Source of the DNA: Candidatus Micrarchaeota archaeon CG1_02_47_40
GTDB taxonomy: Archaea; Micrarchaeota; Micrarchaeia; Anstonellales; CG1-02-47-40
Length of the DNA: 64,000 bases
NCBI GenBank assembly: GCA_001871475.1
Contig: MNVE01000016.1
Span: forward strand, 133,343 to 197,342
Direction of reading: 5' to 3'
Shown: positions 1-64,000 of the stretch, piece by piece
Numbering within the stretch: the first letter of the stretch is position 1
Layout: every line of letters starts with the position of its first letter
Program-made: the position numbers and the translations under genes
The notes under the pieces: generated by a model
The model's input: only the letters and a program-made list of their open reading frames with translations
Database searches by the model: none
What the model was told of the DNA's origin: nothing

Positions 1-148
1 GCACACCTTCCTCAAACACCACGTCAAAGGCGGAGAGGCGGTCTGTTGAAATCATGAGAAGGTTTGAGCCGTATTCGTATGTGTCGCGCACTTTTCCCTT
101 GCGGAAAAGCTTCAGTGCCAAATCGGTCTTTGTAATAATGCTTGCCAT
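1..148 (-). CDS. purC: SAICAR synthetase (PurC), N-terminal fragment truncated by window edge
   Basis: Reverse-strand translation from ATG at 148: MASIITKTDLALKLFRKGKVRDTYEYGSNLLMISTDRLSAFDVVFEEGV. The KGKVRD.YE and DR(I/L)SAFD motifs are typical of the PurC N-terminus. Confidence 0.55.
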   Translation of the reverse strand, partial: MASIITKTDLALKLFRKGKVRDTYEYGSNLLMISTDRLSAFDVVFEEGV

Positions 149-192
149 ATTTCTCCCCCAAGGTTAAATGAGAATTTGATAATTAATAAATA

Positions 193-1071
193 CTACAGGC
201 AGGCTAAAAAGACACCAACCAGCCCAATTATGAAAGCTATTAGGGAGAGTTTCCTTGCCATTGAAAGGTTGTGGTGCGTGCGGGAGCGAAGCAGGCAGAG
301 TGCGATTCCCAAAACAGCGGTGTCGGCAGCCAGCACGAAAAGCATGGGAATAAGCGTGGGCTTTTTGTCAAATGAGAAGATGAGCAAGGTGGAGAGGATG
401 AACGCAAAATAGAAGAGGGAGGCTATTTTGAGGGAGTTTTCCGTGCCTATCACAAGAGGAAGCGTTTTTGAATTCCTTGCTTTTCTGTCCCCGAAAGCGT
501 CTTCTGCCGATTTTATTATCTCGCGCCCCATCCCCCCAAGGAAAGCTATTAAGGAGAGGGAAACCACTGCCGGGTGGAGTGTTGGAAACACCGCGAGGTT
601 TCCGAAAATGAACGGGATTGCCATTGAGGCTGAAATATACGCATTCCCAAGAAGGGGGAGGTCTTTGAGCCAGTAATTGTACATTATTGAGAGTGCGGCA
701 AAGCCAAGCGCTATTGCAAAGCAGACCGGGTTGAGGAAATATGCAAGAAGGATGCTTAGCGCGTATCCAAAAATTACGGTATAGATGGCCGTTTGTTTTG
801 AGATTTTCCCTCCTACAAGCGGCTTGTCAGTTCTTTTATTGAGCTTATCCGCCTTTATGTCAAGAAAATCATTTAAGGCAAAGGATGCCATTTCATGAAG
901 GAAGGGAACGAGAAGGGAGAGGATGATTACGGGTGAGAAAAGGTATACGCGCCGCAGGACTATGAATTCCGAAATCAATACTGCAAGTGCAAGCATTATT
1001 CCGTGCTCTACGCGGATTAGGCGCAGGAAGGCGTGCAGTTTTTCAGGGAATTTCATATTAAAAGTCACCAA
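193..1071 (-). CDS. UbiA-family prenyltransferase, DGGGP-synthase-like (archaeal lipid biosynthesis)
   Basis: 292 aa polytopic membrane protein with the NDFLDIKADKLNKRTDKPL motif (UbiA NDxxDxxxD) and a second Asp-rich region. Confidence 0.75.
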   Translation of the reverse strand: MVTFNMKFPEKLHAFLRLIRVEHGIMLALAVLISEFIVLRRVYLFSPVIILSLLVPFLHEMASFALNDFLDIKADKLNKRTDKPLVGGKISKQTAIYTVIFGYALSILLAYFLNPVCFAIALGFAALSIMYNYWLKDLPLLGNAYISASMAIPFIFGNLAVFPTLHPAVVSLSLIAFLGGMGREIIKSAEDAFGDRKARNSKTLPLVIGTENSLKIASLFYFAFILSTLLIFSFDKKPTLIPMLFVLAADTAVLGIALCLLRSRTHHNLSMARKLSLIAFIIGLVGVFLACL

Positions 1072-2299
1072 GGGTGGTTTGCGAAAGTGCTTCTTCCTTT
1101 ACTTTTTTCTTTTCAAACTCTATCTTCCCGAACACCCCGTCAAAGCCCGGGGTTATTGAAAGCTCGCCTTTTTGCATCAGTATTACCGCCTCTGCAATCC
1201 TTGTGTGCGTGGCAAGCTTTAAATCCTCTTCCCCTGCATGCAAAACGGCAAATTCGCTGCCGAAATATTTTATCAGGCCCATATACTCCCCATGCACTGC
1301 CGCGGTGAATTCCCCTTTTTTGAGCACTTTTGCGATTATTTCCCGCAGGGGCACCAGTGATTCAAATGGGATGTGATTTTTTGGCACGTAACCCTCTTCC
1401 CTATCTGCCAACTCCTCCACCCTGTGCAATACCCCTATTGTAAGTGGCTTTTTGCATACAGGGCAGATATCCCCATACTTTTTGCTCTGCTTTGGAGTCA
1501 GGAGAATGTCGCAGTTGCGATGCCCGTCAGCGTGGTATTTTCCCTCTTCGGGAAAGAATTCGTACGTGCAGAGGAATTTCTTTTTGTCTTTTTCCTTTAT
1601 CGCCTGTGCGAGTGCGCCGTAAGTGAGTTCTTTCAAATCAAATATGTTCGCCTCCCTTCCGAGCTTTGCAGGGGAGTGCGCATCAGAGTTTGAAATCAGT
1701 GCGTATTTGTCAAGTGCGGAGACGCGCCAGTTCATTTTTGGATCAGAAGAGAGTCCAGTTTCCAGCGCATGTATGTGCATTTCCATATCTTCATAACATT
1801 CTTTTATTGAATCAAAACCCGAGTTTGAGCCGAATACGGAAAACCACGGGGTCCAGACGTGCGCCGGAATCACCATGTTTTTCTGCGAGATTTGCATCAC
1901 TATCTCCACAAGCTCGCTTGCTTCCATGCCGAAAGTCGGCCTTCCGTCAGCAAGAAGATTGCCCCTTTTTGCAAGCTGTTCGTTGATTTGCTTTGCAATC
2001 TCAAATGATGGGCAGAAAAGCACCTGATGCACCTTGCGCAGTTTCCCCCCCTTGTTGAAGATGTTTGAGACTTCTGCAGTAAGCATAAAGTTTACGCCGT
2101 TGTAAGTGTATATGCCATCATGAGAAGGAATGAGCTTTGCCTCAAGCTCATTAAGCCACTGCGGGTGGGTGAAATCCCCTGTGCCAAGAAGGTTTATTCC
2201 CTTTAATTTCGCCCACTCGCTCATTCCCTCTAAATTCATGTCGCGGCTTGTGGCACGGGAGTAATGCGAGTGCACGTGAAGGTCGGCGATGAGTTTCAT
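1058..2299 (-). CDS. PHP-domain metal-dependent phosphoesterase with zinc-finger, endonuclease Q-like
   Basis: N-terminal DLHVHSHYSRATSRD (PHP His motif) and a CPVCKK zinc-ribbon-like segment. The 413 aa size and layout resemble archaeal EndoQ/PHP proteins. Confidence 0.55.
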   Translation of the reverse strand: MKLIADLHVHSHYSRATSRDMNLEGMSEWAKLKGINLLGTGDFTHPQWLNELEAKLIPSHDGIYTYNGVNFMLTAEVSNIFNKGGKLRKVHQVLFCPSFEIAKQINEQLAKRGNLLADGRPTFGMEASELVEIVMQISQKNMVIPAHVWTPWFSVFGSNSGFDSIKECYEDMEMHIHALETGLSSDPKMNWRVSALDKYALISNSDAHSPAKLGREANIFDLKELTYGALAQAIKEKDKKKFLCTYEFFPEEGKYHADGHRNCDILLTPKQSKKYGDICPVCKKPLTIGVLHRVEELADREEGYVPKNHIPFESLVPLREIIAKVLKKGEFTAAVHGEYMGLIKYFGSEFAVLHAGEEDLKLATHTRIAEAVILMQKGELSITPGFDGVFGKIEFEKKKVKEEALSQTTLGDF

Positions 2300-2330
2300 T
2301 GAGAGAAATTAGTGGAAAGAAAGAATAAAA

Positions 2331-2585
2331 CTACTTCCCCTTCCTTCCCTTCTCAATTTTCCCAATCAGCGCCTCAAACTCTTCCCTTGAAACCCTTCCA
2401 TCATCAGCCAGGCACTCTTTTTTCAGATGCTCAAAGAAAAAGTCCTTTTCCGCCTGGCTCAAATCAGATTTTCCAACCTCAACCGCGAGCTTCATCAGCT
2501 CCTCCTGCCCGGCAATGAAATCCGGGGGCGCGTTTATGGAAGCGATTGCGTCAAACTTCTTTTTCAGCTCTTCAATGGAGGACAT
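2331..2585 (-). CDS. small acidic hypothetical protein (84 aa)
   Basis: Only the 3' 84 codons of the 2331..3086 ORF, starting at ATG 2585 (MSSIEELKKKFDAIAS...), look protein-like. The rest overlaps the deoxyhypusine synthase gene on the other strand. Confidence 0.4.
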   Translation of the reverse strand: MSSIEELKKKFDAIASINAPPDFIAGQEELMKLAVEVGKSDLSQAEKDFFFEHLKKECLADDGRVSREEFEALIGKIEKGRKGK

Positions 2586-2721
2586 ATTTAGGGATTGGAA
2601 TGGAAGGTTTATATAAAGTATGCCGCGTTTTGCTTTTGGGGTTTTGCCAAGGGGAATTTGTTTTTTACAAAAATAAATTTCCGAATATGTTTTATACTTT
2701 GCTGATGAAAAATTTCCCAGT

Positions 2722-4035
2722 ATGCAAAACGAAAAATGCGGCACGGACAGGGACCCGAAAAAATTCTGCGACGGGCATTCTGATAATTTAGAGCCCCTTG
2801 AAAGCATTGATTTGGGAAAATGCGCTGATTTTGACCAGATGCTTTCTGCCATGTCAAAAACCGCCTTTGGAGGCAGGAATTTGGGGGAGGCGGCGGAAGT
2901 GCTTTGCGCGATGGCAAAGGATAAGGACTGCCTTGGCGTTGGCACTTTCGCGGGCGCGATGTCTGTGGCAAAAATGGGCGGGCTTCTCTGCGACATGGTG
3001 GATTCGGGAATGCTTGGGGTGGTGGTTAGCACCGGCGCGCTCATGGCGCACGGCTTTGTTGAAGCAGCAGGCATGAAGCACTTCAAATATAGGTTCGGGA
3101 AAATGGATGATGGGGAGCTTTACAAAAAAGGCTATGACAGAGTATATGACACGCTTGAGCTTGAGAAAAATTTGGATGATGCGGAAGTGCTGGTTGCGGA
3201 AGTGCTGGAAGGGTTCAAGTCGCGCCAGCAGCTCTGCTCGTGGAAAATCTGCCACGCGCTTGGAAAGAGGCTCTCTGAAAACTTTTCAGGAAAGGGGATA
3301 CTAAAAAGCACCTATGAGGCAAACATTCCAGTATTCATCCCGGCTTTTACCGATTCGGAGTTTGGGTTGGACTTTGGCATTTACAGAAGAAGGCAGAGAA
3401 TGAAGGGAAAACTGCCGCTTGTATTCAACCCATACCTTGATTTGGAGCTTTATACAAAATACTGCAGGCATGCGAAAAAGCTCGGGCTTTTTACAATAGG
3501 CGGCGGAGTTCCGAGGAACTGGGCGCAGCAGGTGGGACCTTATTTGGATATTATACAGAGCAGGATAGGGGAGGGAGGGGCGCTGAAGAGATTTGATTAT
3601 GCTTTACGCATCTGCCCGGAGCCGGTGCACTGGGGCGGCTTGTCCGGCTGCACTTATTCAGAAGGGGTTTCCTGGGGGAAATTCACCCCTGAAAATGAAG
3701 GGGGAAGATTTGCAGAGGTGCTCGCTGATGCCACAATCGCCTGGCCCATTCTCCTGAAAGGAGTCTTTCAGAGGCTGCAGAAGGAGGGGGTGAAGATTCC
3801 GCTTGAAAAAAACATACAAAAATTCAAGAAGGCGAGCATGGTTGATGATAATTGGGAGCCATCACTGAAAAAGAAAGAAGAAAGGAAAGATGGGGGGAAT
3901 GCAAAGGAAGGAATTAAGGCGGGAGAAGGAAGCGGGCTGAAGGAGAATGTGGAAGTTAAGGTTGATGAGGAGAACGGCAGGCTAAAGGGAGCGGAAGCCA
4001 AAGTGAAGGAGGGAGTTGGGGAAGGAAACGAATAA
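2722..4035 (+). CDS. dys: deoxyhypusine synthase with Lys/Glu-rich C-terminal tail
   Basis: IPVFIPAFTDSEFGLDFGIY, GGGVPRNWAQQV and SEGVSWGKF align with conserved DHS blocks (human HIPVFSPALTDGSLGDM, GGGVVKHH, DEAVSWGKI). Confidence 0.85.
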   Translation: MQNEKCGTDRDPKKFCDGHSDNLEPLESIDLGKCADFDQMLSAMSKTAFGGRNLGEAAEVLCAMAKDKDCLGVGTFAGAMSVAKMGGLLCDMVDSGMLGVVVSTGALMAHGFVEAAGMKHFKYRFGKMDDGELYKKGYDRVYDTLELEKNLDDAEVLVAEVLEGFKSRQQLCSWKICHALGKRLSENFSGKGILKSTYEANIPVFIPAFTDSEFGLDFGIYRRRQRMKGKLPLVFNPYLDLELYTKYCRHAKKLGLFTIGGGVPRNWAQQVGPYLDIIQSRIGEGGALKRFDYALRICPEPVHWGGLSGCTYSEGVSWGKFTPENEGGRFAEVLADATIAWPILLKGVFQRLQKEGVKIPLEKNIQKFKKASMVDDNWEPSLKKKEERKDGGNAKEGIKAGEGSGLKENVEVKVDEENGRLKGAEAKVKEGVGEGNE

Positions 4036-4099
4036 AAGGAGAAAGAATCTGCAGAATTGTTTGGCGAATTTTTGATTTAAGAAAAAAAGGAAATGCAAA

Positions 4100-5182
4100 A
4101 TGGCAAATATTTTTGAGCGCCTTGGGAAGGGAGAAGGAGTATTTACAGATGAGGGAAAGCTGTCCCCCGATTACGTGCCGGTTGATGTGCTGTTTCGCGA
4201 GAGGGAGGTAAGGGAATTTGCTTTTTGCCTGCAGGGGTCTGCAAGAGGGGGAAAGGGGGAGCATTTGATTGCGACGGGACCTCCGGGAACCGGTAAAACT
4301 ACATGCGCAAAGCACGTTTTGGGGCAGCTTTCCGAATACAGCAAGAAAGCCGTGCCGATTTACATAAACTGCTGGGAATTTTCAACGCGCTATGCGATAT
4401 TCGGGGAGATTGCAAACCTTCTTGGGGAGGTTCTGCCGCGAAGGGGGATTGCCTCTGATGAAATGATGGGCAGGATAGTGCAGAATCTGAAAAGGGAGAA
4501 AAAATCGCTTATCGTTGTGCTTGATGAGGCGGACAGGCTGTTTTTGGAAAAGGAAGAGGGGATTTTGTACGATTTTGCGCGCGCGCCTGAAACGAGCAGA
4601 GTGAATGTTGGCATAATTGCCATTGCAAATAATAAGGAGGTATTTGCTAGAATGGATGCGCGCATAAGAAGCTCGCTTTGCGCAAAAATGATTGAATTTT
4701 TTCCGTATTCTCCTGTGCAGCTTAAGGAAATATTGAAAGCGAGGGCGAGAGTTGCATTCTTTCCCAATGCGCTTTCGGATGAGGTGGTTGATTTGTGCGC
4801 GGGAATTGGGGCGAAGAATGGAGGGGATGCGAGAATTGCGCTTTCAGTATTGCGCGGGGCGGGAAAGGAAGCTGAACGGGAAGGGGCAAGAAAAGTAACG
4901 CTTGAGCACGTGAAACGCGCAAAGGAAGGGGTTTTGGGAGGAATTGCAAAGAGGAAATTTCCCCTGCTTGATGGGAATTTACAGAAGGTATTTGAGTTTG
5001 TTGAAAAGAAGGGGGATGTTGATTCTGTAGAGATTTATGCTCATTTTGGTGCAAAGGAGGAAAGCGAAGAGAGAAAGATAAGGAAATGGATTGCCAAATT
5101 GGAGGAGCTGGGATTTCTGGAGGGTAAGGAGTTTGTGGATGGGGAGGGAAGAGGAAGGAGGATAAGAGTGACGGGAAAGTAA
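4100..5182 (+). CDS. cdc6: ORC1/Cdc6 replication initiator
   Basis: DYVPVDVLFREREVREF, Walker [10 protein letters not shown], Walker B IVVLDEADRL, and a C-terminal winged-helix. The 360 aa size is typical. Confidence 0.9.
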   Translation: MANIFERLGKGEGVFTDEGKLSPDYVPVDVLFREREVREFAFCLQGSARGGKGEHLIATGPPGTGKTTCAKHVLGQLSEYSKKAVPIYINCWEFSTRYAIFGEIANLLGEVLPRRGIASDEMMGRIVQNLKREKKSLIVVLDEADRLFLEKEEGILYDFARAPETSRVNVGIIAIANNKEVFARMDARIRSSLCAKMIEFFPYSPVQLKEILKARARVAFFPNALSDEVVDLCAGIGAKNGGDARIALSVLRGAGKEAEREGARKVTLEHVKRAKEGVLGGIAKRKFPLLDGNLQKVFEFVEKKGDVDSVEIYAHFGAKEESEERKIRKWIAKLEELGFLEGKEFVDGEGRGRRIRVTGK

Positions 5183-5183
5183 G

Positions 5184-5489
5184 TCAGAAATATCCAAGCC
5201 ATTTTTCGTATTCCTTGTGCGTTCCTACGAAATAAACCATTTTTGTTTTCTTCTCCTCATCAATCTGCTTGTCCTGACGGACAAGTCTTGACGCTTGCGC
5301 GTCAATTTCATAGCATAGTTTATATTGCCCTATTTCGGAAACGAAAAACGGAGCACCTTTCTTCAGATGCCTTGCGGGAATCGGCTCGCAGTGCTGGAGT
5401 ATTTTGTTCACGACTCTTTTTTTCATTGCCGTGTCAAGCTTTGAGAAATATGCGTCCCATCCCTCGTGGAATTGGATTTGGTATGCCAT
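5184..5489 (-). CDS. RelE/ParE-family toxin-like protein
   Basis: 101 aa with a C-terminal YKLCYEID...VYFVGTHKEY pattern resembling the RelE/ParE YRxxYxID...HRxxxY core. It lies immediately downstream of an RHH protein and contains an in-frame double-hairpin insertion. Confidence 0.5.
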   Translation of the reverse strand: MAYQIQFHEGWDAYFSKLDTAMKKRVVNKILQHCEPIPARHLKKGAPFFVSEIGQYKLCYEIDAQASRLVRQDKQIDEEKKTKMVYFVGTHKEYEKWLGYF

Positions 5490-5502
5490 TGGAAAGCACC
5501 AG

Positions 5503-5784
5503 TCAAAAGGCTTCCGGGTATTTTTTCCTTACTTCATTCAGGGTGAGCGTTCTTTTTCCGCCGCTCTTCAACTCCTCCTGCATCTTTTCCATCTTTGCCA
5601 CTGCAAGCTCATCCAGAATTTCTTCGTTTGATTTTACCACGTGGTAATCTTTCCCAAGCTCAAGGATGCCTGCCCGCACAGCTTCGGCTTTGGTTTTGAA
5701 AAAGCCCGCATCCAGAAGGCGATTTAGTACCTGTTCTACCGAACCCTCAAGATGCACGAATATGCCTGACATTGGAACCACCAT
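5503..5784 (-). CDS. ribbon-helix-helix (CopG-like) antitoxin
   Basis: MSGIFVHLEGSVEQVLNRLLDAG..KTKAEAVRAGILEL is a beta-strand plus two helices typical of RHH. It sits upstream of the RelE-like gene with a 13-nt gap. Confidence 0.5.
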   Translation of the reverse strand: MVVPMSGIFVHLEGSVEQVLNRLLDAGFFKTKAEAVRAGILELGKDYHVVKSNEEILDELAVAKMEKMQEELKSGGKRTLTLNEVRKKYPEAF

Positions 5785-5870
5785 AAGATATATGCATCAA
5801 ATCAATATATAAATATATCGTTTTTATATAGGCAAACCTTTTTATACTTCAAAAATGAAACAAGTGTTTC

Positions 5871-6572
5871 ATGGATGGAACAATCATTTTGAGAATAGAA
5901 CATGCGTTGCGTGAAAAGGACGCAATTGAGAGTATAATGCGCATGGCATTCACCTATCCCCAGACGGAGTTTTCCCTCTCGGAAATGGCGCAGGGGGCAA
6001 ATGTATCAAAGAGCACCGCAAGCAGAGCGCTCCAGCAGCTTGCCCTGGCTGGATTGGTAAAAATAACTGATTTAGGGGTTGTTTGGAGGATATCTGCAAA
6101 CAGGCGCTCCCCCGTTTATATAAGGGAGAAGATAGTTTACAACCTCTCGCTGATTTACCGCTCAAACTTGGTTGATTTTCTGGCTGCGCTCTTCAAATCT
6201 CCGCGCGCGCTTGTGCTTTTTGGAAGCTTTAGGAGGGGCGAGGATGTAAAAGATTCGGATATTGACATTGCAGTGGAGCTTGATTCCTTTGGGGAGACGA
6301 AAACTGCGGAACTTTCAAAAATAGAAGGATTGAGTCAAAAGCAGGTGTCGGATATAGTAAATGTTGAAAAAGTGATTGGAAGGAAGTTTGTGCTTACCGT
6401 ATTTGATAGAAAGAATGTGGATGCCAACCTCTTCAACGGCATAGCAAACGGGATAGTGCTGAATGGTTTTCTTGAGGCGGGGAAAGAAGCGGAAAGGGAA
6501 ATGGCGGAAAAAAGGGAAGGAGTGGAAAAAATAACTCCATTCTCACAGTCGGCAGGCAGGGAATATGGATAA
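5871..6572 (+). CDS. wHTH-fused minimal nucleotidyltransferase (MNT antitoxin-like)
   Basis: LVLFGSFRRGEDVKDSDIDIAVEL is the polymerase-beta NTase GS..D.D motif. An N-terminal HTH-like segment (SKSTASRALQQLALAGLV) precedes it. The gene overlaps the following HEPN gene by 8 nt. Confidence 0.75.
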   Translation: MDGTIILRIEHALREKDAIESIMRMAFTYPQTEFSLSEMAQGANVSKSTASRALQQLALAGLVKITDLGVVWRISANRRSPVYIREKIVYNLSLIYRSNLVDFLAALFKSPRALVLFGSFRRGEDVKDSDIDIAVELDSFGETKTAELSKIEGLSQKQVSDIVNVEKVIGRKFVLTVFDRKNVDANLFNGIANGIVLNGFLEAGKEAEREMAEKREGVEKITPFSQSAGREYG

Positions 6573-6975
6573 AAAAAGAATTGAAGAGCTTGAAAATGCA
6601 GGCGAGTTGCGAAGAAGAAGCCCTGACAAGGCACGGATACGTTCCATGCTGGAAGCGGCAAAGAGAACATCGGAGTATGTGTGCCGGCTTGAAATAAACG
6701 AGGAAAGCGCTGCTGTTGTATTCCGTGAGCTTTATGAATGCTTACGGCAGATTGGTGATGCACTGCTTTGGCGTTCTGGATGGGAGCCGCTAAAGCACAC
6801 AGCAAGCATTGAAGCACTCAAAGAGGAAGTAGGGTATGTGGATTATGAAAAGCTGGACAGGTTAAGGATTATTAGAAATAATGCAAACTATAGGGGATAT
6901 TCAGTAAGCGTGCAAAACGCGCTTGAGATAAAGGAGCTTTGGGAGAAATGGGGAAGAAGGATTGCAGAGAGATAG
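6565..6975 (+). CDS. HEPN-domain protein (toxin partner of MNT)
   Basis: 136 aa helical protein with an R...NNANYRGY-like Rx4-6H-type region, placed directly after the NTase gene. Confidence 0.65.
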   Translation: MDKKRIEELENAGELRRRSPDKARIRSMLEAAKRTSEYVCRLEINEESAAVVFRELYECLRQIGDALLWRSGWEPLKHTASIEALKEEVGYVDYEKLDRLRIIRNNANYRGYSVSVQNALEIKELWEKWGRRIAER

Positions 6976-7149
6976 GAAAGGGATTGGAGAAGGAAGATGG
7001 CAGAGGGGGGTTGGGATTAGGGAGCTTTGGGAGAAATGGGGAAGAAGTATAGAAAAGATGGGTAGGGAAGGGGTTATAAAATATTAAAGCCGAATAATGT
7101 AGGCGGGCGATTAGATGGATTTGCCTGCGCTTATTGCTCGGTTTGGAAG

Positions 7150-10100
7150 GTGGGACTTATGACAAAAAGCATTGAATTGAAGGTCGCAGAAGCCCTCCAG
7201 CAGGATGTTGGAAGAGGTATAGTCAGGATAGACTCTCGCGCACGGGAAGCGCTTGGGGTTTCTACCGGCGATATTGTTGAATTAAAGGGGAAGAGAAGCA
7301 CCGCTGCGATAGTATGGCAGGCGCACCCGCAGGATGAGGGGATGAGCATAGTGCGCATGGACGGGTACCTGCGCCAGAATACCGGAGTCGCTTTACAGGA
7401 CAGGATAATGGTGAAAAAGGCTGAAACCGTTGAAGCGAAAAAAGTGGTGCTTGCGCCAATGCAGCCCATAAAATACTCTCCTGGTTTCGATCAGTTTGTG
7501 CTAAAGAGGTTGATTGGAAGAGCTCTCACAAAAGGGGACATGATATTTGTCGGGGTGTTTGGCACTTCCTTTCCGCTGATTGCGGCGCTTGTGCAGCCCA
7601 GCGGCATGGCAATGATAACGGACAGGACGGAATTGGTGCTAAAGGAAGAGCCGATAAAGAAAACCGGCACCGGCCTGACGCTCTCTTATGAGGATGTGGG
7701 AGGCTTGAAGGAAGAGGTGCGAAAGATAAGGGAGATGGTGGAATTGCCCATGCGCCACCCGGAGCTTTTTGAGAAATTGGGAATAGAGGCGCCAAAGGGA
7801 GTGCTCATATACGGCCCGCCCGGAACGGGAAAAACACTGCTTGCAAAAGCTGTCGCAAGCGAGTCTGAAGCGAATTTTATACACATAGGCGGACCGGAGC
7901 TTGTCAGCAAGTTCGTAGGTGAGAGCGAGGAGAAGCTAAGGCAGCTCTTCAAGGATGCCGAGGAGAACGCGCCCTCAATAATATTCATGGATGAGCTGGA
8001 TGCGATTGCCCCAAAGAGAGAGGAGGTTACGGGTGAAGTGGAAAAGAGGATGGTGAGCCAATTGCTCACTTTAATGGATGGATTGAAAGCGCGCGGGCAG
8101 GTAATAGTTATCGGAGCGACCAACCGCGTGAATTCCATAGACCCGGCGCTGCGCCGCCCGGGACGGTTTGACCGCGAGATAGAGATTGGAGTGCCTGACA
8201 GGAAGAGCAGATTGGAGATTTTACAGATACATACCCGCGGAATGCCCCTTGAGAATGATGTGAATCTTGAGGAGCTTTCCGGAATCACCCACGGCTACAC
8301 CGGCGCTGATATTTCCTCCCTGACAAAGGAGGCGGCAATGAAAACCTTGCGAAGGATACTGCCGCAGATTAATTTGGAGCAGGACACTATACCTCCGGAG
8401 ATACTTGAAAATTTGCGCGTAACAAGAGAAGATTTCTTCAACGCACTGCGCGAAATCCTTCCCTCTGCGCTGCGTGAAGTGTTCCTTGAGAGGCCGAACG
8501 TGCACTGGGGAGACATGGGCGGGATGGAGAAGGTGAAGGAGGAAATGAAGGAGGCGATAGAATTGCCCCTAAAGCGGCCCGAGATTTTCTCGAAGTTTGG
8601 CATCCGCCCGATAAAAGGAATTTTATTAGTTGGCTTGCCTGGCACGGGAAAAACGATGATTGCAAAAGCGGTTGCCACCGAAACAGAAGCGAATTTCATT
8701 TCCATAAAGGGGCCTGAAGTGCTATGCCTTGCGCCGGGCACTCCGATATTCACTGACAATTGCGGACTGCGCGAGATTTCCGAATTTTATGAGAGAATAA
8801 AAGATAAGACAACTGTTGAAAGAGCCACGGATTCGCTGGAAGTAAGAAAACTCAATGAACCGGTATTCACTTTCGGAATAGGAAAGAACGGACAGATTGA
8901 AAAAACGAAAATAGAAAGAATGCATAGAGTATTTGTTCCGAAAAGCTATGAGATTGCGCTCTCAAACGGAACTGCCCTGACCGTTTCTGAAAACCAGCCG
9001 TTTTATGCCTATGCAGACGGAGAAATTAGATGGGTGAAAACATCGGAGCTCAAAGAAGGAAGCTGGATAGCGGTGCCTGCGCAAATTCCCGCGTTTGCGA
9101 AGGAAATGACAATTGCCCCTCCTTCCGACGAGCATCTTAGAATGGTGCAGGAAAATGAGGAATTTGCAGAAATGAGAGTATTCTCTGCAAGGGAAACGGC
9201 TAGACTTCCAAAAAAACTTAGCGAGGATTTGGCTGAATTCTTAGGGTGGTTCGTGGCAGAGGGAAACATCTCAAAGGAAGGAATAAGCATTGCGAACGCA
9301 GATAAAGAGAATAAAGGAAGGATAAAGAAATTGTTTGGACTTTTTGTGCCGGCGGAAAGAATAAGGGAGTATTCGGACAAGACGGTAGTTTATTCTACTC
9401 CGCTTGTGCATTATCTTGAAGGAATATTTGAAATGTTTTTGAGGAGAAAGAAATCGGGGATTATTGGCGTTCCTTCAATAATTTTCAAATCCGACTGTAG
9501 GAGGATTGCGCGCTTCTTAAGGGGAGCTTACCTTGGCGACGGACACCTTGGAAAAACAAAGGTGGAATACGGAACGATGAGCAAAAAACTGGCGCATGGA
9601 ATCACTTATCTGCTTTCAATACTTGGAATAAAATATAGGCGATGGGAAAGAAAAGACAGAATGTGGATGATTACGATATCCGGAAAAAAAGAGATTTCCG
9701 CATTCAAATCAGCAGTGTTCGGAGAAGAAGCTGGCAAAGTAAGAAGATATTACAATGCTCGCTATCACATTCCGGATGTAAGCGCTTTGCTGCGTGAAGC
9801 AAAAAGCGCTCTGAACCTCAAGTATGATAAAGAAATTCCAGAAGGCTTGTTTGAGGGCGTGTTAAGCGGAAGAAAGAGGTGCGGATTGATAAGATTGCAA
9901 AGAATGATGAGTTATTTGGAAAAATATGCAGATGAAAAATTCAGGAAAAGCAGATGCTGCGCCTCGCTGTCTCTTATGTCAAAGGGAACCCTTGCGTGGA
10001 TTAGAGTGGAAAAAAAGACAGCGGGAGGTCAGATGTGGATGTATGATCTTGAAACGGAAAATTCAAGCTTTATCGGAGGAGAGCTTCCGACCGTGCTCCA

Positions 10101-10692
10101 CAACTCAAAATGGGTTGGAGAAAGCGAGAAAGCGGTTAGGGAGATTTTCCGCAAGGCAAGGACTGCCGCTCCCTGCATCATTTTCATAGATGAGATAGAC
10201 GCCGTAGGAAGCTGGAGGGGCGTTGCGGATGATGCAGGAGGCAGGGTGCGCGAGAGCGTCGTGAATACTTTCTTGACTGAAATGGACGGGCTTACCAATC
10301 TGAAAAACGTGGTGGTGATTGCGGCTACAAACAGGCCGGACATACTTGACCCCGGATTGCTTCGCGCAGGCAGGTTTGACAAGATAATAGAGATGACTGT
10401 GCCTGATGAGAAGACGAGGCACGAAATATTCAAGGTGCACACGAAAAAGATGCCCCTTGCAAAGGATGTGGATTTGGAGGAGCTTTCAAAGAAAACCGAG
10501 GAGAATACCGGAGCGGATATAGAAAATATCTGCAGGGAGGCAGGCATGCATGCAATACGCGAAAATCCGGAGGGCGCAAGCGTAGAAATGAAGCACTTCC
10601 TCTCCGCAATGAAGAGCATACGCCCGACAGTAACGAAGGCGCATGTTGAAAGCATGAAGAAGTTCGCAAAGCAGGACGCGATGTTCAGGTAA
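7150..10692 (+). CDS. cdc48: Cdc48/VCP-like AAA+ ATPase interrupted by an intein in the D2 domain
   Basis: N-domain, D1 ([23 protein letters not shown]) and D2 ([15 protein letters not shown] ... IIFIDEIDA) are present. The extein is 721 aa once the 460 aa insertion is removed. Confidence 0.9.
8725..10104 (+). mobile_element. intein with LAGLIDADG-type homing endonuclease inside cdc48 D2
   Basis: The insertion begins with Cys (CLAPGTPIF) right after ISIKGPEVL and ends with VLHN followed by +1 Ser (SKWVGESEK). Internal LGWFVAEGN and [13 protein letters not shown] are LAGLIDADG-like blocks. Confidence 0.8.
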
Positions 10693-10697
10693 ATTTT

Positions 10698-11294
10698 ATG
10701 AAATACGCAACAGCATCATTCATAAGCCTGGAGGAGTTCGTAAACATCGCAGTTTCGGTGGTGGCAATATCGCTTGCACTCACCTTTAACACAGCAGGCG
10801 GGCTTTCCGTAAAGCCGCCTGATTTTGTTTTTTACATGGGAGTGTTTACGCTGACAGTGGGAATCGGATTTGTTCTGCACGAGCTTGCGCACAAATTCAC
10901 CGCAATGCGATATGGCGCATGGGCGCAGTTTAGGGCGTGGCCTGCTGGCTTGCTGCTGATGCTTGGGATGGCGCTGTTTCTCCCAATAATGTTCCTTGCT
11001 CCTGGCGCAGTCTACATTTACTCCCCTTACATAAACAAAAAGCAAAATGGCATAATTTCAGTCGCAGGGCCGCTTACAAACCTTGCGCTTGTGGCGGTGT
11101 TTGGAGTGATATACGCTTTTTCATTTGGAACGGTAAGGGAGATTGCCTCCCTTGGCGCGAGCGTGAACGCTTTCCTTGCATTCTTCAACATGATTCCCAT
11201 CTTTCCTCTTGACGGCTCTAAAGTCTTGGCATGGGATTGGAGGGTGTGGCTGGCAGTAATTGCAGTGGCTTTCCTGCTTTCAGGCGGGTTTTAG
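10698..11294 (+). CDS. site-2-protease-like (M50) membrane zinc metalloprotease
   Basis: Polytopic protein with HELAHK (HExxH) and NMIPIFPLDGSKVL (LDG motif). Confidence 0.7.
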   Translation: MKYATASFISLEEFVNIAVSVVAISLALTFNTAGGLSVKPPDFVFYMGVFTLTVGIGFVLHELAHKFTAMRYGAWAQFRAWPAGLLLMLGMALFLPIMFLAPGAVYIYSPYINKKQNGIISVAGPLTNLALVAVFGVIYAFSFGTVREIASLGASVNAFLAFFNMIPIFPLDGSKVLAWDWRVWLAVIAVAFLLSGGF

Positions 11295-11297
11295 CTT

Positions 11298-11930
11298 ATG
11301 GAAAAATCGGAAGGAGATTTTTCCAGACTTGCCTTAGAGAGCAAGCAGATGGAGGAGTTAAGAGGTGCGGAAGCTGTTTTGAAGGGGAAGAAAGTTGATG
11401 GAGAGAAGGCGCTTTGTAAAATAAGGGGGAAAAAAGGATATAGGAATGCGCTCTTGGATGCTAAGTTGCGGAAAGGAAGAACTAAAAGGGAAGCAAAATT
11501 AATGCAGAAAGCTTCTGAAGCCGGCGTTCCCTGCCCTGCTGTTTTTGGAGTGCGGGAGTTTGAAATTGATTTTTCCTTTATAGAAGGGAGATTGGCAAGC
11601 GAAATGAGGCTGGATGGAAATGCCCTGAAAGAATCTGCCAGACTTCTCTCCCTGCTTCACTCCATAAACATCATTCACGGAGATTATACCCCTGCAAACC
11701 TCATTATTGGAAAGGGAGGCAGGGTAAGCGTAATTGATTTTGGCTTGGGTTTCTTTTCGCATAAATTAGAGGATAAGGCGGTTGACGTATTTACGATGAA
11801 GCAGGCGCTTGAAGGAGGAATGGGGAAGAAATTCGTTGAGGAGTATGAAAAGTTTGGAGAGAAAGGAGTAGTTGAGAGGATGAGAGAGGTGGAGAGCAGA
11901 GCGAGATATCGGGAGAGAAAGGAGAAATGA
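11298..11930 (+). CDS. bud32: Bud32/PRPK-like (KEOPS) atypical Ser/Thr kinase
   Basis: 210 aa with IIHGDYTPANLII and VSVIDFGLG, the catalytic and DFG-like motifs of small RIO/Bud32 kinases. Confidence 0.7.
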   Translation: MEKSEGDFSRLALESKQMEELRGAEAVLKGKKVDGEKALCKIRGKKGYRNALLDAKLRKGRTKREAKLMQKASEAGVPCPAVFGVREFEIDFSFIEGRLASEMRLDGNALKESARLLSLLHSINIIHGDYTPANLIIGKGGRVSVIDFGLGFFSHKLEDKAVDVFTMKQALEGGMGKKFVEEYEKFGEKGVVERMREVESRARYRERKEK

Positions 11931-12042
11931 TGAGGGAAGCTGGGGAGAGATAAGAAAGCTGAAAAGAAGGCAAGGTATCGGGAGAGGGGCAAAGTATTAT
12001 AAAGGAGAAAACATCTAATTATACCACGTATAACAGTAAAAG

Positions 12043-12567
12043 GTGATTTTGATGAATAGAATTTATGCAAGAAAAGTAACTTTGCCCGATGGAAGAAGCG
12101 CAGTTGCCATAAGCGGAAAGAGGGCGCCGGGCTCGCAGAAGGTAAAAAAAGGGGAATTTTTTCACGAGCTTACAAAAAGAGAAAAGGATGAAAAGAACTG
12201 GAACCTGACAGAGAAAGAAGCTGAAACAATCCGCTTTGCGGAAAAAATAGGCAAGAAATACGATTTGAGAATAACCTCTCCTGAAGTCGGAATTTTCCGC
12301 GTGGAGTTTCCTAAAGAAAGCGGAATCAGTAGCCAAAAAATGAATCCAAAGGAGCTTGCAGGTTATCTGAAGCAGTTGGAATTCCTGTTCCTGAAAGCAA
12401 TGGCAAACGAGCGAGGCTATAATCTCAAGGAAGACCCTGACGGGAACAGGTACATTGTATTTGAAGGGGAAAAAGCAATAATGTCCCTGCGCCCCGCCGA
12501 TGTTGAGAAATTCCTGCAAAGAATGGAAATGACGGCACAAGAGAGGAAAAAGGCAGGCATTGAATAG
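12043..12567 (+). CDS. hypothetical protein
   Basis: Protein-like composition and an AAAGGTGA SD before ATG 12052. The opposite-strand ORF is Cys/Phe-rich junk. No recognisable motifs. Confidence 0.5.
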   Translation: MILMNRIYARKVTLPDGRSAVAISGKRAPGSQKVKKGEFFHELTKREKDEKNWNLTEKEAETIRFAEKIGKKYDLRITSPEVGIFRVEFPKESGISSQKMNPKELAGYLKQLEFLFLKAMANERGYNLKEDPDGNRYIVFEGEKAIMSLRPADVEKFLQRMEMTAQERKKAGIE

Positions 12568-12582
12568 TTTGAGGTGGTATAA

Positions 12583-13086
12583 ATGACAGCAAAAATCACG
12601 GTTAAATTTGGCAGGTATGGAGGGACTGGGATAACTTTTCCCGTTCCAGAGTATATTGCGAGGGCGTTTGCGAAAAAAGAGCCCCTTGCGGGGGAGGCGC
12701 TCAAGAGAAGAGAGGATGTGCGCAGATTATTTAGGTGGGTGGAAAAGGGAGAGCCTGAACGGATTGTAATGAGAAAGTATAAACTTCTTGCCGGAATTGA
12801 CAAAACAGAGGAGGTTTCGGTCAGCTTTGAGATTCCGCCGGAAGCAAGACTGCGCGAAGGGCAGGAAGAGCTGACGCTCGGAAAAACAATAAAGAACAGC
12901 GAAATTACGAAGGAAGTCTTTCAAAAAGCAAAGCAGGCGAGAATTAAGGCTTACACCTTGGGCTGGAGCCCGGAGGGAATTAGGTACCATATTGCCAGGG
13001 AAGCACAAGGACCGATTATGGTGCTGACTCTGCAGGAGCTTTCCAATCTCTGCGATGCCCGAAAAAATCAGGGGGAAGCTAACTAA
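12583..13086 (+). CDS. hypothetical protein
   Basis: GAGGTGG SD 6 nt upstream. No recognisable motifs. Confidence 0.5.
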
Positions 13087-13200
13087 AGCTCCCCTACCCT
13101 TCTCTTCATCTTGCGCTTGAGCCTTTTCCTTCTCTTCTTTAGCCATTTCCAGCGCATTCTTCCCTTCTTTTTCCATTTTCGTGGTCTTGCACTCAAAAAA

Positions 13201-13360
13201 TCACACCTTAAGTTAATTTTTGTTTCTTTTGCTTATATATGAATTTTGCATATATATGATATACTTGTTTTTTCCCTTTGAATATACTGCTTAAGTTTTT
13301 TCCCTTCGGATATAAACCTTAAGTTAATACTTGTTTTTTCTCTTTTGCTTATATATGAAT
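13201..13360. repeat. paired direct repeats (~40 bp) with TATA-like boxes in a convergent intergenic region
   Basis: accttaagttaat..ttgtttcttttgcttatatatgaat occurs at 13205-13245 and 13316-13358. Extra cttaagtt and tacttgttttttc fragments lie between them. Confidence 0.6.
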
Positions 13361-13377
13361 ATAAAGGTTTGCAAGCA

Positions 13378-13944
13378 TCAGTTTTTTGAGATTGCGCCAT
13401 AAAGGGGCTTTGAAAGGAACACCTTGTTCGTTTTTCCAACCCGCTCCAGGCTCAAAATGCCCTTCTTTGCAAGGCGGGCTAACGCACGGTGAGCGCGCAG
13501 GCGCGTCATTCCCTCAAGCCTGCTTATTTCCGACTGGTATGCACTTCCCCCGCCTTTTGCAAGAAAGGAGAGTATTTTGCGCTCCTCCTCTGCAAGGAAA
13601 TTCAAGAGCATTTCCGCGGTTATCTCGCTTTCCTTCTCCTTTTGCTCTATGCGCGCGTAAAGAAGGTAGAATACAAATGCCCCTACTGCAACCCCCAAAG
13701 CAGCCATAAGGAGCATCATCTCCATGTGATAATACGCAAGAAAGTCAAACAAGCCGAATGAATAGCCGGGAGGAAGGCGGTAGGTGAATATAATGGAGAA
13801 GGAAAGAAAAAGAAAGGCGGCAATGGTGCTGACTGCAAGCGCAAGCCTCCTGTTTTGGGACATTTGGCGTAATTTAGGCATCTGCAGGGGGTTGATTTCC
13901 GTTTTTGCAGCCATTGTTTCACCAATTGATAAGTATTGTTTCAT
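13378..13944 (-). CDS. membrane-anchored winged-helix transcriptional regulator
   Basis: Two N-terminal TM helices are followed by a wHTH (EISRLEGMTRLRAHRALARLAKKGILSLERVGKTNKVFL). It is divergent from the copper gene cluster. Confidence 0.55.
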   Translation of the reverse strand: MKQYLSIGETMAAKTEINPLQMPKLRQMSQNRRLALAVSTIAAFLFLSFSIIFTYRLPPGYSFGLFDFLAYYHMEMMLLMAALGVAVGAFVFYLLYARIEQKEKESEITAEMLLNFLAEEERKILSFLAKGGGSAYQSEISRLEGMTRLRAHRALARLAKKGILSLERVGKTNKVFLSKPLYGAISKN

Positions 13945-13999
13945 ACAAATGAAATAGTGAAGTTGATGGAATATTTAAAATAAACGGTTGGTGATTTGA

Positions 14000-14629
14000 A
14001 TGGGTATGGATAAGCTTTCGTTGTTTGCAGTCCTGTTTGCGCTTGCGGGAATCGTGATGATTTTCGCGCTTTCAAGCGGAATCGGGGGAAATGAAATAAT
14101 TGACAGTGCCACTGGAGGCAATACGCTTGCGGGAAGCGGGGCGGATGGCACGGGAAGCAATTCTGGCGGCGGAGGGTGCGGCGGAGTGTCTGGCGGCGGA
14201 TGCGGCTCTGCTGTTGGAGTGGGCGGCTGCGGATGCGGCGGCGGTATTGGAGGCAATACTAATGCGGGAGGCAGTGCAGACACTGGAAGCAAAGCCGATG
14301 CAGGAGGAGCTGGAAGCGGTGCGGCAGGAAGCGGCACTGGAACTGGCGCTGGAAGCGGTTCTGTACAGGATGTTTACATAAAGGCGCTTGGCAGTGGAAG
14401 GTATGATAAGGGAGAGGTGCGCGTGAAGGCAGGGGTGCCGGTGCGCTTTCATTTCAGCGCCGAGCAGAATTCAGGATGCGGCAAGCTCGTGGTGATGGAG
14501 GAATTCGGCGTGCGCCTCGTTTCCTACAATGGGGAGGAAACGGTTGCACAATTCACGCCAACGCAGAAAGGCATTTACGAGTATCACTGCGGGATGCACA
14601 TGTTTGTTGGAAGGATGATAGTTGAATAA
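14000..14629 (+). CDS. secreted/membrane-anchored Gly/Cys-rich protein with C-terminal cupredoxin-like copper-binding domain
   Basis: N-terminal TM/signal, a GGGGCGGVSGGGCG low-complexity segment, and a C-terminal VRFHFSAEQN...YEYHCGMHMFVGRM with a His/Cys/His/Met pattern like type-1 Cu sites. Confidence 0.55.
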   Translation: MGMDKLSLFAVLFALAGIVMIFALSSGIGGNEIIDSATGGNTLAGSGADGTGSNSGGGGCGGVSGGGCGSAVGVGGCGCGGGIGGNTNAGGSADTGSKADAGGAGSGAAGSGTGTGAGSGSVQDVYIKALGSGRYDKGEVRVKAGVPVRFHFSAEQNSGCGKLVVMEEFGVRLVSYNGEETVAQFTPTQKGIYEYHCGMHMFVGRMIVE

Positions 14630-14734
14630 TGGAAATGAGGGGAATGGAAAGAATACAAAAAGAGGAGGGGAAGGCATAATTGGAAGAATGATAGTGGAAT
14701 AGGAAAGAATACGATTAGGGGAAACAGTTGAATA

Positions 14735-14953
14735 ATGGAGATGGTTTGCATGGAAAAAATACTGAAAATAAAAGGAATGCACTGCAAAAGCTGCGAAATG
14801 ATAGTTGCGGATGCGGTGAATGGGATAAGAGGGGCGAAAGCCATTTACGTTGACAGTGGGAAAGGGGAGATGAAAGTCAGTGTGGAAAACGAGGGGGTTG
14901 TTGAAAAGATAGCAAAGGCGGTTGCAAAGGAAGGATATTCTTTAGTAAAATAA
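14735..14953 (+). CDS. copZ: heavy-metal-associated (HMA) copper chaperone, CopZ-like
   Basis: 72 aa with GMHCKSCE (MxCxxC). Confidence 0.75.
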   Translation: MEMVCMEKILKIKGMHCKSCEMIVADAVNGIRGAKAIYVDSGKGEMKVSVENEGVVEKIAKAVAKEGYSLVK

Positions 14954-15002
14954 TGAATAAGAAGGGGAAGGCAAATATGATAAATAAAGGAGGGGAAAGC
15001 AA

Positions 15003-15959
15003 ATGGAAAAAATACTGAAAATAAAGGGAATGCACTGCAAAAGCTGCGAAAGGGTGATTGCCGGTGCAGTGAATGAAATTGAAGGAGTGAATGCGGTGTA
15101 TGTAAGCCAGGAAAGGGGGGAGATGAAAGTCGGCATTGCAAAGGATGAGGATGTAGAAAAAATCTCAAAGGCGATTGCAAAGGGAGGGTATGAAATTATT
15201 AGAGAGGGGAAAAAAGAAGAGGAGGGAAAACAGGCAGGAGAAAGCACGCGCAGCCGCGCAAGGGATTTTTTGCTTGGGCTGTTTTCAGGGAGGGAGGGGT
15301 TTGAGATTGAAAACCGCCTTTTTGCATATGCGGCATTTTCAATCGTATCATTGCTGATTGCGCTCGTATTCTTTTACTTCACGGCATTCAACAGAATTCC
15401 GCGCTTCCTTGAAATTTATGCGCCTCTCCTCGTTTTGGCAGCCGCCGGAATACCCACAATCCTTTTTGCGTTCTTTCACGCGCAGGCATTCAGAAGAAGA
15501 GCCTCCTGCATGGGCGGGATGATGGTGGGGATGACTATTGGGATGATGGCAGGGTTTCTTTTGGGGGCGCTTGCAGGCGCGACCAATGGGATGTTTGTAG
15601 GAAGCCTTGTTGGTATGGGAGTAGGAATGCTCGTGGGATTTGAGGCGGGCAGGTGCTGCGGAGTGATGGGCGCCATGGAAGGGCTTATGGGAGGCTTGAT
15701 GGCAGGCACCATGGGCGCGATGCTGTCGGTCATGATGGTAACTGACAACCTTATACTGTTCCTCTACATCCTCTTTGCCTGCTGCCTTGCAATACTTGCA
15801 GGCATGAGTTATATGATAAGAAAGGAGCATGGGAAGATGATGCATGAGCATCTGCAAATCAGCCTTGGCGGGTTCTTTTTGATTTGCCTTGGCGCTCTGC
15901 TCTTCCTTTGCGCGATAATGATTTTCGGACCGAAAGCAGGGATAGTAATTGGTGGTTAA
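15003..15959 (+). CDS. HMA domain fused to Met/Gly-rich polytopic membrane domain
   Basis: N-terminal HMA ([10 protein letters not shown]) paralogous to the upstream gene. The C-terminus has several TM helices rich in Met ([16 protein letters not shown]...[21 protein letters not shown]). Confidence 0.65.
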
Positions 15960-18285
15960 GATGAAAACGATTGAAATTAAACGGAGAGGAAAGTTCTCAA
16001 GGGGGGTTGAAACCCTCAAGGGAAACACCGTGCGAGCAGGCAGGATGAAATATGTATCTACTCTGCTCTCACGGTGTTGGAGTGGAACCCCCCTTATGGG
16101 AATGAAAACCGTTGAGAATACACGAGAAATAAAAAGAACTCAGATTTCAATTTCAGGAATGCACTGCGCAAGCTGTGCGTCGCTTATTTCAAAGGCTCTG
16201 CAGAAAACGCAGGGAGTGAAAAGCGTGAATGTGAATTACGCGGCAGCGAAAGCAAGCGTTGAATTTGACGAGAAAAAAACAGATGAGAAAAAAATAATTG
16301 AGGTAATAAAGTCAAGGGGATATTCTGCTTTGGTGGGAGTTGACCACGAGCATGAGAGCCTGGTAAGGGAAAGGGAGATAATTGAATTGAGAAATTTGCT
16401 CGTATTCGCCGCGGCGCTCTCCTTGCCGGCATTTCTGCTTGGAATGTTCTTAATGGAATTCCCATACCGAAGCCTTCTTCTCTTCTTGCTTGCTACCCCT
16501 GTACAGTTTATTGCCGGAAGGGGGTTTTACCTTGGGGCGTTAAGCGCCCTGAAAAACCGCACAGCAAGCATGGATACGCTGATTGCAATAGGCACCAGCG
16601 CCGCTTACTTTTACAGCATCGCCTTTCTCTTCGGGCTTGTAGAGGAGCAATACTTTGAGACGGCAGCAGTACTTATTACCTTAGTTATTTTAGGAAAATA
16701 TCTAGAGGCGCGCGCCAAAGGCAGGACAAGCCAAGCGATACGAAAACTGATGGGGCTTGCGCCAAAACATGCGATAGTGATACGCGCAGGCAGGGAGATG
16801 AAGGTTCCCATTTCCGAAGTAAGGGTAGGTGACATCGTCTTAGTAAAGCCCGGGGAGAAAATACCTGTGGACGGCATCGTTCTTGAGGGAAAGTCGGCAG
16901 TAGATGAGAGTATGATTACCGGAGAGAGCGTGCCGGCTGACAAGTCAAAGGGGATGAAAGTTGTAGGGGCTTCCATAAACAAAAACGGGGTTTTACGCAT
17001 AAAGGCAATGAAAATAGGAAAAGACACTGTGCTTTCGCAGATAGTGAAACTGGTTGAGGAGGCGCAAGGAAGCAGGGCTGATATACAGCGGTTTGCGGAT
17101 GCGATAAGCGCGGTTTTTGTGCCGGTGGTTGTCGCCATAGCCATCCTTTCCCTGGCAGTCTGGATTATGCTTGGGCAGACCTTCTCCTTTGCCCTTCTGA
17201 CAGCAGTTTCCGTTCTTGTGATAGCCTGCCCCTGCGCACTGGGGCTTGCAACTCCGACTGCGATAATGGTAGGCACCGGGATTGGCGCGCAGAGGGGAAT
17301 TCTCATAAAAAACGCGGAAACGCTTGAGAACATGCACAAGATAAACGCGCTCATATTTGACAAGACAGGAACGATAACCGAGGGGAAGATGAATGTGACC
17401 GATTTTGTCCCTCTTGAAGGCGCGCATGATGCAACTGCGCTTTCTCTTGCGTATTCAGTAGAGGCAAACTCCGAGCACCCGCTTGCGGATGCGATTGTGA
17501 ATTACGCAAAGGGTGAAGGGGCAAAAAAACAGAAAACTTCCTCCTTTAGGGCGGTGCCCGGGCACGGGGTTGAGGCAATGGTGGGAAAAGAGCGCGTGTA
17601 TATAGGAAAGCCAAAAGGCACTCACGCAAAAGGAAAGATTGTTTCCCTCATCGCACGGCTTGAAGGGGAGGGAAAAACCGTGATGGTGCTTGAGAAAAAC
17701 GGAAAGCCGTCAGCCGTAATCGGAGTTGCGGATGTAATAAGAAAAACAAGCAGAGCGGCGGTTGCCGAACTTCAAAAGCTTGGGATATCCTCCTGGATGA
17801 TTACTGGGGATAATAAGAGGACTGCGGCTGCGATTGCACGCCTTGCAGGCATAAAAAACGTCTTTGCGCAGGTCCTCCCAAAAGACAAGGCGGAATATGT
17901 GAAGAAGCTTCAGAAAAAAGGGATGAAGGTTGCAATGGTTGGGGACGGCATAAATGATGCGCCGGCGCTTGCGCAGGCAGACATAGGAATTGCAATGGGA
18001 GGCGGAACCGACGTGGCGATTGAAACCGGCTCCGTAATCATTATGAGAAATGACCCGCTGGACGTTCCGCGCGCAATAAAGCTGGGAAGGGCGACAATAA
18101 ACAAGATAAGGCAGAATATGTTCTGGGCGCTTGTATATAATGTTGTCGGCATACCAATAGCTGCTGGTGTGCTTTATCCTTCCTTTGGGATACTGCTCTC
18201 TCCCATTATTGCGGGAGGCGCGATGGCGCTCTCAAGCGTTTCGGTGGTGGGAAACTCGCTGCTTCTTGGAAGGGAGAAACTGTAG
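15949..18285 (+). CDS. copA: copper-translocating P1B-type ATPase
   Basis: [18 protein letters not shown] ([11 protein letters not shown]), DKTGT, HP (SEHPLA), GDGINDAP. The true start is probably an internal Met near 16090. Confidence 0.9.
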
Positions 18286-18308
18286 TTTTTTTCCTCTTCT
18301 TAGCGCGG

Positions 18309-19010
18309 TTAAGTTGGTTCAACGTCGCTTCTGATTATGAAATAATAAGATTTGTCATCTTCGGTTTCTGACTGTATCTCTATGCGATACCCTTCAATTC
18401 GCACCTTAATGTAGTTTATAATCTCCTTTGCGTTTTCTTCTGCCTTTTTGCCGATGCCGAGCAGAATTATTCCCCTTGGAATGTGAGCATCAATTTGCGT
18501 AACAATGCGCCTACCAGTATGTTCAATACTCTCCTCTGCTTTTATGAACCCGACATATTTGTCAATATTTTTTAGGCTTTCACTTATTCCTTCCTTCAAT
18601 TCGGTTTCATTCGTTGTTTTTTCAAATAATAGCCATAAATACTTGTCAATCAAGCCGTTCTGAGAAAGTTGCGCTACGTGCAACCCTCTCGTTCCGAACT
18701 TATTGCGTATTATCCTTCTGAGGTTGTCTAGCTTCTCGTAATTTTTTTCTTTTTCAAATGCCCGCAATGAAAGACCCATTTCTATCTGCAAGCGGATATC
18801 TGAATCGGAAACGTATTTTCGATACAGCTTCCAAGATGGTTTTTCTCTTTGTTTCCTAACTACTTCAATGGTTTCCTTATCCACTATAAACGCAAGTTCT
18901 CCTCGTTTAAATCGTTCTATAAAGTCTTCAAATTTTTCTTCAAAGTGCTCCATTACCGCTTTTGCCGCACCTTTAACTGTCGATGCGATAGGGTCCGGCT
19001 CTGACACCAT
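18309..19010 (-). CDS. hypothetical protein (ORFan, low-GC islet)
   Basis: 233 aa with no recognisable motifs. Local GC is markedly lower than flanking copA. Confidence 0.45.
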   Translation of the reverse strand: MVSEPDPIASTVKGAAKAVMEHFEEKFEDFIERFKRGELAFIVDKETIEVVRKQREKPSWKLYRKYVSDSDIRLQIEMGLSLRAFEKEKNYEKLDNLRRIIRNKFGTRGLHVAQLSQNGLIDKYLWLLFEKTTNETELKEGISESLKNIDKYVGFIKAEESIEHTGRRIVTQIDAHIPRGIILLGIGKKAEENAKEIINYIKVRIEGYRIEIQSETEDDKSYYFIIRSDVEPT

Positions 19011-19022
19011 ATTTGCACTTCC

Positions 19023-19289
19023 TTAAATTTCTTTGTCGTATTCATCTAAATAAGCAGCTATACTTAACGGGTTGTTATCTAAAATCACCGTGCTTCCAGG
19101 AAAGATTAGCATGTTGGAGAGACTGACGTCTATTCCTACGTATTTGTCCTGTACTCTTTTTCCGCTATTATCAACTACATAACCGTCTTTGGAACCGTAA
19201 CCAAGCCGTTCAAGCAATTTTTGTTTCATAACTTCGGGTATATCCTTAAGTGAAATGTACTCCATTTTTCTCACCCTCTTAAAGAACAT
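19023..19289 (-). CDS. hypothetical small protein (88 aa), co-oriented with 18309..19010
   Basis: 12-nt gap to the downstream ORF on the same low-GC islet. Confidence 0.4.
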   Translation of the reverse strand: MFFKRVRKMEYISLKDIPEVMKQKLLERLGYGSKDGYVVDNSGKRVQDKYVGIDVSLSNMLIFPGSTVILDNNPLSIAAYLDEYDKEI

Positions 19290-19405
19290 AAATAATTGGA
19301 AAATTTAAAAACAGATAGTATTATGTTAGACAAGTATAAAATACTGTTTAGGAAAAATATCGCCAAAATATTGACATTTTCTTCTCTTTTAGCCTTCCTT
19401 CTTTT

Positions 19406-19867
19406 TCACTTCTTCCTTCTTTTCAGCATCTCCTGTATTTCTTTTTTAAACTGGTTTATGTCCCCAAAATCCCTGTAAACTGAAGCAAAGCGCACATACG
19501 CAACAGGGTCAAGCCGGTAGAGTTTTTTTGAAACAATCTCCCCTATGAATGTGCTTTTTACTTCTGTTTTTTCGCGCTTTAGCAAAGTTCGTTCAATTTC
19601 GTCTGTTAGCTTTTCTATTTTCTCAAGAGGGATGGGCCTTTTCTCGCATGCTTTTAATATTCCCCCTTTCAGCTTCCCCCGGTCAAACTTCTCCCTTCTC
19701 CCGTCTTTTTTTATTACGAAAAGCTCCACCATTTCCGCCCTTTCATAAGTGGTGAAGCGCTTTTTGCATTTCAGGCATTCCCTCCTCCTTCTTGTAATCT
19801 GCATCTCATCCGTATCCCGGGAGTCTATCACGGAGGTTTCGTCGTGGAAGCAATACGGGCATCGCAT
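19406..19867 (-). CDS. nrdR: NrdR-like transcriptional repressor (zinc ribbon + ATP-cone)
   Basis: MRCPYCFHDETSVIDSRDTDE...RRRECLKCKKRFTTYE is the NrdR zinc ribbon. It is followed by an ATP-cone (VIKKDGRREKFDRGKL...). 153 aa. Confidence 0.8.
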   Translation of the reverse strand: MRCPYCFHDETSVIDSRDTDEMQITRRRRECLKCKKRFTTYERAEMVELFVIKKDGRREKFDRGKLKGGILKACEKRPIPLEKIEKLTDEIERTLLKREKTEVKSTFIGEIVSKKLYRLDPVAYVRFASVYRDFGDINQFKKEIQEMLKRRKK

Positions 19868-19935
19868 GTGCTAATAAGCCGTCTGAAGGTTTTTTATTCT
19901 TTGGCTGGGCAAGGGAGTGGAAGGAGGTGTGTTAG

Positions 19936-20124
19936 ATGGCTGCACCTGTTGAGGAAGGGAAGGAATACGAGGTTAGCGTGGATGCGCAGGGCTCGCGGGG
20001 GGATGGAATTGCGCATTTGGAGGGGTTCGTGATTTTTGTAAAGGGGGCAAAGGCAGGGGAGAAGGTGAAGGTGAAAATCGCCTCTGTAAAAAGGACGTTT
20101 GCTGTTGGAGAAGTGGTTAAGTAA
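19936..20124 (+). CDS. TRAM-domain small RNA-binding protein
   Basis: 62 aa, EYEVSVDAQGSRGDGIAHLEGFVIFVKGAKAGEKVKVKI, with a GGAGGTG SD. Confidence 0.75.
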   Translation: MAAPVEEGKEYEVSVDAQGSRGDGIAHLEGFVIFVKGAKAGEKVKVKIASVKRTFAVGEVVK

Positions 20125-20176
20125 TCGGGAAAGACTTAGGGGAAATCGTAAAATGAGCTAGAGGAAGGTTTTTCAT

Positions 20177-21934
20177 ATGTGCGGAATAATCGGCTACGTT
20201 GGAAATCAGGATGCTTCCAAGATAATACTGGAAGGGCTGCGCACTCTTGAGTATAGAGGATATGATTCGGCAGGCATTGCTGTTTTAGGGGATGCTGGAA
20301 TAGAAATAAGGAAGGATGAAGGAAGGATAGAAGAGATAGATAAGAAAGTGAAATTCGGGAAGATGGGAGGAAATTTGGGGATAGGGCACACGAGATGGGC
20401 TACTCACGGAGTGCCAAGCAAGGCAAATGCACATCCGCATTCGGATTGCAAGGGGGAAATAGCGCTTATTCATAATGGAGTGATAGAGAATTACAGGAAG
20501 CTGAAAGAAGAACTGCTCAAAAAAGGGCATAAATTCACTTCCGAAACCGATTCGGAGGTGATTGCACACCTCATAGAGGAGGAGAAGGGAAAAACCTTTG
20601 AGGAGAGATTTCTTTCCGCACTGCAAAAATTGGAAGGCTCCTTTGCCATACTTGCAATTGCAAAGGGAGAAAAGAAAATATACGGGGCAAGAAGAAGCTC
20701 GCCGATGATTATTGGGGCGGGAAAAGAAGAGATGTTCATAGCATCCGACATACCCGCAATGCTCAAGCACACAAAGGAGTTCAAGGTTGTGGAGGAGGGG
20801 GAGATGGTTGTGCTTGGGAAGGGGGAATGCAGAATAATTGGAATTGATAATGGGAAGGAGAGGACGCGCAAAAGCTTTACAGTGAATTGGAGCGCGCAAA
20901 GCGCGAAAAAGGATGGGTATAAGCATTTCATGCTAAAGGAGATTAATGAGCAGCCAAAATGCGTGCGGGATGCTTTGGCATCGGATGTTTCTTCTGCGGC
21001 AAAACTTGTTGCTTCTTCGGATGATTTGCAGATGGTTGCATGCGGAAGCTCCTACCATTCTGCGCTTGTGTTTAAGCATTTAGTGCAGGCGGAATGCGGA
21101 AAAAAATGCGAAGTATGCATTGCTTCGGAGTATGCTTATTCTTCAGTAGTTGGCAAAAACACCTGCATTATAGCAATATCGCAGTCAGGGGAAACCGCAG
21201 ATACTATGAGTGCAGTGAGGTTTGCAAAGAAGAAAGGAGCGAGAGTGATAGGGATTACTAATGTGATTTCAAGCTCTCTTGCACGCGAGGCGGATGAATG
21301 CGTTTCCCTGAATGCAGGACCGGAAATTTCCGTGGTTGCCACGAAAACATTCATGGCGCAATTGGCAGTGCTTTACAAACTGGCTTATGAAATTGGCGGA
21401 AAAAAAGACATGATTGAAAAACTAAAGGATGTGTCGCACTCGATAGAGCTTGCCCTTACAAAGCAGGGGGAGATTGAGAAACTGGCGGAAAGTTTGCTCC
21501 AAAAGCAGAGCTTTTTCTACATAGGCAGGGGGCTTTTCTATCCGATTGCGCTTGAGGGCGCACTGAAGCTGAAAGAGATTACTTATTTGCATGCTGAAGG
21601 ATTTGCAGGCGGGGAGCTGAAGCACGGGCCGCTTTCATTGATAGAGAAAGGAGTGCCGGTGATTGCGCTTGCGCCGAATGATGAAACCGTGCACAAGATG
21701 ATTGGGAGCATAAAGGAGTGCAAAGCAAGGGGCGCGCACGTAATAAGCATAAGCGATTCGCAGGAAGTGAAAAAGGAAAGCGATGAATGCGTAATGGTTG
21801 ATGGAGTTGATGCTTCCCTTTTCCCATTCATCTCCATATGCGTTTTGCAGCTTCTTGCGTATTATATGGCTGCTAAGAAGGAGCTTGACCCGGACAAGCC
21901 GAGGAATCTTGCGAAGTCTGTGACGGTGGAGTGA
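20177..21934 (+). CDS. glmS: glutamine--fructose-6-phosphate aminotransferase
   Basis: MCGIIGY N-terminal nucleophile and two SIS domains. 585 aa. Confidence 0.9.
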   Translation: MCGIIGYVGNQDASKIILEGLRTLEYRGYDSAGIAVLGDAGIEIRKDEGRIEEIDKKVKFGKMGGNLGIGHTRWATHGVPSKANAHPHSDCKGEIALIHNGVIENYRKLKEELLKKGHKFTSETDSEVIAHLIEEEKGKTFEERFLSALQKLEGSFAILAIAKGEKKIYGARRSSPMIIGAGKEEMFIASDIPAMLKHTKEFKVVEEGEMVVLGKGECRIIGIDNGKERTRKSFTVNWSAQSAKKDGYKHFMLKEINEQPKCVRDALASDVSSAAKLVASSDDLQMVACGSSYHSALVFKHLVQAECGKKCEVCIASEYAYSSVVGKNTCIIAISQSGETADTMSAVRFAKKKGARVIGITNVISSSLAREADECVSLNAGPEISVVATKTFMAQLAVLYKLAYEIGGKKDMIEKLKDVSHSIELALTKQGEIEKLAESLLQKQSFFYIGRGLFYPIALEGALKLKEITYLHAEGFAGGELKHGPLSLIEKGVPVIALAPNDETVHKMIGSIKECKARGAHVISISDSQEVKKESDECVMVDGVDASLFPFISICVLQLLAYYMAAKKELDPDKPRNLAKSVTVE

Positions 21935-21971
21935 ATGGCTTGCAAATAGCTTTTTATATTGCTTCTCCGTA

Positions 21972-22298
21972 TTGCAAACCATGGTAAGCATAAGAAAAAC
22001 CCTCAAATGCTCCTGCGGCACCTACATGAATTTTACTTTTGAGGCGGATATGCCCATTGAGGATTTGACCGTTTCAGGCAAATGCCCCTCCTGCGGGAAA
22101 ACGGTGCAGATAAGCGTCGTTTCGATGGAAGGGGGAAGCGCTGCAGCAGGAGGAAGCGTACAGATCACTGGCACTGTTTCCGAAGCGCTGACGGAAGAGG
22201 GGAAGGGAACTGAAACGCTTGAGCTTGACAATGCGGATTATGAGAGCGTTTCAAATGAGAATGTGGAAAGCGCGCTGAATGAAATGTTTAATCAGTAG
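21972..22298 (+). CDS. zinc-ribbon hypothetical protein
   Basis: CSCGT...CPSCGK, four Cys in a ribbon arrangement. Confidence 0.45.
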   Translation: MQTMVSIRKTLKCSCGTYMNFTFEADMPIEDLTVSGKCPSCGKTVQISVVSMEGGSAAAGGSVQITGTVSEALTEEGKGTETLELDNADYESVSNENVESALNEMFNQ

Positions 22299-23094
22299 CT
22301 TCTTTCGCATATTTCAGCACTTCTTCAACCGATTTTATTATCTTCCCCGGCTTATACAAACCGCGTGCGCGGGAAGCGGAATGCTTGTCTGTTGAGCCGG
22401 TAAGCACGCAGAATGAGAATATTCCCAATTTATTGGAGGCAAGCATATCCGTATCCAGCCTGTCCCCTACAAAGGCAACCTCCCTTTTCTGAAAATCGTT
22501 CTCATCCAGTATATCTTCTATTAAGAAGGTTTGGGGCTTTCCTATAATTACTTCTGGGCGTTTTCCGCTTGCAGTTGCGGCTGCTTCCACCATTGCGCCT
22601 GCTCCGGGGGCAAAGCCATTCTCAAGCGGAAGAGTGGCATCCGTGTTGGTTGCAATAAAAAGAGCGCCATTTCGTATTGCGCTGGCGGCGTGCGCAAGCT
22701 TTTTGTAATCAAACTTCCTGTCAAGCCCCACAACAACCGCGTCTGCCTCTTCGCCTGTGCATATTCTCACTCCTGCCCCCCTTATCTCCCTTTTCAAGCC
22801 CGCCTCCCCCACAACAAACACTTTCCTTATTTTTTCCTGCACAAGATATTTCGCAGTTCCATAGGCAGAGGTATATATGTGTTTTTTCTTCGCATCTATT
22901 CCCATCGCCGCAAGTTTTTTTCTATACTGCCCCCTGGTCTTTGTGGCGTTGTTTGTAAGAAAGAAAATGCGGCAATTTCTCCTGCCAAGCTCGCAAAGCG
23001 CTTCTGCCGCCCCCCTAATGGGAGTGGAGCCGAGGTATAGCACCCCGTCTAAATCAAATATAAATGATGAAAATGTGCGCATGGCAAGGGACAA
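22288..23094 (-). CDS. HAD-IIA family phosphatase (NagD-like)
   Basis: FIFDLDGVLY (DxD motif I) and GDRLDTD (motif IV). 268 aa. Confidence 0.75.
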   Translation of the reverse strand: MSLAMRTFSSFIFDLDGVLYLGSTPIRGAAEALCELGRRNCRIFFLTNNATKTRGQYRKKLAAMGIDAKKKHIYTSAYGTAKYLVQEKIRKVFVVGEAGLKREIRGAGVRICTGEEADAVVVGLDRKFDYKKLAHAASAIRNGALFIATNTDATLPLENGFAPGAGAMVEAAATASGKRPEVIIGKPQTFLIEDILDENDFQKREVAFVGDRLDTDMLASNKLGIFSFCVLTGSTDKHSASRARGLYKPGKIIKSVEEVLKYAKEATD

Positions 23095-23139
23095 GATTGT
23101 GCTTTAGAGTTTATAAGTTTTCCTGCCCTAACTCTAAAT

Positions 23140-25134
23140 ATGGGATATGAAAATAAACTGATATGCTTCCTGTTTGCACTTTTGCTTTTTGCGGGTGCGG
23201 TTTGGCCGAATTTCATCTACAACAAGACAATAAACGGAACCGGCGCTGATTTTTCAGAAAAATATGATGTTTTTGAAAATCCTGTAGGGGTGGCTGTGAA
23301 GAACGGAACCGTTTACGTGATTGACTCTGACAGGAGCTACCTTTTCACCATGAGCGGAAATGCGATAGCTTACCGCGTTGGCGGGGAAGGAGCAGATATT
23401 TCAAGCCTCTCCTCTCCAAGGGGGTTTGCATTTGACGGGAATGACATAATAATAAGCGACAGCGGAAACAACAAGCTGAAGCGGCTGCGCTATGGCGCTG
23501 TAACAAGCTTCAACGTGCAGCTTGCAACGTCGTTTGATTCTCCGCGCGGCATCTCTTCTTACGGAAACTCCCTTTACATCGCGGACACCTCAAACGACCG
23601 CATTGTTGTTCTGAAAAAGGTGAATGATGCCTACCAGTTTGACTTTGTATTCGGAAGCAGCGGCTCCTCCGACGGGCAGTTCAATGCGCCTGCAAGCGTG
23701 TTCGCATACGATGGCAAGGTGTATGTGGCTGACAAATACAACAACAAGGTGCAGGTTTTCTCTTTAAACGGGACTTTTGAGCGGAGCATAGGCATAGGAA
23801 AGGGAGGAGTAACGCTTCTTTCTCCAAGCGGCGTTTATGTAAGTGATTTTGTATACGTTGCAGACAGCGGAAACAACCGGGTGGCAGTGTTCACAAAAAC
23901 AGGAGAGCCTGTTGAAACATTCGGCGGGCCTGCAGAAGCGGAGCACATGAAACGGTTTTCAAACCCGCAAGGGGTTTGGGTTGATTCGGGAATGCTCTAC
24001 GTTGCCGATTCTTACAAGGCTCGCGTTCAGGTATTCAAGATAAACATGAGCTCAACCAACGCGGAGGTTGAGGAAAAGATTGCCCAATTGAATGTGAAGC
24101 TTGCGGAAATTGCCTCGCTGGCTGCGTTTGCAAAAACAAATCTTGGCATTTCCACCCCTGCCTCGGCGCTTGCAACCTGCATTGACGGAGTTTCTGCAGT
24201 ATATGAGGAAATGGAATTCACGCAGGCGCTCTCAAAAGCACAAGAATGCAACGAAACGGCTGATAATGAGATTGCCGATATGAAGGCGGCAATCGTAACG
24301 GAAATCCAAAAGAGGATAGGGACGGCGCAAAGCCGGCTTGGCGGATTTGCAGATGAAAATCAAGCGCAGAAAAAAGCAGAGGTGCAGGCGCTTCTGAATT
24401 TGGCTTCTTCAAACGTAAGCGCGGGAAATTATGAAACAGCGCTTCTGAAAATAGGCGAGGCAGACAAGAAGATGGATGGGATGGGGCTTCCGGGAGGCAG
24501 CACGGAAGTGGAGGAGGAAGCTCCAACCGGAACGCAGGACGCGCAAATACTCCTTGCAAGCCTCAACGCCTTAAAAGGGCAGATTTCTTTCATAAAAGCT
24601 GAACTTTTCACTTACGGGATGTTTGATGCAGGAATTGAGAACGCACAGCTTGGCATTTCGCGTGCAGAGATATACATCAGCTCCTCGCAGGCGCAGAAGG
24701 CGGAGGCAGAGCTGAACTCCCTTGAGTCAGCGGTTGTATCTGCAAGAAAAAGCCTCAATGACAGAAAGGAAGCGGTTGCTAATGCAAGCGCGAAGATAAA
24801 TGAAACGGAAAAATACCTGCAGCAGTCGGATAGCGGCTTTTTAGTAACGCCCGACACATCAAGCGCGAAGGCGAGATTGGAGGAAGCAAAAGGGAAGCTT
24901 TACGCCGACCCCAAAGGCGCGGAAACGCTTGCGAAAGAAGCGCAGCTTCTTGCAGGGCAGGCGGAGAACGCGCTTACGCAGGTTAAGATAATTGTAGGTA
25001 TTGGAGTGCTGGCAGTGCTTGCCGGCATTGCGGTGTTTGCGCTCCTTGTCTGGTACGTCTTCAAAAAAAGGAAGGCGGCAAGGGGAAGAATCAATTCCGA
25101 GGAAAGAAAGTGGAAACCCGGGCTGAAAAGGTGA
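23140..25134 (+). CDS. surface protein: signal peptide, NHL-repeat beta-propeller, coiled-coil stalk, C-terminal TM anchor
   Basis: Repeated SPRG(F/I)...D..NN(K/R)(L/V) NHL-like units, then a long helical region. C-terminal IVGIGVLAVLAGIAVFALLVWYVFKKRK. Confidence 0.7.
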   Translation: MGYENKLICFLFALLLFAGAVWPNFIYNKTINGTGADFSEKYDVFENPVGVAVKNGTVYVIDSDRSYLFTMSGNAIAYRVGGEGADISSLSSPRGFAFDGNDIIISDSGNNKLKRLRYGAVTSFNVQLATSFDSPRGISSYGNSLYIADTSNDRIVVLKKVNDAYQFDFVFGSSGSSDGQFNAPASVFAYDGKVYVADKYNNKVQVFSLNGTFERSIGIGKGGVTLLSPSGVYVSDFVYVADSGNNRVAVFTKTGEPVETFGGPAEAEHMKRFSNPQGVWVDSGMLYVADSYKARVQVFKINMSSTNAEVEEKIAQLNVKLAEIASLAAFAKTNLGISTPASALATCIDGVSAVYEEMEFTQALSKAQECNETADNEIADMKAAIVTEIQKRIGTAQSRLGGFADENQAQKKAEVQALLNLASSNVSAGNYETALLKIGEADKKMDGMGLPGGSTEVEEEAPTGTQDAQILLASLNALKGQISFIKAELFTYGMFDAGIENAQLGISRAEIYISSSQAQKAEAELNSLESAVVSARKSLNDRKEAVANASAKINETEKYLQQSDSGFLVTPDTSSAKARLEEAKGKLYADPKGAETLAKEAQLLAGQAENALTQVKIIVGIGVLAVLAGIAVFALLVWYVFKKRKAARGRINSEERKWKPGLKR

Positions 25135-25139
25135 GTTAA

Positions 25140-26144
25140 ATGAAAAAAGTGATTATTGCTGTGCTGATTCTGGCATTCGTATTCGTGCTTGCAGGCTGCC
25201 TCTCGCGCGGCTGCACCTCGGACAAGAATTGCAAGGAATGGCAGCTGTGCGACATGGCAAAAAAGGCGTGCGTGCTGCGCGAAGGGTATTGCACTGCGGA
25301 AGCTGACTGCAATGACACGATGAAAACCTGCGATTTGGAAACCCACCTTTGCGATTACAAAAAAGACAAGTGCAGGACGGATGGGGACTGCGAGGCATGG
25401 CAGGCTTGCAGGGAAGGGGACAGCAGCTGCGTTCCGCGCCTGGGATTCTGCAACTCCGATACGATGTGCGATGGGAATTTTGAATACTGCTCCCCGCTAA
25501 AGCACAAATGCTCGCCCAAACCCGGCAACTGCCTTGACCAGTTTGACTGCGAATCCTGGCAGTTCTGCAACACGGAAGAAAAAAAATGCGCGCCCCTCTC
25601 GGGAAAATGCGCACTGGAAATAGACTGCAGAGGATGGCAGACATGCGATACGCAAAATCACACCTGTATATTGAGAGTGGGATTCTGCAATAACGATATT
25701 GACTGCCTTGACTGGCAGCAGTGCGACCAGACGCTCAAAAGATGCGTTGTGCGCCCCACAAACTGCGTTGATGACACTGCGTGCAAGGAATGGCAGGTAT
25801 GCAACCCGCAGACAAACAATTGCCAGGCAAAGAACGATTTCTGCGATGATAATGCGAACTGCGATTCCTGGGAGAACTGCGAGCCGAACACGCATTCGTG
25901 CATTCCAAGGGCGGGGTACTGCTCTGACAATTCCGTTTGCGCCCCCTGGCAGGTGTGCGATGGCACTTCTCATATGTGCGTTTTGCGCGGCGGCTACTGC
26001 GGAAAGAATTCAGATTGCAGCTACAATGAGAGGTGCGAGTTTTCAGCAGGCACAAGCCAGTACAGGTGCGTTTCAGCTGTGTGCGGAGGGGATGCGGACT
26101 GCCCCGGCTCAACCTGCGATATGGAAAGGCATGTGTGTAGATGA
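25140..26144 (+). CDS. cysteine-rich tandem-repeat lipoprotein-like secreted protein (12 x ~26 aa, 4 Cys each)
   Basis: MKKVIIAVLILAFVFVLAGC lipobox-like leader. Repeats follow C-x4-5-DC-x2-WQ-x-C(D/N)-x5-6-C-x5-6. Confidence 0.65.
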   Translation: MKKVIIAVLILAFVFVLAGCLSRGCTSDKNCKEWQLCDMAKKACVLREGYCTAEADCNDTMKTCDLETHLCDYKKDKCRTDGDCEAWQACREGDSSCVPRLGFCNSDTMCDGNFEYCSPLKHKCSPKPGNCLDQFDCESWQFCNTEEKKCAPLSGKCALEIDCRGWQTCDTQNHTCILRVGFCNNDIDCLDWQQCDQTLKRCVVRPTNCVDDTACKEWQVCNPQTNNCQAKNDFCDDNANCDSWENCEPNTHSCIPRAGYCSDNSVCAPWQVCDGTSHMCVLRGGYCGKNSDCSYNERCEFSAGTSQYRCVSAVCGGDADCPGSTCDMERHVCR

Positions 26145-26147
26145 AAA

Positions 26148-27464
26148 TCAGATAGACACAAACTCGCGTAAAAGTTTTTGTCCGTCTGTTGACACGTCAA
26201 AAAAAAGCCAGCGTATTTCAGGAGATGGAACATAATAACGCGCCCTGCCTTCAACTCTAGACAGCCTAATACAATTATATTGGCGAAGAGTCGTTATTGC
26301 GTTTGAGATATTTTGGGGCTTCATTCTCAGTGCTTCGGATATGAGTTTATTCGTCGTTTCTTTTTTGATGATTATTTGCCTTAAAACTTTTATTTCCGTT
26401 TGATTTAATTTTGAAACATACCGCTCCTCGGCAATTCTTCTTAAAGCCCGCCCCATTGGCACAGGAGTAAGTTTAATCGGCTTGTTCTCAACGCTTAGCG
26501 CGGTTATTGCTGTAGTAAGCGACTTAAGTATCGCCCTAACGTTGCCCGAATAAAGCTTGTAAAGCGTTTCGATTGCTTCGTCTGAGTAGGGTTTCTCCGA
26601 GGTCATTTTACCTCCTATTGACAATTCCTTGATTCGCTTGTCTAAGATGCTGCAGATATCCTGAAATGAGAAAGACTCCATGTGTACTGGAGGACCGTAG
26701 AAGATGTCATCAACACGGGGAACTTTTTGGAGCATATCCGAAACGGTCATATCTCCGACGAAAATGAAGTGGACCCCCTCGGTCTGCAAGAAATCCCGTA
26801 TTCCATTAAAGAGCTTGATAATATTTTTTTCATCTTTGTCGTTCAATAATTCAAGATTATTATAGTGAATGGTCATCCCAACATAACCTATTTTTTTGAG
26901 ATTTTCAACGATTTCCTTTAGCGTGTCTTTCATGACGAAACTGTTGAATGCGGGGGCACCGTAAGAGATGCCTTTCTCGCCGCCTACGCTTATTGTTGCG
27001 ACTCCGCCGCTAATTCCTTGGCTTGAGCCGCGATAAGTTCCAAAGTATACATCTAATTTTTCCAAAAATTCTTTGTCGAATTTATTTCGAATGCCCTTAA
27101 TGCGATTTATGCTTGTATAAACTGCTGAGAGGGTGACCTGCATAAAATCTTCCGAATTCCAGTCATGCTGAATCCCTATCTCCGCTATTGTTGTAAAGTG
27201 ATTCTTTTCGAATGCTAATGCCCGTACATAGTTCACGAATGTGGTTTTGCCTACGCCTATATTTCCATTCACAAGTATTCTGCTTTGGGAATTGTTGAGG
27301 ATAATGTTATTGATTTGTTTTATCTCTTTTTCTCTGCCGAAAAAAGTTTGTATGGATAACTCGCCTCCGAATGCCTGAAGAGGGTCTGGCGAGAAAGGAT
27401 TTCCCCTCAACCCGTAATTAGCCCATAAACCGTATTGTTCACATTCGTTAGTGTTTATAGCCAT
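26148..27464 (-). CDS. Arch_ATPase-like (PF01637-type) P-loop NTPase with C-terminal wHTH
   Basis: FFGREKEIKQI signature, Walker A NGNIGVGKTT, Walker B FIFVGD. Located on a low-GC islet. Confidence 0.6.
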   Translation of the reverse strand: MAINTNECEQYGLWANYGLRGNPFSPDPLQAFGGELSIQTFFGREKEIKQINNIILNNSQSRILVNGNIGVGKTTFVNYVRALAFEKNHFTTIAEIGIQHDWNSEDFMQVTLSAVYTSINRIKGIRNKFDKEFLEKLDVYFGTYRGSSQGISGGVATISVGGEKGISYGAPAFNSFVMKDTLKEIVENLKKIGYVGMTIHYNNLELLNDKDEKNIIKLFNGIRDFLQTEGVHFIFVGDMTVSDMLQKVPRVDDIFYGPPVHMESFSFQDICSILDKRIKELSIGGKMTSEKPYSDEAIETLYKLYSGNVRAILKSLTTAITALSVENKPIKLTPVPMGRALRRIAEERYVSKLNQTEIKVLRQIIIKKETTNKLISEALRMKPQNISNAITTLRQYNCIRLSRVEGRARYYVPSPEIRWLFFDVSTDGQKLLREFVSI

Positions 27465-27592
27465 AATTATCGCCTTTTGATATTATAATGGCAAATCTAT
27501 TTAAATCTTTCTTTTAACCATATGTATTGTAAAATAACATTATAATTGGTATAACCGTTTAATAAAATGAAATATGAATGCTCGTAAAAGTT

Positions 27593-28648
27593 TCATTCAG
27601 CAGGATAAGACCCCAGCACACGCAGTGATTCGGATATTCTCCTTATTTTTTTCAGCACCCTCTCCACCTTGGGCTCGCATTCGTGCCCCTCAAAATCAAC
27701 AAAGAAGAGGTATTCCCATTTCCTTCCCTTGTACGGGCGCGACTCCACCTTAAGCAGGTTTATCTTCTCCTTTGCAAACACCCCAAGAGTTTGGTAAAGT
27801 GTGCCTGGCTTGTGAGGCAGGGTGAATAAGAGGGAGGTTTTGTCTTTGCCTGTCTTTTGGCAGGGGCTCCTCCCAACGATTATAAACCTCGTTGTATTGT
27901 CCTCGTAATCGCCTATATTGCGCTTGAGCACTTCAAGACTGAAAAGCTCCGCCGCAAGCTCGCTCCCTATGCTCGCACTCTGCCTGTCCAGCTTCCTGCA
28001 GGCAGAAGCGGTGCTTGCACAATCCTGCGTTAGGAATTTGTTCCTTTCTATGAATTTTGAGCACTGCAAAAGCGCGTTTGGATGCGCGATGATTGTTTTC
28101 ACCCTGCTGTGCGCCACTCCTTTCTTCGCAAGCAGGCAGTGGCGTATGGGCAATACCAGCTCTCCGACAATGTATCCGTTTGCCCTGTACAGATTATCAA
28201 GGGTTTCCCCTACGCTGCCTCCGCTGGAGTTCTCCACAGGGACGATGATTAGGGACACTTCCCCCTCCTCAAAAGAGGCAAAAGCGGAAGAAATCGTCCT
28301 GTGCGAAATAAGCTCTGTATTTTGCCCGAAATAGCTTAATGCCGCTATGTGCGAATACGTGCCCTCGGGCCCCAAATAGCCGACACGCACCTTTTTTTGC
28401 AATCCCCTGCAGGCGGAGATGATTTGAGTGTAGATTGAGGCGACATCCCCCTTGGGCAGGAGTTTTGCCCTTGAGGAAACCTTCCTTATCACTTCCCGCT
28501 CGCGGGATGTTTGGATTACTTCGGTTTTCCCTGCCTCGCTTTTTTTCTTCCCTATCTCCTTTGCTGCTTTTGCGCGCTCATCCAAGAGAGAAACTACCTT
28601 CGCGTCTATTGCGTCTATCTTCTTTCTTTCCTTCTCAAGATTTTCCAT
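27593..28648 (-). CDS. pheA: chorismate mutase / prephenate dehydratase (P-protein) with ACT domain
   Basis: N-terminal CM helix (ERKKIDAIDAKVVSLLDERAKAAKEI), PDT domain (RVGYLGPEGTYSH), C-terminal ACT. Confidence 0.85.
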   Translation of the reverse strand: MENLEKERKKIDAIDAKVVSLLDERAKAAKEIGKKKSEAGKTEVIQTSREREVIRKVSSRAKLLPKGDVASIYTQIISACRGLQKKVRVGYLGPEGTYSHIAALSYFGQNTELISHRTISSAFASFEEGEVSLIIVPVENSSGGSVGETLDNLYRANGYIVGELVLPIRHCLLAKKGVAHSRVKTIIAHPNALLQCSKFIERNKFLTQDCASTASACRKLDRQSASIGSELAAELFSLEVLKRNIGDYEDNTTRFIIVGRSPCQKTGKDKTSLLFTLPHKPGTLYQTLGVFAKEKINLLKVESRPYKGRKWEYLFFVDFEGHECEPKVERVLKKIRRISESLRVLGSYPAE

Positions 28649-29660
28649 GCTTTTGCCCTCTTTTGCCGGCTTTTATTTTCCCTTCTGCCAGCATCCCGTC
28701 CAGTATCACGCAGGCGGCTGCCGCCCCCACTACCGGCGCGGCGCGCAGTGCAATGCAGGCATCATGCCTTCCTTCTATTTTTATTTTCGCATTCTTCTTC
28801 GTTTTCAGGTTCACGGTGTCCTGCTCTATTGCGATTGAGGCAGTGGGTTTTATTTTTACCGTAAATTCTATCGGCATTCCGGTTGAGATGCCCCCCAATA
28901 TTCCGCCTGAATTGTTTGGTCTGGCGCGCACATTCCCCTTCGCATCAAAGTAATACGCGTCGTTGTTTTGGGAGCCGTAATTTTTGGTTGAGCCGAATTC
29001 CACTCCTTTTACCGCAGGTATGCAAAACATCGCATGCGCCAGGAGCGCATCAAGCGCGCCAAAATGCGGTGTGCCTATCCCTGCAGGAACCCCCTCAATT
29101 CTGCAAAAAACCTCTCCGGAAACTGAATCCCCCTTTTCCTTTGCCTCCTGAATAATGAAAGCGAATTCTCTCTTTTCCCTGCTGCCGCCAACTCTTATTA
29201 TTTCCGAGGCGATGCTTATTCCCTTCTCAAAAAGCATTTTCTTTGCAAGCGCGCCTGCGACCATCCATCCCGCAGTAAGCCTTCCTGAAAAAATCCCCCC
29301 TCCCCGATAATCATTAAACCCCTTGTAGCGCACGTGCGCCGTATAATCAGCATGTGAGGGGCGGGGGGTGTCTTTTATTTTCTTATAAGGGGATGAATCA
29401 ACATCCTCATTCCTTATTATCGCGCAGATTGGCGCGCCGCTTGCGCGTCCCTGAAAGATGCCGGAGAGAAATTCCATCCCGTCTTTCTCATTTCTTCCTG
29501 TGGCAAGCCTGCTTGCGCCTGGCCTTCTCTTTTCAAGCTCTTTTTGTATTTCCCCTTCATTTATTTGCACTCCCGGGGGGCAGCCTTCTATGAGCACGCC
29601 TATGCATTTTCCGTGAGACTCCCCGAAAAGGGAGATGCGATAGTTTTTTCCAAGTGGCAT
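28635..29660 (-). CDS. aroC: chorismate synthase
   Basis: FGESHGKCIGVLIEGCPPG, RPGASRL, GGGIFSGR. Overlaps pheA by 14 nt. Confidence 0.9.
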   Translation of the reverse strand: MPLGKNYRISLFGESHGKCIGVLIEGCPPGVQINEGEIQKELEKRRPGASRLATGRNEKDGMEFLSGIFQGRASGAPICAIIRNEDVDSSPYKKIKDTPRPSHADYTAHVRYKGFNDYRGGGIFSGRLTAGWMVAGALAKKMLFEKGISIASEIIRVGGSREKREFAFIIQEAKEKGDSVSGEVFCRIEGVPAGIGTPHFGALDALLAHAMFCIPAVKGVEFGSTKNYGSQNNDAYYFDAKGNVRARPNNSGGILGGISTGMPIEFTVKIKPTASIAIEQDTVNLKTKKNAKIKIEGRHDACIALRAAPVVGAAAACVILDGMLAEGKIKAGKRGQKHGKS

Positions 29661-29750
29661 GGGATAAGTTGCACATATGCTCCTTTTTAATATTTTTTAC
29701 CCTAAAGATAAACATCTCTTGCTTAGTTTGGCAATTCGGAGGTCATTTTA

Positions 29751-30848
29751 ATGTACGAAAAAACTGATGAATTCGGCCCGGAGAAAGTAATTGAAGTGCA
29801 TGATGCAAAATCCGGCTTGCACGCTGTTTGCGTAATAGACAATACCGCAATAGGCATAGGAAAGGGAGGGATACGGCTTGTTCCGGATATTACGATTAAT
29901 GAGGTAGCTGCGCTTGCTCGCGCCATGACCTGGAAGAATGCGCTTGCGGGAATTCCGTTTGGAGGGGCGAAAAGCGGCATAAAGGCAGACCCAAAAACTG
30001 CCGATAAAGAGAAACTGATGAGGGCGTTTGCGAGTGCATTGAAATGCGTGATTCCTTCTCTTTACTGCGCAGGACCTGATATGAACACCACTGAAAGGGA
30101 GATGGGTTTTCTTGCTGATGAATTAGGGGATATGAAAGCCGCTACGGGAAAGCCTGCGAGTATGGGGGGCTTGCCGCACGAGCTTGGCTCAACCGGCTTT
30201 GGGGTGGCGCAGTCAGCATTTGAGGCATTGGCGCACAAGGAAATGGATGTGAATGGGGTGAGGATTGCCATTGAAGGATTTGGGAATGTGGGCACGTTTA
30301 CTATGAAACATTTGTGCGAAAAGGGAGCGAAAGTGATTGCTGTTTCGGATTCACGCGGAGCGGTTTATGATGAGCGCGGGCTTGATTATGATGCACTCCT
30401 GAAGGCAAAGGCGGAAAAAGGGACAGTGACTGCATACGGGAATGGGGCAAAAATTCTTGATTCTGCCTCGCTTTTCTCCCTTCAGTGCGATATGTTAATA
30501 CCTGGAGCTCGCCCGAATGTTATTACTGCTGTAAATGCGCCTTTGGTAAAGGCAAAAATAATAGTGGAGGCGGCAAACATACCGATGAGTGTTGAGGTGG
30601 AAAAATCCCTTTCCTCCCGCGGAATCCTGATGATACCTGATTTTGTGGCAAACGCAGGAGGGGTAATTTCCTCCTATGTGGAGTATATTGGAGGCAGTGA
30701 ATCCGAAATGTTCGCTATGGTGCAGGAGAAAATCACCTCAAACACGCGCCTCGTGCTGGAAAATACGATAAACAACGACACACGGGCTGCCGCGTTGAAA
30801 ATAGCAAAGGAAAGAGTAATTGGTGCAATGAATGAGAAGAAGAGCTAA
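29751..30848 (+). CDS. gdhA: Glu/Leu/Phe/Val-family amino acid dehydrogenase (glutamate dehydrogenase-like)
   Basis: GIGKGGIRLVPD, FGGAKSGIKADP and GFGNVG (Rossmann). Confidence 0.8.
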   Translation: MYEKTDEFGPEKVIEVHDAKSGLHAVCVIDNTAIGIGKGGIRLVPDITINEVAALARAMTWKNALAGIPFGGAKSGIKADPKTADKEKLMRAFASALKCVIPSLYCAGPDMNTTEREMGFLADELGDMKAATGKPASMGGLPHELGSTGFGVAQSAFEALAHKEMDVNGVRIAIEGFGNVGTFTMKHLCEKGAKVIAVSDSRGAVYDERGLDYDALLKAKAEKGTVTAYGNGAKILDSASLFSLQCDMLIPGARPNVITAVNAPLVKAKIIVEAANIPMSVEVEKSLSSRGILMIPDFVANAGGVISSYVEYIGGSESEMFAMVQEKITSNTRLVLENTINNDTRAAALKIAKERVIGAMNEKKS

Positions 30849-30851
30849 TTT

Positions 30852-33791
30852 TTATATGTAGTAATTGCAGCCGTCCTCTTCTCCTCCCCCTCCTGCATTC
30901 AAATCCACTACAATCGTTTTCTCGCATATTGGGGATGCCGGATTTGCTACTCTTGCAGTATAAGTATTTGGCTGGGGATAGACGCAAACATTTTCACCAA
31001 AGCAGGAATTCCCCTCGCACGCGAGCTGATGCGTCGTATCCCCTTCATTCCCGCAGGAGAAATCTATTATTTGAGGCGGGGTGAAAAGGGAGTAGAGCAC
31101 GGACGCATCGCTGAAATCCAGCGATGGCGCCCTTGGGGAGCTTGGCAGGATTATAAAGCACGTTTGCTGTGTGGAGCTTCCCACAAGCACCTGCGTGCTG
31201 TTGAGATTGTTGGTCTCGTCTATTTCATCTATTAAATTCTGCGGGTCGGCTTCCATCTGGAGCGAATTCACTCCTATGAAATTGTCCGAAAGCTGAAAAG
31301 AATCGTAATTGTAAGTGTGCGACTCGTCCCTTGCAAGCCCGCCGGTGTAATTGAGCGTTGCGCCCCATTCCCCTCCCTGCCCGCCGCCGCTTAAGGAAGA
31401 CGCAAGGGCTGTGTTTGCCCCTGCCGGAATGTCCTGGCAGCCGATGTTTGAAACCTCAACTGTCAATGTGAATGTGTCTCCTGAAATGGGCATGATGGGG
31501 GAGTATTCATAACTGCTTATTATCAGCTCCGGTTTGTCTGTCACCTCAAAAGAATCCGAATCAACGTTGTCAAACTCGTTTGACTCGTAAATCGCATTAT
31601 TCACGTCTGCGGTGGCGGTCATCGTGTATGTGCCCTCGCCACCGATTGTGTAACTAAACAAATAATCCGGAGTTCCGCTTCCCGCAATTACCGGCTGGGT
31701 TGTCTGCTGGGAGTAGGAGGAAATCAACCCGGTGGGTTTTGCGACGGTGAATGTGCTCAAGAAAGGCGCATTCGTATCCGCCTCCCCGTCGTTTATCACA
31801 TAAAAGCCCACCTCTATCGTATCCCCAGGACAGATATATGGAGGAACATTCGCTGGAATGACCTGCGGGATGAGGTTCGGCAAATTTCCGGTTGGGGGGA
31901 TTGAAACGAAGCTGCCATCCCAGGCATTGTCATTCTCGTTGCTTTCGGAAACTTCCAGATTGCAGTCGGTAAAAACATTGACTTCGTTTTCACCTGCGGG
32001 AAGCTGGATTGGAAGGGCGAAGACGAGGGCTTGGCTTTCCCCGGACGCAAGCCCGGTTAAGTCCATCTCCTGCGTCTGGACGCTTCCTGATGGGGAAGTC
32101 AGGGTAAGGCGGGTGCAGAAAGTCTCCCCGACGTTTTCAATTCCGTTGTTTTCAACAGTCGCGGTTATCTGGGGACTCTGCCCCACCTCTGGGCTTTCCG
32201 GCAGGAGGACGCTTGTGATGCGCAGGTTTTTGCCCTGCACGAGTTGGCTTACGGTGAATGTTCCGCTCTGCTCGTTGTTGTTTTCATGGATTCCCTCTGC
32301 AATTACTCCGTTTGGCGCTGGAAGGCAGTCAGCCTTTATTCTCCACGTGTGCTCCGTTTCCGGTGCGAAATTAACAGTGTAATCAAAATCAACATCCGCC
32401 TGCGCATTTGGGGCAAGCAAAGAAGCAATTGCGAAAGCAGGGGTTTGCTGAACATCATCTATGTAAAGGCAGGTTTGAAAAGTTCCACTCGTTGCAGCAG
32501 AGCCTTGGTTTTTCACCTGCCCGTCAAAGTGAAGCGTGCTTCCCTGCGCCGGCGCGGTTGTGATGGGACCGGCATTCTGCACTATTAAGTCCGGCTGCTG
32601 GACGGGAGTGACTATCACGTTTTCAATCACAAGAGGCTGTAAGAGGGTTGGCGTTGGGATGTTTCCGCTGCAGACAATCCCGTCCGTTTCAAGCGCAAGG
32701 GAGATGGCGACGGTTCCAATGAATGCATTATTCGGGGCGGTAAGGGTTCCAGTGAATTGCTGGGAAGAGCCTGCATTTATCCAGGAGGAAGGCAAGCCTG
32801 AAAGTGAAAATGAAAAGCCGTTGTTTGCCGAAATGCCGGTAAGCCTTATCTTCCTCGGCTCGCTTGCCTGGCTGTTTATTAGGGTGAAGGTGACTGGAAT
32901 TGATGCGCCCGCATTCATGTTTACGGTTCCGGTCGGATTTGTGATTGCCGCGGTTGCGCCTACTGCCGGGTCGCGGACGTGAAGGGTGATGGAGGGAGTG
33001 TATTGGGTGGTGTGCGGAATCTGGCTTGCCGGCTGGCTTGAGATTGGAGGATTTGAATAAACGTATTTTATGAGTTCGGAAAAGGATTGTTTGTTTGCGT
33101 CTAGCGGTTCGACTATACCCTTGCAGTTGTTTGTTTGAAGTTTTGCTGTGAATTGAGGATTCGAAGGCGCGCTATAATCTTGGGTTGAGAGTGCGTTTTG
33201 AGGAAAGGTATAGATGGTAGGGCTTCCTGAAACCGATATTTCGGTACTTCCGGTGCAGATTATGCCTGCTTTTGCGGCTCCGTCCTGGCGGCTTTGAGCA
33301 TTTATGACGTAATTAACATCTCTGTTTGCATTAGTAAAAACTTGATTCGCAAGCGGGGAAACGAGCGTCTGGGGACCCACTTGGGGAAAAAAACTGTCTG
33401 TTGACTCCTGTATTTCTATGTTCGCTAGATTCGAACCCCATGATGGAGGGAATGATGAGGGCAGCCTGTTTGGTGCAACTACTGAAAAGTCATTTAAGTT
33501 GGCGACTGGCGAGTCGAGAGATTGCACTGCCTGCGCGGATATTTCTCCAGGACAGACATACGCGCCGTTTGGAAGGTCGGCTTGGGAAACCCCCGAAGAG
33601 AGCACTACCTCATCCGTTGAAACCTGAAGGGAGAGGGAATGTGCTATGTCTGCTTCGTAGGTTTCCCACACGTATCCAAGGGAACGCGAAGAGGAAAACA
33701 AAGCCGTTTCAGGTTCTATTGAGGTAGCGGCGTGCAGTGTTGCCGCGAGAAGAACAAACAGAAAAACGCCGTTAATTTTCATCAATCTCAC
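30852..33791 (-). CDS. large secreted surface protein with multiple CARDB-like beta domains
   Basis: Signal peptide MRLMKINGVFLFVLLAATLHAA. Recurrent ...V.NNG/N.G... blocks typical of CARDB. Ser/Thr/Asn-rich. 979 aa. Confidence 0.6.
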   Translation of the reverse strand: MRLMKINGVFLFVLLAATLHAATSIEPETALFSSSRSLGYVWETYEADIAHSLSLQVSTDEVVLSSGVSQADLPNGAYVCPGEISAQAVQSLDSPVANLNDFSVVAPNRLPSSFPPSWGSNLANIEIQESTDSFFPQVGPQTLVSPLANQVFTNANRDVNYVINAQSRQDGAAKAGIICTGSTEISVSGSPTIYTFPQNALSTQDYSAPSNPQFTAKLQTNNCKGIVEPLDANKQSFSELIKYVYSNPPISSQPASQIPHTTQYTPSITLHVRDPAVGATAAITNPTGTVNMNAGASIPVTFTLINSQASEPRKIRLTGISANNGFSFSLSGLPSSWINAGSSQQFTGTLTAPNNAFIGTVAISLALETDGIVCSGNIPTPTLLQPLVIENVIVTPVQQPDLIVQNAGPITTAPAQGSTLHFDGQVKNQGSAATSGTFQTCLYIDDVQQTPAFAIASLLAPNAQADVDFDYTVNFAPETEHTWRIKADCLPAPNGVIAEGIHENNNEQSGTFTVSQLVQGKNLRITSVLLPESPEVGQSPQITATVENNGIENVGETFCTRLTLTSPSGSVQTQEMDLTGLASGESQALVFALPIQLPAGENEVNVFTDCNLEVSESNENDNAWDGSFVSIPPTGNLPNLIPQVIPANVPPYICPGDTIEVGFYVINDGEADTNAPFLSTFTVAKPTGLISSYSQQTTQPVIAGSGTPDYLFSYTIGGEGTYTMTATADVNNAIYESNEFDNVDSDSFEVTDKPELIISSYEYSPIMPISGDTFTLTVEVSNIGCQDIPAGANTALASSLSGGGQGGEWGATLNYTGGLARDESHTYNYDSFQLSDNFIGVNSLQMEADPQNLIDEIDETNNLNSTQVLVGSSTQQTCFIILPSSPRAPSLDFSDASVLYSLFTPPQIIDFSCGNEGDTTHQLACEGNSCFGENVCVYPQPNTYTARVANPASPICEKTIVVDLNAGGGGEEDGCNYYI

Positions 33792-35332
33792 TTCACATTA
33801 AAGGTCACTCCAACCCTGAAAAGGTTTGATGACGGAAGCTCAATTCCATACTCCATGTTTGAAGGGGTTTTTATGTAGTCTGCATTCAAGCTTACTCCGT
33901 ATTTTGAGTTAAGCTCAAGTGAGAGCGATTTGTTTTTGTTATTCGGGTCAAAGCCTGCGAACATCCTTATTTTCTCAAAATGCGGAACCTTCTTTGAAAT
34001 CAGTCCAACCTCGGCAAGACGGGTGGTTTTTCCAAAGCTTTCCTGCAGAGAAAAACTGCCCGCCAATGCGATTGCAGGCACACCGAGTTTGTCTTCGGGC
34101 AGAGAATACCGCGACTGGTATTCCCCTTTGCCCGAAAGCCCATGGGAGCCTGACAGCTGGACGTTTCCAAGCCCTAATGGAAGATTTAGAGCGGAATCCA
34201 GTTTAAGACGAATATCTGCCTTGTTCTCGCGGAGATAATCGTGCCTTGCGACTACCGTGCCTGCAATGACGCCGGGCGCGTCCCAAATGAGGAAGTGGGT
34301 GCCGACGCCAACTCCGAGGCTGGAAAGAAGAGGCTGTGAAACTGTTTTTGAGGCAAAAGTGCCGTCGTCATTTCTTTCCCACTGGCGGCAACTGGAGTCG
34401 CCGAATTTTAGTTCCACGTTAAGGAAATCCTTGCCAGTCAGGTAATATTGCGTGTTCACTTCCTTAAGGAAGGCATTTCGTATCTCTTTTGCATTCGCAA
34501 GCGCCAGAAATTCCGAGCCTGCGTGTTCGGAAAGCATTTCGGATGCCTTTTTGAAATCGCCGGACTGGATGGCACTTATAAAGTCGCTCTGTGTGTGTCC
34601 GTTGGAGAGGAGTTGCCCCCACATCACATCGGAACTGCCAAGACCGCCGAGAAAAGCCGCCATCTGCCCTGAATCCTTCCCGGAAAGTCCGTCTGAGAGA
34701 AGATTCAGGAAAGCAACTCCGGTATTCATTGATGAGAAAGTAACTGTGTAGAAGAATTGTGTCGGCTGGAATTGCGGGCTGATTTGCTGCACAAAATCAG
34801 CTGAAGGGTGGAAAGAGGGAATTTCCGCAAGGGGCGGGGCTTTTATCTTGCGCAAACCGAAGGTTGCGCCTGAAGCTGTAGTCGAATTCAAGTTTTGTTT
34901 TTTTGAGAAGACGCTCCTTAAGGTGTAGGCATTGATAAGTCCGCAGGCATAGCTTGCAATGTCCTTTGTTTCCCTTTTTTCGGAAGAAGCGGTGAATTCT
35001 TCAAATGTTTTGCGGTAAACGCCCAAAAGAGCCGCCGCTTGCAGGGACTTTAGAAAGCCCTCGCTTAACGCCGTTTCCGTGAAGGGCTTTGCCTCTGCGA
35101 TGGTTTTGTAGCCGCTTTTCCCAAAAAGGAAGCGCATTGCCAAGATGGCGCTCTTTTTGTCCTCAAGATTAACCGCTTGCTTCGCGAGAAAAAGAACCGC
35201 ATCGGTGTCTGGGGCTTTTTTCAGCAGTTTGAACAGCCTTTCCGCCTCTTCCTGCTTCCGGCTGGCGATGGCTGAAAAAAACTCATCTGCAACCCCTTGG
35301 GCGTTTATTTGTTTGGGCGGCATAAACATCAC
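33788..35332 (-). CDS. hypothetical protein, helical N-half and beta-rich C-half
   Basis: Translationally coupled (4-nt overlaps) to both neighbouring giant genes. Confidence 0.5.
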   Translation of the reverse strand: MMFMPPKQINAQGVADEFFSAIASRKQEEAERLFKLLKKAPDTDAVLFLAKQAVNLEDKKSAILAMRFLFGKSGYKTIAEAKPFTETALSEGFLKSLQAAALLGVYRKTFEEFTASSEKRETKDIASYACGLINAYTLRSVFSKKQNLNSTTASGATFGLRKIKAPPLAEIPSFHPSADFVQQISPQFQPTQFFYTVTFSSMNTGVAFLNLLSDGLSGKDSGQMAAFLGGLGSSDVMWGQLLSNGHTQSDFISAIQSGDFKKASEMLSEHAGSEFLALANAKEIRNAFLKEVNTQYYLTGKDFLNVELKFGDSSCRQWERNDDGTFASKTVSQPLLSSLGVGVGTHFLIWDAPGVIAGTVVARHDYLRENKADIRLKLDSALNLPLGLGNVQLSGSHGLSGKGEYQSRYSLPEDKLGVPAIALAGSFSLQESFGKTTRLAEVGLISKKVPHFEKIRMFAGFDPNNKNKSLSLELNSKYGVSLNADYIKTPSNMEYGIELPSSNLFRVGVTFNVK

Positions 35333-38300
35333 TCTCCTGAAAACACCGGTACGTAAAGCGCTGGCTTAACTGCATTCAGCGACATGCCGGATGCGAATTC
35401 TTCGTTTTTCTTTGTTCCCCAGACGATTATGCTGTTGTCTTTCTCGTATTTGCCGGCTATAAGCTCTCCTCGGAGGGAGGCGCTCGCCAGCTGGCCTTGT
35501 TGCATAAACTTCAGTTTTGATTCTTCCTCTTTCTGCTCGCCGATTTTCCCTATGTCGGAAGGCAGGATTCCGGAATAGGTGCCAATGGTTACAGGCGGCG
35601 GCGAGCCTTCTTTGCATTCCTTATACACTGCCCTGCCTCCCTTCCATTCACCATAAACCAGCTTTCCCTCCTCGTTGGTCCTTAGGATGACCCCGCCGCT
35701 TTTCCCCTCGGTATCGGTTTTTAGAATGGTTTCTCTTGGAACAGGCGTCAGCATGCCGGCTCTTTCGCCATTCAGGTCGGTCAGATAAACCGGTTCGTCT
35801 GCCTTCTCCTGCGAAAGCACGTAGTAATGCATTTTCGTTCCTTCAGGCACGAATGAGAATCTGTCATTTGCATCCGTTCGATAGGCAAACATTGAGGAAC
35901 CGGTAAAATCTATCTCTCCCTTGACATCATGTTTTGCATCCACTCCGAACTGTTTGACATCAGACGTGGTTTTGACATTGTCGTGCCGCGGAATCTGGAC
36001 TTCGTAAACATTTACGACCTCAATTATCGCTTCCTGCTGCACGGTTTGCGCATTCGGATAAAGAGTGCGGTTGCTTGCTGTCGCAGCTATTTTCACGAAG
36101 CCCTCGTTTTCTGTTGGAATTGGCACTTGCGCAGTTCCATCAGAAGAAAGCTGTGCGGGAATGTTTTCCTTTCCCTCAATGAGATTGTATACGCCGTCTT
36201 TTGCTGCGGAGAAATAGAGGGAATATTTCGCTTCTGTTGAGCTCTTTTTCTCTTCCCCAATAGGCGCGCCGGCATCTGCCGCCAGTGAAGCTTTGAGAGA
36301 TGCGCTATAATCGCTTCCGATAAGCACTTTCCCCTGCGCCTCTATCTCCATCGCCAGCGTTTCAAGAGCCTTCTTCTCAACCGCCCCTCTCTCCGGCGCA
36401 ACCCTGCTTGAAATCTGCCGCAGGGGGTTGGTCAGCTCCTTCAGCTTCGTTATCTCCGCATCATTCAAACCCAGCTCTGCCTTCTTTCCGTCAATAAACT
36501 TCCTGTTGTCATAGCCTCCGTAGAGGATTGGCTGGAGGACGTTAAGCACGCCTTCAGCTTTGTCCCCAAATTCTTCCTTAATATCTCCGACAACCTTCAC
36601 GTGCTGTGCGTCCGTTCCGAACCTTGTTGAGCCCGTGCCTGTTATGGTTACTCCTGCAGCCAGATGCGCAAGCAGTATCGCTGATGGGATTCCGCCGGTA
36701 TTCTCAAGCCCTTTAATTATTGCTGCTTTCTTAACCTCGTCTCCGTTTGCAACTTTATCAATTGCCTGCTCCAAACTTATGTCCTTATATTCATTATACT
36801 TCGCCATCACCTTGTCCGCCATTATCTTTGTATCTGTCAGCTTGTCCCCCCTGTACCGGTTATAGACAAGCCTCTCTTCTTGGCTCCATGCATCCGTTAC
36901 CTTCACCCAAGCGCCTGCCTTGTTGGCTGCCTCCTCTTCGGAGGCGAAGGTTCCAAGCTCCTTCCCGCTGACATCGTAATAATTGCCCGTTGTCCTGTGA
37001 ACGTCCTTGTAAGTGCTCCCAAACTCCGCCGCCTTCCCTTCTCCCATTCTCCCCTGCGCCCTTGCAAGCTCTGCGCAGGCAGAGGTCTGCAGCCCCCTCA
37101 TCATATATTCCATGAAAAGAAGAGTGTTGCTAACTTTGAGTTTGCTGTCTTCCTGCAAAAGCACGTCCTTGTACTGCTCCATTATGCTCTTGTTGGCTTC
37201 GTCTGCCCTGACGAACATCTGCTTTTCTTCATCATAATGGAAGGTAAGGGCAAAGCACCAGTAGAAATAGTAGTAATCCGCACTGCGGGAAAGGTAGGCT
37301 TCCGGATTTTCAAGAATCGCCTTTATGAGAAGCTCTTCCCCTGGCTTTTGGAATATTTCGGCTATGTGCGCAGGCGCATTCATTTTATCAAAGCCGACAG
37401 CAAAAGGATAACCCGAAAGATGAATCTCCGCTGAATCTGCATAAAAACCGTATTTGTCCGCTGGAACAGCCGTGCCGGTGATTTGTGCAGGGGATTCCGC
37501 CTTTGCCGTCGCTTCTTCCTGCGGGATTTCAAGCTCTCTGCCTTTGTTGTTTGTCAGCAATAGGTAGTAAATGCCCCTTTCCTCCCTGCCGGCAGCCGAA
37601 AGCCCGTATTGTGAGAGCCTCTGCAGGGTTGCCAAGTCCGCCTGCCCCCTTCCTTGTTTTGCACCATACTGAAGCTCAACTTTGCTTCTTTTTCCGTCAA
37701 GCACCTCTTGCAGGAGCCTGCGCCCCTCATCGCTCATTTTCAAGTCATTCCCAACAAGTTCGTAGGGGGTTGCCGCAGCCTTTTGAGCTTCCTCTGCAAC
37801 AGGCGGCGTTTTTTCCAAAACAGGCGTTTGACCCGCCTGGAGTTCTGGCTCTTTCTCAAGCTTTCCATAAGCCTTTGCAAATTCCTCGCCCAGCTTGTAA
37901 TCCAGAAATGCCTGCATCCTGCTGTTTATCAGGGCGTCCTGGCTTCTGCCAATCAATGCATTGCCCTCTTTTGAAAGATGATAATTTTTCAGCGCGTCCT
38001 GGACGATTTTCCTTTCATTCTCGCTCACAGGCGCAAGAAATTTCACGTAAGCGAGCTGTATTTCGTTCATCAGCTGATTTTGTTTCTCCTGCGCAAGTCC
38101 ATTGTAGAGAGCTTTGTCGGATTCATTTAGGCGCCCCGCAAAATCCGGCTTTGCGTTCTCGGTCGCGGGAAGCCCAATCAGCGCTTTTGAAAGCTCATCA
38201 TATGCTGTTTGGTAAAACTCCCTCTTATCGTTTATCCCGAAAGCGTTTGCATAGTCGCGCACCCTGTTTGCGGCGTCTGCGTCAAGCTGCGCCCCGTCAG

Positions 38301-39204
38301 GGGCGGTTAAGTAATTGCCAAACCCCCCCGCGTATGAGTAGCTGCCAAGGATGTTTGCTACCGTGCATAGCTCTATCGAGAGATAATATGCGTTCATGCC
38401 TTGCGGAGATTTTGAGAATTCCTGCGCGGCATCCTTGAGCCGGTCAGAAAACAACAGCAGGTATCTTGCAAAAGCCGCCGCTTCCCCCCTGTTGGCTTGG
38501 GGTATGCCGTTCATTCCTTGGGCATGTGCCTGGAAATCCCGAACCGCTTGGACGCCGTGGTGGCTTTTAAGGAATTCCGCGAAAAGCTGCGAATATTCCT
38601 GCCTTCGCTCAAGAAGGGAAAGCGAAGCGGAGCCTATCTTGGGACCTTCTTCCTTTTTTTCTTGCTGTGCCGCTGCTGGCTCTGCCGGCAACTTTCTTTG
38701 TTGGGAAAGAGACTGCTCTAATTGATATCTCATTTGCTGCTCTTGAGTTAGGAAAAGATTTTTTTGGAGTTCGCTTATTTTCTTTTGCTGTCCTTCAGTT
38801 TGGGTTGGCGCCAGAAAGAGGGAGTCTGTGCTTAAGGGAGGGCGTTTTTTCCCTAATCTGACTCCGAGTGGGGTTTTTTGCAGTTCCTCCTTTTGCGGAG
38901 CCTGCGGTGTTTTTTTCTTTTCTTTTGTATCTTTTATTCCGTTAAGAATTCCGAGGAGATGAAGGGTCTGCCCTTCAATCTTTATCGCCTTGTTGAACTG
39001 CCCGTCACGGAGCTGTTCGTTGAGGTCGGATATTATCTCTTTCCCCTTCTCTTGACCTAGAAGCTCCTTGAGGATGCCCTTGGACTCTTCCGTCAGGGAA
39101 TAGCTGTTAATCTGCCACTTGTTCTTTTTCAGGATGCCCTGCTCAACAAATTCTTTGAGCTTTTGCTTGTCAAGCTCCTCTGCACGCTTAACCTTCTGCT
39201 CCAA
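35329..39204 (-). CDS. giant hypothetical protein (1291 aa), largely helical/coiled-coil
   Basis: Long uninterrupted ORF. All plus-strand ORFs in the span are short, Cys/Pro-rich and look like antisense. Confidence 0.55.
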   Translation of the reverse strand: MEQKVKRAEELDKQKLKEFVEQGILKKNKWQINSYSLTEESKGILKELLGQEKGKEIISDLNEQLRDGQFNKAIKIEGQTLHLLGILNGIKDTKEKKKTPQAPQKEELQKTPLGVRLGKKRPPLSTDSLFLAPTQTEGQQKKISELQKNLFLTQEQQMRYQLEQSLSQQRKLPAEPAAAQQEKKEEGPKIGSASLSLLERRQEYSQLFAEFLKSHHGVQAVRDFQAHAQGMNGIPQANRGEAAAFARYLLLFSDRLKDAAQEFSKSPQGMNAYYLSIELCTVANILGSYSYAGGFGNYLTAPDGAQLDADAANRVRDYANAFGINDKREFYQTAYDELSKALIGLPATENAKPDFAGRLNESDKALYNGLAQEKQNQLMNEIQLAYVKFLAPVSENERKIVQDALKNYHLSKEGNALIGRSQDALINSRMQAFLDYKLGEEFAKAYGKLEKEPELQAGQTPVLEKTPPVAEEAQKAAATPYELVGNDLKMSDEGRRLLQEVLDGKRSKVELQYGAKQGRGQADLATLQRLSQYGLSAAGREERGIYYLLLTNNKGRELEIPQEEATAKAESPAQITGTAVPADKYGFYADSAEIHLSGYPFAVGFDKMNAPAHIAEIFQKPGEELLIKAILENPEAYLSRSADYYYFYWCFALTFHYDEEKQMFVRADEANKSIMEQYKDVLLQEDSKLKVSNTLLFMEYMMRGLQTSACAELARAQGRMGEGKAAEFGSTYKDVHRTTGNYYDVSGKELGTFASEEEAANKAGAWVKVTDAWSQEERLVYNRYRGDKLTDTKIMADKVMAKYNEYKDISLEQAIDKVANGDEVKKAAIIKGLENTGGIPSAILLAHLAAGVTITGTGSTRFGTDAQHVKVVGDIKEEFGDKAEGVLNVLQPILYGGYDNRKFIDGKKAELGLNDAEITKLKELTNPLRQISSRVAPERGAVEKKALETLAMEIEAQGKVLIGSDYSASLKASLAADAGAPIGEEKKSSTEAKYSLYFSAAKDGVYNLIEGKENIPAQLSSDGTAQVPIPTENEGFVKIAATASNRTLYPNAQTVQQEAIIEVVNVYEVQIPRHDNVKTTSDVKQFGVDAKHDVKGEIDFTGSSMFAYRTDANDRFSFVPEGTKMHYYVLSQEKADEPVYLTDLNGERAGMLTPVPRETILKTDTEGKSGGVILRTNEEGKLVYGEWKGGRAVYKECKEGSPPPVTIGTYSGILPSDIGKIGEQKEEESKLKFMQQGQLASASLRGELIAGKYEKDNSIIVWGTKKNEEFASGMSLNAVKPALYVPVFSGE

Positions 39205-39256
39205 ATAACCACCAATTCTAACGCATATTCTCTCTTTTTTCCTTTAAAAGCCTTTG

Positions 39257-40408
39257 TTACAGCATTTCAACTCCCGGCAGCTTCTCCCCGGAGAGAAAGG
39301 CAATGAGAGCCTTTCCCGCTGTGGAGATATAGGAGATTTTTGCCTTGCCTATGCCGAATTTATCTATTGCGGAAATAGTGTGCCCCCCTCCGGCAAGGGA
39401 GAAGGAAGTGGAGGCAGCAATTGCTTTCAGAATTTCTCTTGTCCCCGCCTCAAAGGACTTCTCTTCATAAATGCCAACAGGACCATTTATGACAACCGTT
39501 CTCGCGTTTTTTAGTATTCCCTTCCATTCTGCAAGCGTCTTTTTGCCTATATCCCCTATGCTCGCGCTTGCGGGCAGTTTTCCCGCCGGGCATTCTTTTC
39601 TTTTTCCTTTTTCCGCGTACGCAACGTCGATAGGCATTTGTATCTTCTTATTATATTTCACGAGCAGTTCCTTCGCTTTCGGGAGCAGCGCGGTATAGCC
39701 TTTCTCCTTTAGGTATTTCTCTCCTGCGCCTATGCTTGTGCCAGAAGCCAAGAGAAACATACTCCCCAAAACCCCCCCGCATAAGGCATAATCCATCTTT
39801 CCCTCTTTCAGCCAGTGCCCCATCATCGCAAGGGAGTCTTCGGGCTTTGCGCCTCCAAGAATGAATACGCATGGGTGGGAGGGATGCTTTACCTTCCCAA
39901 GAGCTTCCATTTCTTCCTGCATAACTCTTCCTGCAAAAGCAGGCTTGGAAGAAAAACCCACGACAGATGCTTGCGCGCGGTGCGAAACTGAAAAGCCGTC
40001 CATCACAAAAACATCGCAGAGCGGAAGGAGAGAGGTTATCTCCTTTTCATCCTCCAAAAAGCGCACATTTTCCAAGAGGAGTATTTCCCCTTCCCGCAAT
40101 CCGTTAATCGCTTTCTTTGCCCTCTCTCCGCAAACATCATTTATGAATAAGACGGGTTTGCCTATTTCTTTTTCCAAATATCCTGCATGGGCTTTCAGAG
40201 ATACGCAATCCGCATCTCCTTTCCTCCCCTGATGTGCAAGCACTATTACTCTTGCTCCCTTATCAGCCAACTCGCGCAGGGTTTTTGCATGCGCACTTAC
40301 CCTCGGAGACTTCTCTATTTTTCCGGTTTTCTCATCAAACGGGGAGTTTATATCCACTCTGACAAAGGTTCTTTTTCCCCTAAAATCAAAATCAGAAAGG
40401 GTTTTCAT
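39257..40408 (-). CDS. pgk: phosphoglycerate kinase (archaeal type)
   Basis: From ATG 40408: MKTLSDFDFRGKRTFVRVDINSP, with a C-terminal GGGHTISAI. The ORF-track N-terminal extension is unlikely to be real. Confidence 0.85.
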   Translation of the reverse strand: MKTLSDFDFRGKRTFVRVDINSPFDEKTGKIEKSPRVSAHAKTLRELADKGARVIVLAHQGRKGDADCVSLKAHAGYLEKEIGKPVLFINDVCGERAKKAINGLREGEILLLENVRFLEDEKEITSLLPLCDVFVMDGFSVSHRAQASVVGFSSKPAFAGRVMQEEMEALGKVKHPSHPCVFILGGAKPEDSLAMMGHWLKEGKMDYALCGGVLGSMFLLASGTSIGAGEKYLKEKGYTALLPKAKELLVKYNKKIQMPIDVAYAEKGKRKECPAGKLPASASIGDIGKKTLAEWKGILKNARTVVINGPVGIYEEKSFEAGTREILKAIAASTSFSLAGGGHTISAIDKFGIGKAKISYISTAGKALIAFLSGEKLPGVEML

Positions 40409-40451
40409 GGGGGAATAGGGGAGGGAAAAGGATAAATACGTTATCCGTATA

Positions 40452-40715
40452 ATGCTGACGGGGGGATGTTTTATGAGAGGGCAAATATCCGCTGAAGTGC
40501 TGATTCTGCTCGTAGTCATCATAGGGGTAGTCATAATAGTGGCAAGCCAATTGCTGCAAACCGCAGGCACTGCCGCGAATAAAATAGATGAAAAAACGGG
40601 AGAGCTTTTTGAAAAGACCGGTGAAGGGGCATTGGGAGGGGCGCAGGGGGAATACTGCGATGAAACGCTTCACTGCAAGGAGAGCTTGAGCTGCACGGAA
40701 AATATCTGCAGTTGA
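40452..40715 (+). CDS. class III signal peptide (type IV pilin-like) protein
   Basis: MRGQISAEVLILLVVIIGVVIIVA fits the (K/R)G | Q-x-S-x-E-hydrophobic prepilin signal. Confidence 0.55.
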   Translation: MLTGGCFMRGQISAEVLILLVVIIGVVIIVASQLLQTAGTAANKIDEKTGELFEKTGEGALGGAQGEYCDETLHCKESLSCTENICS

Positions 40716-41104
40716 GTGTTATGCAAAAGGGGCAGCTTTCCCTTGAGTTTCTTCTCCTTCTTCTGCTATTTCTTTGCCTTATTTCCATCTCCTTTTTTGC
40801 ATTGACAAAAACAAAGGGATTTGTTGAGGCGGAGCTTGAGAAAAAAGAGATGAAAAAGATGCTTTTGGGAATTTCCTCTGAAGCGGAATTTGTCTGCGCA
40901 CTTGGAGAGGGGAATGTGCAGATTGTAAAGGGGAAATTGAACGGCTTTTCGCTTGAGAAGGAAGGGGAAATTTTAAGAATAATGAAAGGAGATGCTCAAT
41001 TTGAGGAAAAGATGCCCTGCGCATTTTACTTTGAGGAAGGAGAGTATGGAGGAAGCGTGCTTGTTGCATATGAGGATGGAGCCGTGCGAATAAGGAAGAG
41101 TTAA
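40712..41104 (+). CDS. class III signal peptide pilin-like protein (QxSxEF/DUF361-type)
   Basis: MQKGQLSLEFLLLLLLFLCLISISFFAL contains the KGQ-LSLEF motif. Overlaps the previous pilin gene by 4 nt. Confidence 0.6.
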   Translation: MSVMQKGQLSLEFLLLLLLFLCLISISFFALTKTKGFVEAELEKKEMKKMLLGISSEAEFVCALGEGNVQIVKGKLNGFSLEKEGEILRIMKGDAQFEEKMPCAFYFEEGEYGGSVLVAYEDGAVRIRKS

Positions 41105-41130
41105 ATACTCCGTGCTGGCAAAATCCCTCC

Positions 41131-41421
41131 ATGACTATTTACTTAGAGGTAATCACCTCTCCAAACTGCCCGCATTCGCCCCGCGCCGTGAGGCTTGCCC
41201 AAAACGTGCTGAAGGAGATGCATGGGGTTGCGTTTCAGGAGGTCAGCATGATAACCAGCCAGGGGATGCAGATAGCGCAGGCATACGGAGTTAATGCAAC
41301 GCCTGCGATAGTGCTCAATGGAAGAATTTCCTTTGTCGGGGTGCCTGCAAAGAAGGTTTTGCAGAAGATGCTGGATGAGGAGTTAAAGAAGGAAACGGAA
41401 AAAAACAGCTATTTCTTCTGA
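41131..41421 (+). CDS. thioredoxin-fold protein (monothiol CPHS motif)
   Basis: 96 aa with SPNCPHSPRA at the N-terminus of a Trx-like fold. Confidence 0.5.
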   Translation: MTIYLEVITSPNCPHSPRAVRLAQNVLKEMHGVAFQEVSMITSQGMQIAQAYGVNATPAIVLNGRISFVGVPAKKVLQKMLDEELKKETEKNSYFF

Positions 41422-41425
41422 AAGC

Positions 41426-42190
41426 TTATATTTTGCCTTTTGGCAGGCGCGAATCCAAAAATGGGAAGACCTCTTCCCATGCGGGTTTGTTTTTTGTCAG
41501 CATATCAAGCGAATTCCAACTTTTCGCCTGCTGATTGATTTTTTTGCGAATATCGCCCCAGTCTGGAATTTCTTTGCATAATGCCATTTTCTGCCTGACG
41601 ATTTCAGGCTCCAAATTTGCGCCTTTTTGCAGAAGAAAGTGCAAGTCATAAACATCCCGCACCTGATTCCGCTGCCATATTGCACGGATTTTTTCTGCTG
41701 CGATTTCTTCCAATTGCATTATGGGCAGAACATAGGAAAGCATATCGGAATAAATCGGCTTTATAGCCAGTGCCTGCGCTGGCATCAGCAAATCCTTTCT
41801 TAATGAAAGGTCAAAGCGCACGGAGCATTTTGAGCGGCTGCTGCCGTCAAAGAGCACTCCTTCTATTAAGAATCTGCCCGATGCTCCGTCTCCAAACGGA
41901 TTGGGCGCCCTTGCAAGCTCGCAACGGTATCCCTGACTTTCCAGCCATTCGGCAGCTTCGTCAAAAACTTTCAGCCGGTGTTCGTTTTCCACGCGCTCGC
42001 AGAAATCAAGGTCCTCGGAAAACCGTTGCAGCCCGTATGCCTTCTGCAGAGCCGTGCCTCCCTTGAAAACAAGCGAAGTTGTTTTTGATGCGATGAAGAG
42101 AAGCAGGAGATGCTGGAAATAATCCTTCTCCTGCTGATTAAGATTGAAGCCTGTGCGCAGTTTGTATCCCTCAAGCTCTTTTCTGTCCAT
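41426..42190 (-). CDS. AbiEii/AbiGii-family nucleotidyltransferase toxin (module 1)
   Basis: LVFKGGTALQKAYGLQRFSEDLDF hallmark. Paralogous to 46704..47450. Confidence 0.75.
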   Translation of the reverse strand: MDRKELEGYKLRTGFNLNQQEKDYFQHLLLLFIASKTTSLVFKGGTALQKAYGLQRFSEDLDFCERVENEHRLKVFDEAAEWLESQGYRCELARAPNPFGDGASGRFLIEGVLFDGSSRSKCSVRFDLSLRKDLLMPAQALAIKPIYSDMLSYVLPIMQLEEIAAEKIRAIWQRNQVRDVYDLHFLLQKGANLEPEIVRQKMALCKEIPDWGDIRKKINQQAKSWNSLDMLTKNKPAWEEVFPFLDSRLPKGKI

Positions 42191-42824
42191 TAAACCGCCT
42201 CCTAAAGCGAATGAATCTTCTCAATGCGCTTTTATTTTGGTAAAGCCTGACAAAATTCTCAACTGCCCTTAAATTAAACCTGCTCGCTCTCCTGAAATAG
42301 GCTGCCGCCGATTCTGTTTCCTCATCACCAGCCAAATCAGGTCTTGCTATGCAGTCTGCAATCGCTTTCTCCCTTCCTGCAACGAAATATTTTTTACTGC
42401 CTGCTTTTGCGGGATGGAACCCTCCGAATGCCCGCGCAGGAGTGCGATGAAAGGTTATTTCATAATTTGCAAATTTTACAGCTCTTGCGGATGCGGCGGC
42501 GGCAACTTGCACCTGCACGGGTATCTGCGTGCCCGCCCCATGAAGGATGAGCGCGCTCAAAAAAGAGATATATGAAGGTCTGATAATCGCAGTTGCGACA
42601 GCTTCTGCCGATTCGCCCGCAAGCGCGTAAAGCCCGTTTTTTATTCTGCAAAGAACCCCGGAAGAGCAAAGGCGGCTTGCAAGCACATACGGCGAATTCG
42701 TGCCTGCAATAAGCCCAAGCATTTTTGTTGAGTATACTGGATTGTCAAGCTCGCGGAGCTTCTCCACCAATTCAAATCTATTCATGGATGTGCTTTGCAG
42801 GGAAAAGGATATAAATATATGCAT
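42171..42824 (-). CDS. AbiEi-family antitoxin/transcriptional regulator (module 1)
   Basis: Lies upstream of AbiEii and overlaps it by 20 nt. Shares HP(S/T)Y(I/V)SFLSA...HG similarity with 45784..46506. Confidence 0.65.
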   Translation of the reverse strand: MHIFISFSLQSTSMNRFELVEKLRELDNPVYSTKMLGLIAGTNSPYVLASRLCSSGVLCRIKNGLYALAGESAEAVATAIIRPSYISFLSALILHGAGTQIPVQVQVAAAASARAVKFANYEITFHRTPARAFGGFHPAKAGSKKYFVAGREKAIADCIARPDLAGDEETESAAAYFRRASRFNLRAVENFVRLYQNKSALRRFIRFRRRFNGQKRA

Positions 42825-42870
42825 TCTAACTTCAATTTCTTAACAAAAATGTTAAGAAACTGCAAACAAA

Positions 42871-43896
42871 TTAGACTTTCAGGAATCTGCCTTTTTGCGC
42901 TTTTTTATCCCTGCAAAGCAATGCCACTCTGCTTATTGGGTGTTCGTCCGTGTAAAGATAACCCGTTAATTTTGCAAGATTCTGCGCATACTCCCATATC
43001 TCCTGCATGGAAAGCATATCTCCCAATGCCAGCCCGCGCTTTTCCCTTCCCTTTCCCACGTGCATGTAGCTTTTTACCTCTACAAACATCGGGCGCGCGA
43101 TGGCAATTTGCTTTGCATAACCGTCAATGCCCCCCATATTCAAGCTTCTCACTAAAGTCATCCTCAAAACTGTGCGCGTTCCCTCCCGTATTCTCTTTCC
43201 GCCCATAAGCTGAAGAGATTTGCAGTAATTTTCCCAAAGGGAAGGAGTTTGAGGGCGGCAGGTTTGCAAATAAATCTCTTTGTTTGGGGCTGCCATTGAA
43301 ATGTAAAGTTGGGTTGGAAGAGAAGAAAGGGCTTGGAGGGCTTGCGGAGTGGTGCCGTTAGTTACGAGGAATGTGGTTAAGCCTCGTTTATGGAATTCGC
43401 CTATCAACTCTCCAAGATACGGATATAGAGTAGGTTCGCCCGTTAGTGAGAGCGCTATATGCTTTGGGGAGCGGGATTCTTCGCACAGTTTCGCGGTTGT
43501 TTTTTCATTCCCCCCGTAGCCGGAAACTATGTCCTTTTGCGCTTTGAGAAGCCCTTCTGCTATTTCTTGAGGAGAATCCCACTTGAAGCTGGCAGTAGGC
43601 ATCTCTTCAAATTTCTCCTTCGCCTCCGGCATTATCCTCCAGCAGAATTTACAAGCATGGTTGCAGAAAAGAAGAACTGGGGTGCACTGCACGCACCTGT
43701 GCGAGCTTATTCCATAGAATTTGTGCTTGTAGCAGAATTCCCCTCCCCTTAAGCACTCGCGCAGCCACATGCACCTCTTGTTTGCGGAGTGAGTTCCCAC
43801 TATGTGATATCCCTGCGAGCAAAGCTCGCTGAAAACTTCTGGCGGAATGGTTTTTGGGCAGGCGGGTTTTTGTCCCATATAGGAATATTTGCGCAA
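42871..43896 (-). CDS. taw1: tRNA wyosine-derivative biosynthesis radical-SAM enzyme TYW1/Taw1
   Basis: CNHACKFCWR radical-SAM cluster motif with additional N-terminal Cys. 341 aa. Confidence 0.75.
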   Translation of the reverse strand: MRKYSYMGQKPACPKTIPPEVFSELCSQGYHIVGTHSANKRCMWLRECLRGGEFCYKHKFYGISSHRCVQCTPVLLFCNHACKFCWRIMPEAKEKFEEMPTASFKWDSPQEIAEGLLKAQKDIVSGYGGNEKTTAKLCEESRSPKHIALSLTGEPTLYPYLGELIGEFHKRGLTTFLVTNGTTPQALQALSSLPTQLYISMAAPNKEIYLQTCRPQTPSLWENYCKSLQLMGGKRIREGTRTVLRMTLVRSLNMGGIDGYAKQIAIARPMFVEVKSYMHVGKGREKRGLALGDMLSMQEIWEYAQNLAKLTGYLYTDEHPISRVALLCRDKKAQKGRFLKV

Positions 43897-43936
43897 ATCA
43901 ACCTTTTTATGCTGATGGAGGCATAATATCCAGTAC

Positions 43937-45124
43937 TTGATTTTTATGGCAGTCCAAATAGATATAGACAGGAAAACCTGCGAAATTACCTGCGCTCACC
44001 CTGAAAGCGTTTCTTCACTTGTGAATGGGCATTATGGAATTATGAAGAAAGGGGTGATTTACCTCTATCCCGAAGAAGCGCTCTACTTGGCGGATATCCG
44101 GAATGCAAAATGCTACGACAAGGCAGGAAATGTTTTTCACTTCAATGATTTGGCTTCCCTTTTCCCGCAAAAAAAGCTCATGGCAAGGTATTTTACTTTC
44201 AAGGATTGGAGGGACAGGGGATTGATTGCCCGCCCGGCGCATGAATTGCCTGCAGGGGTGAATTTCGGCAGAAACCCCGTAAAAAAATACCCCAAAGGAA
44301 AATTCCAGATGGACCGCTATTCCCTGCACGGGGCGTTTTACGAGGATGATTTGGTATGCATAATAGATGATTCGGCTGTCGCAAAGGATTTGTATGAGCG
44401 CTACTGGCTTGGGCAGTTTGCCTCTTACAAAGCCGAGCAGAGGGGCAATATTGGCAAATTGGATATGTATGAAACGCTGTTTATGGTGAGAAACTGCCGC
44501 CTCTCAATAAGGGGGGCGGATGAGAAGAAATTGATGAGCGAGGCGAAGAAGAGGAGGAAGGACTTCCCAGCCCTTTACGAGGTGTATGAGGACTGGAGGA
44601 TTAGGGGGTTTGTGCTGAAGACGGGTTTTAAGTTTGGCACGCACTTTCGCTTGTACTTTCCTGGGGCTTCCCCCACGAGGAATACGGATGAGTGGATACA
44701 TTCAAAGCATGTAATACATGTGTTCCCGCGCAATAGCAGGCTGCTCATTTCGGAATGGGCGCGTGCAATACGCGTTGCGCATTCGGTGAAGAAAACATTC
44801 ATACTTGCAATTCCGGGAAAAGAGGAGAAGTGGGAGGGGAAATTGGAAGTTGATTTGGATTTTGCGCTTTACCACCGCAAAGGCGGGGATATAGAAAACC
44901 CCAAGGATGGAAAGCCCAAATACCTTATGCTTTCTCTCTCGGAAGAGGAGGAGATTGGGGGAGCGGAGCTTGCAAAGGCGATTGTGAAATGCAAGGAGGT
45001 CGGGCTTGAGCTTCTGCTTGCGATTGCGGATAGGGAAACTTCGGTTACTTATTATTTGATAAAAAGGATTGAACTGCCGGGAAGCAATTATGAGTATTAT
45101 GAGATAGAATGGGTGCAGCCGTAA
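43937..45124 (+). CDS. endA: tRNA-splicing endonuclease (duplicated alpha2-type)
   Basis: C-terminal catalytic unit GFKFGTHFRLY...H...K plus a degenerate N-terminal repeat. Confidence 0.7.
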   Translation: MIFMAVQIDIDRKTCEITCAHPESVSSLVNGHYGIMKKGVIYLYPEEALYLADIRNAKCYDKAGNVFHFNDLASLFPQKKLMARYFTFKDWRDRGLIARPAHELPAGVNFGRNPVKKYPKGKFQMDRYSLHGAFYEDDLVCIIDDSAVAKDLYERYWLGQFASYKAEQRGNIGKLDMYETLFMVRNCRLSIRGADEKKLMSEAKKRRKDFPALYEVYEDWRIRGFVLKTGFKFGTHFRLYFPGASPTRNTDEWIHSKHVIHVFPRNSRLLISEWARAIRVAHSVKKTFILAIPGKEEKWEGKLEVDLDFALYHRKGGDIENPKDGKPKYLMLSLSEEEEIGGAELAKAIVKCKEVGLELLLAIADRETSVTYYLIKRIELPGSNYEYYEIEWVQP

Positions 45125-45420
45125 GGAACCTTTGACGCTTGTGCGTCAAAATTTGAACGCTCCCGCGTTCAACCCTACGGTTTGAGTGTGCTTCGCACAC
45201 ACGCTGTCCTTCGGACACCTATTGACAACTCACGTTGCCAACTGCCCAACAGCTACGCTGTTGGTTTCTCAAACACCGTGCGAGCAGAGTAGATGCAATT
45301 CTCATCCCGACTGCTCTCACGGTGTTCACCCGTTTGAAGACGAAGTCTTCAAATTTTGCCCGATTGACGCTGAAGGCGTCAAGACTTGTCCGAAGGACAA
45401 GCAGAAGGGCAAATGTTTCC
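45125..45420. repeat. array of ~10 short GC-rich hairpins (5-8 bp stems, 3-5 nt loops), many with TTGAC...GTCAA arms
   Basis: Examples: ttgacgcttgtgcgtcaa, ttgaacgctcccgcgttcaa, gtgtgcttcgcacac, caacagctacgctgttg, ttgaagacgaagtcttcaa, ttgacgctgaaggcgtcaa, cttgtccgaaggacaag. Confidence 0.75.
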
Positions 45421-45439
45421 CTTTTTATTAGCCCGCGAT

Positions 45440-45780
45440 TTTCTATTGCATTTTGTCAAAAAAAGTTTCAAAATGCACTACATTTTGGCGAAAATATTTT
45501 CAAAATGCAAATTTTAAGGATTGACCGCCAGTGCCTGTTTTCTTGCAGAACGATTTTTGGCGAATATTGTTCCCGCGCAGAACAATTTCGTGAGGTGTGT
45601 TTGTTCGGAGTTTGAGCTGAAATTCACTCTTTTTGGTCGGATTTCCGAACAGAAATATGCGTTTTTGGCTCTCTCCTTATTTACGAGGATATTTTTCTTT
45701 GCTTTTTTGTTCGAAGTTTGAGCTGGAATTGAGTGTTTTTGGTCGGATTTCCGAACAAAACCGAGGATGAATTCTTCTTT
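45440..45780. repeat. complex direct-repeat block A (copy of block at 47566..47800)
   Basis: Box ttggcgaaaa..tttcaaaatgc is followed by two tandem ~75-bp units gttcggagtttgagctg(g)aatt...ttttgg.cggatttccgaac...gtttttggctctctccttatttacgagg. Each unit has a ttcgga/tccgaa inverted pair. Confidence 0.7.
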
Positions 45781-45783
45781 TAA

Positions 45784-46506
45784 ATGAGCGTTGAAGTTAT
45801 CAAAAATGATAACTTTAAATACTTTTTGGAAGAATATATTATCATGAATGATACGGAATGGCTCAAGAAACATCCCACAATAAGGCTGGCGGATATAGAG
45901 AGAAGATGCAAAAGCCATAACTACGCCAAGCTCTTTGCGCACAGAATGCAAAAAAAAGGGATTTTGCATAAAGCAGCAAGAGGAATTTATTCCGCTTCTG
46001 AAGAAGTATTTGCAGTCGCATCAAACATTCATTATCCGAGCTATGTTTCTTTTTTGTCCGCTTCCTATTTATACGGCTTTACCGAAACGATACCCCGCAT
46101 AGTTTCCATTGCAGCGGCAAAAAAATACAGCAAAATAGAGTTCAAAGGGTATACGATAGAATTCGTTCGGATGAAGGAGCTCTGGGGTTATAAAAACGAG
46201 AACGGGGTGTTTTTGGCAGAGCCTGAAAAACTGCTGATAGACGCATTCCTAAAGCCAAAAAGCATGGGGAATTTTGAGGAAATCGAAAGGCTCTTTGGAG
46301 GCTCTTTGGAGATAAATGCTGAAAAACTCAAAACCTACCTAAAAAAAACCAATTCAGACAGAGTATACAGGTGCGTCGGGTATATGCTGGAAAAGCACAG
46401 AAAAATAGACATATCGCGCCTTATGCGCATTGATAGGAACTATTATGAGCTGAATCCGTTTGAAAGCGGCGCGGGTATAAACAGAAAATGGAGGCTTAAG
46501 GTATGA
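45784..46506 (+). CDS. AbiEi-family antitoxin/regulator (module 2)
   Basis: HYPSYVSFLSASYLYGFTE...LID similarity to 42171..42824. The likely start is an internal Met near 45844. Confidence 0.65.
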   Translation: MSVEVIKNDNFKYFLEEYIIMNDTEWLKKHPTIRLADIERRCKSHNYAKLFAHRMQKKGILHKAARGIYSASEEVFAVASNIHYPSYVSFLSASYLYGFTETIPRIVSIAAAKKYSKIEFKGYTIEFVRMKELWGYKNENGVFLAEPEKLLIDAFLKPKSMGNFEEIERLFGGSLEINAEKLKTYLKKTNSDRVYRCVGYMLEKHRKIDISRLMRIDRNYYELNPFESGAGINRKWRLKV

Positions 46507-46520
46507 AAAATCGCATTGCG

Positions 46521-46700
46521 ATTGGAGACGATGGATATGGTTGTATTGTTTAGTCTCCAAAACATGACGCTGCAGTGTCATGCAGATTTTTCAGTTGACG
46601 CCAGGGGCATCAAGACTTGCTCAACAGAGCAAGCAGAAATTGACCGGAGGTTTGACGGCGAAGCCGTCAAATTTTGACACCTCCGGTGTCAAAGGTCAAT
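46521..46700. repeat. second hairpin array between AbiEi-2 and AbiEii-2
   Basis: ttggagac-N24-gtctccaa, catgacgctgcagtgtcatg, ttgacgccaggggcatcaa, cttgctcaacagagcaag, ttgacggcgaagccgtcaa nested within ccggaggt...acctccgg, ttgacacctccggtgtcaa. Confidence 0.7.
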
Positions 46701-46703
46701 AAG

Positions 46704-47450
46704 ATGAACACAAAAGAGCTTGGGGAGTATGCCCGTCTGCGGGGCTTGAACTTAGGGCAGGCTGAAAAGGATTATTACCAAAATATACTCCTTTTTCTGC
46801 TCTACGGCAGTGTCTCAAAAGAACTTGTCTTCAAGGGAGGAACAGCCCTCTCAAAATGTTATGGATTAAACAGATTTTCAGAGGATCTTGATTTTACAGT
46901 TCTGGAGGAAAGGGATTTCATTATTATTCTGGAAAAGGGGCTTGGGGAATTTGGCATTCTTCACATGGTAAAGGAGGAGAAAACGGCTGCCCAAAGCAAA
47001 AAATACAGGCTTAAGGTGCAGGGCCCTCTTTACAGAGGGCTTGAGAGAACGCTCTGCTCAATAACGCTTGATTTCAGCTTTAGGGAGAAGGTGCTTTCCC
47101 CTCCGCTTATCAAAACCATCGGGCATCATATGGATATAATACCGGTTTTTGACGTTTATGTTATGAGCCAGAACGAGATATTGGCGGAGAAGATAAGGGC
47201 GCTTCTTGCAAGAAAATCCGCAAGGGATTTGTATGACATTGTTTTTTTATTAAGAAACGGGGCGGTTGTTGATGAGAAAATGATAAGGCAGAAGCTTGCG
47301 CTGTGCGGAATGGAATTTGACAGAAAAACATTCATTTCAAGATGCGGTTTGCTTGAGGGGATATGGGAAAGCGAGCTTAAATCGCTTGTGAAGAATGTCC
47401 CTTCCTTTAAGGAGTATGTTGGAATGGTGAAGGGGAAGGTTGAGAGATAG
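46704..47450 (+). CDS. AbiEii-family nucleotidyltransferase toxin (module 2)
   Basis: MNTKELGEYARLRGLNLGQAEKDYYQ...LVFKGGTALSKCYGLNRFSEDLDF aligns along its length with 41426..42190 (MDRKELEGYKLRTGFNLNQQEKDYFQ...). The ORF-track TTG start at 46674 is rejected. Confidence 0.75.
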   Translation: MNTKELGEYARLRGLNLGQAEKDYYQNILLFLLYGSVSKELVFKGGTALSKCYGLNRFSEDLDFTVLEERDFIIILEKGLGEFGILHMVKEEKTAAQSKKYRLKVQGPLYRGLERTLCSITLDFSFREKVLSPPLIKTIGHHMDIIPVFDVYVMSQNEILAEKIRALLARKSARDLYDIVFLLRNGAVVDEKMIRQKLALCGMEFDRKTFISRCGLLEGIWESELKSLVKNVPSFKEYVGMVKGKVER

Positions 47451-47565
47451 AGAAGAGGGGGATTGAGGGAGAGAGGCGGGTAAGGGGTATCGTTGGGACA
47501 GTAGTGAAGGAGGGAATGAAAGAATAGAGATTGATGAGAAGAATTGGCGCAGGGAGATAAGGATT

Positions 47566-47800
47566 TGGCGAAAAAAGTTTCAAAATGCGCATTTTTTCAG
47601 GATTTGATCGGAGTTTGAGCCAATTTTAAGTGTTTTTGGGGGGGATTTCCGAACGAAAATAGGCGTTTTTGGCTCTCTCCTTATTTACGAGGGGAGTTTT
47701 CTTTGCTTTTTTGTTCGGAGTTTGAGCTGGAATTAGAGGGGATTTTGGACGGAAGTCCGAACGAATTATGCTGGAGGGGCTTATTTTGCCGAATTTTAGG
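47566..47800. repeat. complex direct-repeat block B (copy of block at 45440..45780)
   Basis: tttggcgaaaaaagtttcaaaatgcgc, then two units containing tcggagtttgagc...gatttccgaacgaaaataggcgtttttggctctctccttatttacgagg and ttttctttgcttttttgttcggagtttgagctggaatt. Confidence 0.7.
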
Positions 47801-47896
47801 GGAAATTGGCGCGGGGGGCAAGGAAGGAGGAGGGAGTGAAGCTGATTTTGAAGTTTGAGGAGAGGGGAAAAGAAGCGGGCGTAAGGAAAATGGTTT

Positions 47897-50800
47897 TCAG
47901 AAGGAACGGGTGATTTTCCCATATATGAAGTAATCGTTCTTCTTTGTCGGTTCGTATATCCATTCATCAACAACACCAAATCCGAAGTAGCCTGGCTTTC
48001 CGACGATGCTGCCGATTACTCCAAATTCGCCCTGGGCGGTTGCAGAGCGGATTTGCTCGTATTGGGAAAGACCGAGTCCAAGGCATGCCCTAAACTGTCC
48101 AAAGTATTTTTCACCTTTGAAGCCGCCAGTATAAAGCGGCGCACCTTCATCTTCGCCGTATCCTGCCTGCTTCGTGAAATTGAGCATGTAATTGTAAGTC
48201 CTGCCTGCGTGGGTAAAAGTTACCTTCCAAAGGTCTGAATCCACATAAACCCCATTAACCATAATCGGACCCCAGGCAACCCCCCCCTCTGTGGCAATGC
48301 CTCCTTTGCCTATTGGGGAGTTCGGCGGGAGTTTTTCCGCAAAAAGAAGCAGTTTGAAGTTGTCAAGCTTCCAGATGGCGCCCACACCAAGGTTTGTATT
48401 TTTCAGTTTTTCATCCTCCCCAAGGTCAAAACTGGCGACTACAGAGAAATTATCTTTCAAATCAATCATCGTTGAAACGATGTTCCTTTTCTTTCCGCCT
48501 TCAACTCCGGGTGTTTGGGAAAATGAGAGCATCATGCCCGGCGTTCCATCCTCGCTCCTTATTTTCATTGTGAAATCGCGTATGCTGCCTCCTGCAAGCT
48601 GATTGAGAAGGGAGTAATTATCAGCCCCCATGAATGATGATTTCATCGCTTCAGAAACTGTGTAGAGCGCGGCTTTCTTTTCTACCTCAGTTGAGGCAGG
48701 AGTGTTTAAAACTTCCTGATATGCGCCATATGCACTCTTCAGGGCAGTTAAGTCAAGGTTTTGGGGCACGAAAAGCGAGTATGCGCTGTTCTGCGACGGG
48801 TCTGACCAATTTGCCATAACTTCCATGTCTGCAGTTCCAAGCTTGGTTTGGAGATTTGTGGTGTAGCGGTTGTAGCCCTCTTCGTACTTTCTGTATTGAC
48901 TGCGCATTGTCGTTGCGAGATATTTTCCTTCAAATCCTCCAACGAAAGAGTCAAGCTTTTGCCCTTCGCCCGTCTGGGTTTCATCAACGCGCCATGACCC
49001 AAATCCATATCCTCTTGCAAGAAGCCCTGTCTCTCCTTTCTGGCGGGTGTATTCGCCGCTTTGATATCCTATATTCGCCCCTCCAAAGTGCGAATTGCCA
49101 TTATGATCGCTTAGCGCGATTGTAGCGGCAAGTATGCGCTCGTTTTCAAACTCCTTTCTCGCGGAAGTTGATGCTATTCCTATCTGGTTTTGCGCGCCCT
49201 GCGCGAGTTCGCCCTCAACCTTGCTTATGGTTTCCATGTCGCCATAATTTTGCTGAAAAATGTTTCCGGTGCCTGTGCCGGTAAGGTTGCTAAGCTTGTT
49301 CTCGTTTAGAGTATACCAGCCTATTTTCACTTCGTATTTTTCGCCTGATGCCTGCACGGCTTCGGCGCGCTCCCTTTGAACGGTTTGCGCATTGATTCCG
49401 GCAAACTTGATGCTTTTCCCAAGCGCATCGCTTCCAAGCGCAGCATAGAAGCCAGTATGAGTGCCTGCAACATTCTCCTGCCCTAAAGGAACATCATAAA
49501 TTCTCTGCTGGATGCCTACGCTTCCCTGAAACGCGCCTTCATCATATGAGCCAATGCGGGAGAATATGTTTCCTACCTTTTCAATGGAATCCTGTGATGT
49601 AGTATAAAGCGCTTTTCTGACATCGTCTGTCAAAATGAGTTCAACCCAAGTCGTGCCTGCCATGCGCCAATAGACGTGCAAATCATCCATGTAATTGCTT
49701 GTTTCGCTTGTTTGGGCTTGCGAGCCGGTGCTGTGCCAGTCATAATGCATAAGCAGGGAGGATTGGGCATACGGCGAGCTGTTGAGCTGTGCCACAACAT
49801 TTTCGTTGACTGCCTTGTATGACTGGGATTCCTGCTGTGTTGCCTGTAAATTGTATTGAAGATTTCTGATGAGCGCGCCGCCTATGAGCGGCAGTTTGCT
49901 ATTTTGTATTTCAGCGTATGCCTGCTGATTTGTTGAATCTGTGCCTGCATTTTCAGAGGTGGTTGAGATTACGCCTCCGCTTGCGTTTGAGAGGGGGTTT
50001 ATGGAGTTCCAAACTCCTTCTCCAGTTATTCCTTTGTGTTGTGCATTATCAAACGTGTTGCCTCCTGCAAGCGTGCCGTCTAATGAACCGACTCCGCCCA
50101 TTCTCGGAAAACCCCTTCCAAGCGCCCCCTCAAGAGACTCGTCAAGGGCGCGCTGTGCGAACGTTATGTCTGTGTAGTACTCCCTTTCAAGCCCTCTTAA
50201 GAAGAGCCTTGCAAATCCATCCCGCGTCCATTGCCTGTTCTTGAAAGAGTAAAGCTCCCTGCGGCTCTCCTCAAGCTGATAGGGCATCGAGCTTTGGAAT
50301 GTCTGCCCGATTGTGGTTATTGGGTATGGCTCGTCAAATGGTCCGAATAAATGCCTTCCGAATTGGTCGCGCAAAAACCCGAAAACGTTGTCATAAGGCG
50401 AAATCAGATATTCATTAATTCCGGTTATTGCCGATGGCTTTATGTAAATAATTCCCTTGTCGCTGACACCTATCTGTTCATTGGTGAAATTCGCGACAAA
50501 ATTATCCGTATTCAGGTCGTATTGCGCCATGCTTGAGAAAAAGGCGCCAAGCTTTGCTTTCTTTTCCTCTTGGGTGCCCGGATATCCGTAAACGGTCATT
50601 GCATACTCTGCGGTTGAATTGAGTATTTGCAGCCTTGTGGAGTAATCAACCACTGAAATGTCCGGGAATATTTTTTTAAGCAATTTCTCCTGCCCCATAA
50701 GCTCGTGCATTACGGCATTTGATTTTCCCTTATTGGCAGAAAATAGGTCGCGCAGGGGATTTGCACCGTAAATTGAGTTTGAGATTTCATTTATGCCCGT

Positions 50801-52210
50801 ATCTATAGAGAAGGCCGCATTTGCCATGCTGACACTTCCTGTTGCATTCTGTTCGGGATTTTGGAGTATGCCCCAAATCTGGTTCTGGTTTTGGCTAAGC
50901 CAGTCAAGCCCCTGCGTTATGTGCGTAATGCCGCTCATGTCTGCGCCGCCAACATTCATGCCTGCAAGAAGCTGTTGTTTGTAATCAAGAAGCCTGCCAA
51001 GGATTGGGATGAGCTGCATATTAAAAACGTTTTGCGAAAGGCCGTTTGCAGAGCCAAAAAGATTATTCAGATTTGTATATTCCGTCCTGAAAGCCGCTAG
51101 ATATTGCACTGCAGATTCATAGGCAGGCGTCGCATTCAGGTTTAACTGGGAGATTGGCAGTTCTTTGTTGTTTATCAGGCTTATTCCCTTTAGGATTGTT
51201 TCCATATTGTATACTGAACGCCTGTAAAGATACGCCGCTTCCGGTCCGTTTAAGTTGAATACTTGGTCGGGCAGGACGTTCACTGCTGCAAAGCCGGAAA
51301 CCAGCTCATCTGCCGCCGAGGAATTTTTCTGCCTTGCCCTTTCAAGGTTTCCCTTTATCGCGCCTTCTTCAAGAAGTGCGTTTGCAAGTGATTTATACTG
51401 CTCAAGAATGCCTGCATTCTTTCTGATGCCTTGCGTGTTTATGCCGTGTGCAGTTAGGGTTTTGTCGTAGGCGGACATGTCCGGACCATAAACTGCCTTT
51501 ATTGCAAATTCTGCTGCGGCAGGGATTATCAGAAATTTTCCAGCAGCATCCTTCTTTTCAACATCGTCCAGTTTTCCAATCATTTTTTTTATTGCTTCCT
51601 CGTCGCCCATATAATTGAAAATGTATTCCCTTGTGGCATAATCAACTGCGTTTATAAGTGAAACGCATTTTGCGGCATCCCTTGAGAATGCCTGCAGGGA
51701 TTGCCCAATAATTATATTGCTGTTTTTGAGAAGCTCCAATTCCGTTGCGTCATCCCTAATATTGCTGTGTTTGTCGTCCCATTGCTTGCAGAGGGAGTCA
51801 AAACTCTGCAAGTCGTCCCAGTTTGAATAGTTGATTATCTGCATTGTCAGGTTGAAAAAATCTTTCTTAAGCCCAAGCGTATGAAGCGTCTGGTCAAATT
51901 CATTTTTACCTTCTGTTGGGGTGTATTGTGTGTCGTTGTAGACTTTTTTTGGAGTTGAAACGAGAATATCGCTTTTTGGCAGTTGTGTTGGTGGTTCCCC
52001 GGCTTTCTGTAGAAGATTTTCAAGATTTCGCATATATGCAAGCGCCTTGGCTTGCTCATTTGATTTGTATGCACTTTGAAGATTTCTCAATTCCGCCAAA
52101 AGAGAGGGATATCGCTCGGTGCCTTTAAAGGCATCTACCCTCGTTTGAAACTCCTCTATTTGCCTTGGTTCGATGGAAAGTTGCAGGCTGCCCATAATTA
52201 ACACTCTCAC
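47897..52210 (-). CDS. giant hypothetical protein (1437 aa), Gly/aromatic-rich beta-like C-terminus ending in Phe
   Basis: Last gene of a 4-gene operon. The C-terminal ...GYFGFGVVDEWIYEPTKKNDYFIYGKITRSF has alternating aromatic/hydrophobic residues. Confidence 0.6.
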   Translation of the reverse strand: MRVLIMGSLQLSIEPRQIEEFQTRVDAFKGTERYPSLLAELRNLQSAYKSNEQAKALAYMRNLENLLQKAGEPPTQLPKSDILVSTPKKVYNDTQYTPTEGKNEFDQTLHTLGLKKDFFNLTMQIINYSNWDDLQSFDSLCKQWDDKHSNIRDDATELELLKNSNIIIGQSLQAFSRDAAKCVSLINAVDYATREYIFNYMGDEEAIKKMIGKLDDVEKKDAAGKFLIIPAAAEFAIKAVYGPDMSAYDKTLTAHGINTQGIRKNAGILEQYKSLANALLEEGAIKGNLERARQKNSSAADELVSGFAAVNVLPDQVFNLNGPEAAYLYRRSVYNMETILKGISLINNKELPISQLNLNATPAYESAVQYLAAFRTEYTNLNNLFGSANGLSQNVFNMQLIPILGRLLDYKQQLLAGMNVGGADMSGITHITQGLDWLSQNQNQIWGILQNPEQNATGSVSMANAAFSIDTGINEISNSIYGANPLRDLFSANKGKSNAVMHELMGQEKLLKKIFPDISVVDYSTRLQILNSTAEYAMTVYGYPGTQEEKKAKLGAFFSSMAQYDLNTDNFVANFTNEQIGVSDKGIIYIKPSAITGINEYLISPYDNVFGFLRDQFGRHLFGPFDEPYPITTIGQTFQSSMPYQLEESRRELYSFKNRQWTRDGFARLFLRGLEREYYTDITFAQRALDESLEGALGRGFPRMGGVGSLDGTLAGGNTFDNAQHKGITGEGVWNSINPLSNASGGVISTTSENAGTDSTNQQAYAEIQNSKLPLIGGALIRNLQYNLQATQQESQSYKAVNENVVAQLNSSPYAQSSLLMHYDWHSTGSQAQTSETSNYMDDLHVYWRMAGTTWVELILTDDVRKALYTTSQDSIEKVGNIFSRIGSYDEGAFQGSVGIQQRIYDVPLGQENVAGTHTGFYAALGSDALGKSIKFAGINAQTVQRERAEAVQASGEKYEVKIGWYTLNENKLSNLTGTGTGNIFQQNYGDMETISKVEGELAQGAQNQIGIASTSARKEFENERILAATIALSDHNGNSHFGGANIGYQSGEYTRQKGETGLLARGYGFGSWRVDETQTGEGQKLDSFVGGFEGKYLATTMRSQYRKYEEGYNRYTTNLQTKLGTADMEVMANWSDPSQNSAYSLFVPQNLDLTALKSAYGAYQEVLNTPASTEVEKKAALYTVSEAMKSSFMGADNYSLLNQLAGGSIRDFTMKIRSEDGTPGMMLSFSQTPGVEGGKKRNIVSTMIDLKDNFSVVASFDLGEDEKLKNTNLGVGAIWKLDNFKLLLFAEKLPPNSPIGKGGIATEGGVAWGPIMVNGVYVDSDLWKVTFTHAGRTYNYMLNFTKQAGYGEDEGAPLYTGGFKGEKYFGQFRACLGLGLSQYEQIRSATAQGEFGVIGSIVGKPGYFGFGVVDEWIYEPTKKNDYFIYGKITRSF

Positions 52211-54324
52211 TTAAGCGTTTGGAGATAGAGTATCCTGTTGCTATCGGTTGTAAAGGTATTGAGATCGGTTGCGATTTGAATGAACTCATTTTCGTTGCGA
52301 CTTAATCCGCTAAGTTTAGTTTCAAGCTCGGGAGATATTGAAAGATTCAGTGTGTTCTTCACGAAACCAACCAAATCCGCGCTGCTTTTCACTTCCTCCG
52401 CCTTAATCGGCGCTTGGGCTGGCGTTTCCTCCACCTGCGCTTTTACTGACACTGATTCAGGCAACTCTTCTACCTCCGAATTTTCTTCAGCACTTGTGCC
52501 CGACACGCTAACCTCAAACTCCAGCAGTCCGGCGTCTTTGTAGGCTTCGCTGGCTTTCACTATCTTGTAGGCTTCTTTCAGGCGTTCAGATGAAGACTCA
52601 AGTTCAATAAGTTCGACATACTTGCTTTTAATTGCCTCAAAAAATTCCTTATTTTCAAGCATATGCCGAATCATCTCGGGATTTATCTTCTGGTATTCTT
52701 CACTGCCCATATTGCAGGCTGTAAGGAAATTCTTTAGAGTTTCGGCGTTTTTATCTATCTCTTCTTTCTTCCCTGACTGGAAGTTCTCTTTCAGGTTCCC
52801 TGCACGGTCATTTGCAATTTGACTGATAACATTCCTTAAAGTCACTTTATTGCCGTCTGCGTTCTTGAAAAGAGTGTCGTCTATGTTTCCGGCGCTTATC
52901 CTGCCTGCCTCCTCTTTTGCGTTTGCAAGAAGCTTCTCTTTGTTTTTTGCGTCCTGGCTGATGAGGCTTTTCAGAGTTGTCTCAAGGGTTGCATCAGTTA
53001 TTTCGTATTTGCCGGTTCCCTTCCCATTTTTCTTTATTTCCTTGGCAATTCCGGCAAACTCGGCGCACGCAAGATAGAGTTTCTTATCGTCTTTGTTCGT
53101 CACGTTCGCAAGCCCTGCAAGGTATGCCGACTGCGCCTCGGTTGAGGGCTCAACGAAGAGGGTGTTGTTAGTGCGGTAAGTAATGAGGATTTGGAGAAGC
53201 TCGGAGGAAGCAAATGAGCGCTCGGGTGCGCTGTTGAGAGCGGAGACTGTTGTTTTTCTTCCATTGATGTATAGAGCCGGCTCCTGCAAGCTGATTGCGC
53301 TTGCGATTGCGTTTTTTGCTTGGCTGACGATGGCGTTGATGGTGGAGATGATTGCTTCCCCATTTGGTATGGGTGCTTCGGATTGCACTTCAGTGACATC
53401 AGGCTTTTTCTCAACCGGCTCGTAGTTTCCCTTTATTCCGGTTAATATGTCTGTCCACTTGTCTTTCCATTTCTGCGTTGTCGCAAGAGAGTTCAGGAGC
53501 TCGCTTTGAACGCCCCCATCCTTGTCAAACATCTTCTCAAGCATCGCATCTGCGGTTTCCGCCTTCAGCCCGTCAGCTATTGTTTTTGCCTTCGGATATC
53601 CCTTTGCGGTGAAAAGCGCGAAAAGCTCCCTGAAAAGAAGGGTTTGTTTTTCATCAAGCAGAGTGTTTGCATCCTTTTTTTGCAGATAGCCGACAAACTC
53701 GCTTCTCTTGTGCTTTGTCCTGTCTATAAGCCCGTTCTCAAACATCCATCTTAAAGCAAAGAACGCGCCTTCCTTCATCATCTTCTGCTTCAGGTCGGCT
53801 CCGGTTATGTCCTTGCCCTCTGCCGAGTAGGTGCTGCTGTCTTTTATCTTTTCTTCGGTCGCGGTGTTGAAGAAAGGAATATTGCCAAGAAGGACTTTTT
53901 TGTCGGCTTCTGAAATCAGCTTATTGTATATTGGGCTGAAAACGCCGTCTATGTGAGTGTATGAGAGCGTTTTGGCGGCTGCCGGTGTTGCCGCGTTTTC
54001 AGTTGCAGTAATTCTGTTCAAATCCGCAATGAAATCGTCTACTTTAGAATAATTCTTGTCAGTGCCAGTAAATCCGAAATGGGAAAGATACATGCGCTTC
54101 AAAGAGTTGCCGGAAGTGCGGCAGATATTCCAAGTTGAGTCTATTTTTTGAGTTTTAATGTAATCTAAAGCTTCAACTGCTGTTTCAGCTGCGTTTGTTT
54201 TATTCGGTGGGTTTTCTTTGAGGCAAGTTATTATGCTGTTGCGAAATTTTGCGAGTTCCTTCTCCTGCTCTTGGGAAACCACAGTTTTTTTCAACTGCAA
54301 CTCAAATAAAAACACCATGTTCAT
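52207..54324 (-). CDS. hypothetical helical Lys/Glu-rich protein (705 aa)
   Basis: 4-nt overlap with the downstream giant gene. No motif recognised. Confidence 0.55.
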   Translation of the reverse strand: MNMVFLFELQLKKTVVSQEQEKELAKFRNSIITCLKENPPNKTNAAETAVEALDYIKTQKIDSTWNICRTSGNSLKRMYLSHFGFTGTDKNYSKVDDFIADLNRITATENAATPAAAKTLSYTHIDGVFSPIYNKLISEADKKVLLGNIPFFNTATEEKIKDSSTYSAEGKDITGADLKQKMMKEGAFFALRWMFENGLIDRTKHKRSEFVGYLQKKDANTLLDEKQTLLFRELFALFTAKGYPKAKTIADGLKAETADAMLEKMFDKDGGVQSELLNSLATTQKWKDKWTDILTGIKGNYEPVEKKPDVTEVQSEAPIPNGEAIISTINAIVSQAKNAIASAISLQEPALYINGRKTTVSALNSAPERSFASSELLQILITYRTNNTLFVEPSTEAQSAYLAGLANVTNKDDKKLYLACAEFAGIAKEIKKNGKGTGKYEITDATLETTLKSLISQDAKNKEKLLANAKEEAGRISAGNIDDTLFKNADGNKVTLRNVISQIANDRAGNLKENFQSGKKEEIDKNAETLKNFLTACNMGSEEYQKINPEMIRHMLENKEFFEAIKSKYVELIELESSSERLKEAYKIVKASEAYKDAGLLEFEVSVSGTSAEENSEVEELPESVSVKAQVEETPAQAPIKAEEVKSSADLVGFVKNTLNLSISPELETKLSGLSRNENEFIQIATDLNTFTTDSNRILYLQTLK

Positions 54325-54337
54325 CAGCCTCCTTAAA

Positions 54338-56410
54338 TCATTTTAAAGTTTCTTCTATCGCGGCGTCAAAATCATCTTTATTCTTTATGGAATTTTTCTT
54401 CTTTTTTAACTCCTCTGCCAAAGCTTCTCTTAAGTCGTTTATGCTGTTGTTGGGGTGCCTTTTTTGCAGTGTGCCGTCAAACTCGCCTTTTTCCACGTCT
54501 GAAAGGGCGGCATCAAAGCTGAAGGTCGTGTCCTGCGCTGCCGGTTGCAGGAATTTTTTCAGCTCCTCTCCAAGAATTTTTTGTTTTGTGGAGTCGGTTA
54601 TCTCTTCAAACCGTAAATTCAAGCTGTCTTTTAGGGCTTGCATCTTCGTGCTGTCGCCTCCGAGTATTTCGTATGGGGTGGTAATAATTTTCACCGTGCC
54701 CCCAGGGGCTTTTTCCCAGTTGATAGGTGTATTTCCTATTTGAACTATCCAGTCTTTGGTGACAGATTTTTTGGCTTCGTTTAGTGCTTCATCCTGTTTT
54801 TTCTGCTTTTCCAGCTGCTGCTTCGTTTGTTCTTCCTGCGCTTTTTGTGCCGCTTCGTTCGCTTCGTGCTTTTGGGCGGATTTTTGCGCAGTAGAATTAA
54901 AGTAGAATTTTCTTGGGAGGACCGATTCTGCGGCAAAGGCGGGTTGGCGCGCCCAAAGTTTCGCGTCTGCCAGCAATGGCTTTGCCACACGAATGGCCCC
55001 TTCACCGATAACGCCTCCAAGGTAAGCAGGTGAGTATGCCGCCCCTATCCCGATATTTGCCAGCTTTGTTTGCCCCGCCATATGCTCCACCCTATGTTCA
55101 TCTACCCACTTAAGTGGAGAAACTCCTTTTGGTTTCCATTTTCTAAGCCGGACTCCCAAGCCCTTGATTTTCTTAGTGCTGGTTGCTATTGCTTTTCCAG
55201 CTCCCTCGTTGAGGAGTTGTGATGCTGTTTTTTCTCCGATTTCACTGCCTGCGTTTCCAATTACATTTTTTCCTGCGCCCATGGCGATGTCATACTCGTC
55301 AACAACCTTCAGCGATACTCCATTTTCCCCGAATTCCAGAGATAATTTAGCATTCGGATTGCGGCGCAATTTGCGAGAAACCTCCAAAGCAACGGTTTCC
55401 ATATCCTTTACGAAAGAATTGTAAACCTCCCTAAGCTCGGGATTACTGAAAAGAGTTTTTCCTTTTCCCTCTAAAAGAACCGTCGCGCCTCCGGCAGTTA
55501 CTTCCCTTCCTGTTTTGGTGGAAACGTCAATGGCTGTCTTTTCTACTGCTTGGTTGAACTCATCCACATGCTGTTTTAGGAACTTCGCAGTTGCGTCCTC
55601 AATTTCCTCCCGAGTTATGGCTCCTCCTTTGTTTTTTATCAGCGCAAACAAATCTTCTGCAGTCGCATTCTTGACGTAATCAATAGGATTTGTGTTCTTT
55701 AGGATGTATTTAGGTGCGTTTAGCGCAAAATCGCTGTAAGCTTGGGAGAGCGCCCTCCTTGCCGCTTGGGAGGTTATGGCATCCGCCATCATCTTCTCGG
55801 CTTGTTTGGCGCTTAACTCACCTGCGGCTTTCACGGCTTCGGCTTCCGTTGCCGTTTGGATAAGCTTCGTTTCAGCAACGCTTTTTGTGACTGGGTTGCC
55901 GGCTGCCAGTTTTACTGCGAGATCGGCACTTTTTATAGCATTACTCTCACTTCTTTCCAAAACTGCGCGCTTGACAAGCTCCTTGCTTGGCGGCATAAAT
56001 CCCTCCTCCAGTGCCACCTGCGCAAGCGGTTTTACTGCTCGTTCTGCGACTTGCCTTCCAAGTTTTTTTTCTGCTTCTTTGGCGGTGTCTTCAATCATCT
56101 TCTTGGCTACCTTTACAGCTATTGGGCGCAGCGCCATTGCCTCCGCCTTGAGCATAATCCCGACAGGAGGGTATAACAGTGCGGCATCACCTACAAGAGA
56201 GATTGCAAAAGCACTTGCCATGATTCCTGCCGCCCCCCACTGTCCGCGTGCGGTGTAACATATTCCGTCTTTGAATGCTATGGCTGTGCCGGTTATGGGG
56301 AGCCACTCAAGCGCCTTCTCGGTCTGTGTTTTCCCCTTTTCAGGGTTTATCCAACTTCCAGTAATCAGCTTATCCCAATTACTCGGCTTTTCTTGTTGAG
56401 TTTGAGTCAT
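54338..56410 (-). CDS. hypothetical protein (690 aa) with N-terminal hydrophobic hairpin and Ala/Lys/Glu-rich helical body
   Basis: GAAGIMASAFAISLVGDAALLYPPVGIM hydrophobic segment near the N-terminus. Start coupled to the stop of the upstream 161-aa gene (shared nt 56410). Confidence 0.55.
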   Translation of the reverse strand: MTQTQQEKPSNWDKLITGSWINPEKGKTQTEKALEWLPITGTAIAFKDGICYTARGQWGAAGIMASAFAISLVGDAALLYPPVGIMLKAEAMALRPIAVKVAKKMIEDTAKEAEKKLGRQVAERAVKPLAQVALEEGFMPPSKELVKRAVLERSESNAIKSADLAVKLAAGNPVTKSVAETKLIQTATEAEAVKAAGELSAKQAEKMMADAITSQAARRALSQAYSDFALNAPKYILKNTNPIDYVKNATAEDLFALIKNKGGAITREEIEDATAKFLKQHVDEFNQAVEKTAIDVSTKTGREVTAGGATVLLEGKGKTLFSNPELREVYNSFVKDMETVALEVSRKLRRNPNAKLSLEFGENGVSLKVVDEYDIAMGAGKNVIGNAGSEIGEKTASQLLNEGAGKAIATSTKKIKGLGVRLRKWKPKGVSPLKWVDEHRVEHMAGQTKLANIGIGAAYSPAYLGGVIGEGAIRVAKPLLADAKLWARQPAFAAESVLPRKFYFNSTAQKSAQKHEANEAAQKAQEEQTKQQLEKQKKQDEALNEAKKSVTKDWIVQIGNTPINWEKAPGGTVKIITTPYEILGGDSTKMQALKDSLNLRFEEITDSTKQKILGEELKKFLQPAAQDTTFSFDAALSDVEKGEFDGTLQKRHPNNSINDLREALAEELKKKKNSIKNKDDFDAAIEETLK

Positions 56411-56895
56411 TATTCCACCCCTCTAGCATAGCTTACAAAACTCTCTGCAGCTTCTTTTCCCCTATGTTCATTAAGCCAATTTTGAATGTGTGTAAAATTT
56501 GCCTTGTATTCTTTATTTCCGTCTATTTCCATTTTGAATTTCGGGGATTTTTCATACATGGCATAAACAAGGACAGAATAAACTGTGGCTACGTTTGCTG
56601 ATTCAGCAAGAAGCGCATTTTTCTCCTCCTCGCTCTTTGCAGATGAATAGCGGTTTTGGAGGTCGCGCACATAATTTATTGCAAGCGCATTTGAGAACCA
56701 ATCAGAATACTTCATTATTTTCAGTATTTCTTCCGGGTTTGTTATTTCCTTTGACTTATCAAACAGTATTTTCTTCCCCTCAAGAGTAACAGCTTCAATG
56801 AACTGCGCCTTCTTATCCAATTTCAGCTTCGGGACTATTCCCTTTAATGAAACTTTCACCATGTTTTTTTGAGGTTTATCCGCCAAGTAAATCAC
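56410..56895 (-). CDS. hypothetical protein (161 aa), first gene of giant-protein operon
   Basis: A GAGGTGATT SD precedes ATG 56895, with a TATA-like box ~35 nt further upstream. Confidence 0.5.
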   Translation of the reverse strand: MIYLADKPQKNMVKVSLKGIVPKLKLDKKAQFIEAVTLEGKKILFDKSKEITNPEEILKIMKYSDWFSNALAINYVRDLQNRYSSAKSEEEKNALLAESANVATVYSVLVYAMYEKSPKFKMEIDGNKEYKANFTHIQNWLNEHRGKEAAESFVSYARGVE

Positions 56896-56927
56896 CTCTC
56901 GTTTGTATGAAGAAAATAGGATTATTC

Positions 56928-56940
56928 TTATTTATAAATC
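56928..56940 (-). promoter_or_regulatory. TATA-box-like element (TTTATAAATA in gene orientation) for the 56895..47897 operon
   Basis: Minus-sense sequence ggaTTTATAAATAag lies ~35-45 nt upstream of ATG 56895. Confidence 0.4.
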
Positions 56941-56969
56941 CATATGTAGTATTTTGGGGGAGATAATGG

Positions 56970-57503
56970 TTATTCCGCCTCCTTTAACGCCTTTCCCACT
57001 TCCTTCCCAAACGCATACGCCGACTTTGGCCCGTTTGCAGTGATTATTCTCCCGTCCCTCTCCACATCGCGGGAAGTAAAAAGCGCGCCTGCCTCTTTTA
57101 GCATGGAAATGGTTTTCTCATCTGCAAAACCAGTTACATTTCTGTTTTTTGCCAAATTCGCAGCAGCAAGTATTCGTGGGGCTATGCATATCGCTCCAAT
57201 CGCCAGCCCGCTCTTATAACTCTCCTGCGCAAGCTCAATCAATCCTTTATTCTGTGCAAAGCCAAACTCTTCAAAGCCCCCTCCCCCAACGAAAATTATG
57301 GCGGAATAATCGGAAACTTTTACCTCGTCGCTACTCAAATTCACCTCTATCTCCCTTCCAAGCGCCCCTACTGCGTTCCCTTTTTTCGTGCTTGCAACTT
57401 CAGAAACAAAGCCTTCTTCATCCAGCGCCCGCACAGTCTCAAAGAGCTCCTCATCTCTGAAATTGCGCGGAGCGATTATGAAAAGAACCTTTTTTTCCTG
57501 CAT
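56970..57503 (-). CDS. DJ-1/PfpI-family intracellular protease/glyoxalase
   Basis: LAIGAICIAPRILA (nucleophile Cys elbow) and IFVGGGG. Confidence 0.8.
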   Translation of the reverse strand: MQEKKVLFIIAPRNFRDEELFETVRALDEEGFVSEVASTKKGNAVGALGREIEVNLSSDEVKVSDYSAIIFVGGGGFEEFGFAQNKGLIELAQESYKSGLAIGAICIAPRILAAANLAKNRNVTGFADEKTISMLKEAGALFTSRDVERDGRIITANGPKSAYAFGKEVGKALKEAE

Positions 57504-57607
57504 GAAAACACCTCATTCTTTTGGATGCGTTAGCTTCGCCAAGACACAAATGTTTCGTTTTGTTAGAACATTTAGAGCTAAAATGTTCTAGTATATTAGA
57601 ACAGTTC

Positions 57608-59362
57608 TTACTCCTCTTCCTTGTAGTTGTAATACTCTCCTTTCTCTTTTTGCTTTCGGTCCATCACCGAATCCGGCTTGTTTATTCTCGGCCTTCCCGT
57701 ATCCTTATCCCTTCTCATTGTAACATTCATGGAGCGCAGGAAGGAGTTCATTCCCTCTTTTTTCTTCTTGGGTGCGGGTGCGTGCCCGCGCACGGAAGAT
57801 TCGCCCTCAAATACCATTAAGCGGGAAGAGATGGAATCAAGCAGGACAACGTCGTGGTCTATTACGAATGCGCTGGAAGAGGAGTTTTCCACCAGACTGC
57901 GCAGCAAATGGGAGAAATGCAGGCGCTGCTCCACATCCAAAAAAGCAGAAGGCTCGTCCAGAAGGTATAAATCCGCCTCTTGGGAGAGGCAGAATGTAAT
58001 GGCAACCCTTTGCAGCTCCCCTCCTGAAAGATGCACAATCTTCCTTTCAAGCAGTGGGGCAATCCCTAACCTTCTCTTTGCCTCCTCAAAAAATGCCGAG
58101 TTCAGCTTGCGCGAGGAGAAGAATTCCCCTACTGTGTCATTCCCGCCTGCCTTTATGTACTGTGGCTTGTAGGAGAGGGTGATTTTTGGAAGGGATGCAC
58201 CATTATCAGCTTTCTCCACTCCTGCGAGCATTTTCACAAACAGCGTTTTTCCTATTGCATTTTTTCCAGCAATGCCTATTATTTCCCCTTCCCTTATCTC
58301 CCCTTCTTCAGAGGAGAATGAGAAGCCTGGAAATTTTTTGGAGAAGGCAGGATAGGAAAGCTTTGTTCGGCTTTTCCTCTCCCCTTCGGAGGTTTGCGAG
58401 AAGTTTATTTCAGTTTCCCTAAAGCGCAGATTCTCATCCTTTAAGTATCCCTGCAAATACTCGTTTATGCCGCTTCGCGCATTCTTTGCCCCTGAAACAA
58501 CCCCGTATGCGTTCTCCTCCCCGAAAAATACATACACGTAATCCGAGAGGTAATCAAGCACTGCCAAATCGTGCTCCACCACCATCACCTGCTTTTTTTC
58601 AGACAGTTCCTTTAGCGCAAGCGCGCAAGCCAATCTTTGCTCTATATCTAGGTAGGAGGCAGGCTCGTCAAAGTAATACACGTCCGCATCGCGCAGGCAG
58701 GCGGCGGCGATTGCGACTCTCTGCAGCTCCCCGCCTGAAAGGGTGGAAACGTCCTTTTCAAGCACTTCGGAGAGGGAAAATTTCTTTACCGCTTCCTCAA
58801 AAGCGCCCCTCTCATCCACTTTTTTCAGGAGCGGTTTCACCTTTCCCTTTATTGTATCGGGTATTTTATCCACATTCTGGGGCTTGTAGGAAATGCTTTT
58901 TGAAGGGGAGGAGAGGAAGTTTTTGAGGGCGATGCCAAGAGAAGAAGGAAGAAGGGTTTTTCCTTTCTCCTTATAATTTCCGAAATTAGGCGTAATGCTT
59001 CCCGAAAGTATTTTCAGCGCGGTTGATTTTCCTATCCCATTTTTGCCTATCAGTCCCGTTACTCCCTTTTGCGGAAGGGGCAAGTTGTACAGGCGGAAGG
59101 AATTTACTCCATACTGGTGAAGAAGCGTGCCGGTTTCCTGCGCAAGGTTGATTATTTTTATGCATTTGACAGGGCATTTTTTTGGGCAGATTCCGCAGCC
59201 CGTGCAGAGGATTTCGGAAATGACTGGGAAGCCGTCCTCCCCTACTTTAATGGTTTCATCGCCCATCTTCACGCCTGGGCAGACGTTCATGCACACGTAG
59301 CCGCATTTCTTGTTCGTGCAGAGGGAGCGGTCTATTATTGCGATGCGTTTTGTTTTTTTCAT
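57608..59362 (-). CDS. abcE1: ABCE1/RLI ribosome-recycling ABC ATPase
   Basis: From ATG 59362: MKKTKRIAIIDRSLC, two 4Fe-4S motifs (CTNKKCGYVCMNVCP, CTGCGICPKKCP), two ABC cassettes (LSGGELQRV x2). Confidence 0.9.
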   Translation of the reverse strand: MKKTKRIAIIDRSLCTNKKCGYVCMNVCPGVKMGDETIKVGEDGFPVISEILCTGCGICPKKCPVKCIKIINLAQETGTLLHQYGVNSFRLYNLPLPQKGVTGLIGKNGIGKSTALKILSGSITPNFGNYKEKGKTLLPSSLGIALKNFLSSPSKSISYKPQNVDKIPDTIKGKVKPLLKKVDERGAFEEAVKKFSLSEVLEKDVSTLSGGELQRVAIAAACLRDADVYYFDEPASYLDIEQRLACALALKELSEKKQVMVVEHDLAVLDYLSDYVYVFFGEENAYGVVSGAKNARSGINEYLQGYLKDENLRFRETEINFSQTSEGERKSRTKLSYPAFSKKFPGFSFSSEEGEIREGEIIGIAGKNAIGKTLFVKMLAGVEKADNGASLPKITLSYKPQYIKAGGNDTVGEFFSSRKLNSAFFEEAKRRLGIAPLLERKIVHLSGGELQRVAITFCLSQEADLYLLDEPSAFLDVEQRLHFSHLLRSLVENSSSSAFVIDHDVVLLDSISSRLMVFEGESSVRGHAPAPKKKKEGMNSFLRSMNVTMRRDKDTGRPRINKPDSVMDRKQKEKGEYYNYKEEE

Positions 59363-59430
59363 GGGAAAAACCCTTTGAGGTAAGGTATTCGCGTTTTTGT
59401 TTAAATAGTTAAGCGGGGGGGAATTTTGCG

Positions 59431-59536
59431 GAGGTTTAGTTAACATTTTTGTGAAAATTGTTAAGTCAGGTTAACAGTTTTTTGGATTTTGTTAAGTTGA
59501 GTTAATAGTTTTTGGGATTTTGTTAAGTTAAAGCGC
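59431..59536. repeat. ~3.5 tandem copies of a ~31-bp unit (TTTTGTTAAGTT..GTTAAyAGTTTTT)
   Basis: gaggtttagttaacatttttgt / gaaaattgttaagtcaggttaacagttttttg / gattttgttaagttgagttaatagtttttg / ggattttgttaagttaaagcgc. Confidence 0.55.
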
Positions 59537-59695
59537 TATTCTCCTCAAAACGACCTTTTTGTCCCTTCCTTCGTCCAAAATTTCAACCGAAACGTATTCG
59601 CCCTGCTTCCAGCCCAAAATCTTTGCCTCCTGCGATAAAAAGACGGCGATTCCCTCTCCTACTTTTGAAAGCTTCTTGACGCTTTTTTGAGCCAT
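59528..59695 (-). CDS. small swapped-hairpin (AbrB/SpoVT-like) DNA-binding protein candidate
   Basis: From ATG 59695: MAQKSVKKLSKVGEGIAVFLSQEAKILGWKQGEYVSVEILDEGRDKKVVLRRIAL, a beta-rich fold resembling AbrB/MazE. Confidence 0.4.
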   Translation of the reverse strand: MAQKSVKKLSKVGEGIAVFLSQEAKILGWKQGEYVSVEILDEGRDKKVVLRRIAL

Positions 59696-59715
59696 GAATA
59701 AGGGATTATAGATTA

Positions 59716-60360
59716 TTGAATTTAAACAAGCTATATAATTTATATAGGTTATGTATAAACAATAAAGCAAGAGGTGGGGGAATGAGAGGGATTTTTATTT
59801 TATTGGTGATGGGCGTTCTTCTGCTGGCGACTTTTGGTTGCGTTCAAGTAGATACAAAACACGACATAAAGACAGATGGTACGGATTACACCGTTCTCAA
59901 AATTTACAAAACTGGACTACTGATGGCAGGCATCAACTGTGAATCATTCAAATCTATGGCAAGAAGTTATTCTGCAAATTTGACTCAAGAACAACTAGAT
60001 AAGATAGAAAATATGCCTTGTAGAGAAACAGATTCAGCAATCTTCTTAGAAGGCAGCATATCGCTTAATGAAAATGACAACCTGAAAGAGACAGAAAGAA
60101 ACGGTAAGACTTATTTCAGATTTGAAGAGGAGGCCAACCCCGTTATGGAAACTACTGTCAAAATGCCGAGCAAAGTTATATCGCATAATGGGCAGGTTGT
60201 AGATGATTATACTGTGATTTTCCTGCGTGGAGATGTTGGTTTGTTTGATACTGGAAAAAAAATCCGATATGTAGAAGCCGAAAAACCGTCAAATTCATGC
60301 TGTTTGCCATTAATCATAATCGGTTTTGCATCTACGTTTGTTTTTCTAAGGAAAAATTAA
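59716..60360 (+). CDS. secreted/lipoprotein-like hypothetical protein
   Basis: Signal peptide MRGIFILLVMGVLLLATFGC and a C-terminal hydrophobic anchor. Confidence 0.5.
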   Translation: MNLNKLYNLYRLCINNKARGGGMRGIFILLVMGVLLLATFGCVQVDTKHDIKTDGTDYTVLKIYKTGLLMAGINCESFKSMARSYSANLTQEQLDKIENMPCRETDSAIFLEGSISLNENDNLKETERNGKTYFRFEEEANPVMETTVKMPSKVISHNGQVVDDYTVIFLRGDVGLFDTGKKIRYVEAEKPSNSCCLPLIIIGFASTFVFLRKN

Positions 60361-60389
60361 ACTGTTCGTAAGCAAAAGAGGTGGTTTAA

Positions 60390-60656
60390 ATGAATGGCGT
60401 TTTGTTTGTTTTAGCGTTTATTGCACTGCTTGGTTGCAGTGGACTTTTTTCCACGCCGAAATATCTATCTGAAAATGCAACTGTTTCTAAGTCAGAAGCC
60501 TTGCATTATTGCAAATCAAAGGTAGAGGAATGCACGGATGTGCCGACACTTGTCACGGCTTACAAGTCAGGTTGTGACATAACATATCAAAATACTGGAG
60601 AAAATGCTGGTACAAAAAAACTAATAGGGTATGCCAACTCTTTGTGCAAAGAATAA
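60390..60656 (+). CDS. small secreted hypothetical protein (4 Cys)
   Basis: Signal peptide MNGVLFVLAFIALLGCSG. Confidence 0.45.
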   Translation: MNGVLFVLAFIALLGCSGLFSTPKYLSENATVSKSEALHYCKSKVEECTDVPTLVTAYKSGCDITYQNTGENAGTKKLIGYANSLCKE

Positions 60657-60661
60657 GATAT

Positions 60662-61864
60662 TCAATACAAAAACCCCGCCAGATAAAGCGGAATCCTCCT
60701 CTCCTCAAATGTTATGCCCTCCTCAAAAATAAAGTCCGGGTTCTGCCTGAAATTCTTTGAGCTTCCGCCTATCTCAATTTTCTTCCCGCCAAAGAGGAAA
60801 TCCGGGGTTTTCTCCCCTCTTTTTCCCTTCAGGTAGCAGGTCTTTTCAGCATGGGAAACGAAAAATTCCTCGCGCAGCGAGCCTGCGTCGGGAGAAACCG
60901 ACAGTGAGGAGCAGATGAAGTGCCGCAGGGGCGGCGCAAGGTAAAGCTTCGGCTCCTTTCTTGCCGCTGCCTTGCCGCAGGGAAGGACTCGTAAAACCAC
61001 GCCGATTTTCACAAGGCAGTCTATGGCGCTTATTACCGAAGGTTTTGAAAGTGAAACCTTTGAGGCAAGGGAGGAATAGCTTGCCTCTCCTGGAGGGGAA
61101 AGGGCGATTCGCTGAATGAGTTTGTAAAGCTCCTGCTCCGTCGCAACCTCAATCCCGCGCAAGTAAGCCATGTCCATCCTTATGGTCTTGTCAAGGGCGC
61201 TTTCAACCGCCTTATAGAAAAACTGCTCGTCGGAAGAAGGATAAAGCAATCCTCCCAATCTGCAATATTCCGCAAAAAAAGCCGCCGTGGAACTTGTTTT
61301 TTCTATAATCTCTTTTCTCTTTTGAAAATCGAACAATTCCGCTTGAGGTATTGCTTCGTGCGGCATTCCTTTTTTTATTGCAAGATATTCGCGGAAGGAA
61401 AGGGGGTTGAGCTTGTAAATGAGCGCCCTGCGCGAGAGGTCCGCCCCTCCACGTATCTCAAGCGCGGATGAGCCTGAAAAGAAAACCCTGGCAAGCCCTT
61501 CATCATACGCGGTTTTGAGGCTTTCTTTCCATTCCTTTTTGTAATGTATTTCATCTATGAAGAGATTTTTGTAGCCCCGCTCGGAGCAGAATCTTATAAG
61601 CTCGTATAAATCCTCTCCTGCAAGGTAATGCGCGTCTGCAGAGAGGTATAGGGGATTTTGCGCCTTTCCGGCAAGCTGTAAGAGAAGCACTGTCTTTCCT
61701 ATCCCCCGAAGCCCGCATACTCCGCAGAAGAAGCCTTCAGGCACCCTGGCAAGAGTATTGTAAAGGTATCGTTTGTGTGGGTATTTCACAGCTTCGTTTA
61801 TCAGGTTGCGGCTGTTAATCAGCACTCTTGAGAAAAGAGCTTCGTCCATGCTTTTCTTTTGCAA
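60662..61864 (-). CDS. AAA+ ATPase of the AAA_14/DUF4143 family
   Basis: GLRGIGKTVLLL Walker A, LFIDEIHY Walker B, C-terminal DUF4143-like region. 400 aa. Confidence 0.7.
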   Translation of the reverse strand: MQKKSMDEALFSRVLINSRNLINEAVKYPHKRYLYNTLARVPEGFFCGVCGLRGIGKTVLLLQLAGKAQNPLYLSADAHYLAGEDLYELIRFCSERGYKNLFIDEIHYKKEWKESLKTAYDEGLARVFFSGSSALEIRGGADLSRRALIYKLNPLSFREYLAIKKGMPHEAIPQAELFDFQKRKEIIEKTSSTAAFFAEYCRLGGLLYPSSDEQFFYKAVESALDKTIRMDMAYLRGIEVATEQELYKLIQRIALSPPGEASYSSLASKVSLSKPSVISAIDCLVKIGVVLRVLPCGKAAARKEPKLYLAPPLRHFICSSLSVSPDAGSLREEFFVSHAEKTCYLKGKRGEKTPDFLFGGKKIEIGGSSKNFRQNPDFIFEEGITFEERRIPLYLAGFLY

Positions 61865-61887
61865 GCGAGAGTATTTAAATGTTGCGT

Positions 61888-62020
61888 TTTGTAAAGCAGA
61901 CTTAACAAAATGTCAGCATATTGTAAAGCAGAATTGACAAAATGAAGGAAAGGAGTGCTGATTGTAAAGTAGAGCTTACAAAATGCAGGCTTATTGTAAA
62001 GCAGGCTTGACAAATTGCAT
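61888..62020. repeat. 4 tandem copies of a 33-41 bp unit TTGTAAAGCAGnnTTGACAAAATG
   Basis: ttgtaaagcagacttaacaaaatg / ttgtaaagcagaattgacaaaatg / ttgtaaagtagagcttacaaaatg / ttgtaaagcaggcttgacaaattg. Confidence 0.65.
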
Positions 62021-63057
62021 TACCGTATCTTGAACCTTAGAATTGCCGCCAGCCCGCTAAAGCCGGCTAATTTCTCGCCAGGAGGGGTTTCCTCGGAGAA
62101 GATGTGCAATTTTGCGCCTGCCTTTTCCGCCCCCTCAACTATTTTTTCAACATCCTTTCTTTTGCGCAAAACGGAATCCAACACAAGTAAATCGGAAATG
62201 GCAGAGTATTCTATTGCTTTTTTAACATCCTCAACGCCCCAGGCTGCCAGCCCCTTCTCCCTTGCAACGTATTCGGTGAATTTTTCTATTAACTGCGACT
62301 GCAGTTCTATCTCGTTTTCCTGCGCAATTTTTGCAACTGTTCCTCTTGCCAGCAGTTCGGAAATGCCGCTTCTCTCCGCATAGGAAACGGAATCAAATGT
62401 TATGCGTTTCAGCAGTTGCGGCGCCTTCATGGAAATAAACTTTTTTATATTATCTTTTGTAAATCCCGGCCCTGCGATGATTATTTTCTCTGCTTTTGCC
62501 TTTTCCAGCAATGCCATGATATTTCCATAATACTCGCTTTGTTTTTGGGAAAATTTTTCATCCCTTTTGGAAGCCCTGCTTTCTATTTCCACGCCCCAGG
62601 AGATGCCTATTCCGGTAAGGGTTGCAAAAAGCGCCTTCTCATCATCAAGCACAAGCATTTCCACTTTGGGCTTTTTTGACTCGCGCACCGCTTTCTTTAA
62701 TCTCTCTATTTGGTAATTCTTCCACTCCTTTTTTATTGAGAAGGGAAAGCCCGTCTCCACATCAATTGTGTGGTATTGCCCCCTCTGCACGTATTCTTCA
62801 GGGGTGCCGGAGATGATTTTTCCGGTAATGCGCAGTCTGTTTAATTCCTGCGAGAACTCTATTTTCTCCGCTTCAAGCTCTATATCTACCATTACCTTCT
62901 GCCCTGCGTCGTTCTCCGAGGGCTTCCAGCGCCTCCATGTCTTTGAGAGGATATGGTCGGGGCTAACAAGGACTCGCTCTATATGGTAGAGGTCTTCTGT
63001 GTTTTCGGGAATGAGTTTCAGTATCCCTTCCCTGAGGTTGGTTTTCAGTATTTTCAT
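62020..63057 (-). CDS. pelA: Pelota/Dom34 ribosome-rescue factor
   Basis: 345 aa with an N-terminal beta-barrel domain and an eRF1-like central/C-terminal domain (...LAGFSGLAAILRF). Confidence 0.85.
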   Translation of the reverse strand: MKILKTNLREGILKLIPENTEDLYHIERVLVSPDHILSKTWRRWKPSENDAGQKVMVDIELEAEKIEFSQELNRLRITGKIISGTPEEYVQRGQYHTIDVETGFPFSIKKEWKNYQIERLKKAVRESKKPKVEMLVLDDEKALFATLTGIGISWGVEIESRASKRDEKFSQKQSEYYGNIMALLEKAKAEKIIIAGPGFTKDNIKKFISMKAPQLLKRITFDSVSYAERSGISELLARGTVAKIAQENEIELQSQLIEKFTEYVAREKGLAAWGVEDVKKAIEYSAISDLLVLDSVLRKRKDVEKIVEGAEKAGAKLHIFSEETPPGEKLAGFSGLAAILRFKIR

Positions 63058-63494
63058 AGGAATTGCACTTTGAGTCTTTTTTCTATTTCACTGAAGAATT
63101 TTTCCGCAGTTTCTATCGCGCTTTTTGCCTCATATTCTGAAATTGAGCCTGCCTTCTCATAAACTGAAATGTGCCGCTTCTTCCTCATCTGCTCGAAAAG
63201 CCTTGTTTCGTTTGGAAGTTTTGCGCCTAATTTTACCTCTGCGTATTCCACTGCCGTTTTGTGCGGCTCATCCCCTTTTGCGGCGTAACCCTCCGCAAAC
63301 ATGAGCGCCCTTGTTGATTGCAGCATTGCATTGTATGCGACTGAAAAAGCCCAGTCGCAGTCCTCTGAAAGCAGCTTCTTGGCGGTTTTTATGTCCCTTT
63401 TGGCAGCAGTTAGGCATTCCTGTGCCTGCTGTAAATCTGGCTTTATCTGCCTTGCCTTGTTCTCACGAAGCAAATCGCTTAAATTCATCCTCAT
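63054..63494 (-). CDS. HEPN-domain protein (module 2)
   Basis: 146 aa helical protein. Overlaps the upstream NTase by 32 nt and Pelota by 4 nt. Confidence 0.6.
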   Translation of the reverse strand: MRMNLSDLLRENKARQIKPDLQQAQECLTAAKRDIKTAKKLLSEDCDWAFSVAYNAMLQSTRALMFAEGYAAKGDEPHKTAVEYAEVKLGAKLPNETRLFEQMRKKRHISVYEKAGSISEYEAKSAIETAEKFFSEIEKRLKVQFL

Positions 63495-64000
63495 CGCCTA
63501 TCAGCATTATTTTTTTATCTGCAAGCACCCTGCGCAAAAAACCCTCCTTCTTTCTCCGGAGGAATTCCGCCGATGGGTAGATGGAGTAGTTTATTTCCCT
63601 AGCTGTTTTTCTTTCTATCTTTTGCACGAGGCGGCTTATTTCATCCATTTTCGCATCGCCTATAATCATTAAATCTATGTCGCTTTTCGCCCCCTCGTCG
63701 CCTCTTGCTGCCGAGCCGTATATAAACGCAAAATGCGCACCGCCGATTTTTGCAAACTCATCCACAAGCTGGCTTCCAAGCCCTTCCGTTTTGAGAATTA
63801 TGCGTCTTAATTCCTCATAAAGCGGGTTCTGCCTGTTTGCGGAGTAATAAATGAGGTTGCCTTCCCTTCTGGTTACTAAAAAGCCTCCTTCCTGGAGATT
63901 TTTCAGTTCTGCCCAAACCTCATTAGTCTGCGCAGAGAGCGCCCTTGCAAGAGAGCGCGCGTAAAAACTGCCGTGCGGATTCGTAAAGAAAACAGATAGG
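63463..64000 (-). CDS. wHTH-fused minimal nucleotidyltransferase (module 2), 5'-truncated by window edge
   Basis: HFAFIYGSAARGDEGAKSDIDLMI NTase motif. The reading frame continues without a stop to nt 64000 and encodes an HTH-like segment (LVTRREGNLIYYSANRQNPLYEEL). Confidence 0.65.
   Translation of the reverse strand, partial: LSVFFTNPHGSFYARSLARALSAQTNEVWAELKNLQEGGFLVTRREGNLIYYSANRQNPLYEELRRIILKTEGLGSQLVDEFAKIGGAHFAFIYGSAARGDEGAKSDIDLMIIGDAKMDEISRLVQKIERKTAREINYSIYPSAEFLRRKKEGFLRRVLADKKIMLIGDEDEFKRFAS

Follow-up and report, generated by a model that had tools for sequence, protein, structure and literature searches.

A RelE/HigB-like toxin gene of Candidatus Micrarchaeota archaeon CG1_02_47_40, an ultrasmall archaeon, contains, in frame, a 42-nt unit made of two small perfect hairpins in tandem (unit A, 5265..5306 of the window, by which we mean the whole 64,000-nucleotide stretch of DNA analysed here). 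The best reading of unit A is that it belongs to a family of miniature palindromic repeats that is specific to the species and low in copy number, and comparison with homologous sequences indicates that the element entered the toxin gene and that the repeat family was not born there. We further propose, with a probability of roughly 0.55, that by analogy with known bacterial repeats the unit is a REP/RPE-like miniature palindromic element, spreading via a mechanism that would act on folded single strands.

Read along the minus strand from 5306 to 5265, unit A is A TTGACGC-gcaa-GCGTCAA GAC TTGTCC-gtca-GGACAA GCAG. An earlier note on this DNA had matched the reverse complement of 5265-5305 to two further sites, 45364-45404 and 46595-46636, and both matches held up on closer comparison. 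Unit B (45363-45404), A TTGACGC-tgaag-GCGTCAA GAC TTGTCC-gaa-GGACAA GCAG, is identical to unit A at 33/33 non-loop positions, the two loops alone being different. In unit C (46594-46636), G TTGACGCC-agg-GGCATCAA GAC TTGCTC-aaca-GAGCAA GCAG, both stems are held via compensatory two-sided changes. The same note had seen the first hairpin of the 45125 array mirrored in the toxin gene, and indeed 5288-5305 (plus strand) is identical to 45132-45149 at 17 of 18 positions. The hairpin-1 pattern TTGACGCN{3,7}GCGTCAA was observed 3 times against 0.00 expected, and GTCAAGACTTGTCC twice against 0.27 expected. A covariance model of the unit scored copies A, B and C at 58-63 bits (E ~1e-15 to 1e-16), and in a six-copy alignment 97.4% of cells were paired and 7/13 pairs compensatory, a result equalled by none of 500 shuffles. 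Between A, B and a copy on another contig (L015, see below), stems are identical and loops unrelated. As judged from these alignments, the stems are preserved by selection or by a copying mechanism, and the loops vary freely.

The family has a compact build. Single hairpins measure 17-21 nt, with stems of 6-9 bp and A/T at the outer positions, and a linker of 3 nt joins the two, so that copies of the unit are 41-43 nt long; in the main subfamily the linker is GAC and a GCAG tail follows, both unpaired and conserved. About 8 or more double units occur in ~110 kb, mostly in intergenic DNA. Imperfect stem pairs comprise four C.A on the sense strand (equal to G.U on the antisense strand) versus two G.T on the sense strand. 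All copies with a clear transcriptional context (7/7) run in the sense direction of the local genes (P ~0.008 if orientation is random).

The host gene and its neighbour are as follows.

5184..5489, minus strand: RelE/HigB-like toxin gene, host of unit A; 101 aa against 85-90 aa in homologues, with 16/16 invariant family residues kept
5503..5784, minus strand: small ORF, presumed antitoxin; 89-93 aa; ends 13 nt upstream of the toxin gene; weak RelB-like match (18 bits, cut-off 50)

The in-frame position of unit A within 5184..5489(-), already proposed in the earlier note, was confirmed, and the peptide it encodes is IDAQASRLVRQDKQ. That the product is RelE-like, as also suggested there, is supported by an AlphaFold model (pLDDT 73.8) in which Foldseek recognizes the RelE fold, the top PDB matches, each with a probability of 1.0, being the RelE proteins from T. 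thermophilus, M. tuberculosis, P. horikoshii and M. jannaschii. Against PF09907 (HigB_toxin, cut-off 27) the protein scores 18.0 bits with the insert and 22.4 bits without it, and several of its homologues have precomputed PF09907 or PF05016 matches. The small ORF just upstream is likely the cognate antitoxin. An identical 101-aa protein is annotated as hypothetical in the Candidatus Micrarchaeota MAGs CG11_big_fil_rev_8_21_14 and CG1_02_47_40. Since the identical toxin gene is present on at least 20 contigs of independent assemblies, and every fetched locus is 99.98-100% identical to the window, an assembly artefact at this locus can be ruled out. The predicted fold of the toxin mRNA retains both hairpins of unit A (about -21 kcal/mol). 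The toxin probably still folds with its 14 extra residues, and the mRNA hairpins may damp its translation.

Homologues of the toxin reveal the site without the unit. The 14 residues of unit A are absent in 14/14 database homologues, and in 79 of 80 homologous loci taken from GTDB genomes the match spans 240-255 nt. A codon-level reading of the site was made for 12 of these 80 loci. The closest relatives sharing the codon pattern have the empty site '...TAT ACC ATT GAC GAG AAA AAG AAA...', and the window has the filled site 'TAT GAA ATT GAC [gcg...cag att gat] GAG GAG AAG AAA'; the empty allele of the window site would read ...TATGAAATTGATGAG.... The ancestral insertion site, ...GAA|ATTGAY GAG..., resembles the first six bases at the unit's own 5' end, and the addition of 42 nt at such a unit-like ATTGAY site therefore leaves the 5-nt ATTGA at both edges of unit A (5302-5306 and 5260-5264). 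In the AlphaFold model, the insert falls within a stretch of pLDDT<50 (residues 64-78), at the turn between the strands 56-63 and 82-90. Unit A adds 14 residues, a surface loop, at a beta-hairpin turn and leaves the conserved residues and the reading frame intact.

The peptide had been described beforehand as a loop-like insertion, which agrees with its place at a disordered turn between beta-strands. Of the two origins considered at that time, insertion of an element in frame has stood, whereas derivation of the family from the toxin gene has not, because the gene in its ancestral form was without the segment; conservation of the peptide in unrelated homologues, which would have spoken for coincidental similarity, was looked for and none of the homologues keeps the 14 residues. 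Among 15 contigs from other assemblies, all 99.98-100% identical, we found neither an empty-site allele nor a presence/absence polymorphism, so that the mobility of the unit is a conclusion from comparison only.

The window holds further units and hairpin arrays, all on the plus strand.

11298..11348, plus strand: unit D, a diverged copy found as a covariance-model match, TGGAAAAATC-ggaagga-GATTTTTCCA GAC TTGCCT-taga-GAGCAA GCAG
16002..16094, plus strand: long hairpin (16023-16078) nested in GGGGGGTT/AACCCCCC; a 77% identical copy lies at 45271-45326 in the array below
45119..45420, plus strand: array of ~10 hairpins, from the stop codon of the tRNA-splicing endonuclease gene to a T-run
45355..45413, plus strand: unit B (45363-45404) in the loop of the outer hairpin TTTGCCC/GGGCAAA
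46507..46703, plus strand: 197-nt cluster of hairpin modules between AbiEi and AbiEii, including unit C (46594-46636)

With these, the "third copy" announced in the earlier note is real, and its scope had been underestimated: there is a fourth copy in the window, a second in-frame case, nesting of units in other hairpins, and analogues in other Micrarchaeota. Unit D leaves hardly any of the gap that runs from the preceding gene, whose stop codon is at 11292-11294, to Bud32. In gene calls it appears as an N-terminal extension of Bud32 by 17 aa, with the annotated start codon falling within hairpin 1 of the unit; Bud32 profiles begin at about residue 18-23, and translation probably starts at the ATG at 11349. 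Nesting recurs in both arrays, with a 42-nt double hairpin (45131-45172) set in the stem CCGTAAGG/CCCTACGG (45119-45180) and a 43-nt double hairpin (46651-46693) set in ATTGACC/GGTCAAT (46639-46700). The folding z-scores of the two arrays are -9.9 and -6.2. The AbiEi/AbiEii spacer of the window, 197 nt long, consists wholly of hairpin modules, compared to a spacer of 3 nt in another Micrarchaeote (L078). Contigs of the same organism from other assemblies begin in or at the edge of hairpin arrays (window positions 16051, 45243 and 45420), and the hairpin repeats evidently break short-read assemblies. Separately, the AbiEi/AbiEii pair is flanked by direct repeats (45452-45760 and 47564-47734), within which a 55-nt sequence containing the 7-bp inverted repeat GTTCGGA...TCCGAAC occurs at 45600, 45706 and 47603; these direct repeats could be AbiEi operators or cassette borders.

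A metagenome scan yielded two further genuine copies, at L009:1329-1370 and at L015:443-483(-). The other 18 of its 20 matches lack hairpin 1 and were dismissed as chance. The contig L015 comes from the same MAGs as the window, and L009, from a sister sample, probably does as well. Cutting exactly the conserved 41-42 nt out of the surroundings restores a simple hairpin in each of three cases: without the 42-nt unit B, a perfect TTTGCCC-GAA-GGGCAAA is left, without the L009 unit a perfect TTTGACC-GAA-GGTCAAA, and without the L015 unit a perfect GCCGCACGA-TTT-TCGTGCGGC. As these deletions leave no duplicated flank, insertion proceeded without target-site duplication. A, B, L009 and L015 all have the same ends, although their flanks are unrelated. 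At the sequence level, the module behaves as a discrete unit with fixed ends that has been inserted into ORFs, intergenic gaps and the loops of other hairpins. Searches for the unit in GTDB representative genome contigs, a set without this organism's genome, gave 0 matches, and those in viral contigs gave chance matches only.

Two genes on these additional contigs extend the range of sites.

L015:2415-2624 (= L113:10001-10195), plus strand: gene for a 69-aa HicB-like small protein from the same MAGs, HicB-like by alignment, with a weak Pfam DUF7387 match
L009:4878-5102, plus strand: probable tRNA-Arg(UCU) gene, unannotated, with two introns

The HicB-like gene carries an in-frame 42-nt double hairpin, CCGCaCC-gaa-GGcGCGG AGC AGTGTCC-cgca-GGACACT, encoding RTEGAEQCPAGHSI and flanked by a 3-nt TCC repeat. 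An exhaustive phmmer search showed its 14 residues to be absent in 9/9 homologues, and the profile alignment crosses the junction after removal of the insert. Long multi-domain phmmer matches to this query covered only residues ~7-45, in and around the insert, and were taken as spurious; a word-based homologue search with the same protein returned only itself. In the tRNA gene, one intron of 31 nt lies in the anticodon stem and has a clean HBh' motif, and the other, of ~120 nt, lies in the T-loop and contains four hairpins, one of them a member of the repeat family, CTTGACGC-ttc-GCGTCAAG. This gene was missed by ARAGORN, whose output for the window, L009 and L015 contained no tRNA, and by Rfam (E up to 1 on the region). 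A scan of the window for tRNA-piece motifs gave nothing convincing.

In a hairpin census of ~1.06 Mb from 80 other DPANN loci, the TTGAC sequence family was absent; the double-hairpin architecture nonetheless recurs there. The two clearest cases come from other Micrarchaeota.

L098:2752-3057, plus strand: homologue of the toxin gene, whose corresponding loop region holds two perfect 8-bp hairpins (48 nt together, unrelated to unit A)
L078:7660-7736 and 9556-9632, plus strand: two identical 77-nt elements, each an outer stem with two hairpins, flanking an AbiEi_2/AbiEii pair

Sequence comparison marks the 48-nt double hairpin of the toxin homologue as an independent insert; it has an in-frame TGA, and the frame downstream is intact. 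The AbiEi_2/AbiEii pair looks like a cassette bounded by hairpin repeats. More double or triple hairpins occur at the loci L046, L034 and L097. In the last of these, from another archaeal MAG, a double hairpin (7484-7527, plus strand) sits in the C-terminal tail of a 297-aa ORF, whose sequence suggests, as a guess, an exosome RNase PH-like protein, and may represent a further in-frame insertion. Of about nine unit sites, four lie in toxin-antitoxin modules (HigB-like, HicB-like, AbiE and the L078 AbiE), which most likely reflects the insertion tolerance of such genes.

To our knowledge, miniature palindromic inserts lying in frame within genes are known in bacteria, hardly described in archaea and least of all in reduced DPANN genomes. 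Bacterial REPs and RPEs have documented intragenic in-frame insertions, and CGTC-type REPs have no dedicated transposase (PMC3733652, PMC10969869). RPEs and intragenic REPs resemble the unit in being small, palindromic, dispersed in one genome and without a transposase of their own, in lying often in frame within ORFs, with an extra peptide as the result at a position that tolerates it (here in the toxin and the HicB-like protein), and in having stems of 6-9 bp with outer A/T, loops of 3-5 nt and a frequent position in clusters or downstream of genes (PMC10969869; PMC3733652). The differences are equally plain. RPEs measure ~100-150 nt compared to 42 nt for the unit, whose host is an archaeon (DPANN); RPEs and REPs form a single hairpin or a head-to-head dimer, whereas the unit consists of two different hairpins in tandem, bears no GTAG tag, is nested in the triloops of other hairpins and is low in copy number. 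The definition of a REP as a short palindrome of 20-40 nt, multicopy and mostly extragenic, does describe the unit's hairpins. An assignment to REPs by tag was rejected for GTAG, which is missing, and looks doubtful for CGTC, which stands inside the hairpin-1 stem (GCGTCAA) and is not terminal; also rejected was one to the RPE sequence families, with elements of ~100-150 bp against units of 41-43 nt in an archaeal host.

REP/REPIN-RAYT systems and IS200/IS605-derived mini-elements are likewise defined by hairpins, strand-biased and free of target-site duplication, with the folded single strand as likely substrate (PMC3116915). The two similar hairpins of the unit (TTGNC...GNCAA) could correspond to left-end and right-end hairpins. 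Unlike in those elements, no Y1 (HUH) transposase gene was seen in the window and its flanks, where the genes show no transposase, RAYT (Y1) or integrase domain, and no conserved target tetra- or pentanucleotide is evident. The comparison also takes in IS608/ISDra2 and the haloarchaeal PATEs; IS608 needs a guide and a spacing to the cleavage site, for which the hairpins of the unit, abutting its ends, leave no room. MITEs share with the unit that they are short, non-autonomous, multicopy and occasionally intragenic, and differ in being typically several-fold longer; we rejected this identity because the unit has no terminal inverted repeats (its ends are ATTGAC... and ...GCAG, and its hairpins are independent) and no target-site duplication. 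An integron attC site was excluded as well. Such sites have RYYYAAC...GTTRRRY core sites, an imperfect hairpin with extrahelical bases, a length of 57-141 nt and an integron integrase nearby, whereas the unit has perfect stems, a TTGAC start and GTCAA end, 42 nt and no integrase domain in the window. Cyanobacterial SDRs are reportedly repeats of <50 nt that lie between genes, within genes and nested in each other; they belong to other organisms and have other sequences.

In the reading that we prefer, a REP/RPE-like element would spread by copy and paste through a putative enzyme reading the folded single strand. Recognition would involve the two hairpins together with the conserved unpaired GAC and GCAG, and only in tolerant places would copies survive: toxin-antitoxin genes that can be dispensed with, surface loops, spacers, the loops of hairpins and perhaps introns of tRNAs. 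The sense-only orientation suggests either selection acting on the RNA or an insertion step that is specific to one strand. Counting against a selfish element is the low copy number, about 8 units in ~110 kb, and random insertion of a mobile element does not predict the strict sense orientation (7/7). The ATTGA repeat at unit A can be read equally well as microhomology, and this is the starting point of the main rival, a template switch during replication or break repair that copies ~42 nt from another hairpin locus and then switches back, with no dedicated enzyme. In its favour, ATTGA flanks unit A and the homologues' ATT GAC GAG matches the unit's first 6 nt, many hairpins starting with TTGAC could supply homology, a donor resembling the L015 copy (GCAGATT...) gives a return microhomology of 3 nt, the HicB insert has its 3-nt TCC repeat, and no transposase was seen in the genes of the window and flanks. 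Template switching predicts ragged boundaries, however, and although it accounts for the repeat at unit A it does not account for the constant ends elsewhere: A, B, L009 and L015 end alike in unrelated flanks, and GAA triloops enclose B and L009 neatly, with microhomology of <=1 nt. It also gives the unpaired GAC and GCAG no role. We regard it as unlikely, if still a serious contender.

The conserved unpaired nucleotides fit a functional RNA just as well as a mobile element, and it is conceivable, though somewhat doubtful even in comparison with template switching, that the unit is an RNA module (a protein-binding, processing or stability signal) tuning toxin-antitoxin and other operons, with the toxin copy kept for expression control. 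Every informative copy is sense to local genes, the stems are compensatory and both GAC and GCAG conserved, the arrays have folding z-scores of -9.9 and -6.2, and four of some nine sites fall in toxin-antitoxin modules. Yet no Rfam family matched at the gathering threshold in the window, and none of relevance matched even at E up to 10 (45000-46800); the sequences are species-specific; the contexts are mixed (ORF loop, N-terminal extension, 3' end, tRNA intron and, in L009, a divergent spacer that is possibly untranscribed); and the sense-strand mismatches, four C.A against two G.T, do not clearly mark the sense RNA as the fold under selection. Far less probable is that the 42 nt are a BHB intron, cut from the toxin mRNA by the three-unit splicing endonuclease of the window so as to restore an 87-aa protein. 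The window does encode a tRNA-intron endonuclease as a single ORF of 392-395 aa (43937..45124), and three-unit enzymes of this kind are reported to have broad substrate specificity in Micrarchaeota (PMC3239211). In addition, the probable tRNA of L009 is interrupted by multiple introns, including one packed with family hairpins; the insert ends allow an AAUU/GAUU helix to be drawn, with bulges GA^C and GA^U; and the L098 insert has an in-frame TGA, yet the frame downstream is intact. A purpose-written scan, which recovered intron 1 of the L009 tRNA as a clean HBh' in a control, found no BHB motif with flanking helix at the boundaries of either the toxin or the L098 insert. Moreover, the drawn 4-bp helix is compatible only with an open hairpin 1, yet both hairpins persist in the predicted fold, and the inserts are multiples of 3 nt, two of them without stop codons, neither of which splicing needs. 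That the similarity between the copies is coincidental, or that the repeat family was born from the toxin gene, has a next to negligible probability given the 3 observed versus 0.00 expected hairpins and the model E of ~1e-16 in the one case, and the absence of the segment in homologues in the other.

At 42 nt, the unit is among the smallest elements with demonstrable discrete insertion, which is supported by "empty sites" of three sorts, namely those in protein homologues, in the triloop hairpins restored by deletion and at the normally tight AbiEi/AbiEii junction. It offers a concrete way towards the enzyme that would move such elements, illustrates the birth of new peptide loops in proteins, and bears on the build-up of structured DNA in the tRNA introns of Micrarchaeota. 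For annotation, the effects are false N-terminal extensions (Bud32), longer ORFs, hidden tRNA genes and broken assemblies. A bolder extension of the REP/RPE-like reading, put forward here as a speculation with the odds well against it, is that double hairpins constitute a new type of DPANN mobile element that targets the exposed loops of folded single strands. Inserts in tRNA genes and mRNAs would then be tolerated as the broad-specificity splicing endonuclease or other RNA processing removes or neutralizes them, they would provide raw material for the multiple non-canonical tRNA introns of Micrarchaeota, and the size of ~42 nt would be set by the putative enzyme. If true, this would link the modules to the origin of these unusual introns.

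Apart from the repeats, the window is rich in toxin-antitoxin-like pairs. These include a second AbiEii/AbiEi pair (41426-42824, minus strand), a nucleotidyltransferase gene (5871-6572) followed by a small ORF without Pfam match (together 5871-6975, plus strand), and a nucleotidyltransferase/HEPN pair at the right end of the window (~63060-64000, minus strand; Pfam matches taken from L119). Precomputed Pfam matches (window 7150-10692, plus strand; L113:1210-4545) further place a LAGLIDADG (intein-type) domain in the CDC48 gene, and intein-splicing and LAGLIDADG domains in the gene for the V-ATPase A subunit.

Follow-up and report, generated by a model that had tools for sequence, protein, structure and literature searches.

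The gene at positions 25140–26144 (forward strand) of a 64,000-nucleotide stretch of micrarchaeal DNA, hereafter the window, encodes a 334-residue predicted lipoprotein that is made almost entirely of cysteine-rich repeats, belongs to the Pfam family DUF5885, and has orthologues in at least 50 species genomes of the Micrarchaeota (DPANN), tiny, symbiotic archaea that depend on hosts. On balance, we lean towards the view that it is a lipid-anchored, disulfide-stapled stalk or spacer of the Micrarchaeota envelope. Directly upstream is a gene for a membrane-anchored protein with an NHL propeller, and the reality of this pair of open reading frames at their positions, and of the repeat architecture, has been confirmed.

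A twelve-repeat protein of the DUF5885 family

Cysteine accounts for 49 residues of the protein (14.7%), of which one is Cys20 of the lipobox and the other 48 lie in twelve tandem repeats of ~26 residues with four cysteines each (aa 25–334; 25212–26141, + strand), as delineated from the cysteine spacing, a listing of the repeats and AlphaFold models. The spacing is 6,6,7,7, repeated nearly without a break, giving a unit of C-x5-C-x5-C-x6-C-x6, and the twelve units span ~98% of the mature chain, so the description of the protein in the original prediction as little else than twelve such repeats was accurate. Its four cysteines per repeat also stood, and its conserved W-Q was mostly right without being universal, since W-[QE] precedes the third cysteine in eight of the repeats and is missing from repeats 2, 4, 11 and 12. 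No tandem repeat was detected by Tandem Repeats Finder at the DNA level, which implies that the array is old, and the gene is single-copy within the 64-kb window. The possibility that the open reading frame is spurious was rejected, as ~47 loci conserve it with invariant cysteine columns.

The ~47 orthologous genes, at 35–52% identity, conserve the repeat pattern residue for residue, to an extent far beyond chance. Repeat number is fixed among them at either 12 or 10, and identity at non-cysteine positions is 0.34 between orthologous repeats vs 0.14 between paralogous ones. Outside the cysteines, the best-conserved patch in a comparison of 20 orthologues is G-F-C-N-N-D-[IL]-D-C, which opens repeat 7 (aa 181–189; 25680–25706, + strand); its F182, N185 and D186 never vary, and its G181 hardly does. 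This patch is a candidate partner- or ion-binding site, and specific enough for use as a search pattern. In the same 20 orthologues, the junction of repeats 4 and 5, H-x-C-x-P-x-P-G-x-C (aa 122–131; 25503–25532, + strand), has an invariant G129 and nearly invariant H122 and P126.

The repeat had initially been thought to defy assignment to any known family, and this has been superseded by a match to DUF5885 (PF19232), spread over four stretches, whose 40.7 bits (E 2.5e-10) exceed the gathering score of 33.2. The same family was matched by each of the 20 orthologues tested, at E <=0.01 (best E 5.7e-17), and two proteins, P0001 and P0002, were already annotated with it in the database. For a model of 265 positions such scores are modest, which makes the Micrarchaeota proteins peripheral members. 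DUF5885 is a catalogued Pfam family of unknown function, of which a literature search under either name found no mention, and because it is uncharacterised the match does not place the repeat in a well-characterised family such as EGF-like or Dickkopf. Searches for the repeat in other proteomes, which had been suggested at the outset, led to the Micrarchaeota species and to bacterial-type lipoproteins. A pattern search of IMG/VR contigs gave no relatives, and a search of PDB sequences with the family profile gave noise alone (YTH1 zinc fingers, E 0.84). The model for Myxococcus TraA (NF033759) was tried and rejected, its match being confined to the repeat region and its score of 19.1 bits (E 4e-4) far below the 750-bit cutoff; neither a PA14 domain nor a C-terminal sorting tag (MYXO-CTERM) is present in the window protein. 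A 2026 preprint dealing with "cysteine-rich repeats" and horizontal gene transfer was likewise set aside, as its repeat is a different one, from fungi, and Micrarchaeota come up in it only in connection with flanking regions.

AlphaFold modelled each repeat as a 3-10 turn followed by a β-hairpin, in a regular pattern, stacked into an elongated array. The three-repeat fragment had a pLDDT of 89.6 and a pTM of 0.60; the full-length model had a pLDDT of 81.8 and a pTM of only 0.39, so the inter-repeat geometry and the rigidity of the presumed rod are not established by it. The alignments behind these models were shallow (3–4 rows), because the word-indexed homologue search returned only 2–3 matches, whether the query was the protein alone or a profile of 20 sequences. 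Among solved structures, Foldseek found no significant match to the array: the top PDB rows include the Cys-rich region of the Entamoeba Gal/GalNAc lectin with TM-scores <=0.14, and EGF arrays match only at E >0.05 and TM <0.2. The check for EGF-like and Dickkopf-like folds that had been proposed was thus run on repeats and array alike, and every such match was insignificant. EGF-like domains, which have six cysteines in ~35–45 residues paired C1-C3, C2-C4 and C5-C6, were rejected in view of the four cysteines per 26 residues and the lack of an EGF family match at E <=1. A Dickkopf domain has ten cysteines, and a knottin six in a knotted three-disulfide core. The Dickkopf N-terminal/colipase fold (PF04706, 25-bit threshold) was rejected as it does not match the window protein, and its matches to three of 20 orthologues (E >=0.0029) all fall under the threshold; knottins were rejected on the four cysteines per repeat and on EETI-II superpositions that are insignificant (E >1).

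These searches bear on one alternative, in which the repeats form a tethered array of inhibitors resembling knottins or Dickkopf and directed at a host, for example by inhibiting proteases or antagonising receptors. Single repeats do superpose on squash trypsin inhibitors at ~1 Å over 24 residues, and three repeats align weakly with the cysteine-rich domains of Draxin (E 0.15) and Dkk4 (E 0.53) and with the Ascaris carboxypeptidase inhibitor, all of which has to be weighed against the insignificance of every structural match (E >=0.15), the two cysteines by which each repeat falls short of the knotted six, and the sub-threshold Dickkopf_N results. We consider an array of inhibitors highly improbable.

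Predicted export and the probable state of the cysteines

The leader of the Cys-rich protein, MKKVIIAVLILAFVFVLAGC (25140–25199, + strand), combines a basic n-region (MKK) and a hydrophobic h-region (VIIAVLILAFVFV) with the lipobox L-A-G-C (25188–25199), Cys20 being the predicted lipidated N-terminus. These are the three parts expected of a Sec lipoprotein leader, in which the cleavage site reads [LVI][ASTVI][GAS]C. Essentially all orthologues keep an x-G-C lipobox (LSGC in 14, LAGC in seven, [LI]FGC in seven, and others), and the full-length ones all retain both signal peptide and lipobox, in agreement with the first reading of the leader as carrying a bacterial-style LAGC. Taken together, the signal peptide, the lipobox and the cysteine repeat array support the secreted, extracellular disulfide-type module that was originally envisaged. 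Predicted lipoproteins (Sec) and the AliA family of lipidation enzymes are reported to be common among DPANN archaea (PMC12462473).

The mature proteins contain 48, 44 or 40 cysteines, all multiples of four, in 39 of 40 orthologues, and the window protein and 44 orthologues have not a single CxxC, CxC or CC motif. A membrane DsbA-like gene (PF13462/PF01323) is situated two genes downstream of the Cys-rich gene in 14 loci, potentially reflecting inherited gene order and not functional linkage. In five loci a gene for a thioredoxin-CxxC membrane fusion lies upstream; it has no Pfam match, its TM region carries conserved cysteine, and read by eye it is CcdA/DsbD-like. From the cysteine counts in fours, the missing motifs and these DsbA-like and thioredoxin neighbours, we infer a disulfide-bonded state.

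The same observations tell against an extracellular thiol protein for metal binding or redox, whose cysteines would stay reduced in anoxic habitats and chelate metals. Such a protein would be in keeping with the abundance of cysteine, the acidic pI (4.8) and the groundwater or sediment origin of many of the source MAGs, and is hard to reconcile with the cysteine numbers, the total lack of CxxC, CxC and CC, the DsbA-like genes nearby and the compact hairpin modules of the AlphaFold models, which are typical of disulfide-rich domains. Metallothioneins, zinc ribbons and Fe-S clusters were rejected as candidates on the lack of those motifs and of any match to such families, and no metallothionein, ferredoxin or zinc-ribbon family matched. 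There is, in our estimation, only a very slim chance that the protein works in this way.

The NHL protein and the gene neighbourhood

The upstream gene (23140–25134, + strand) encodes a 664-residue surface protein with an NHL propeller, a probable helical stalk and, at the C-terminus, a TM segment, an architecture kept in seven orthologues, and all of its features described here are on the + strand. A predicted N-terminal hydrophobic signal sequence (aa 1–27; 23140–23220; hydropathy segment aa 3–27) is followed by six NHL repeats (aa ~40–305; 23257–24054), predicted to form a six-bladed β-propeller, which match Pfam NHL (PF01436) in six stretches at 102.6 bits against a gathering score of 20 bits, with weaker matches to other six-bladed propeller families. 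Next comes a region of some 300 residues (aa ~306–615; 24055–24984) that is enriched in A, E, L, K and Q, with only five prolines. Judged by this composition, it is probably an α-helical stalk, perhaps the coiled coil of the original prediction. The chain ends in a TM helix (aa ~617–641) and a basic cytoplasmic tail (aa 642–664), together at 24988–25131, visible as a hydrophobic segment (aa 610–643) and then KKRKAARGR. Among the orthologues, the propeller is best conserved (30% identity), the stalk is always present at 18% identity, and the TM helix and basic tail are common to all. The propeller score and the C-terminal hydrophobic segment bear out the membrane-anchored NHL-repeat neighbour of the original prediction, as do the positions of the two genes its 6-nt spacing: the gap is 5 nt (25135–25139), and the ATG of the Cys-rich gene starts 6 nt past the final stop-codon base.

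A putative Shine-Dalgarno-like element, GGTGA (25130–25134, + strand), overlaps the NHL stop codon 5 nt ahead of the Cys-rich ATG. A TATA-box-like element, TTTATAAG (23110–23117, + strand), resembling the archaeal promoter consensus, is found ~23 nt upstream of the NHL ATG, and none is found before the Cys-rich gene. This element is a candidate promoter for a two-gene transcript, and the two genes look co-transcribed in the window.

As a general feature the pairing held only in part. Among ~40 other species with enough flanking sequence, five have an NHL gene upstream in the same orientation, two have one nearby on the opposite strand, and more than 30 have none in the vicinity. The linked cases (the window, L009, L011, L019, L033 and L042) are spread over several deep branches within the 12-repeat clade, and in four of the five linked species other than the window a gene for a 2-TM protein sits between the NHL and Cys-rich genes; the operon arrangement looks ancestral and lost from most lineages. 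The commonest neighbour of the Cys-rich orthologues is a Glu/Leu/Phe/Val dehydrogenase gene, which is uninformative on function, and the window contains none of the relatives' other neighbour families (2-TM protein, thioredoxin-CxxC membrane fusion, DsbA-like protein, PF09826 propeller lipoprotein, DUF4139). A reciprocal metagenome scan with the NHL alignment yielded 80 loci, none with a Cys-rich neighbour, and was uninformative because the matches were to generic NHL propellers, with only one reaching into the stalk.

The two surface proteins in one apparent operon suggested, in the original prediction, a two-component structure for recognition or adhesion; directed at a host, an NHL propeller on its stalk and a Cys-rich rod would together bind a ligand on the surface of the host archaeon for ectosymbiont attachment. 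A dedicated adhesin of this kind is possible: Micrarchaeota depend on hosts, five further species share the NHL linkage, binding proteins often contain NHL propellers or Cys-rich arrays (the Entamoeba lectin, TM <=0.14, being among the Foldseek rows), and the bacterial-type homologues fuse the repeat to β-propellers. Against this are the species, the majority, from which the pairing is missing, and the fixed repeat number and position-specific conservation, at odds with the variability in length and sequence typical of host-range determinants. The two proteins also evolve at different rates, the NHL protein much faster (24–30% identity) than the Cys-rich protein, whose 35–52% identity is similar to that of neighbouring enzymes (HAD hydrolase, PheA). 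We therefore regard an adhesion device as rather unlikely, and return to the envelope stalk.

A proposed envelope role and its relation to known systems

According to the stalk or spacer proposal, the Cys-rich protein would be exported via Sec, lose its leader by cleavage at the lipobox and be anchored, by a lipid-modified Cys20, on the outside of the cytoplasmic membrane. Its twelve DUF5885-type modules of ~26 residues, each a turn and β-hairpin that would be stapled by two disulfides, would form an elongated array, and since there is no other domain in the protein the array itself would be the functional part. Most likely it would be a stalk, spacer or scaffold of fixed length, located between membrane and S-layer and binding one or more conserved partners via patches such as GFCNNDLDC of repeat 7; the NHL-propeller/stalk/TM protein from the upstream gene would be a plausible partner, an interaction suggested by gene order. 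A structural rather than a variable role is favoured by the fixed repeat number, the position-specific repeats, the absence of a repeat in the DNA, the single copy in the window and the enzyme-like identity. That this role lies in the S-layer or envelope we purely infer, and ligand or host binding would be possible too.

DPANN archaea, including Micrarchaeota, rely on surface contacts with hosts. A predicted lipid-anchored rod of fixed length, single-copy and with orthologues in at least 50 species of Micrarchaeota, offers a concrete candidate for one component of their envelope. A bolder, and in our judgment improbable, extension is that the lipoprotein is a scaffold that anchors the Micrarchaeota S-layer and keeps it at a distance from the membrane, or builds a host-contact apparatus, with the NHL-stalk-TM protein as partner, joined in relatives by the small 2-TM protein, its disulfide-stapled rod of 12 or 10 repeats acting as a molecular ruler. 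If true, DUF5885 would have its first assigned function, and the envelope would be of an architecture so far undescribed for other archaea. Should the protein be merely a passive stalk, the result would be a useful annotation and not new biology.

The NHL protein invites comparison with SlaB, the S-layer stalk of Sulfolobales, which has a Sec signal, an extracellular β-domain, a long helical region and a C-terminal TM anchor. The NHL protein has its parts in the same order, although, unlike in SlaB, the extracellular domain is an NHL propeller, and the likeness is in that order alone. A SlaB-type stalk protein has been proposed as a possible S-layer anchor for Micrarchaeota in a study that leaves the anchoring question open (bioRxiv 10.1101/2021.04.28.441871).

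For the Cys-rich protein, EGF-like domains, the Dickkopf/Draxin and TNFR cysteine-rich domains and knottins embody the same design, i.e., a small disulfide-stapled β-hairpin concatenated into rods, and the weak top PDB rows belong to these classes; the window repeat differs in having four cysteines in 26 residues, compared with six in ~40 for EGF, ten for Dkk and six, knotted, for knottins, and matches none of them significantly. TraA, the receptor for outer-membrane exchange in Myxococcus, is likewise a cell-surface protein with tandem short Cys-rich repeats, which have been hypothesised to be a stalk displaying a distal domain (PMC6372800). Its repeats are ~20 residues long and follow a PA14-like variable domain, whereas the window protein is without a distal domain.

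The AlphaFold model also matches Cys-rich membrane proteins of giant viruses (Pithovirus, Cedratvirus and Pandoravirus, including W5S5X2, an "EGF-like domain protein"), with Foldseek 3Di E-values of 1e-9 to 7e-12, a probability of 1.0 and 18–25% identity, all among predicted structures only. The TM-scores are low (<=0.2) because both sides are long flexible arrays, and the viral proteins are anchored by a TM segment, the window protein by its lipobox. Bacterial-type lipoproteins (P0003, P0014, P0026 and others from metagenomes) have, after a lipobox, the same 26-residue repeat, in the form C-x2-x-DC-x2-W[QE]-x-C-x3-H-x-C-x3-PG-x, with E-values against the profile down to 1e-105. Unlike the window protein, they vary in repeat number and carry a C-terminal globular domain, either an RCC1 β-propeller (P0003, P0026) or an unknown domain of ~300 residues. 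Their placement of the array between lipobox and globular domain, together with the stalk hypothesis for TraA, underlies our reading of the Micrarchaeota array as a stalk. The Micrarchaeota protein would also offer a first functional handle on repeats of the DUF5885 type, which recur in these bacterial-type lipoproteins and whose fold is predicted to resemble that of the giant-virus membrane proteins.

The Cys-rich lipoprotein and its repeat family

The two ORFs of the original prediction were present at exactly the positions it described, a 664-aa NHL-repeat protein (23140..25134, +) being followed by the 334-aa Cys-rich protein (25140..26144, +). The latter has 49 cysteines including the lipobox Cys20, after which their spacing of 6,6,7,7 is almost unbroken, and residues 25-334 comprise, as had been proposed, twelve ~26-residue units of the form C-x5-C-x5-C-x6-C-x6. 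The accompanying claim of a conserved W-Q stood in part: W-[QE] lies ahead of the third Cys in eight of the twelve repeats, but repeats 2, 4, 11 and 12 are of variant types. The leader (MKK, a hydrophobic stretch and LAGC, again as predicted) is, judged from its sequence, a textbook lipoprotein signal. No tandem repeat was detectable in the array at the DNA level, and a profile of the repeat had no match among the other ORFs of the 64-kb window.

The Cys-rich protein had been considered unassignable to a known family, which proved wrong, as it scores 40.7 bits against Pfam DUF5885, above the gathering threshold of 33.2 bits, and its relatives match too. The repeat family is already catalogued, yet uncharacterised; DUF5885 was not mentioned in any paper of the library searched. 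An exhaustive profile search returned 405 cluster representatives at E ≤1e-3, including probable bacterial lipoproteins in which a lipobox is followed by the same 26-aa repeat and then by a globular C-terminal domain, an RCC1 propeller in two metagenome proteins (P0003 and P0026) and a ~300-aa unknown domain in many others. Further matches were proteins of ~2000 aa that contain thrombospondin type-3 repeats, and proteins of archaeal appearance anchored by a C-terminal TM segment. The unannotated ~300-aa domain is common to P0006, P0011, P0014-P0016, P0018, P0020, P0022-P0024, P0040, P0042 and P0060, homologues that are high in Ala/Gly and probably from high-GC bacteria; its conserved C-terminal end (...[LIV]-[VIT]-[TSR]-G-P) is possibly a sorting signal.

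AlphaFold2, with alignments only 3-4 rows deep, gave a mean pLDDT of 81.8 and a pTM of 0.39 at full length, and values of 89.6 and 0.60 for repeats 5-7, the repeat being modelled as a 3-10 turn and then a β-hairpin. Foldseek searches of solved structures produced no significant relative: the top PDB rows for the full model were long Cys-rich arrays (Entamoeba lectin, megalin and uromodulin, TM ≤0.14), and the best for the fragment were Draxin and Dkk4 (E ≥0.15), together with ~24-residue overlaps with knottins. Among predicted viral structures there were strong matches (E down to 7e-12) in Pithovirus, Cedratvirus and Pandoravirus, all of them to membrane proteins rich in Cys. Because membership tests failed for EGF, Dickkopf, knottin and TraA alike, the match to a well-characterised family that would have refuted the original prediction was not found.

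Conservation among the Micrarchaeota

When single genomes representing each GTDB species were scanned with a sequence pattern, at least 50 loci were identified that encode relatives with 35-52% identity to the Cys-rich protein. Every one bears the label Micrarchaeota, Micrarchaeia or a genus within the phylum, and the complete Ca. Fermentimicrarchaeum limneticum Sv326 genome is among them. An identical copy of the window was present in two ENA metagenome assemblies, and the lineages closest to it by synteny (glmS, a small Zn-ribbon ORF, a HAD hydrolase and NHL) were LFW-35 and RIFCSPHIGHO2. This distribution and synteny place the "bacterial-style" lipobox in a DPANN archaeon, where it is not anomalous, since a 2025 survey predicted Sec lipoproteins to be prevalent in DPANN archaea and found that these have AliA, a candidate family of lipidation enzymes (PMC12462473). 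In all full-length orthologues the leader is hydrophobic and closes with x-G-C, for the most part L-[SA]-G-C.

The mature chain has 48 cysteines in 27 proteins, 44 in two and 40 in ten, the lone exception (47) coming from a MAG contig with a coverage of ~0.9 according to its name. Such multiples of four are the prediction of complete intradomain disulfide pairing. A thiol or metal-binding protein is a highly improbable alternative, as CxxC, CxC and CC motifs were absent from every orthologue, which speaks against chemistry of the zinc, iron-sulfur or metallothionein type. Repeats at matching ordinal positions across species had a mean non-Cys identity of 0.34, as against 0.14 for the different repeats of a single protein, showing that the array is old and that each repeat has its own identity. 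The invariant non-Cys residues concentrate at the start of repeat 7 (G-F-C-N-N-D-x-D-C), with a second cluster at the repeat 4/5 junction (H-x-C-x-P-x-P-G). Between the Cys-rich protein and its orthologues, identity was at about the level seen for neighbouring enzymes and clearly above the 24-30% of the NHL protein.

The NHL protein and the gene neighbourhood

The NHL protein matches Pfam NHL (102.6 bits) over six stretches, and has a hydrophobic N-terminal signal, a ~310-residue Ala/Glu/Leu/Lys/Gln-rich, Pro-poor region and a C-terminal hydrophobic helix with a basic tail. The two genes look co-transcribed because only 5 nt separate them, a TATA-like TTTATAAG precedes the first ATG by ~23 nt, and an SD-like GGTGA overlaps the NHL stop codon 5 nt before the second. 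This pairing is real in the window, but only partly kept across the family. Among the relatives' loci, L009, L011, L019, L033 and L042 have an NHL/stalk/TM orthologue upstream and on the same strand; in L025 and L030 an NHL gene lies a few kb away on the opposite strand, and more than 30 further species have some other gene upstream. The link is thus only facultative, and we regard the two-component adhesion structure originally proposed, taken as a host-adhesion pair, as possible, though rather unlikely. A reciprocal scan from the NHL protein returned only generic NHL propellers, which carry no information on the pairing. In a neighbour-joining tree the NHL-linked loci fall on several deep branches of the 12-repeat clade, which fits an ancestral operon repeatedly lost.

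In four of the five NHL-linked loci, a two-TM protein (~210-260 aa) with a Ser/Ala-rich ectodomain and no Pfam match is encoded between the two genes (L009 7154-7933; L011 6479-7177; L019 4674-5318; L033 7343-7975); it is missing from the window, and may be a third module component. Where it is not NHL, the upstream gene encodes a HAD-like hydrolase throughout the 10-repeat clade; elsewhere it is a DUF4139 protein, a divergent gene or, in one subclade, a ~750-aa PF09826 β-propeller protein with its own lipobox, LLLLGC/LLFAGC (L004 5595-7898; L005 5632-7875; L008 5622-7886). This further propeller-type surface protein occupies the slot held by NHL in the window.

The commonest neighbour, a Glu/Leu/Phe/Val dehydrogenase immediately downstream in ~30 loci, is split from the Cys-rich gene in the window (29751..30848, +) by a 3.5-kb opposite-strand block (26148..29660, -) of an ATPase_2/AAA_16-like protein, chorismate mutase/prephenate dehydratase and aroC, indicating local rearrangement. 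A membrane-anchored DsbA-like oxidoreductase (PF13462/PF01323, motif C-Y-x-C) is encoded two genes downstream in 14 loci (e.g., L005 10284-11162), and a thioredoxin-CxxC domain fused to a membrane domain whose TM helices contain conserved Cys is encoded just upstream in five (e.g., L008 4223-5515). The fusion, which has no Pfam match, appears CcdA/DsbD-like by eye. Neither gene is in the window, and such neighbours are circumstantial support for extracytoplasmic disulfide chemistry.

Elsewhere in the window, a 108-aa ORF adjoining glmS (21972..22298, +) has two Cys pairs (C-S-C-G ... C-P-S-C-G), is zinc-ribbon-like without a Pfam match, and has the same position in L009 and L011. An 1180-aa Cdc48-type double AAA ATPase (7150..10692, +) has a LAGLIDADG homing-endonuclease domain at aa ~786-854, so its gene probably contains an intein. 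The first of two runs of large ORFs (30852..39204, -) encodes a 979-aa protein that has four CARDB domains and an N-terminus resembling a signal, then 514- and 1291-aa products, and the second (47897..56410, -) encodes 1437-, 705- and 690-aa products; the five non-CARDB ORFs had no Pfam match at E ≤1e-3 and no obvious signal peptide. ARAGORN detected no tRNA or tmRNA gene in positions 1..64000.

A putative surface rod

The Cys-rich protein is a genuine surface lipoprotein, well conserved and typical of its lineage. Its proposed route is export through Sec and lipidation at Cys20. The 48 other cysteines would be oxidised to two disulfides per repeat, and the elongated array would serve outside the membrane as a stalk, spacer or scaffold of fixed length, where a conserved partner may bind to the conserved patches in repeat 7 and at the junction of repeats 4 and 5. 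We favour such a structural role over a variable adhesin because repeat number is fixed, conservation is position-specific, and bacterial homologues place the same repeat N-terminal and membrane-proximal, before globular domains. A precedent that supports this role is TraA, whose Cys-rich repeats have likewise been hypothesised to form a stalk (PMC6372800). That the repeats studied here form a tethered inhibitor array seems very doubtful. For the Micrarchaeota S-layer protein, a separate stalk protein has been suggested as a possible anchor (bioRxiv 10.1101/2021.04.28.441871), and both the Cys-rich rod and the NHL-stalk-TM protein would be candidates for this part. The protein should be useful for DPANN envelope biology and for the annotation of DUF5885. 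Present evidence does not make it a system of a new kind.

Follow-up and report, generated by a model that had tools for sequence, protein, structure and literature searches.

A nest of tiny hairpin elements beside endA in a Micrarchaeota genome, probably a lineage-restricted family of REP/MITE-like insertional repeats

Several families of hairpin-forming repeats invite comparison with the DNA described here. Rickettsia palindromic elements (RPEs) are bacterial and measure 100–150 bp. REP families carry a GTAG or CGTC tag outside the stem (PMC3733652; see also PMC2817692 on REP/BIME), and the survey describing them lists only bacterial phyla (PMC3733652). The GC clusters of yeast mitochondria and the double-hairpin elements of fungal and sponge mtDNA have no known transposase, and some are proposed to spread through RNA (PMC4478555, PMC2800124). 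Closer to the present host, MITEs have been reported as abundant in some DPANN genomes (PMC11602168), and a literature search brought up no account of hairpin repeats resembling REPs or GC clusters in DPANN archaea. The array of stem-loops that follows endA in the Micrarchaeota genome studied here is probably a nest of tiny non-coding hairpin-forming insertion elements, which belong to a lineage-restricted REP/MITE-like repeat family.

The window, that is, the whole stretch of 64 kb that was analysed, comes from an uncultured DPANN archaeon and contains Taw1 (42871–43896, minus strand) and next to it endA (43937–45124, plus strand), which encodes a two-domain tRNA-intron endonuclease that shares 100% identity with a protein of Candidatus Micrarchaeota archaeon CG11_big_fil_rev_8_21_14_0_20_47_5. 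A 660-nt non-coding stretch lies between endA and AbiEi (45844–46506, plus strand, counted from its true start), which is followed by AbiEii (46704–47450, plus strand); both Abi proteins are full length in comparison with their homologues and are the cargo of an island described below. A convergent giant ORF of 1,437 aa ends at 47897. Public assemblies contain no gene call within 45125–45783, and two ORFs in this stretch (45186–45431 and 45235–45615) were rejected as protein-coding because no gene is called there.

Hairpin array 1 (45125–45420, no strand assigned) consists of ten stem-loops, in which copies of two recurrent modules, A and B, stand beside unique hairpins. The original prediction had claimed about ten consecutive hairpins and named eight, all of which are present where it placed them; the count of ten is completed by H4 and H5, which it had not listed. 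From left to right these are H1 (45131–45150, TTTGACGC-ttgt-GCGTCAAA), H2 (45153–45172, TTGAACGC-tccc-GCGTTCAA), H3 (45186–45200, GTGTGC-ttc-GCACAC), H4 (45205–45217, TGTCC-ttc-GGACA), the imperfect H5 (45222–45241), H6 (45246–45264, CCAACAGC-tac-GCTGTTGG), the long hairpin H7 (45272–45287 with 45311–45326; arms of 16 nt, 94%), H8 (45333–45353, TTTGAAGAC-gaa-GTCTTCAAA), H9 (45364–45382) and H10 (45385–45401, stem CTTGTCC/GGACAAG, loop gaa). With 15 perfect hairpins per 300 nt, against a mean of 0.63 (sd 1.3) over sliding 300-nt windows, array 1 is the densest hairpin cluster of the 64-kb window, and if only non-overlapping perfect GC-rich hairpins are counted it holds six per 300 nt, the maximum in 1.75 Mb of unrelated loci being four. 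Folding of both strands bore out the structure, with z scores of -9.9 for the plus strand as RNA, -9.7 for the minus strand as RNA and -9.9 for the plus strand as single-stranded DNA, and none of 100 dinucleotide shuffles folded as stably. The array sequence is identical in an independent assembly (L237), so array 1 is not an assembly artefact.

It had also been claimed that most arms begin with TTGA and end with TCAA. This applies to about half of the hairpins (H1, H2, H8 and H9, and imperfectly H5), and the enrichment of such arms across the window holds, as ten TTGA...TCAA hairpins were found where shuffles give 2.2, seven of them within the three hairpin sites. Loops read on the forward strand are enriched in GAA/GNRA, with GAA, GCAA or GUGA frequent, and C-GAA-G triloops, a type that forms very stable DNA mini-hairpins, are frequent among the hairpins of the array. 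No second copy of H3, H6 or H7 turned up in the approximately 67 kb of genome plus contigs that were compared.

The 41-nt double-hairpin unit pointed out in the original prediction does recur, as module A (the "double hairpin"), with the layout TTGACGC-loop-GCGTCAA-GA-CTTGYCC-loop-GGRCAAG-CAGA. Copies lie at 45360–45408 (plus strand, formed by H9 and H10), at 46591–46640 in array 2 (plus strand), at 5261–5309 in a RelE-like gene (minus strand) and on the metagenome contigs L152 and L221; a diverged inverted copy, formed by H4 and H5, occupies 45198–45245 on the minus strand (22 nt, 86%). The metagenome of L152 also includes a contig that matches the window at 100% identity, so that L152 may belong to the same genome. 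Across six copies of module A, 97.7% of the pair cells are standard pairs and five pairs are changed on both sides; none of 500 shuffles reaches the observed pairing, which falls to 27–44% when the registers are slid. The covariance model R1, built from these six copies, detects a further variant at 11303–11352 with 22 bits, and the score of 53.9 bits for the inverted copy at 45198–45245 arises by construction, because that copy is among the six. Relative to local transcription, six of the seven copies of module A are in sense orientation.

Module A is often nested in turn. The 61-nt unit at 45354–45414 (plus strand) has an outer stem TTTGCCC/GGGCAAA followed by GA, H9, GA, H10 and CAGAA, thus forming a three-way junction, and is 88.5% identical over 61 nt to positions 1320–1380 of L152, where the outer stem reads TTTGACC/GGTCAAA, a compensatory difference from the window; in L221 the outer stem is GCCGCACGA/TCGTGCGGC. 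In total, four of six module A copies (45354–45414, L152, L221 and 11289–11364) lie in the loop of such an outer stem as part of a three-way junction. The second module, B, follows the layout GTTTGA-nnnC-GAA-Gnnn-TCAAATTTTG. Its copy in array 1, H8 (45332–45358, plus strand), reads GTTTGA-AGAC-GAA-GTCT-TCAAATTTTG, a copy at 46650–46676 (plus strand) is 85% identical to it with the differences paired across the stem, and an inverted copy formed by H2 and its flanks (45146–45175, minus strand) likewise shows paired differences, all of these being pairwise comparisons only, as the alignment registers are too inconsistent for statistics. Both modules thus occur in both orientations within the mosaic of array 1, and the tally amounts to four loci with about eight module copies in approximately 67 kb of genome plus two short contigs. 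Intrastrand template switching can likewise produce compensatory changes of this kind in perfect palindromes, with no selection involved. On L152, one module copy is located in a divergent promoter region, and a related hairpin lies inside a tRNA intron, the borders of which share only CAA and are uninformative as a direct repeat.

The array had been set apart at the outset from tRNAs and simple terminators, and this distinction stands: ARAGORN finds no tRNA, and a terminator scan gave no terminator-like site in 45125–45420. A check against Rfam 15 returned no match at gathering score across the whole window, and in 44900–45800, with E values up to 10 admitted, the best match in the array reached 16 bits where the cut-off is 47 bits. 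Signature motifs of RNase P and SRP RNA were sought in the array by eye and do not fit, nor do the strands of the three-way junction (GA / GA / CAGAA) fit a hammerhead-like core. The only GC-rich stem followed by a T run is the final AAGGG/CCCTT stem (45404–45428, plus strand), as read from the sequence, and its T5 at 45421–45425 is the first run of at least five T after the endA stop codon. Archaeal transcription ends at oligo-T, so with the first T5 only beyond the array, array 1 would be part of the endA 3'UTR and the T5 run is a candidate archaeal transcript end. A promoter search returned one weak minus-strand sigma-70 match inside the array, sigma-70 models not covering archaeal promoters. 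A non-coding RNA in the form of a transcribed, structured 3'UTR is possible, as one that has neither conservation at the locus nor an Rfam match nor a recognisable promoter.

The surroundings of array 1 were compared with those of relatives in which EndA is 83% and 76% identical. There, the endA stop codon is followed after 23–40 nt by the stop codon of the convergent giant ORF; in the window a block of 2,760 bp, comprising array 1, AbiEi, array 2 and AbiEii, separates the two genes. The block is bordered by the 9-nt direct repeat CGTAAGGAA, whose left copy (45120–45128, plus strand) includes the endA stop TAA and whose right copy (47880–47888, plus strand), the right border of the island, lies 8 nt before the stop of the giant ORF. 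These are the only two occurrences in the 64 kb (frequency in shuffles 0.006), and deletion of 45129–47888 restores the compact layout of the relatives. The empty site in the relatives and the CGTAAGGAA borders identify array 1 as the left 300 bp of a 2,760-bp insertion, a strain-specific island that carries an AbiE toxin-antitoxin pair. Array 1 is not a conserved ncRNA gene of the endA locus, the syntenic site of the two relatives being without it, and no TTGAC-type GC-rich hairpins were found in the 20 kb around endA of the two closest relatives. Within the left repeat, CGTAAGG pairs with CCCTACG at 45173–45179 as an outer stem that closes a three-way junction around H1 and H2. The AbiE cassette is additionally enclosed by direct repeats of approximately 230–270 bp, placed by inspection at about 45487–45760 and 47545–47770, of which BLAST aligns only 160 nt at 84% identity. 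Paired 55-nt repeats with GTTCGGA...TCCGAAC at 45600–45760 are likely AbiEi operators. At the right end of the island neither matching hairpins nor an inverted repeat were found.

Three further insertions can be dated by comparison with homologues, mobility being read here from relatives at 50–83% protein identity. In a RelE/HigB-like toxin gene (5184–5489, minus strand), a module A copy forms a 42-nt in-frame insert of 14 aa (5260–5306, minus strand). The window protein has 101 aa and its full-length homologues, among a set of 62, about 86–90 aa; an alignment with 11 homologues identifies a private 14-aa segment that coincides with the 42-nt double hairpin, and without this segment the protein scores 22.4 instead of 18 bits against Pfam HigB. 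The insert is flanked by ATTGA on the minus strand (TCAAT on the plus strand, 5260–5264 and 5302–5306). Hairpin array 2 (46508–46708, plus strand), which contains modules A and B and other hairpins, is an insert of 201 nt at the junction of AbiEi and AbiEii, genes that overlap by 4–19 nt in three homologous modules and lie 197 nt apart in the window with both proteins intact. ATGAA flanks it at 46503–46507 and 46704–46708, the original ATGA junction of the two genes having been duplicated around the array. The third insert, a 51-nt variant of module A (11298–11353, plus strand), lies between M50, with its stop at 11294, and Bud32, whose true ATG is at 11349, and is flanked by ATGGA at 11298–11302 and 11349–11353. 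The spacer between these genes measures 54 nt in the window versus 10–21 nt in two relatives, in which Bud32 starts with MKMRGAEA or MAHLRGAEA, matching the second ATG of the window; the public annotation reads the insert as a 17-aa N-terminal extension of Bud32. This insert sits in the loop of a 9-bp stem built from the host flanks (11289–11364).

Exact 5-nt duplications (ATTGA, ATGAA and ATGGA) are thus found at all three inserts, whose lengths of 42, 201 and 51 nt are all multiples of three. As the boundaries had been set from the homologues before the duplications were noticed, and so independently of them, chance would hardly account for them, a simple count giving roughly 0.5% per event. 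In the RelE-like and M50/Bud32 inserts, the foot of the first hairpin is formed by the left target copy, which pairs with a complement inside the insert (TTGA/TCAA and TGGA/TCCA); the island border is built likewise (CGTAAGG/CCCTACG). A bulge-helix-bulge splice motif around the 42-nt and 51-nt inserts was considered and rejected, the predicted folds being continuous helices that lack the two 3-nt bulges.

An additional insertion may be nested in array 1 itself. H3, the inverted module A, H6 and H7 together make up a tentative 146-nt insert (45186–45331) between two copies of GTTTGA (45180–45185 and 45332–45337), flanks that are weak evidence, chance alone producing many 6-nt repeats. Four further assemblies that include this endA end within array 1, at 45181–45201, and one contig each starts at 45243 in array 1 and at 46551 in array 2. 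Breaks of this kind are the behaviour expected of repeats or polymorphic sites, and the nested insert would tentatively fit the breakpoints.

Searches in other genomes used the module A pattern TCAAGACTTGN{9,12}CAAGCAGA. In 185,579 species-representative genomes it gave 101 matches, in the range of the roughly 70 to be expected by chance, and none of them has the required hairpin complementarity. A metagenome scan with the same pattern yielded at least two true copies, on L152 and L221, among the matches listed. Viral contigs searched with two patterns contained no true copy, and the contigs reached via the flanking proteins were all short and added no new module copies. The hairpin family appears confined to this lineage of Micrarchaeota. 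L244, a further Micrarchaeota contig, carries four clustered hairpins (1729–1803) that have another foot, ACAAG/CTTGT, and lineage-specific hairpin families may accordingly be common in the group. As to a mobilising enzyme, a comparison of about 40 ORFs of the window with Pfam revealed no transposase (Y1/HUH including RAYT, TnpB or DDE), reverse transcriptase or integrase, and the AbiE island likewise contains no integrase or transposase.

Set beside the described systems, the elements resemble REP/BIME in several respects. They are short, GC-rich, imperfect palindromes that form stem-loops, as in the 20–40 nt definition of these repeats, with stems of 7–9 bp, loops of 3–5 nt and A/T pairs at the foot. 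They form mosaic clusters with units in both orientations, as bacterial BIMEs do (modules A and B each occur on the plus and the minus strand), are lineage-specific, lie mostly after genes or between co-directional or convergent genes and occasionally within genes, and are probably transcribed into 3'UTRs. Unlike REPs, they have no GTAG or CGTC tag outside the stem, CGTC occurring only within TTGACGC-type stems and being absent from H3, H6, H8 and H10; the host is an archaeon, and a RAYT/Y1 transposase, the partner in REPIN-RAYT systems, was not seen among the approximately 40 window ORFs. REPs number tens to hundreds per genome, and the count here is four loci in approximately 67 kb. A difference also exists to IS200/IS605-type single-strand transposition, which is not known to make duplications like the exact 5-nt ones seen here. 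RPEs are similar in that palindromic repeats enter protein-coding genes in frame and leave them functional in length and frame, as seen here for the RelE-like gene and for Bud32 with its annotated N-terminus, but the inserts here measure 42–51 nt.

The mitochondrial GC clusters (42 nt in GC42) and the double-hairpin elements of fungal and sponge mtDNA share with module A the unit length of about 40 nt and the combination of constrained stems with variable loops (PMC4478555, PMC2800124). They also share a short target-site duplication (AG in yeast), the occurrence both as single elements and in tandem arrays, intergenic and sometimes genic insertion, and the lack of an encoded enzyme. They differ in being organellar, in having no sequence relation to the archaeal elements and in a duplication of 2 rather than 5 nt, and the nesting of loops into three-way junctions is prominent in the archaeal case; the likeness is an analogy only and would tell about the behaviour of the elements, not their descent. 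With MITEs, the elements have in common that they are non-autonomous, multi-copy and structured and that they produce target-site duplications of fixed length (5 nt at three insertions), but direct reading of the ends of the 37-nt and 46-nt cores, in every register that the 5-nt duplication permits, shows no terminal inverted repeats, and a core of 37–46 nt is below the usual MITE size. A MITE also derives from an identifiable IS whose transposase moves it, and the window contains no IS. Lacking both the REP tag and the terminal inverted repeats of MITEs, they are filed as a DPANN variety of hairpin-forming insertional repeats, and by analogy the array is best understood as the archaeal equivalent of the REP/BIME clusters of bacteria and the GC clusters of mitochondria, and not as a dedicated RNA gene.

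Among the options raised by the original prediction, a MITE-like family gains from the recurrent insertions, the 5-nt duplications and the empty syntenic site, although it is not a canonical MITE, a cluster of DNA-binding sites loses ground, and a structured ncRNA is possible only as a 3'UTR. It is rather unlikely that the array is a functional structured RNA, either a cis-acting 3'UTR or intercistronic element or a ncRNA of the protein-sponge type, with the dispersed copies representing one regulatory motif that would stabilise the endA and AbiE transcripts, set the AbiEi:AbiEii ratio or bind an RNA-binding protein. The very strong predicted structure with its compensatory changes would suit such a role, as would the sense orientation of six of the seven module A copies, the frequent GAA, GCAA or GUGA loops on the forward strand, the position of the first T5 run beyond the array and the hairpin in a tRNA intron, which indicates that such hairpins are tolerated in RNA; the sense bias and the loop enrichment could point to selection at the RNA level. 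However, the locus is not conserved in relatives and has no Rfam match, the minus strand and single-stranded DNA fold equally well, and the loops are not conserved, so that a common protein-binding loop motif is missing. Copies in coding sequence and in the divergent promoter region of L152 would moreover be odd for a 3'UTR element, and AbiE homologues work without any spacer. A functional 3'UTR or intercistronic RNA may still have arisen here by exaptation.

Two other explanations tie the array to the AbiE genes. That it is the functional end of a mobile AbiE island, a structured recombination or replication site comparable to attC or to transposon-end hairpins which moves the 2.76-kb cassette, is unlikely: array 1 does adjoin the left copy of the 9-nt direct repeat, the island contains a second array and the cassette is flanked by the direct repeats of approximately 230–270 bp as well, but the right end has no counterpart in hairpins or inverted repeats, modules also occur far from the island ends (within the RelE-like gene and between M50 and Bud32), the first AbiE module of the window (41426–42824) has no such hairpins, AbiE cassettes without arrays are seen in L242, L244 and L245, and the island encodes no integrase or transposase. 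An integron attC site in particular was rejected, as inspection by eye revealed no R''/R' core (RYYYAAC/GTTRRRY) at the borders and the arrays consist of many hairpins, not of a single bulged one. Highly improbable is a cluster of operators, i.e. palindromic sites with the half-sites TTGAC/GTCAA to which a dimeric DNA-binding protein, for instance AbiEi or a different HTH regulator, would bind. The layout TTGAC-N8-10-GTCAA recurs and the array lies upstream of the autoregulated AbiEi gene, but the bases between the half-sites, inner stem and loops included, are always self-complementary and co-vary to pair, which argues against DNA-binding sites because paired co-variation is needless in a spacer. 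The TTGAC foot is also missing in half of the hairpins, copies occur within a coding sequence and within a tRNA intron, AbiE homologues occur without the hairpins, and the AbiEi start lies more than 350 bp downstream of the end of the array, the repeats at 45600–45760 being better candidates. An RNA associated with AbiE, in the manner of type III toxin-antitoxin systems, was rejected, as the hairpins are absent from three AbiE homologue loci and from the first AbiE module of the window.

If array 1 is a nest of insertion elements, these would insert by a staggered-cut process, transposition-like or by templated repair, with 5-nt staggered breaks at short AT(K)RA/TTGA-like (ATGRA) sites exposed in hairpin loops. 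Every insertion would add TTGA/TCAA feet and loops and thereby sites for further insertions, so that arrays would grow, and this self-seeding would explain why many arms read TTGA...TCAA. The mobilising enzyme would act in trans and be encoded outside the window; given the lack of terminal inverted repeats, no known enzyme class would be cognate to the 5-nt duplications. The stable C-GAA-G triloops and the equally stable fold of single-stranded DNA make a single-strand DNA stage plausible, and the sense bias of six in seven copies together with the hairpin in a tRNA intron keeps an RNA stage open. Transcription of endA probably continues through the array, which would form its 3'UTR, as far as the T5 run at 45421–45425; the array may incidentally protect or terminate the endA transcript, as bacterial REP/BIME do, a by-product and not the reason for its existence. 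A bolder version, quite unlikely in our view, would see in the elements ultra-small structured mobile elements of DPANN archaea (about 40–60 nt) which pick their targets by base pairing and spread via RNA or single-stranded DNA, even "mobile mini-introns" that the broad-specificity splicing endonuclease of the lineage may remove from transcripts; such removal would explain why reading frames and a tRNA intron tolerate them.

Should the reading as insertion elements hold, a streamlined Micrarchaeota genome of approximately 1 Mb would carry a self-seeding family of insertion elements of 40–60 nt that split operons, as between AbiEi and AbiEii, add peptide segments, as to the RelE-like toxin and to Bud32 at its annotated N-terminus, occupy tRNA introns and break metagenome assemblies. 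Genome annotation would suffer from spurious N-terminal extensions, overlooked tRNAs and contig ends. Through their 5-nt duplications and their preference for loops, the datable insertions would offer a handle on what moves hairpin repeats that encode no enzyme, the CGTC-type REPs of bacteria and the GC clusters of mitochondria included.

Direct repeats of about 230-270 bp, their extents judged by inspection, lie on either side of the AbiE cassette (AbiEi and AbiEii) at 45487-45760 and 47545-47770. The part aligned by BLAST covers about 160 nt (45600-45756 with 47603-47762), which are 84% identical. Within the upstream copy lie two 55-nt units (45600-45654 and 45706-45760) that are 89% identical and each carry the inverted repeats GTTCGGA...TCCGAAC; these units are likely AbiEi operator/promoter blocks. 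That the cassette is bracketed by direct repeats with such candidate blocks suggests its duplication or recombination. Within 3 kb, a first AbiE-like module on the minus strand (41426-42824) consists of AbiEii and an upstream 217-aa ORF. Both closest relatives lack this module in their syntenic thioredoxin-Taw1 interval, which makes it a second independent toxin-antitoxin insertion, and it contains no TTGAC-type hairpins. The endA gene (43937-45124) encodes a 392-aa product with two matches to the tRNA-intron endonuclease catalytic domain and an N-terminal domain; it is the fused multi-unit form, as expected for the lineage, and the adjacent hairpin array appears to be a coincidental neighbour.

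Elsewhere in the window, public records give the KEOPS kinase Bud32 as a 210-aa protein starting at 11298 (11298-11930). Comparison with homologues places the ancestral start at the ATG at 11349, so that the first 17 annotated codons are hairpin element. The CDC48/VCP-type AAA ATPase (7150-10692) measures 1,180 aa, compared with 734-742 aa in the relatives. Its residues 786-854 form a LAGLIDADG domain, which indicates that it carries an intein missing from the relatives. Directly after the Orc1/Cdc6 gene (4100-5182), a defence/toxin-antitoxin cluster, the whole spanning 4100-6975, comprises a RelE-like toxin, a putative antitoxin of 93 aa, an HTH-nucleotidyltransferase (5871-6572) and its partner of 136 aa. 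Very large ORFs of 979, 514, 1291, 1437, 705 and 690 aa occur in runs at 30852-39204 and 47897-56410. They are kept at the same positions in the relatives, show no Pfam matches except CARDB repeats in one, and are probably surface proteins.

On L152, a metagenome contig with a copy of the double-hairpin module (Ga0066640_10004498), a tRNA-Arg(TCT) gene with introns lies at 4877-5103. It was not called by ARAGORN; removing some 30 nt from the D/anticodon region and some 120 nt from the T-loop gives back a cloverleaf whose T-arm is GCGAG-TTCAAAT-CTCGC. The T-loop intron is made up of mini-hairpins in series, one of them being CTTGACGC-ttc-GCGTCAAG. In another Micrarchaeota genome (GCA_016212395.1), four perfect hairpins are packed closely together on contig L244 at 1729-1803, with a PF1765-like gene on one side and a Toprim gene on the other; their conserved foot (ACAAG...CTTGT / GACAAGTC...GACTTGTC) differs from that in the window.

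In five further assemblies of this strain, contigs end or start within the window's hairpin arrays, at 45180-45201, 45243 and 46551, which makes the hairpin elements one cause, in practice, of the fragmentation of Micrarchaeota MAGs.

Follow-up and report, generated by a model that had tools for sequence, protein, structure and literature searches.

A probable mosaic of small palindromic repeats separates the antitoxin and toxin genes of an AbiE module in a Micrarchaeota archaeon

The window analyzed here is a 64,000-nt stretch of the genome of Candidatus Micrarchaeota archaeon CG1_02_47_40, and the AbiE-type toxin-antitoxin module described below, abiE-2, lies on its forward strand. The antitoxin/regulator gene abiEi-2 occupies positions 45844-46506; the mechanical ORF begins at 45784, the probable true start being the ATG at 45844. 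Its match to Pfam AbiEi_4 falls just below the cutoff of 25 bits (24 bits, E 4e-5). The protein shares 47-57% identity with the AbiEi proteins that accompany the closest AbiEii homologs; these partners carry PF13338, all begin at residue 21 of the abiEi-2 ORF and share with it the C-terminus ...NRKWRLxV*. The toxin (nucleotidyltransferase) gene abiEii-2 (46704-47450, +) matches Pfam AbiEii with an E-value of 9e-35, and its N-terminus MNTKEL aligns with MNIDEL/MNLEQL in the homologs. Upstream of abiEi-2 lies the palindrome aagttatcaAAAAtgataactt (45794-45815, 9-bp stem), and a near-identical palindrome (GTTATCA-WAAA-TGATAACTTTAAATACTTT) precedes abiEi in two of the homologous loci (L016 and L019). 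Judging by its sequence and position, this palindrome is probably the AbiEi operator; AbiEi is known to bind its own promoter at inverted repeats (Dy et al. 2014, PMC3985639). The abiE-2 cassette is bracketed by a direct repeat of ~160 nt, whose upstream copy (45600-45757, +) itself consists of two ~55-nt sub-repeats and whose downstream copy (47603-47762, +) is 84% identical to 45600-45756.

An earlier note, made from the letters of this DNA, had pointed out that the two genes are split here, as opposed to those of AbiE module 1. The genes of module 1 do overlap, by 20 nt, and in abiE-2 a gap of 197 nt separates the AbiEi stop (46506) from the AbiEii ATG (46704). In the three closest AbiEii homologs, which come from other archaea (71, 65 and 60% identity; L016, L018 and L019), abiEi and abiEii overlap by the 4 nt ATGA. 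The junction of L016 reads cgtATGAacatt, with overlapping stop and start codons, and that of the window reads ggtATGAAaaatc. The ancestral junction survives in the window as GTATGAA (46501-46507), within which a 5' ATGAA (46503-46507, +) combines the AbiEi stop TGA (46504-46506) with a relic ATG of the ATGA overlap; ATGAA is repeated as the first five bases of abiEii-2 at 46704. The AbiEi C-terminus and the AbiEii N-terminus align end-to-end with those of the homologs. Because the homologs overlap by ATGA and ATGAA stands on both sides of the array, the array is an insertion of 196 bp with a direct repeat of 5 nt on its flanks, and removal of this spacer would restore the junction GTATGAAC. 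As evidence of mechanism the ATGAA repeat is weak, since survival of both genes demands duplication of at least ATGA.

The inserted array (46508-46703, +, 196 nt), which has no counterpart in the three homologous modules, is highly structured. The + strand of region 46500-46720 folds at -79.3 kcal/mol as compared with -54.4 +/- 4.0 for shuffles (z -6.2), and the - strand of the same spacer region reaches z -7.6; since both energies beat the shuffles, the hairpins are non-random. They are arranged in three consecutive parts. Module M1 (46504-46593, +) has an outer stem, TGAAAAATC (46504-46512) with GATTTTTCA (46585-46593), around the first three hairpins, and is present in both the MFE and the centroid structures. 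Its inner hairpins are atcgc-att-gcgat, ttggagac-N23-gtctccaa (46522-46529/46553-46560) and catgac..gtcatg followed by CAG-A (46563-46586). The second of them had been quoted earlier with a spacer of 24 nt; the hairpin is there, and the spacer is 23 nt. The last hairpin with its CAG represents the 3'-end signature of the repeat family described below, and together with the following ATTTTT it was scored as terminator-like (hairpin + T5, 46563-46590). The outer stem of M1 is nearly identical to a stem at 11299-11325, and no second copy of M1 as a whole was found within the available sequence (~111 kb).

The middle part is a double hairpin, unit U1 (46595-46637, +), identified by pattern match and scoring 66.6 bits with the covariance model R1. 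It consists of TTGACGCC-AGG-GGCATCAA, GA, CTTGCTC-AACA-GAGCAAG and CAGA. It is followed by module M3 (46639-46700, +), whose outer stem ATTGACC (46639-46645)/GGTCAAT (46694-46700) encloses the last two hairpins, tttgacggc-GAA-gccgtcaaa (46651-46671, U2 type) and tttgacacc-TCC-ggtgtcaaa (46673-46693). Both of these hairpins were found as the earlier note had quoted them, as were both arms of the stem ccggaggt/acctccgg; the outer stems of M1 and M3 were absent from that note. The ccggaggt/acctccgg arms, CCGGAGGT at 46644-46651 and ACCTCCGG at 46679-46686, offer an alternative pairing in M3 that is mutually exclusive with the hairpin at 46673-46693. The hairpin at 46651-46671 is identical over 19 of 19 positions to hairpin 1 of a unit on another contig (L009), and 85% identical, with two compensatory pairs, to 45332-45358.

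The latter segment belongs to a second hairpin array (45131-45413, +) located after the tRNA-splicing endonuclease gene, and region 45120-45420 also folds far better than shuffles (z -8.1). This upstream array holds a U2 copy (45332-45358) and a U1 copy (45364-45404), the latter sitting in the GAA loop of a hairpin with the arms TTTGCCC (45355-45361) and GGGCAAA (45407-45413). The 61-nt composite at 45354-45414 recurs with 88.5% identity at L009:1320-1380, where the outer stem is compensatorily changed to TTTGACC/GGTCAAA. For most of the hairpins in this upstream array, the available ~111 kb contain no further copy. The long hairpin at 45272-45326 was found by self-BLAST to have a copy at 16024-16078 (-, 85% identity) in which the loop is inverted and the arms are the same; this copy is nested in a further stem, aagggggg/cccccctt, and is the strongest local folding outlier of the window. 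In the related Micrarchaeota genome L016 we observed clusters of hairpins between genes, together with a MITE-like palindrome of 166 bp in two identical copies. High MITE densities have been reported in DPANN archaea (PMC11602168).

The 41-42 nt double hairpin at 46595-46636 proved to be a true repeat, as had been proposed: it recurs at 45364-45404 and at 5265-5305 (-), and two more copies reside elsewhere in the genome (L009/L025 and L012/L024), giving five in total. The double-hairpin pattern TTGACN{8,10}TCAAGACTTGN{9,11}CAAGCAG has three matches in the window against none expected. Over the about 111 kb of genome CG1_02_47_40 to which all repeat-family counts refer, R1 detects five full copies (66-70 bits) and about four partial ones (19-26 bits), and there are eight hairpins ending in ...CANG-CAG-A, all within arrays. 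The hairpins of the five U1 and two U2 copies have stems of 7-9 bp and loops of 3-5 nt. About 25 conserved nt (GTCAAGACTTG...CAAGCAGA) are common to the five dispersed U1 copies, unpaired positions included, the conserved unpaired parts being GA and CAGA. The order of units is mosaic, U2 preceding U1 at 45332-45404 and following it at 46595-46676, and units are nested inside loops of other hairpins. Other U1 copies are found within the coding sequence of a RelE-like protein, behind a DNA ligase gene, and in the region separating the divergently oriented genes of MCM and a HEAT protein; because of these settings U1 is a generic dispersed element and is not specific to AbiE. All six units are in sense orientation relative to their host or adjoining gene, which would be unexpected if the element were selfish at the DNA level only, and which hints at a constraint or role at the RNA level.

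The stems of the family covary. Between the copies at 46595 and 45364 the second stem differs by the paired substitutions tcc/gga and ctc/gag noticed earlier, and alignment of all copies shows that the additional ones likewise diverge in a compensatory rather than random manner, with base-pairing kept. Across the 15 stem pairs of the five U1 copies, 98.6% of stem cells are paired and three pairs have both partners changed. Covariation scores 0.200, compared with 0.091 in shuffles, a value reached by one of 500 shuffles; in slid registers pairing falls to 25-44%. Compensatory changes also occur in the second unit type, U2, and in the outer stem. Hairpin 1 of the copy at 46595 has one C.A mismatch on the + strand, and the asymmetry of G.U versus C.A among U1 copies amounts to one case each way (T.G at 45364, C.A at 46595), a balance that favors neither an RNA nor a DNA structure and neither strand. 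The earlier suggestion of selection on structure is supported insofar as pairing is kept across copies, and unsupported insofar as it implied a device dedicated to AbiEii control. Preserved palindromy is by itself no proof of selection for an RNA function, because the needs of a copying mechanism, or templated correction of one arm by the other, would yield the same pattern of paired stems.

The repeat family was then compared with sequence databases. The U1 pattern occurs in no other species among the genome contigs of species representatives: two matches there, in a cyanobacterium and an alphaproteobacterium, lack the double hairpin, with ~0.6 expected by chance. In a metagenome scan with a relaxed pattern, eight of ten loci were chance-like and without the double hairpin, and the other two belong to the same genome. 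Viral contigs gave no matches to the pattern. Rfam 15 yielded no match for the whole window at gathering thresholds and only chance-level matches of 19 bits or less for 45100-46720 at E <= 10, and no tRNA or tmRNA genes were found. A protein-database search with six-frame translations of the five units returned none of 8000 candidates at E <= 10, a level of significance that such short matches cannot reach. Pfam scans of 28 window ORFs detected no transposase of the Y1/HUH, RAYT or any other type. Two further candidate identities were rejected: hammerhead and other small ribozymes, whose cores are misfitted by the junction strands GA, GA and CAGAA in a comparison by eye, and integron attC sites, of which the R''/R' cores (RYYYAAC/GTTRRRY) are absent by inspection and the integrase is lacking in the window. 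No strain polymorphism was found, assemblies from different samples being 100% identical across the region; since these data represent one uncultivated population with identical assemblies, no insertion polymorphism was observed.

Two other insertions lie at gene boundaries or in reading frames. The U1 copy at 5265-5305 (-) forms an in-frame insertion within the gene of a RelE/HigB-like toxin (5184-5489, -) and is flanked by the direct repeat ATTGA (TCAAT on the + strand, 5260-5264 and 5302-5306). The encoded protein has 101 aa, compared with 85-90 aa in all 14 homologs found; its alignment with nine homologs shows a 14-aa gap exactly at AQASRLVRQDKQ, and comparison with the DNA of homolog L026 reveals a clean 42-nt indel between ...TATG and ..TTGATGAGG. 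AlphaFold models the 14-aa insert as a low-confidence loop (pLDDT below 50) between two strands. A related two-hairpin unit of 51 nt is located where the Bud32 kinase gene begins (11298-11353, +), with ATGGA on its flanks (11298-11302 and 11349-11353). It consists of TGGAAAAATC-GGAAGGA-GATTTTTCCA, GA, CTTGC-cttagaga-GCAAG and CAG, and matches R1 with 22.9 bits. Because Bud32 profiles start at residue 20-23 of the 210-aa ORF, the ATG at 11349 is likely the true Bud32 start. The 5-nt direct repeats at the three junctions, ATTGA, ATGGA and ATGAA, are indistinguishable from microhomology to the 5' end of the element itself.

We consider it probable (roughly 70%) that the abiE-2 spacer consists of small, mobile palindromic repeats joined into a mosaic, similar to REP/BIME, RPE or MITE sequences and inserted into an ancestral ATGA overlap. 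The basic element comprises 37-46 nt, with a variable first hairpin, GA (AA in one nested copy) and a conserved second hairpin of the form C-N-TG...CA-N-G followed by CAG-A. Such elements may insert beside or inside each other, often in hairpin loops, and so build up the nested arrays at 46508-46703 and 45131-45413. Each of the three junctions shows a 5-nt direct repeat around the insertion, and four bases of its 5' copy make up the base of the first hairpin. Maintenance of stem pairing could mean that copying needs a folded single strand (DNA or RNA), or that the arms correct each other. Candidate mechanisms of spread are single-strand transposition that recognizes hairpins and template switching mediated by microhomology. 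For abiEii-2 the predicted consequence is a loss of translational coupling to the antitoxin gene, the toxin gene now lying behind about 190 nt of presumably very stable structure that includes one hairpin + T5. REP and BIME sequences within operons alter the relative expression of flanking genes (malE-malF); similarly to their effect inside E. coli operons, toxin output relative to antitoxin may be lowered, and such an insertion could be tolerable in a toxin-antitoxin module. Effects of this kind on toxin expression are plausible, and they would be side-effects of the insertion.

A more specific version of the same idea, possible and in our view rather doubtful, is that the two-hairpin units are an undescribed ultra-small (37-46 nt) archaeal mobile element, in which an internal TCAA, TCCA or TTCA pairs with a target TTGA, TGGA or TGAA. 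The new hairpin would then be made partly of the target, and the 5-nt repeat would be left behind. AT(G/T)(G/A)A sites would be preferred, start and stop codons included, and the strict sense orientation would reflect either a displaced non-template strand as the target of insertion or the passage through an RNA intermediate. If true, this would mean that the element remodels toxin-antitoxin operons of its host.

The structural data also invite functional readings of the spacer. That the elements are host-beneficial 3'-end protectors or terminators, spread by their usefulness and recruited between abiEi and abiEii for differential expression, is unlikely. Many clusters do start 5-70 nt past stop codons (EndA, 45131; DNA ligase, L024:11812; ArgRS, L025:11885; MCM, L025:17746; AbiEi, 46504), every unit is sense-oriented, C-G-closed GAA and UUCG loops are common, and U2 is a hairpin followed by TTTT. 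However, the unit at L025:15555-15599 precedes both of two divergently oriented genes, another interrupts a coding sequence and a third is found at a start codon; moreover, the count of terminator-like structures (4) is not above that of shuffles (3.3), and transcription termination in archaea is generally known to depend on oligo-T rather than on hairpins. We give still less credence to a dedicated cis-regulatory RNA that gates AbiEii translation or stability, for example by exchange of the alternative M3 pairing with the second hairpin. Such a device would agree with the strong structure, the sense orientation and covarying stems, with the hairpin + T5 at 46563-46590, and with the predicted full pairing of positions -4 to -65 of the toxin start, in which GGAGG (46646-46650) is paired with CCTCC (46680-46684). 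Against it, the units also occur in unrelated contexts, one of them within a coding sequence, the homologous AbiE modules have no spacer, Rfam offers no match, and the covariation is among dispersed paralogous copies and not among orthologous spacers. Occlusion of the AbiEii start by the hairpins, which the earlier note had envisaged, is not borne out by the predicted fold: the upstream region is structured, and yet the start codon is largely unpaired (probability of being unpaired 0.5-0.8), and opening of -10 to +3 costs only about 4.9 kcal/mol. Structural control dedicated to AbiEii translation is therefore unsupported, given the units in unrelated loci and the nearest AbiE homologs without the spacer.

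Two further explanations are less credible still. Palindromes could arise locally, with no mobile element, by template switching or fold-back in situ, with the similarity of sites stemming from shared sequence bias; nucleotides of the flanking target are in every case part of the first hairpin's base (TTGA/TCAA, TGGA/TCCA, TGAA/TTCA), arms are perfect and loops variable, and the two copies of the long hairpin have the same arms around oppositely oriented loops. This origin is nevertheless very improbable for the family, as fold-back cannot yield the ~25 nt shared by five dispersed copies at paired and unpaired positions alike, and two contigs share the 61-nt composite at 88% identity. Least credible is a set of protein-binding operators (TTGAC-N-GTCAA) for a dimeric regulator or a nucleoid or replication factor. 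Although TTGACGC-N3-5-GCGTCAA recurs five times, related TTGA..TCAA palindromes are clustered and one site lies beside the orc1/cdc6 gene, the changes on both sides of the stems and the spacing of 3 to 5 indicate that pairing is conserved and not a fixed half-site; the second hairpin and outer stems are unrelated in sequence, and one copy is inside a coding sequence.

REP, BIME and RPE sequences are textbook features of bacterial genomes. To our knowledge, such small palindromic repeats are hardly described in archaea, and we know of none from Micrarchaeota. The window provides three insertions that can be dated against empty sites, and all of them affect a gene boundary or a reading frame. 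The first separates the genes of a translationally coupled toxin-antitoxin operon precisely where they overlapped by ATGA and leaves both intact, another adds 14 residues to a RelE-type toxin, and the third duplicates the Bud32 start codon. This is a concrete case of palindromic elements reshaping a very small, gene-dense genome. The insertions also account for conflicting gene calls here: AbiEii is annotated variously with 248, 254 or 258 aa, and the ORFs of Bud32 and AbiEi have N-terminal extensions without counterpart in the family profiles or in homologs. Should the junction rule hold across the whole genome, a new mechanism of insertion would be indicated; otherwise, this would be an ordinary repeat family in a new host.

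Compared with known systems, abiE-2 resembles AbiE type IV toxin-antitoxin modules in its AbiEi-like wHTH regulator, its AbiEii (DUF1814) nucleotidyltransferase and the palindromic operator candidate upstream. It differs from the canonical bicistron, with its 4-nt overlap as in S. agalactiae (PMC3985639), in that its genes are 197 nt apart. The repeats share with MITEs the small, structured, non-autonomous nature, the intergenic location and direct repeats at the junctions. However, MITEs typically span 50-500 bp and the present units are far smaller, neither the 196-nt insert nor U1 has ends that form an inverted repeat, and no related IS or transposase was found in the window. IS200/IS605 elements have hairpin ends and read a short target (TTAC, TTGAT) by pairing with an internal guide, without target duplication. 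Their derivatives, PATEs, carry subterminal hairpins at both ends and insert 3' of a fixed tetra- or pentanucleotide, with TnpA encoded in the genome. The present units have two hairpins, and pairing of the junction repeat with an internal tetranucleotide is reminiscent of such a guide; a direct repeat is present here, the junctions (ATTGA, ATGGA, ATGAA) are similar and not fixed, and no TnpA was found in the window.

Ogata and colleagues reportedly described in 2000 that Rickettsia palindromic elements (RPE) are inserted in frame in protein-coding genes and tolerated as surface loops. The 42 nt (14 aa) in the putative loop of the RelE-like protein would be, by analogy, a similar case of a tolerated in-frame palindromic repeat, whereas RPE, also mentioned in a survey of tagged REP sequences (PMC3733652), are bacterial, about 100-150 bp long and unrelated in sequence, and only one intragenic case is certain here. 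REP sequences are defined by an unpaired tetranucleotide, GTAG or CGTC, that is conserved at one of their ends, and that survey names bacterial phyla only (PMC3733652). They typically number tens to thousands per genome and are associated with a RAYT (Y1 HUH transposase) gene that REPs flank. The present units lack GTAG, contain CGTC only within a paired stem (gCGTCaa), form a fixed hairpin pair ending in CAG-A, and reside in a DPANN archaeon. They also show 5-nt junction repeats, which are no REP feature, a low visible copy number (5 full and about 4 partial in ~111 kb) and no RAYT among the 28 window ORFs scanned; unlike in BIMEs, U1 and U2 all have one orientation instead of alternating, and their linkers differ. 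With REP and BIME sequences they have in common that they are short (20-40 nt in REP), imperfect, dispersed and mostly extragenic palindromes with occasional intragenic copies, that different unit types form mosaic clusters, and that compensatory changes keep the stems while the loops vary.

The source of the window, Candidatus Micrarchaeota archaeon CG1_02_47_40, is a DPANN archaeon. Exact protein look-ups supplied NCBI names for the tRNA-intron endonuclease, both AbiEii proteins, pelota and others. The hairpin array is surrounded by archaeal housekeeping genes encoding PGK, a wyosine radical-SAM enzyme and a 392-aa tRNA-splicing endonuclease, and the window also encodes Orc1/Cdc6, Bud32 and Cdc48 with a LAGLIDADG intein. 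The Cdc48/VCP gene occupies 7150-10692 (plus strand; Pfam match of the LAGLIDADG-type intein at residues 786-854), and an intein is also found in the A-type ATPase catalytic subunit on another contig (L024:15369-18704). The endonuclease (43937-45124, plus strand) is a single protein of 392-395 aa with two catalytic-domain stretches and an N-terminal domain match, reminiscent of the three-unit enzyme reportedly described in ARMAN-2 Micrarchaeota. Very large minus-strand ORFs form two runs (30852-39204, with 979, 514 and 1291 aa; 47897-56410, with 1437, 705 and 690 aa) that are nearly devoid of Pfam domains, the sole match being CARDB repeats in the 979-aa protein.

The window possesses two AbiE modules, whose paralogs are 35% identical. 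The genes of module 1 (41426-42824, minus strand) overlap by 20 nt, and in module 2 (plus strand) the AbiEi-like gene (45784/45844-46506) is separated from abiEii (46704-47450). The closest AbiEii relatives (71, 65 and 60% identity) have abiEi and abiEii overlapping by 4 nt in all three contexts, with the junction reading ...CGTATGAACATT in a related Micrarchaeota genome (locus L016). In the window, AbiEi and its homologs have a common C-terminal end point (...NRKWRLKV*), and AbiEii begins where its own homologs do (MNTKEL...); the old junction remains at 46500-46507 as GGTATGAA, and ATGAA recurs at 46704-46708. The overlapping homologs, the intact protein ends and ATGAA on both sides show, by sequence comparison, that 196 nt (46508-46703) were inserted where the ATGA overlap had been, between 5-nt direct repeats. 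The antitoxin stop codon and the toxin start codon were both kept, and duplication of at least ATGA at this junction is demanded by selection alone.

Gene calls for this second AbiEii differ by pipeline (258 aa from TTG 46674, 254 aa from GTG 46686, 248 aa from ATG 46704); the two longer ones begin within the hairpin array, and homolog alignment favours 46704. The mechanical AbiEi ORF (45784) begins 20 codons before the start common to all homologs (ATG 45844), and this extension (45784-45843) spans a conserved palindrome, GTTATCA-AAAA-TGATAAC (45794-45815), which also precedes abiEi in L016 and in another archaeal locus, L019, and is probably an AbiEi operator. The cassette itself is flanked by direct repeats of ~160 nt (45600-45757 and 47603-47762, 84% identical), each composed of two ~55-nt sub-repeats with GTTCGGA...TCCGAAC. 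Perfect direct repeats also bracket the AbiE cassettes of L016 (166 nt, 8976-9141 and 12770-12935) and L019 (55 nt, 3135-3189 and 5643-5697), the latter with a tyrosine integrase nearby, which suggests that AbiE modules move between genomes in the form of small integrated cassettes. The L016 repeat forms a long palindrome, bounded by 13-nt terminal inverted repeats (GGCTCTGTAGAAA...TTTCTACAGAGCC) and looks like a MITE in two identical copies.

All hairpins that the earlier note had quoted from the spacer are present, except that the ttggagac/gtctccaa stem encloses 23 nt and not 24. Two further outer stems were identified, TGAAAAATC (46504-12) with GATTTTTCA (46585-93), and ATTGACC (46639-45) with GGTCAAT (46694-46700), so that the spacer is predicted to fold as three modules: the multibranch M1, the double hairpin U1 (46595-46637), and M3, with two hairpins inside its outer stem. 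On either strand the spacer folds far more stably than its shuffles (z -6.2 and -7.6), and the upstream array following the endonuclease gene (45120-45420) reaches z -8.1. An 80-nt sliding scan across the complete window gave few outliers; both arrays and a hairpin related to them, at 16001-16100, are among these.

The pattern TTGACN{8,10}TCAAGACTTGN{9,11}CAAGCAG, describing U1, has three matches in the window (5265-5305 on the minus strand, 45364-45404 and 46595-46636) against none expected. Only two chance matches were obtained in 185,579 species genomes and none in viral contigs; a metagenome scan yielded two additional true copies (L009 and L012), both from a second contig of this genome, read again there as L025 and L024. 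Across 15 stem pairs the five copies are 98.6% paired, with double-sided changes at three pairs (U-A to C-G twice, C-G to U-A, C-G to G-C), a covariation score reached by only 1 of 500 shuffles; pairing falls to 25-44% when the 3' partners are slid. The claim that the 41-nt unit is a repeat with compensatory stem changes is thus upheld: since additional copies keep their pairing, the random, non-compensatory divergence that would speak against it is not seen. The single-hairpin unit U2 (GTTTGAnnnC-GAA-GnnnTCAAATTTTG) differs between 45332-58 and 46650-76 at two pairs, both compensated. The outer stem round U1 also changes in a compensatory manner, from TTTGCCC/GGGCAAA at 45355-45413 to TTTGACC/GGTCAAA in L009, within a 61-nt composite of 88.5% identity. 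The hairpin spacer is a real feature, and so is its structural conservation. A 49-nt repeat (14750-14798 and 15003-15051, 98% identical) is unrelated to the hairpins: it corresponds to the N-termini of two neighbouring heavy-metal-associated domain genes and reflects a local gene duplication.

A 101-aa ORF (5184-5489) encoding a RelE/HigB-like toxin contains the minus-strand U1 copy; the toxin's weak Pfam HigB_toxin and ParE matches improve once the insert is taken out. All 14 homologs found have 85-90 aa; alignment with nine of them leaves a single 14-residue gap exactly over AQASRLVRQDKQ.., and DNA alignment with the homolog locus L026 shows a clean 42-nt indel after TATG, ahead of ..TTGATGAGG. 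ATTGA stands on both sides of the insert (TCAAT on the plus strand, 5260-64 and 5302-06), which forms a low-confidence loop between two beta-strands in the AlphaFold model (mean pLDDT 68.6). Together with an 89-aa upstream gene the toxin forms a TA-like pair (5184-5772, minus strand), just downstream of orc1/cdc6 (4100-5182) and adjoining an MNT-type nucleotidyltransferase (5871-6572). The U1 covariance model further detected a related unit at 11297-11350 (TGGAAAAATC-GGAAGGA-GATTTTTCCA, GA, CTTGC-...-GCAAG, CAG), with ATGGA on either side (11298-11302 and 11349-11353). Bud32 profiles start at residue 20-23 of the 210-aa ORF, which makes the downstream ATG the likely native start, with 51 nt inserted with a 5-nt repeat. 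The first stem of this unit nearly matches the M1 outer stem, one compensated G:C pair apart.

The elements share an order: a variable first hairpin, GA (AA in one nested copy), a second hairpin C-N-TG...CA-N-G and a final CAG-A. All eight hairpins ending in ...CA-N-G-CAG-A in ~111 kb of genome read lie within arrays, one of them nested in M1 (46563-46586). Units also occupy loops that belong to further hairpins: the 45364 and L009 copies of U1 each interrupt a C(GAA)G loop, and the L012 copy lies within the GCCGCACGA/TCGTGCGGC hairpin loop. Given this nesting and the opposite order of U1 and U2 in the two arrays, the AbiE spacer is a nested mosaic, with probably more than one event behind it. 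Each of the three dated insertions has a 5' junction repeat whose final four bases (TTGA, TGGA, TGAA) pair with internal TCAA, TCCA and TTCA, respectively, as the base of the first hairpin. The 5-nt repeats fit equally a true target-site duplication and insertion into a sequence that matched the 5' end of the element (microhomology or template switching). A 55-nt hairpin has two copies (16024-16078 and 45272-45326) that, compared along the plus strand, have arms identical including a C/T mismatch and the 23-nt loop reverse-complemented, as if flipped by recombination between the arms.

The units are dispersed, structurally constrained palindromes inserted at datable sites. We consider it fairly probable (about 0.7) that they represent a novel archaeal version of small mobile palindromic repeats, one that happened to split a TA operon. 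They would spread as folded single strands, either by means of an HUH-type enzyme that recognises hairpins or by copy-choice replication; a Pfam scan of 28 window ORFs located outside 14000-27464 revealed no candidate mobility enzyme. A role of the hairpin clusters at the RNA level, in 3'-end protection or termination, stays a live rival. All six units are sense-oriented to the gene they sit in or beside, several clusters begin just past stop codons (EndA, DNA ligase, ArgRS, MCM, AbiEi), and C(GAA)G and C(UUCG)G loops are common; however, one unit separates the divergent MCM and HEAT-protein genes, another falls within a coding sequence and a third at a start codon. The sense bias could alternatively arise from insertion targeting the displaced non-template strand. 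The spacer includes a hairpin followed by T5 scored as terminator-like under bacterial rules, which may not hold in archaea, and terminator-like sites showed no enrichment over shuffles.

Structural control of AbiEii translation, proposed in the earlier note, is unsupported as the primary explanation. Occlusion of the toxin start was not borne out, as the start codon is mostly unpaired (0.5-0.8) in the predicted structure and opening costs ~4.9 kcal/mol (-10..+3) to ~5.9 kcal/mol (-15..+12). Under the mobile-repeat reading, the AbiE operon would have lost translational coupling and gained a long stable structure before the toxin cistron; on the modelled fold, a start lying behind the 7-bp outer stem would probably initiate more weakly than the ancestral coupled restart. 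Toxin lowered relative to antitoxin would be harmless, which may be why the insertion persists.

The elements functionally resemble REP/BIME, RPE and MITE/PATE but seem to fall short of strict membership in each. They bear neither a GTAG nor a CGTC tag, as defined for REPs (PMC3733652), lack the alternating orientation of BIMEs and the terminal inverted repeats of MITEs, and are far smaller than RPEs or typical MITEs; neither RAYT (REP) nor TnpA (PATE) was seen among the 28 window ORFs scanned. No description of the two-hairpin family, its junction rule or its effects on three genes was found in the literature, and interest would be greater if the junction/guide rule and the sense bias held genome-wide. 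Structured repeats in this lineage are no surprise, because some DPANN genomes have a high MITE density (PMC11602168) and the related Micrarchaeota genome (L016) has its own hairpin clusters and the 166-bp MITE-like palindrome. The effect proposed for the AbiE spacer, less toxin relative to antitoxin, has a known counterpart in REP/BIME elements within bacterial operons, which alter the relative expression of the genes beside them.
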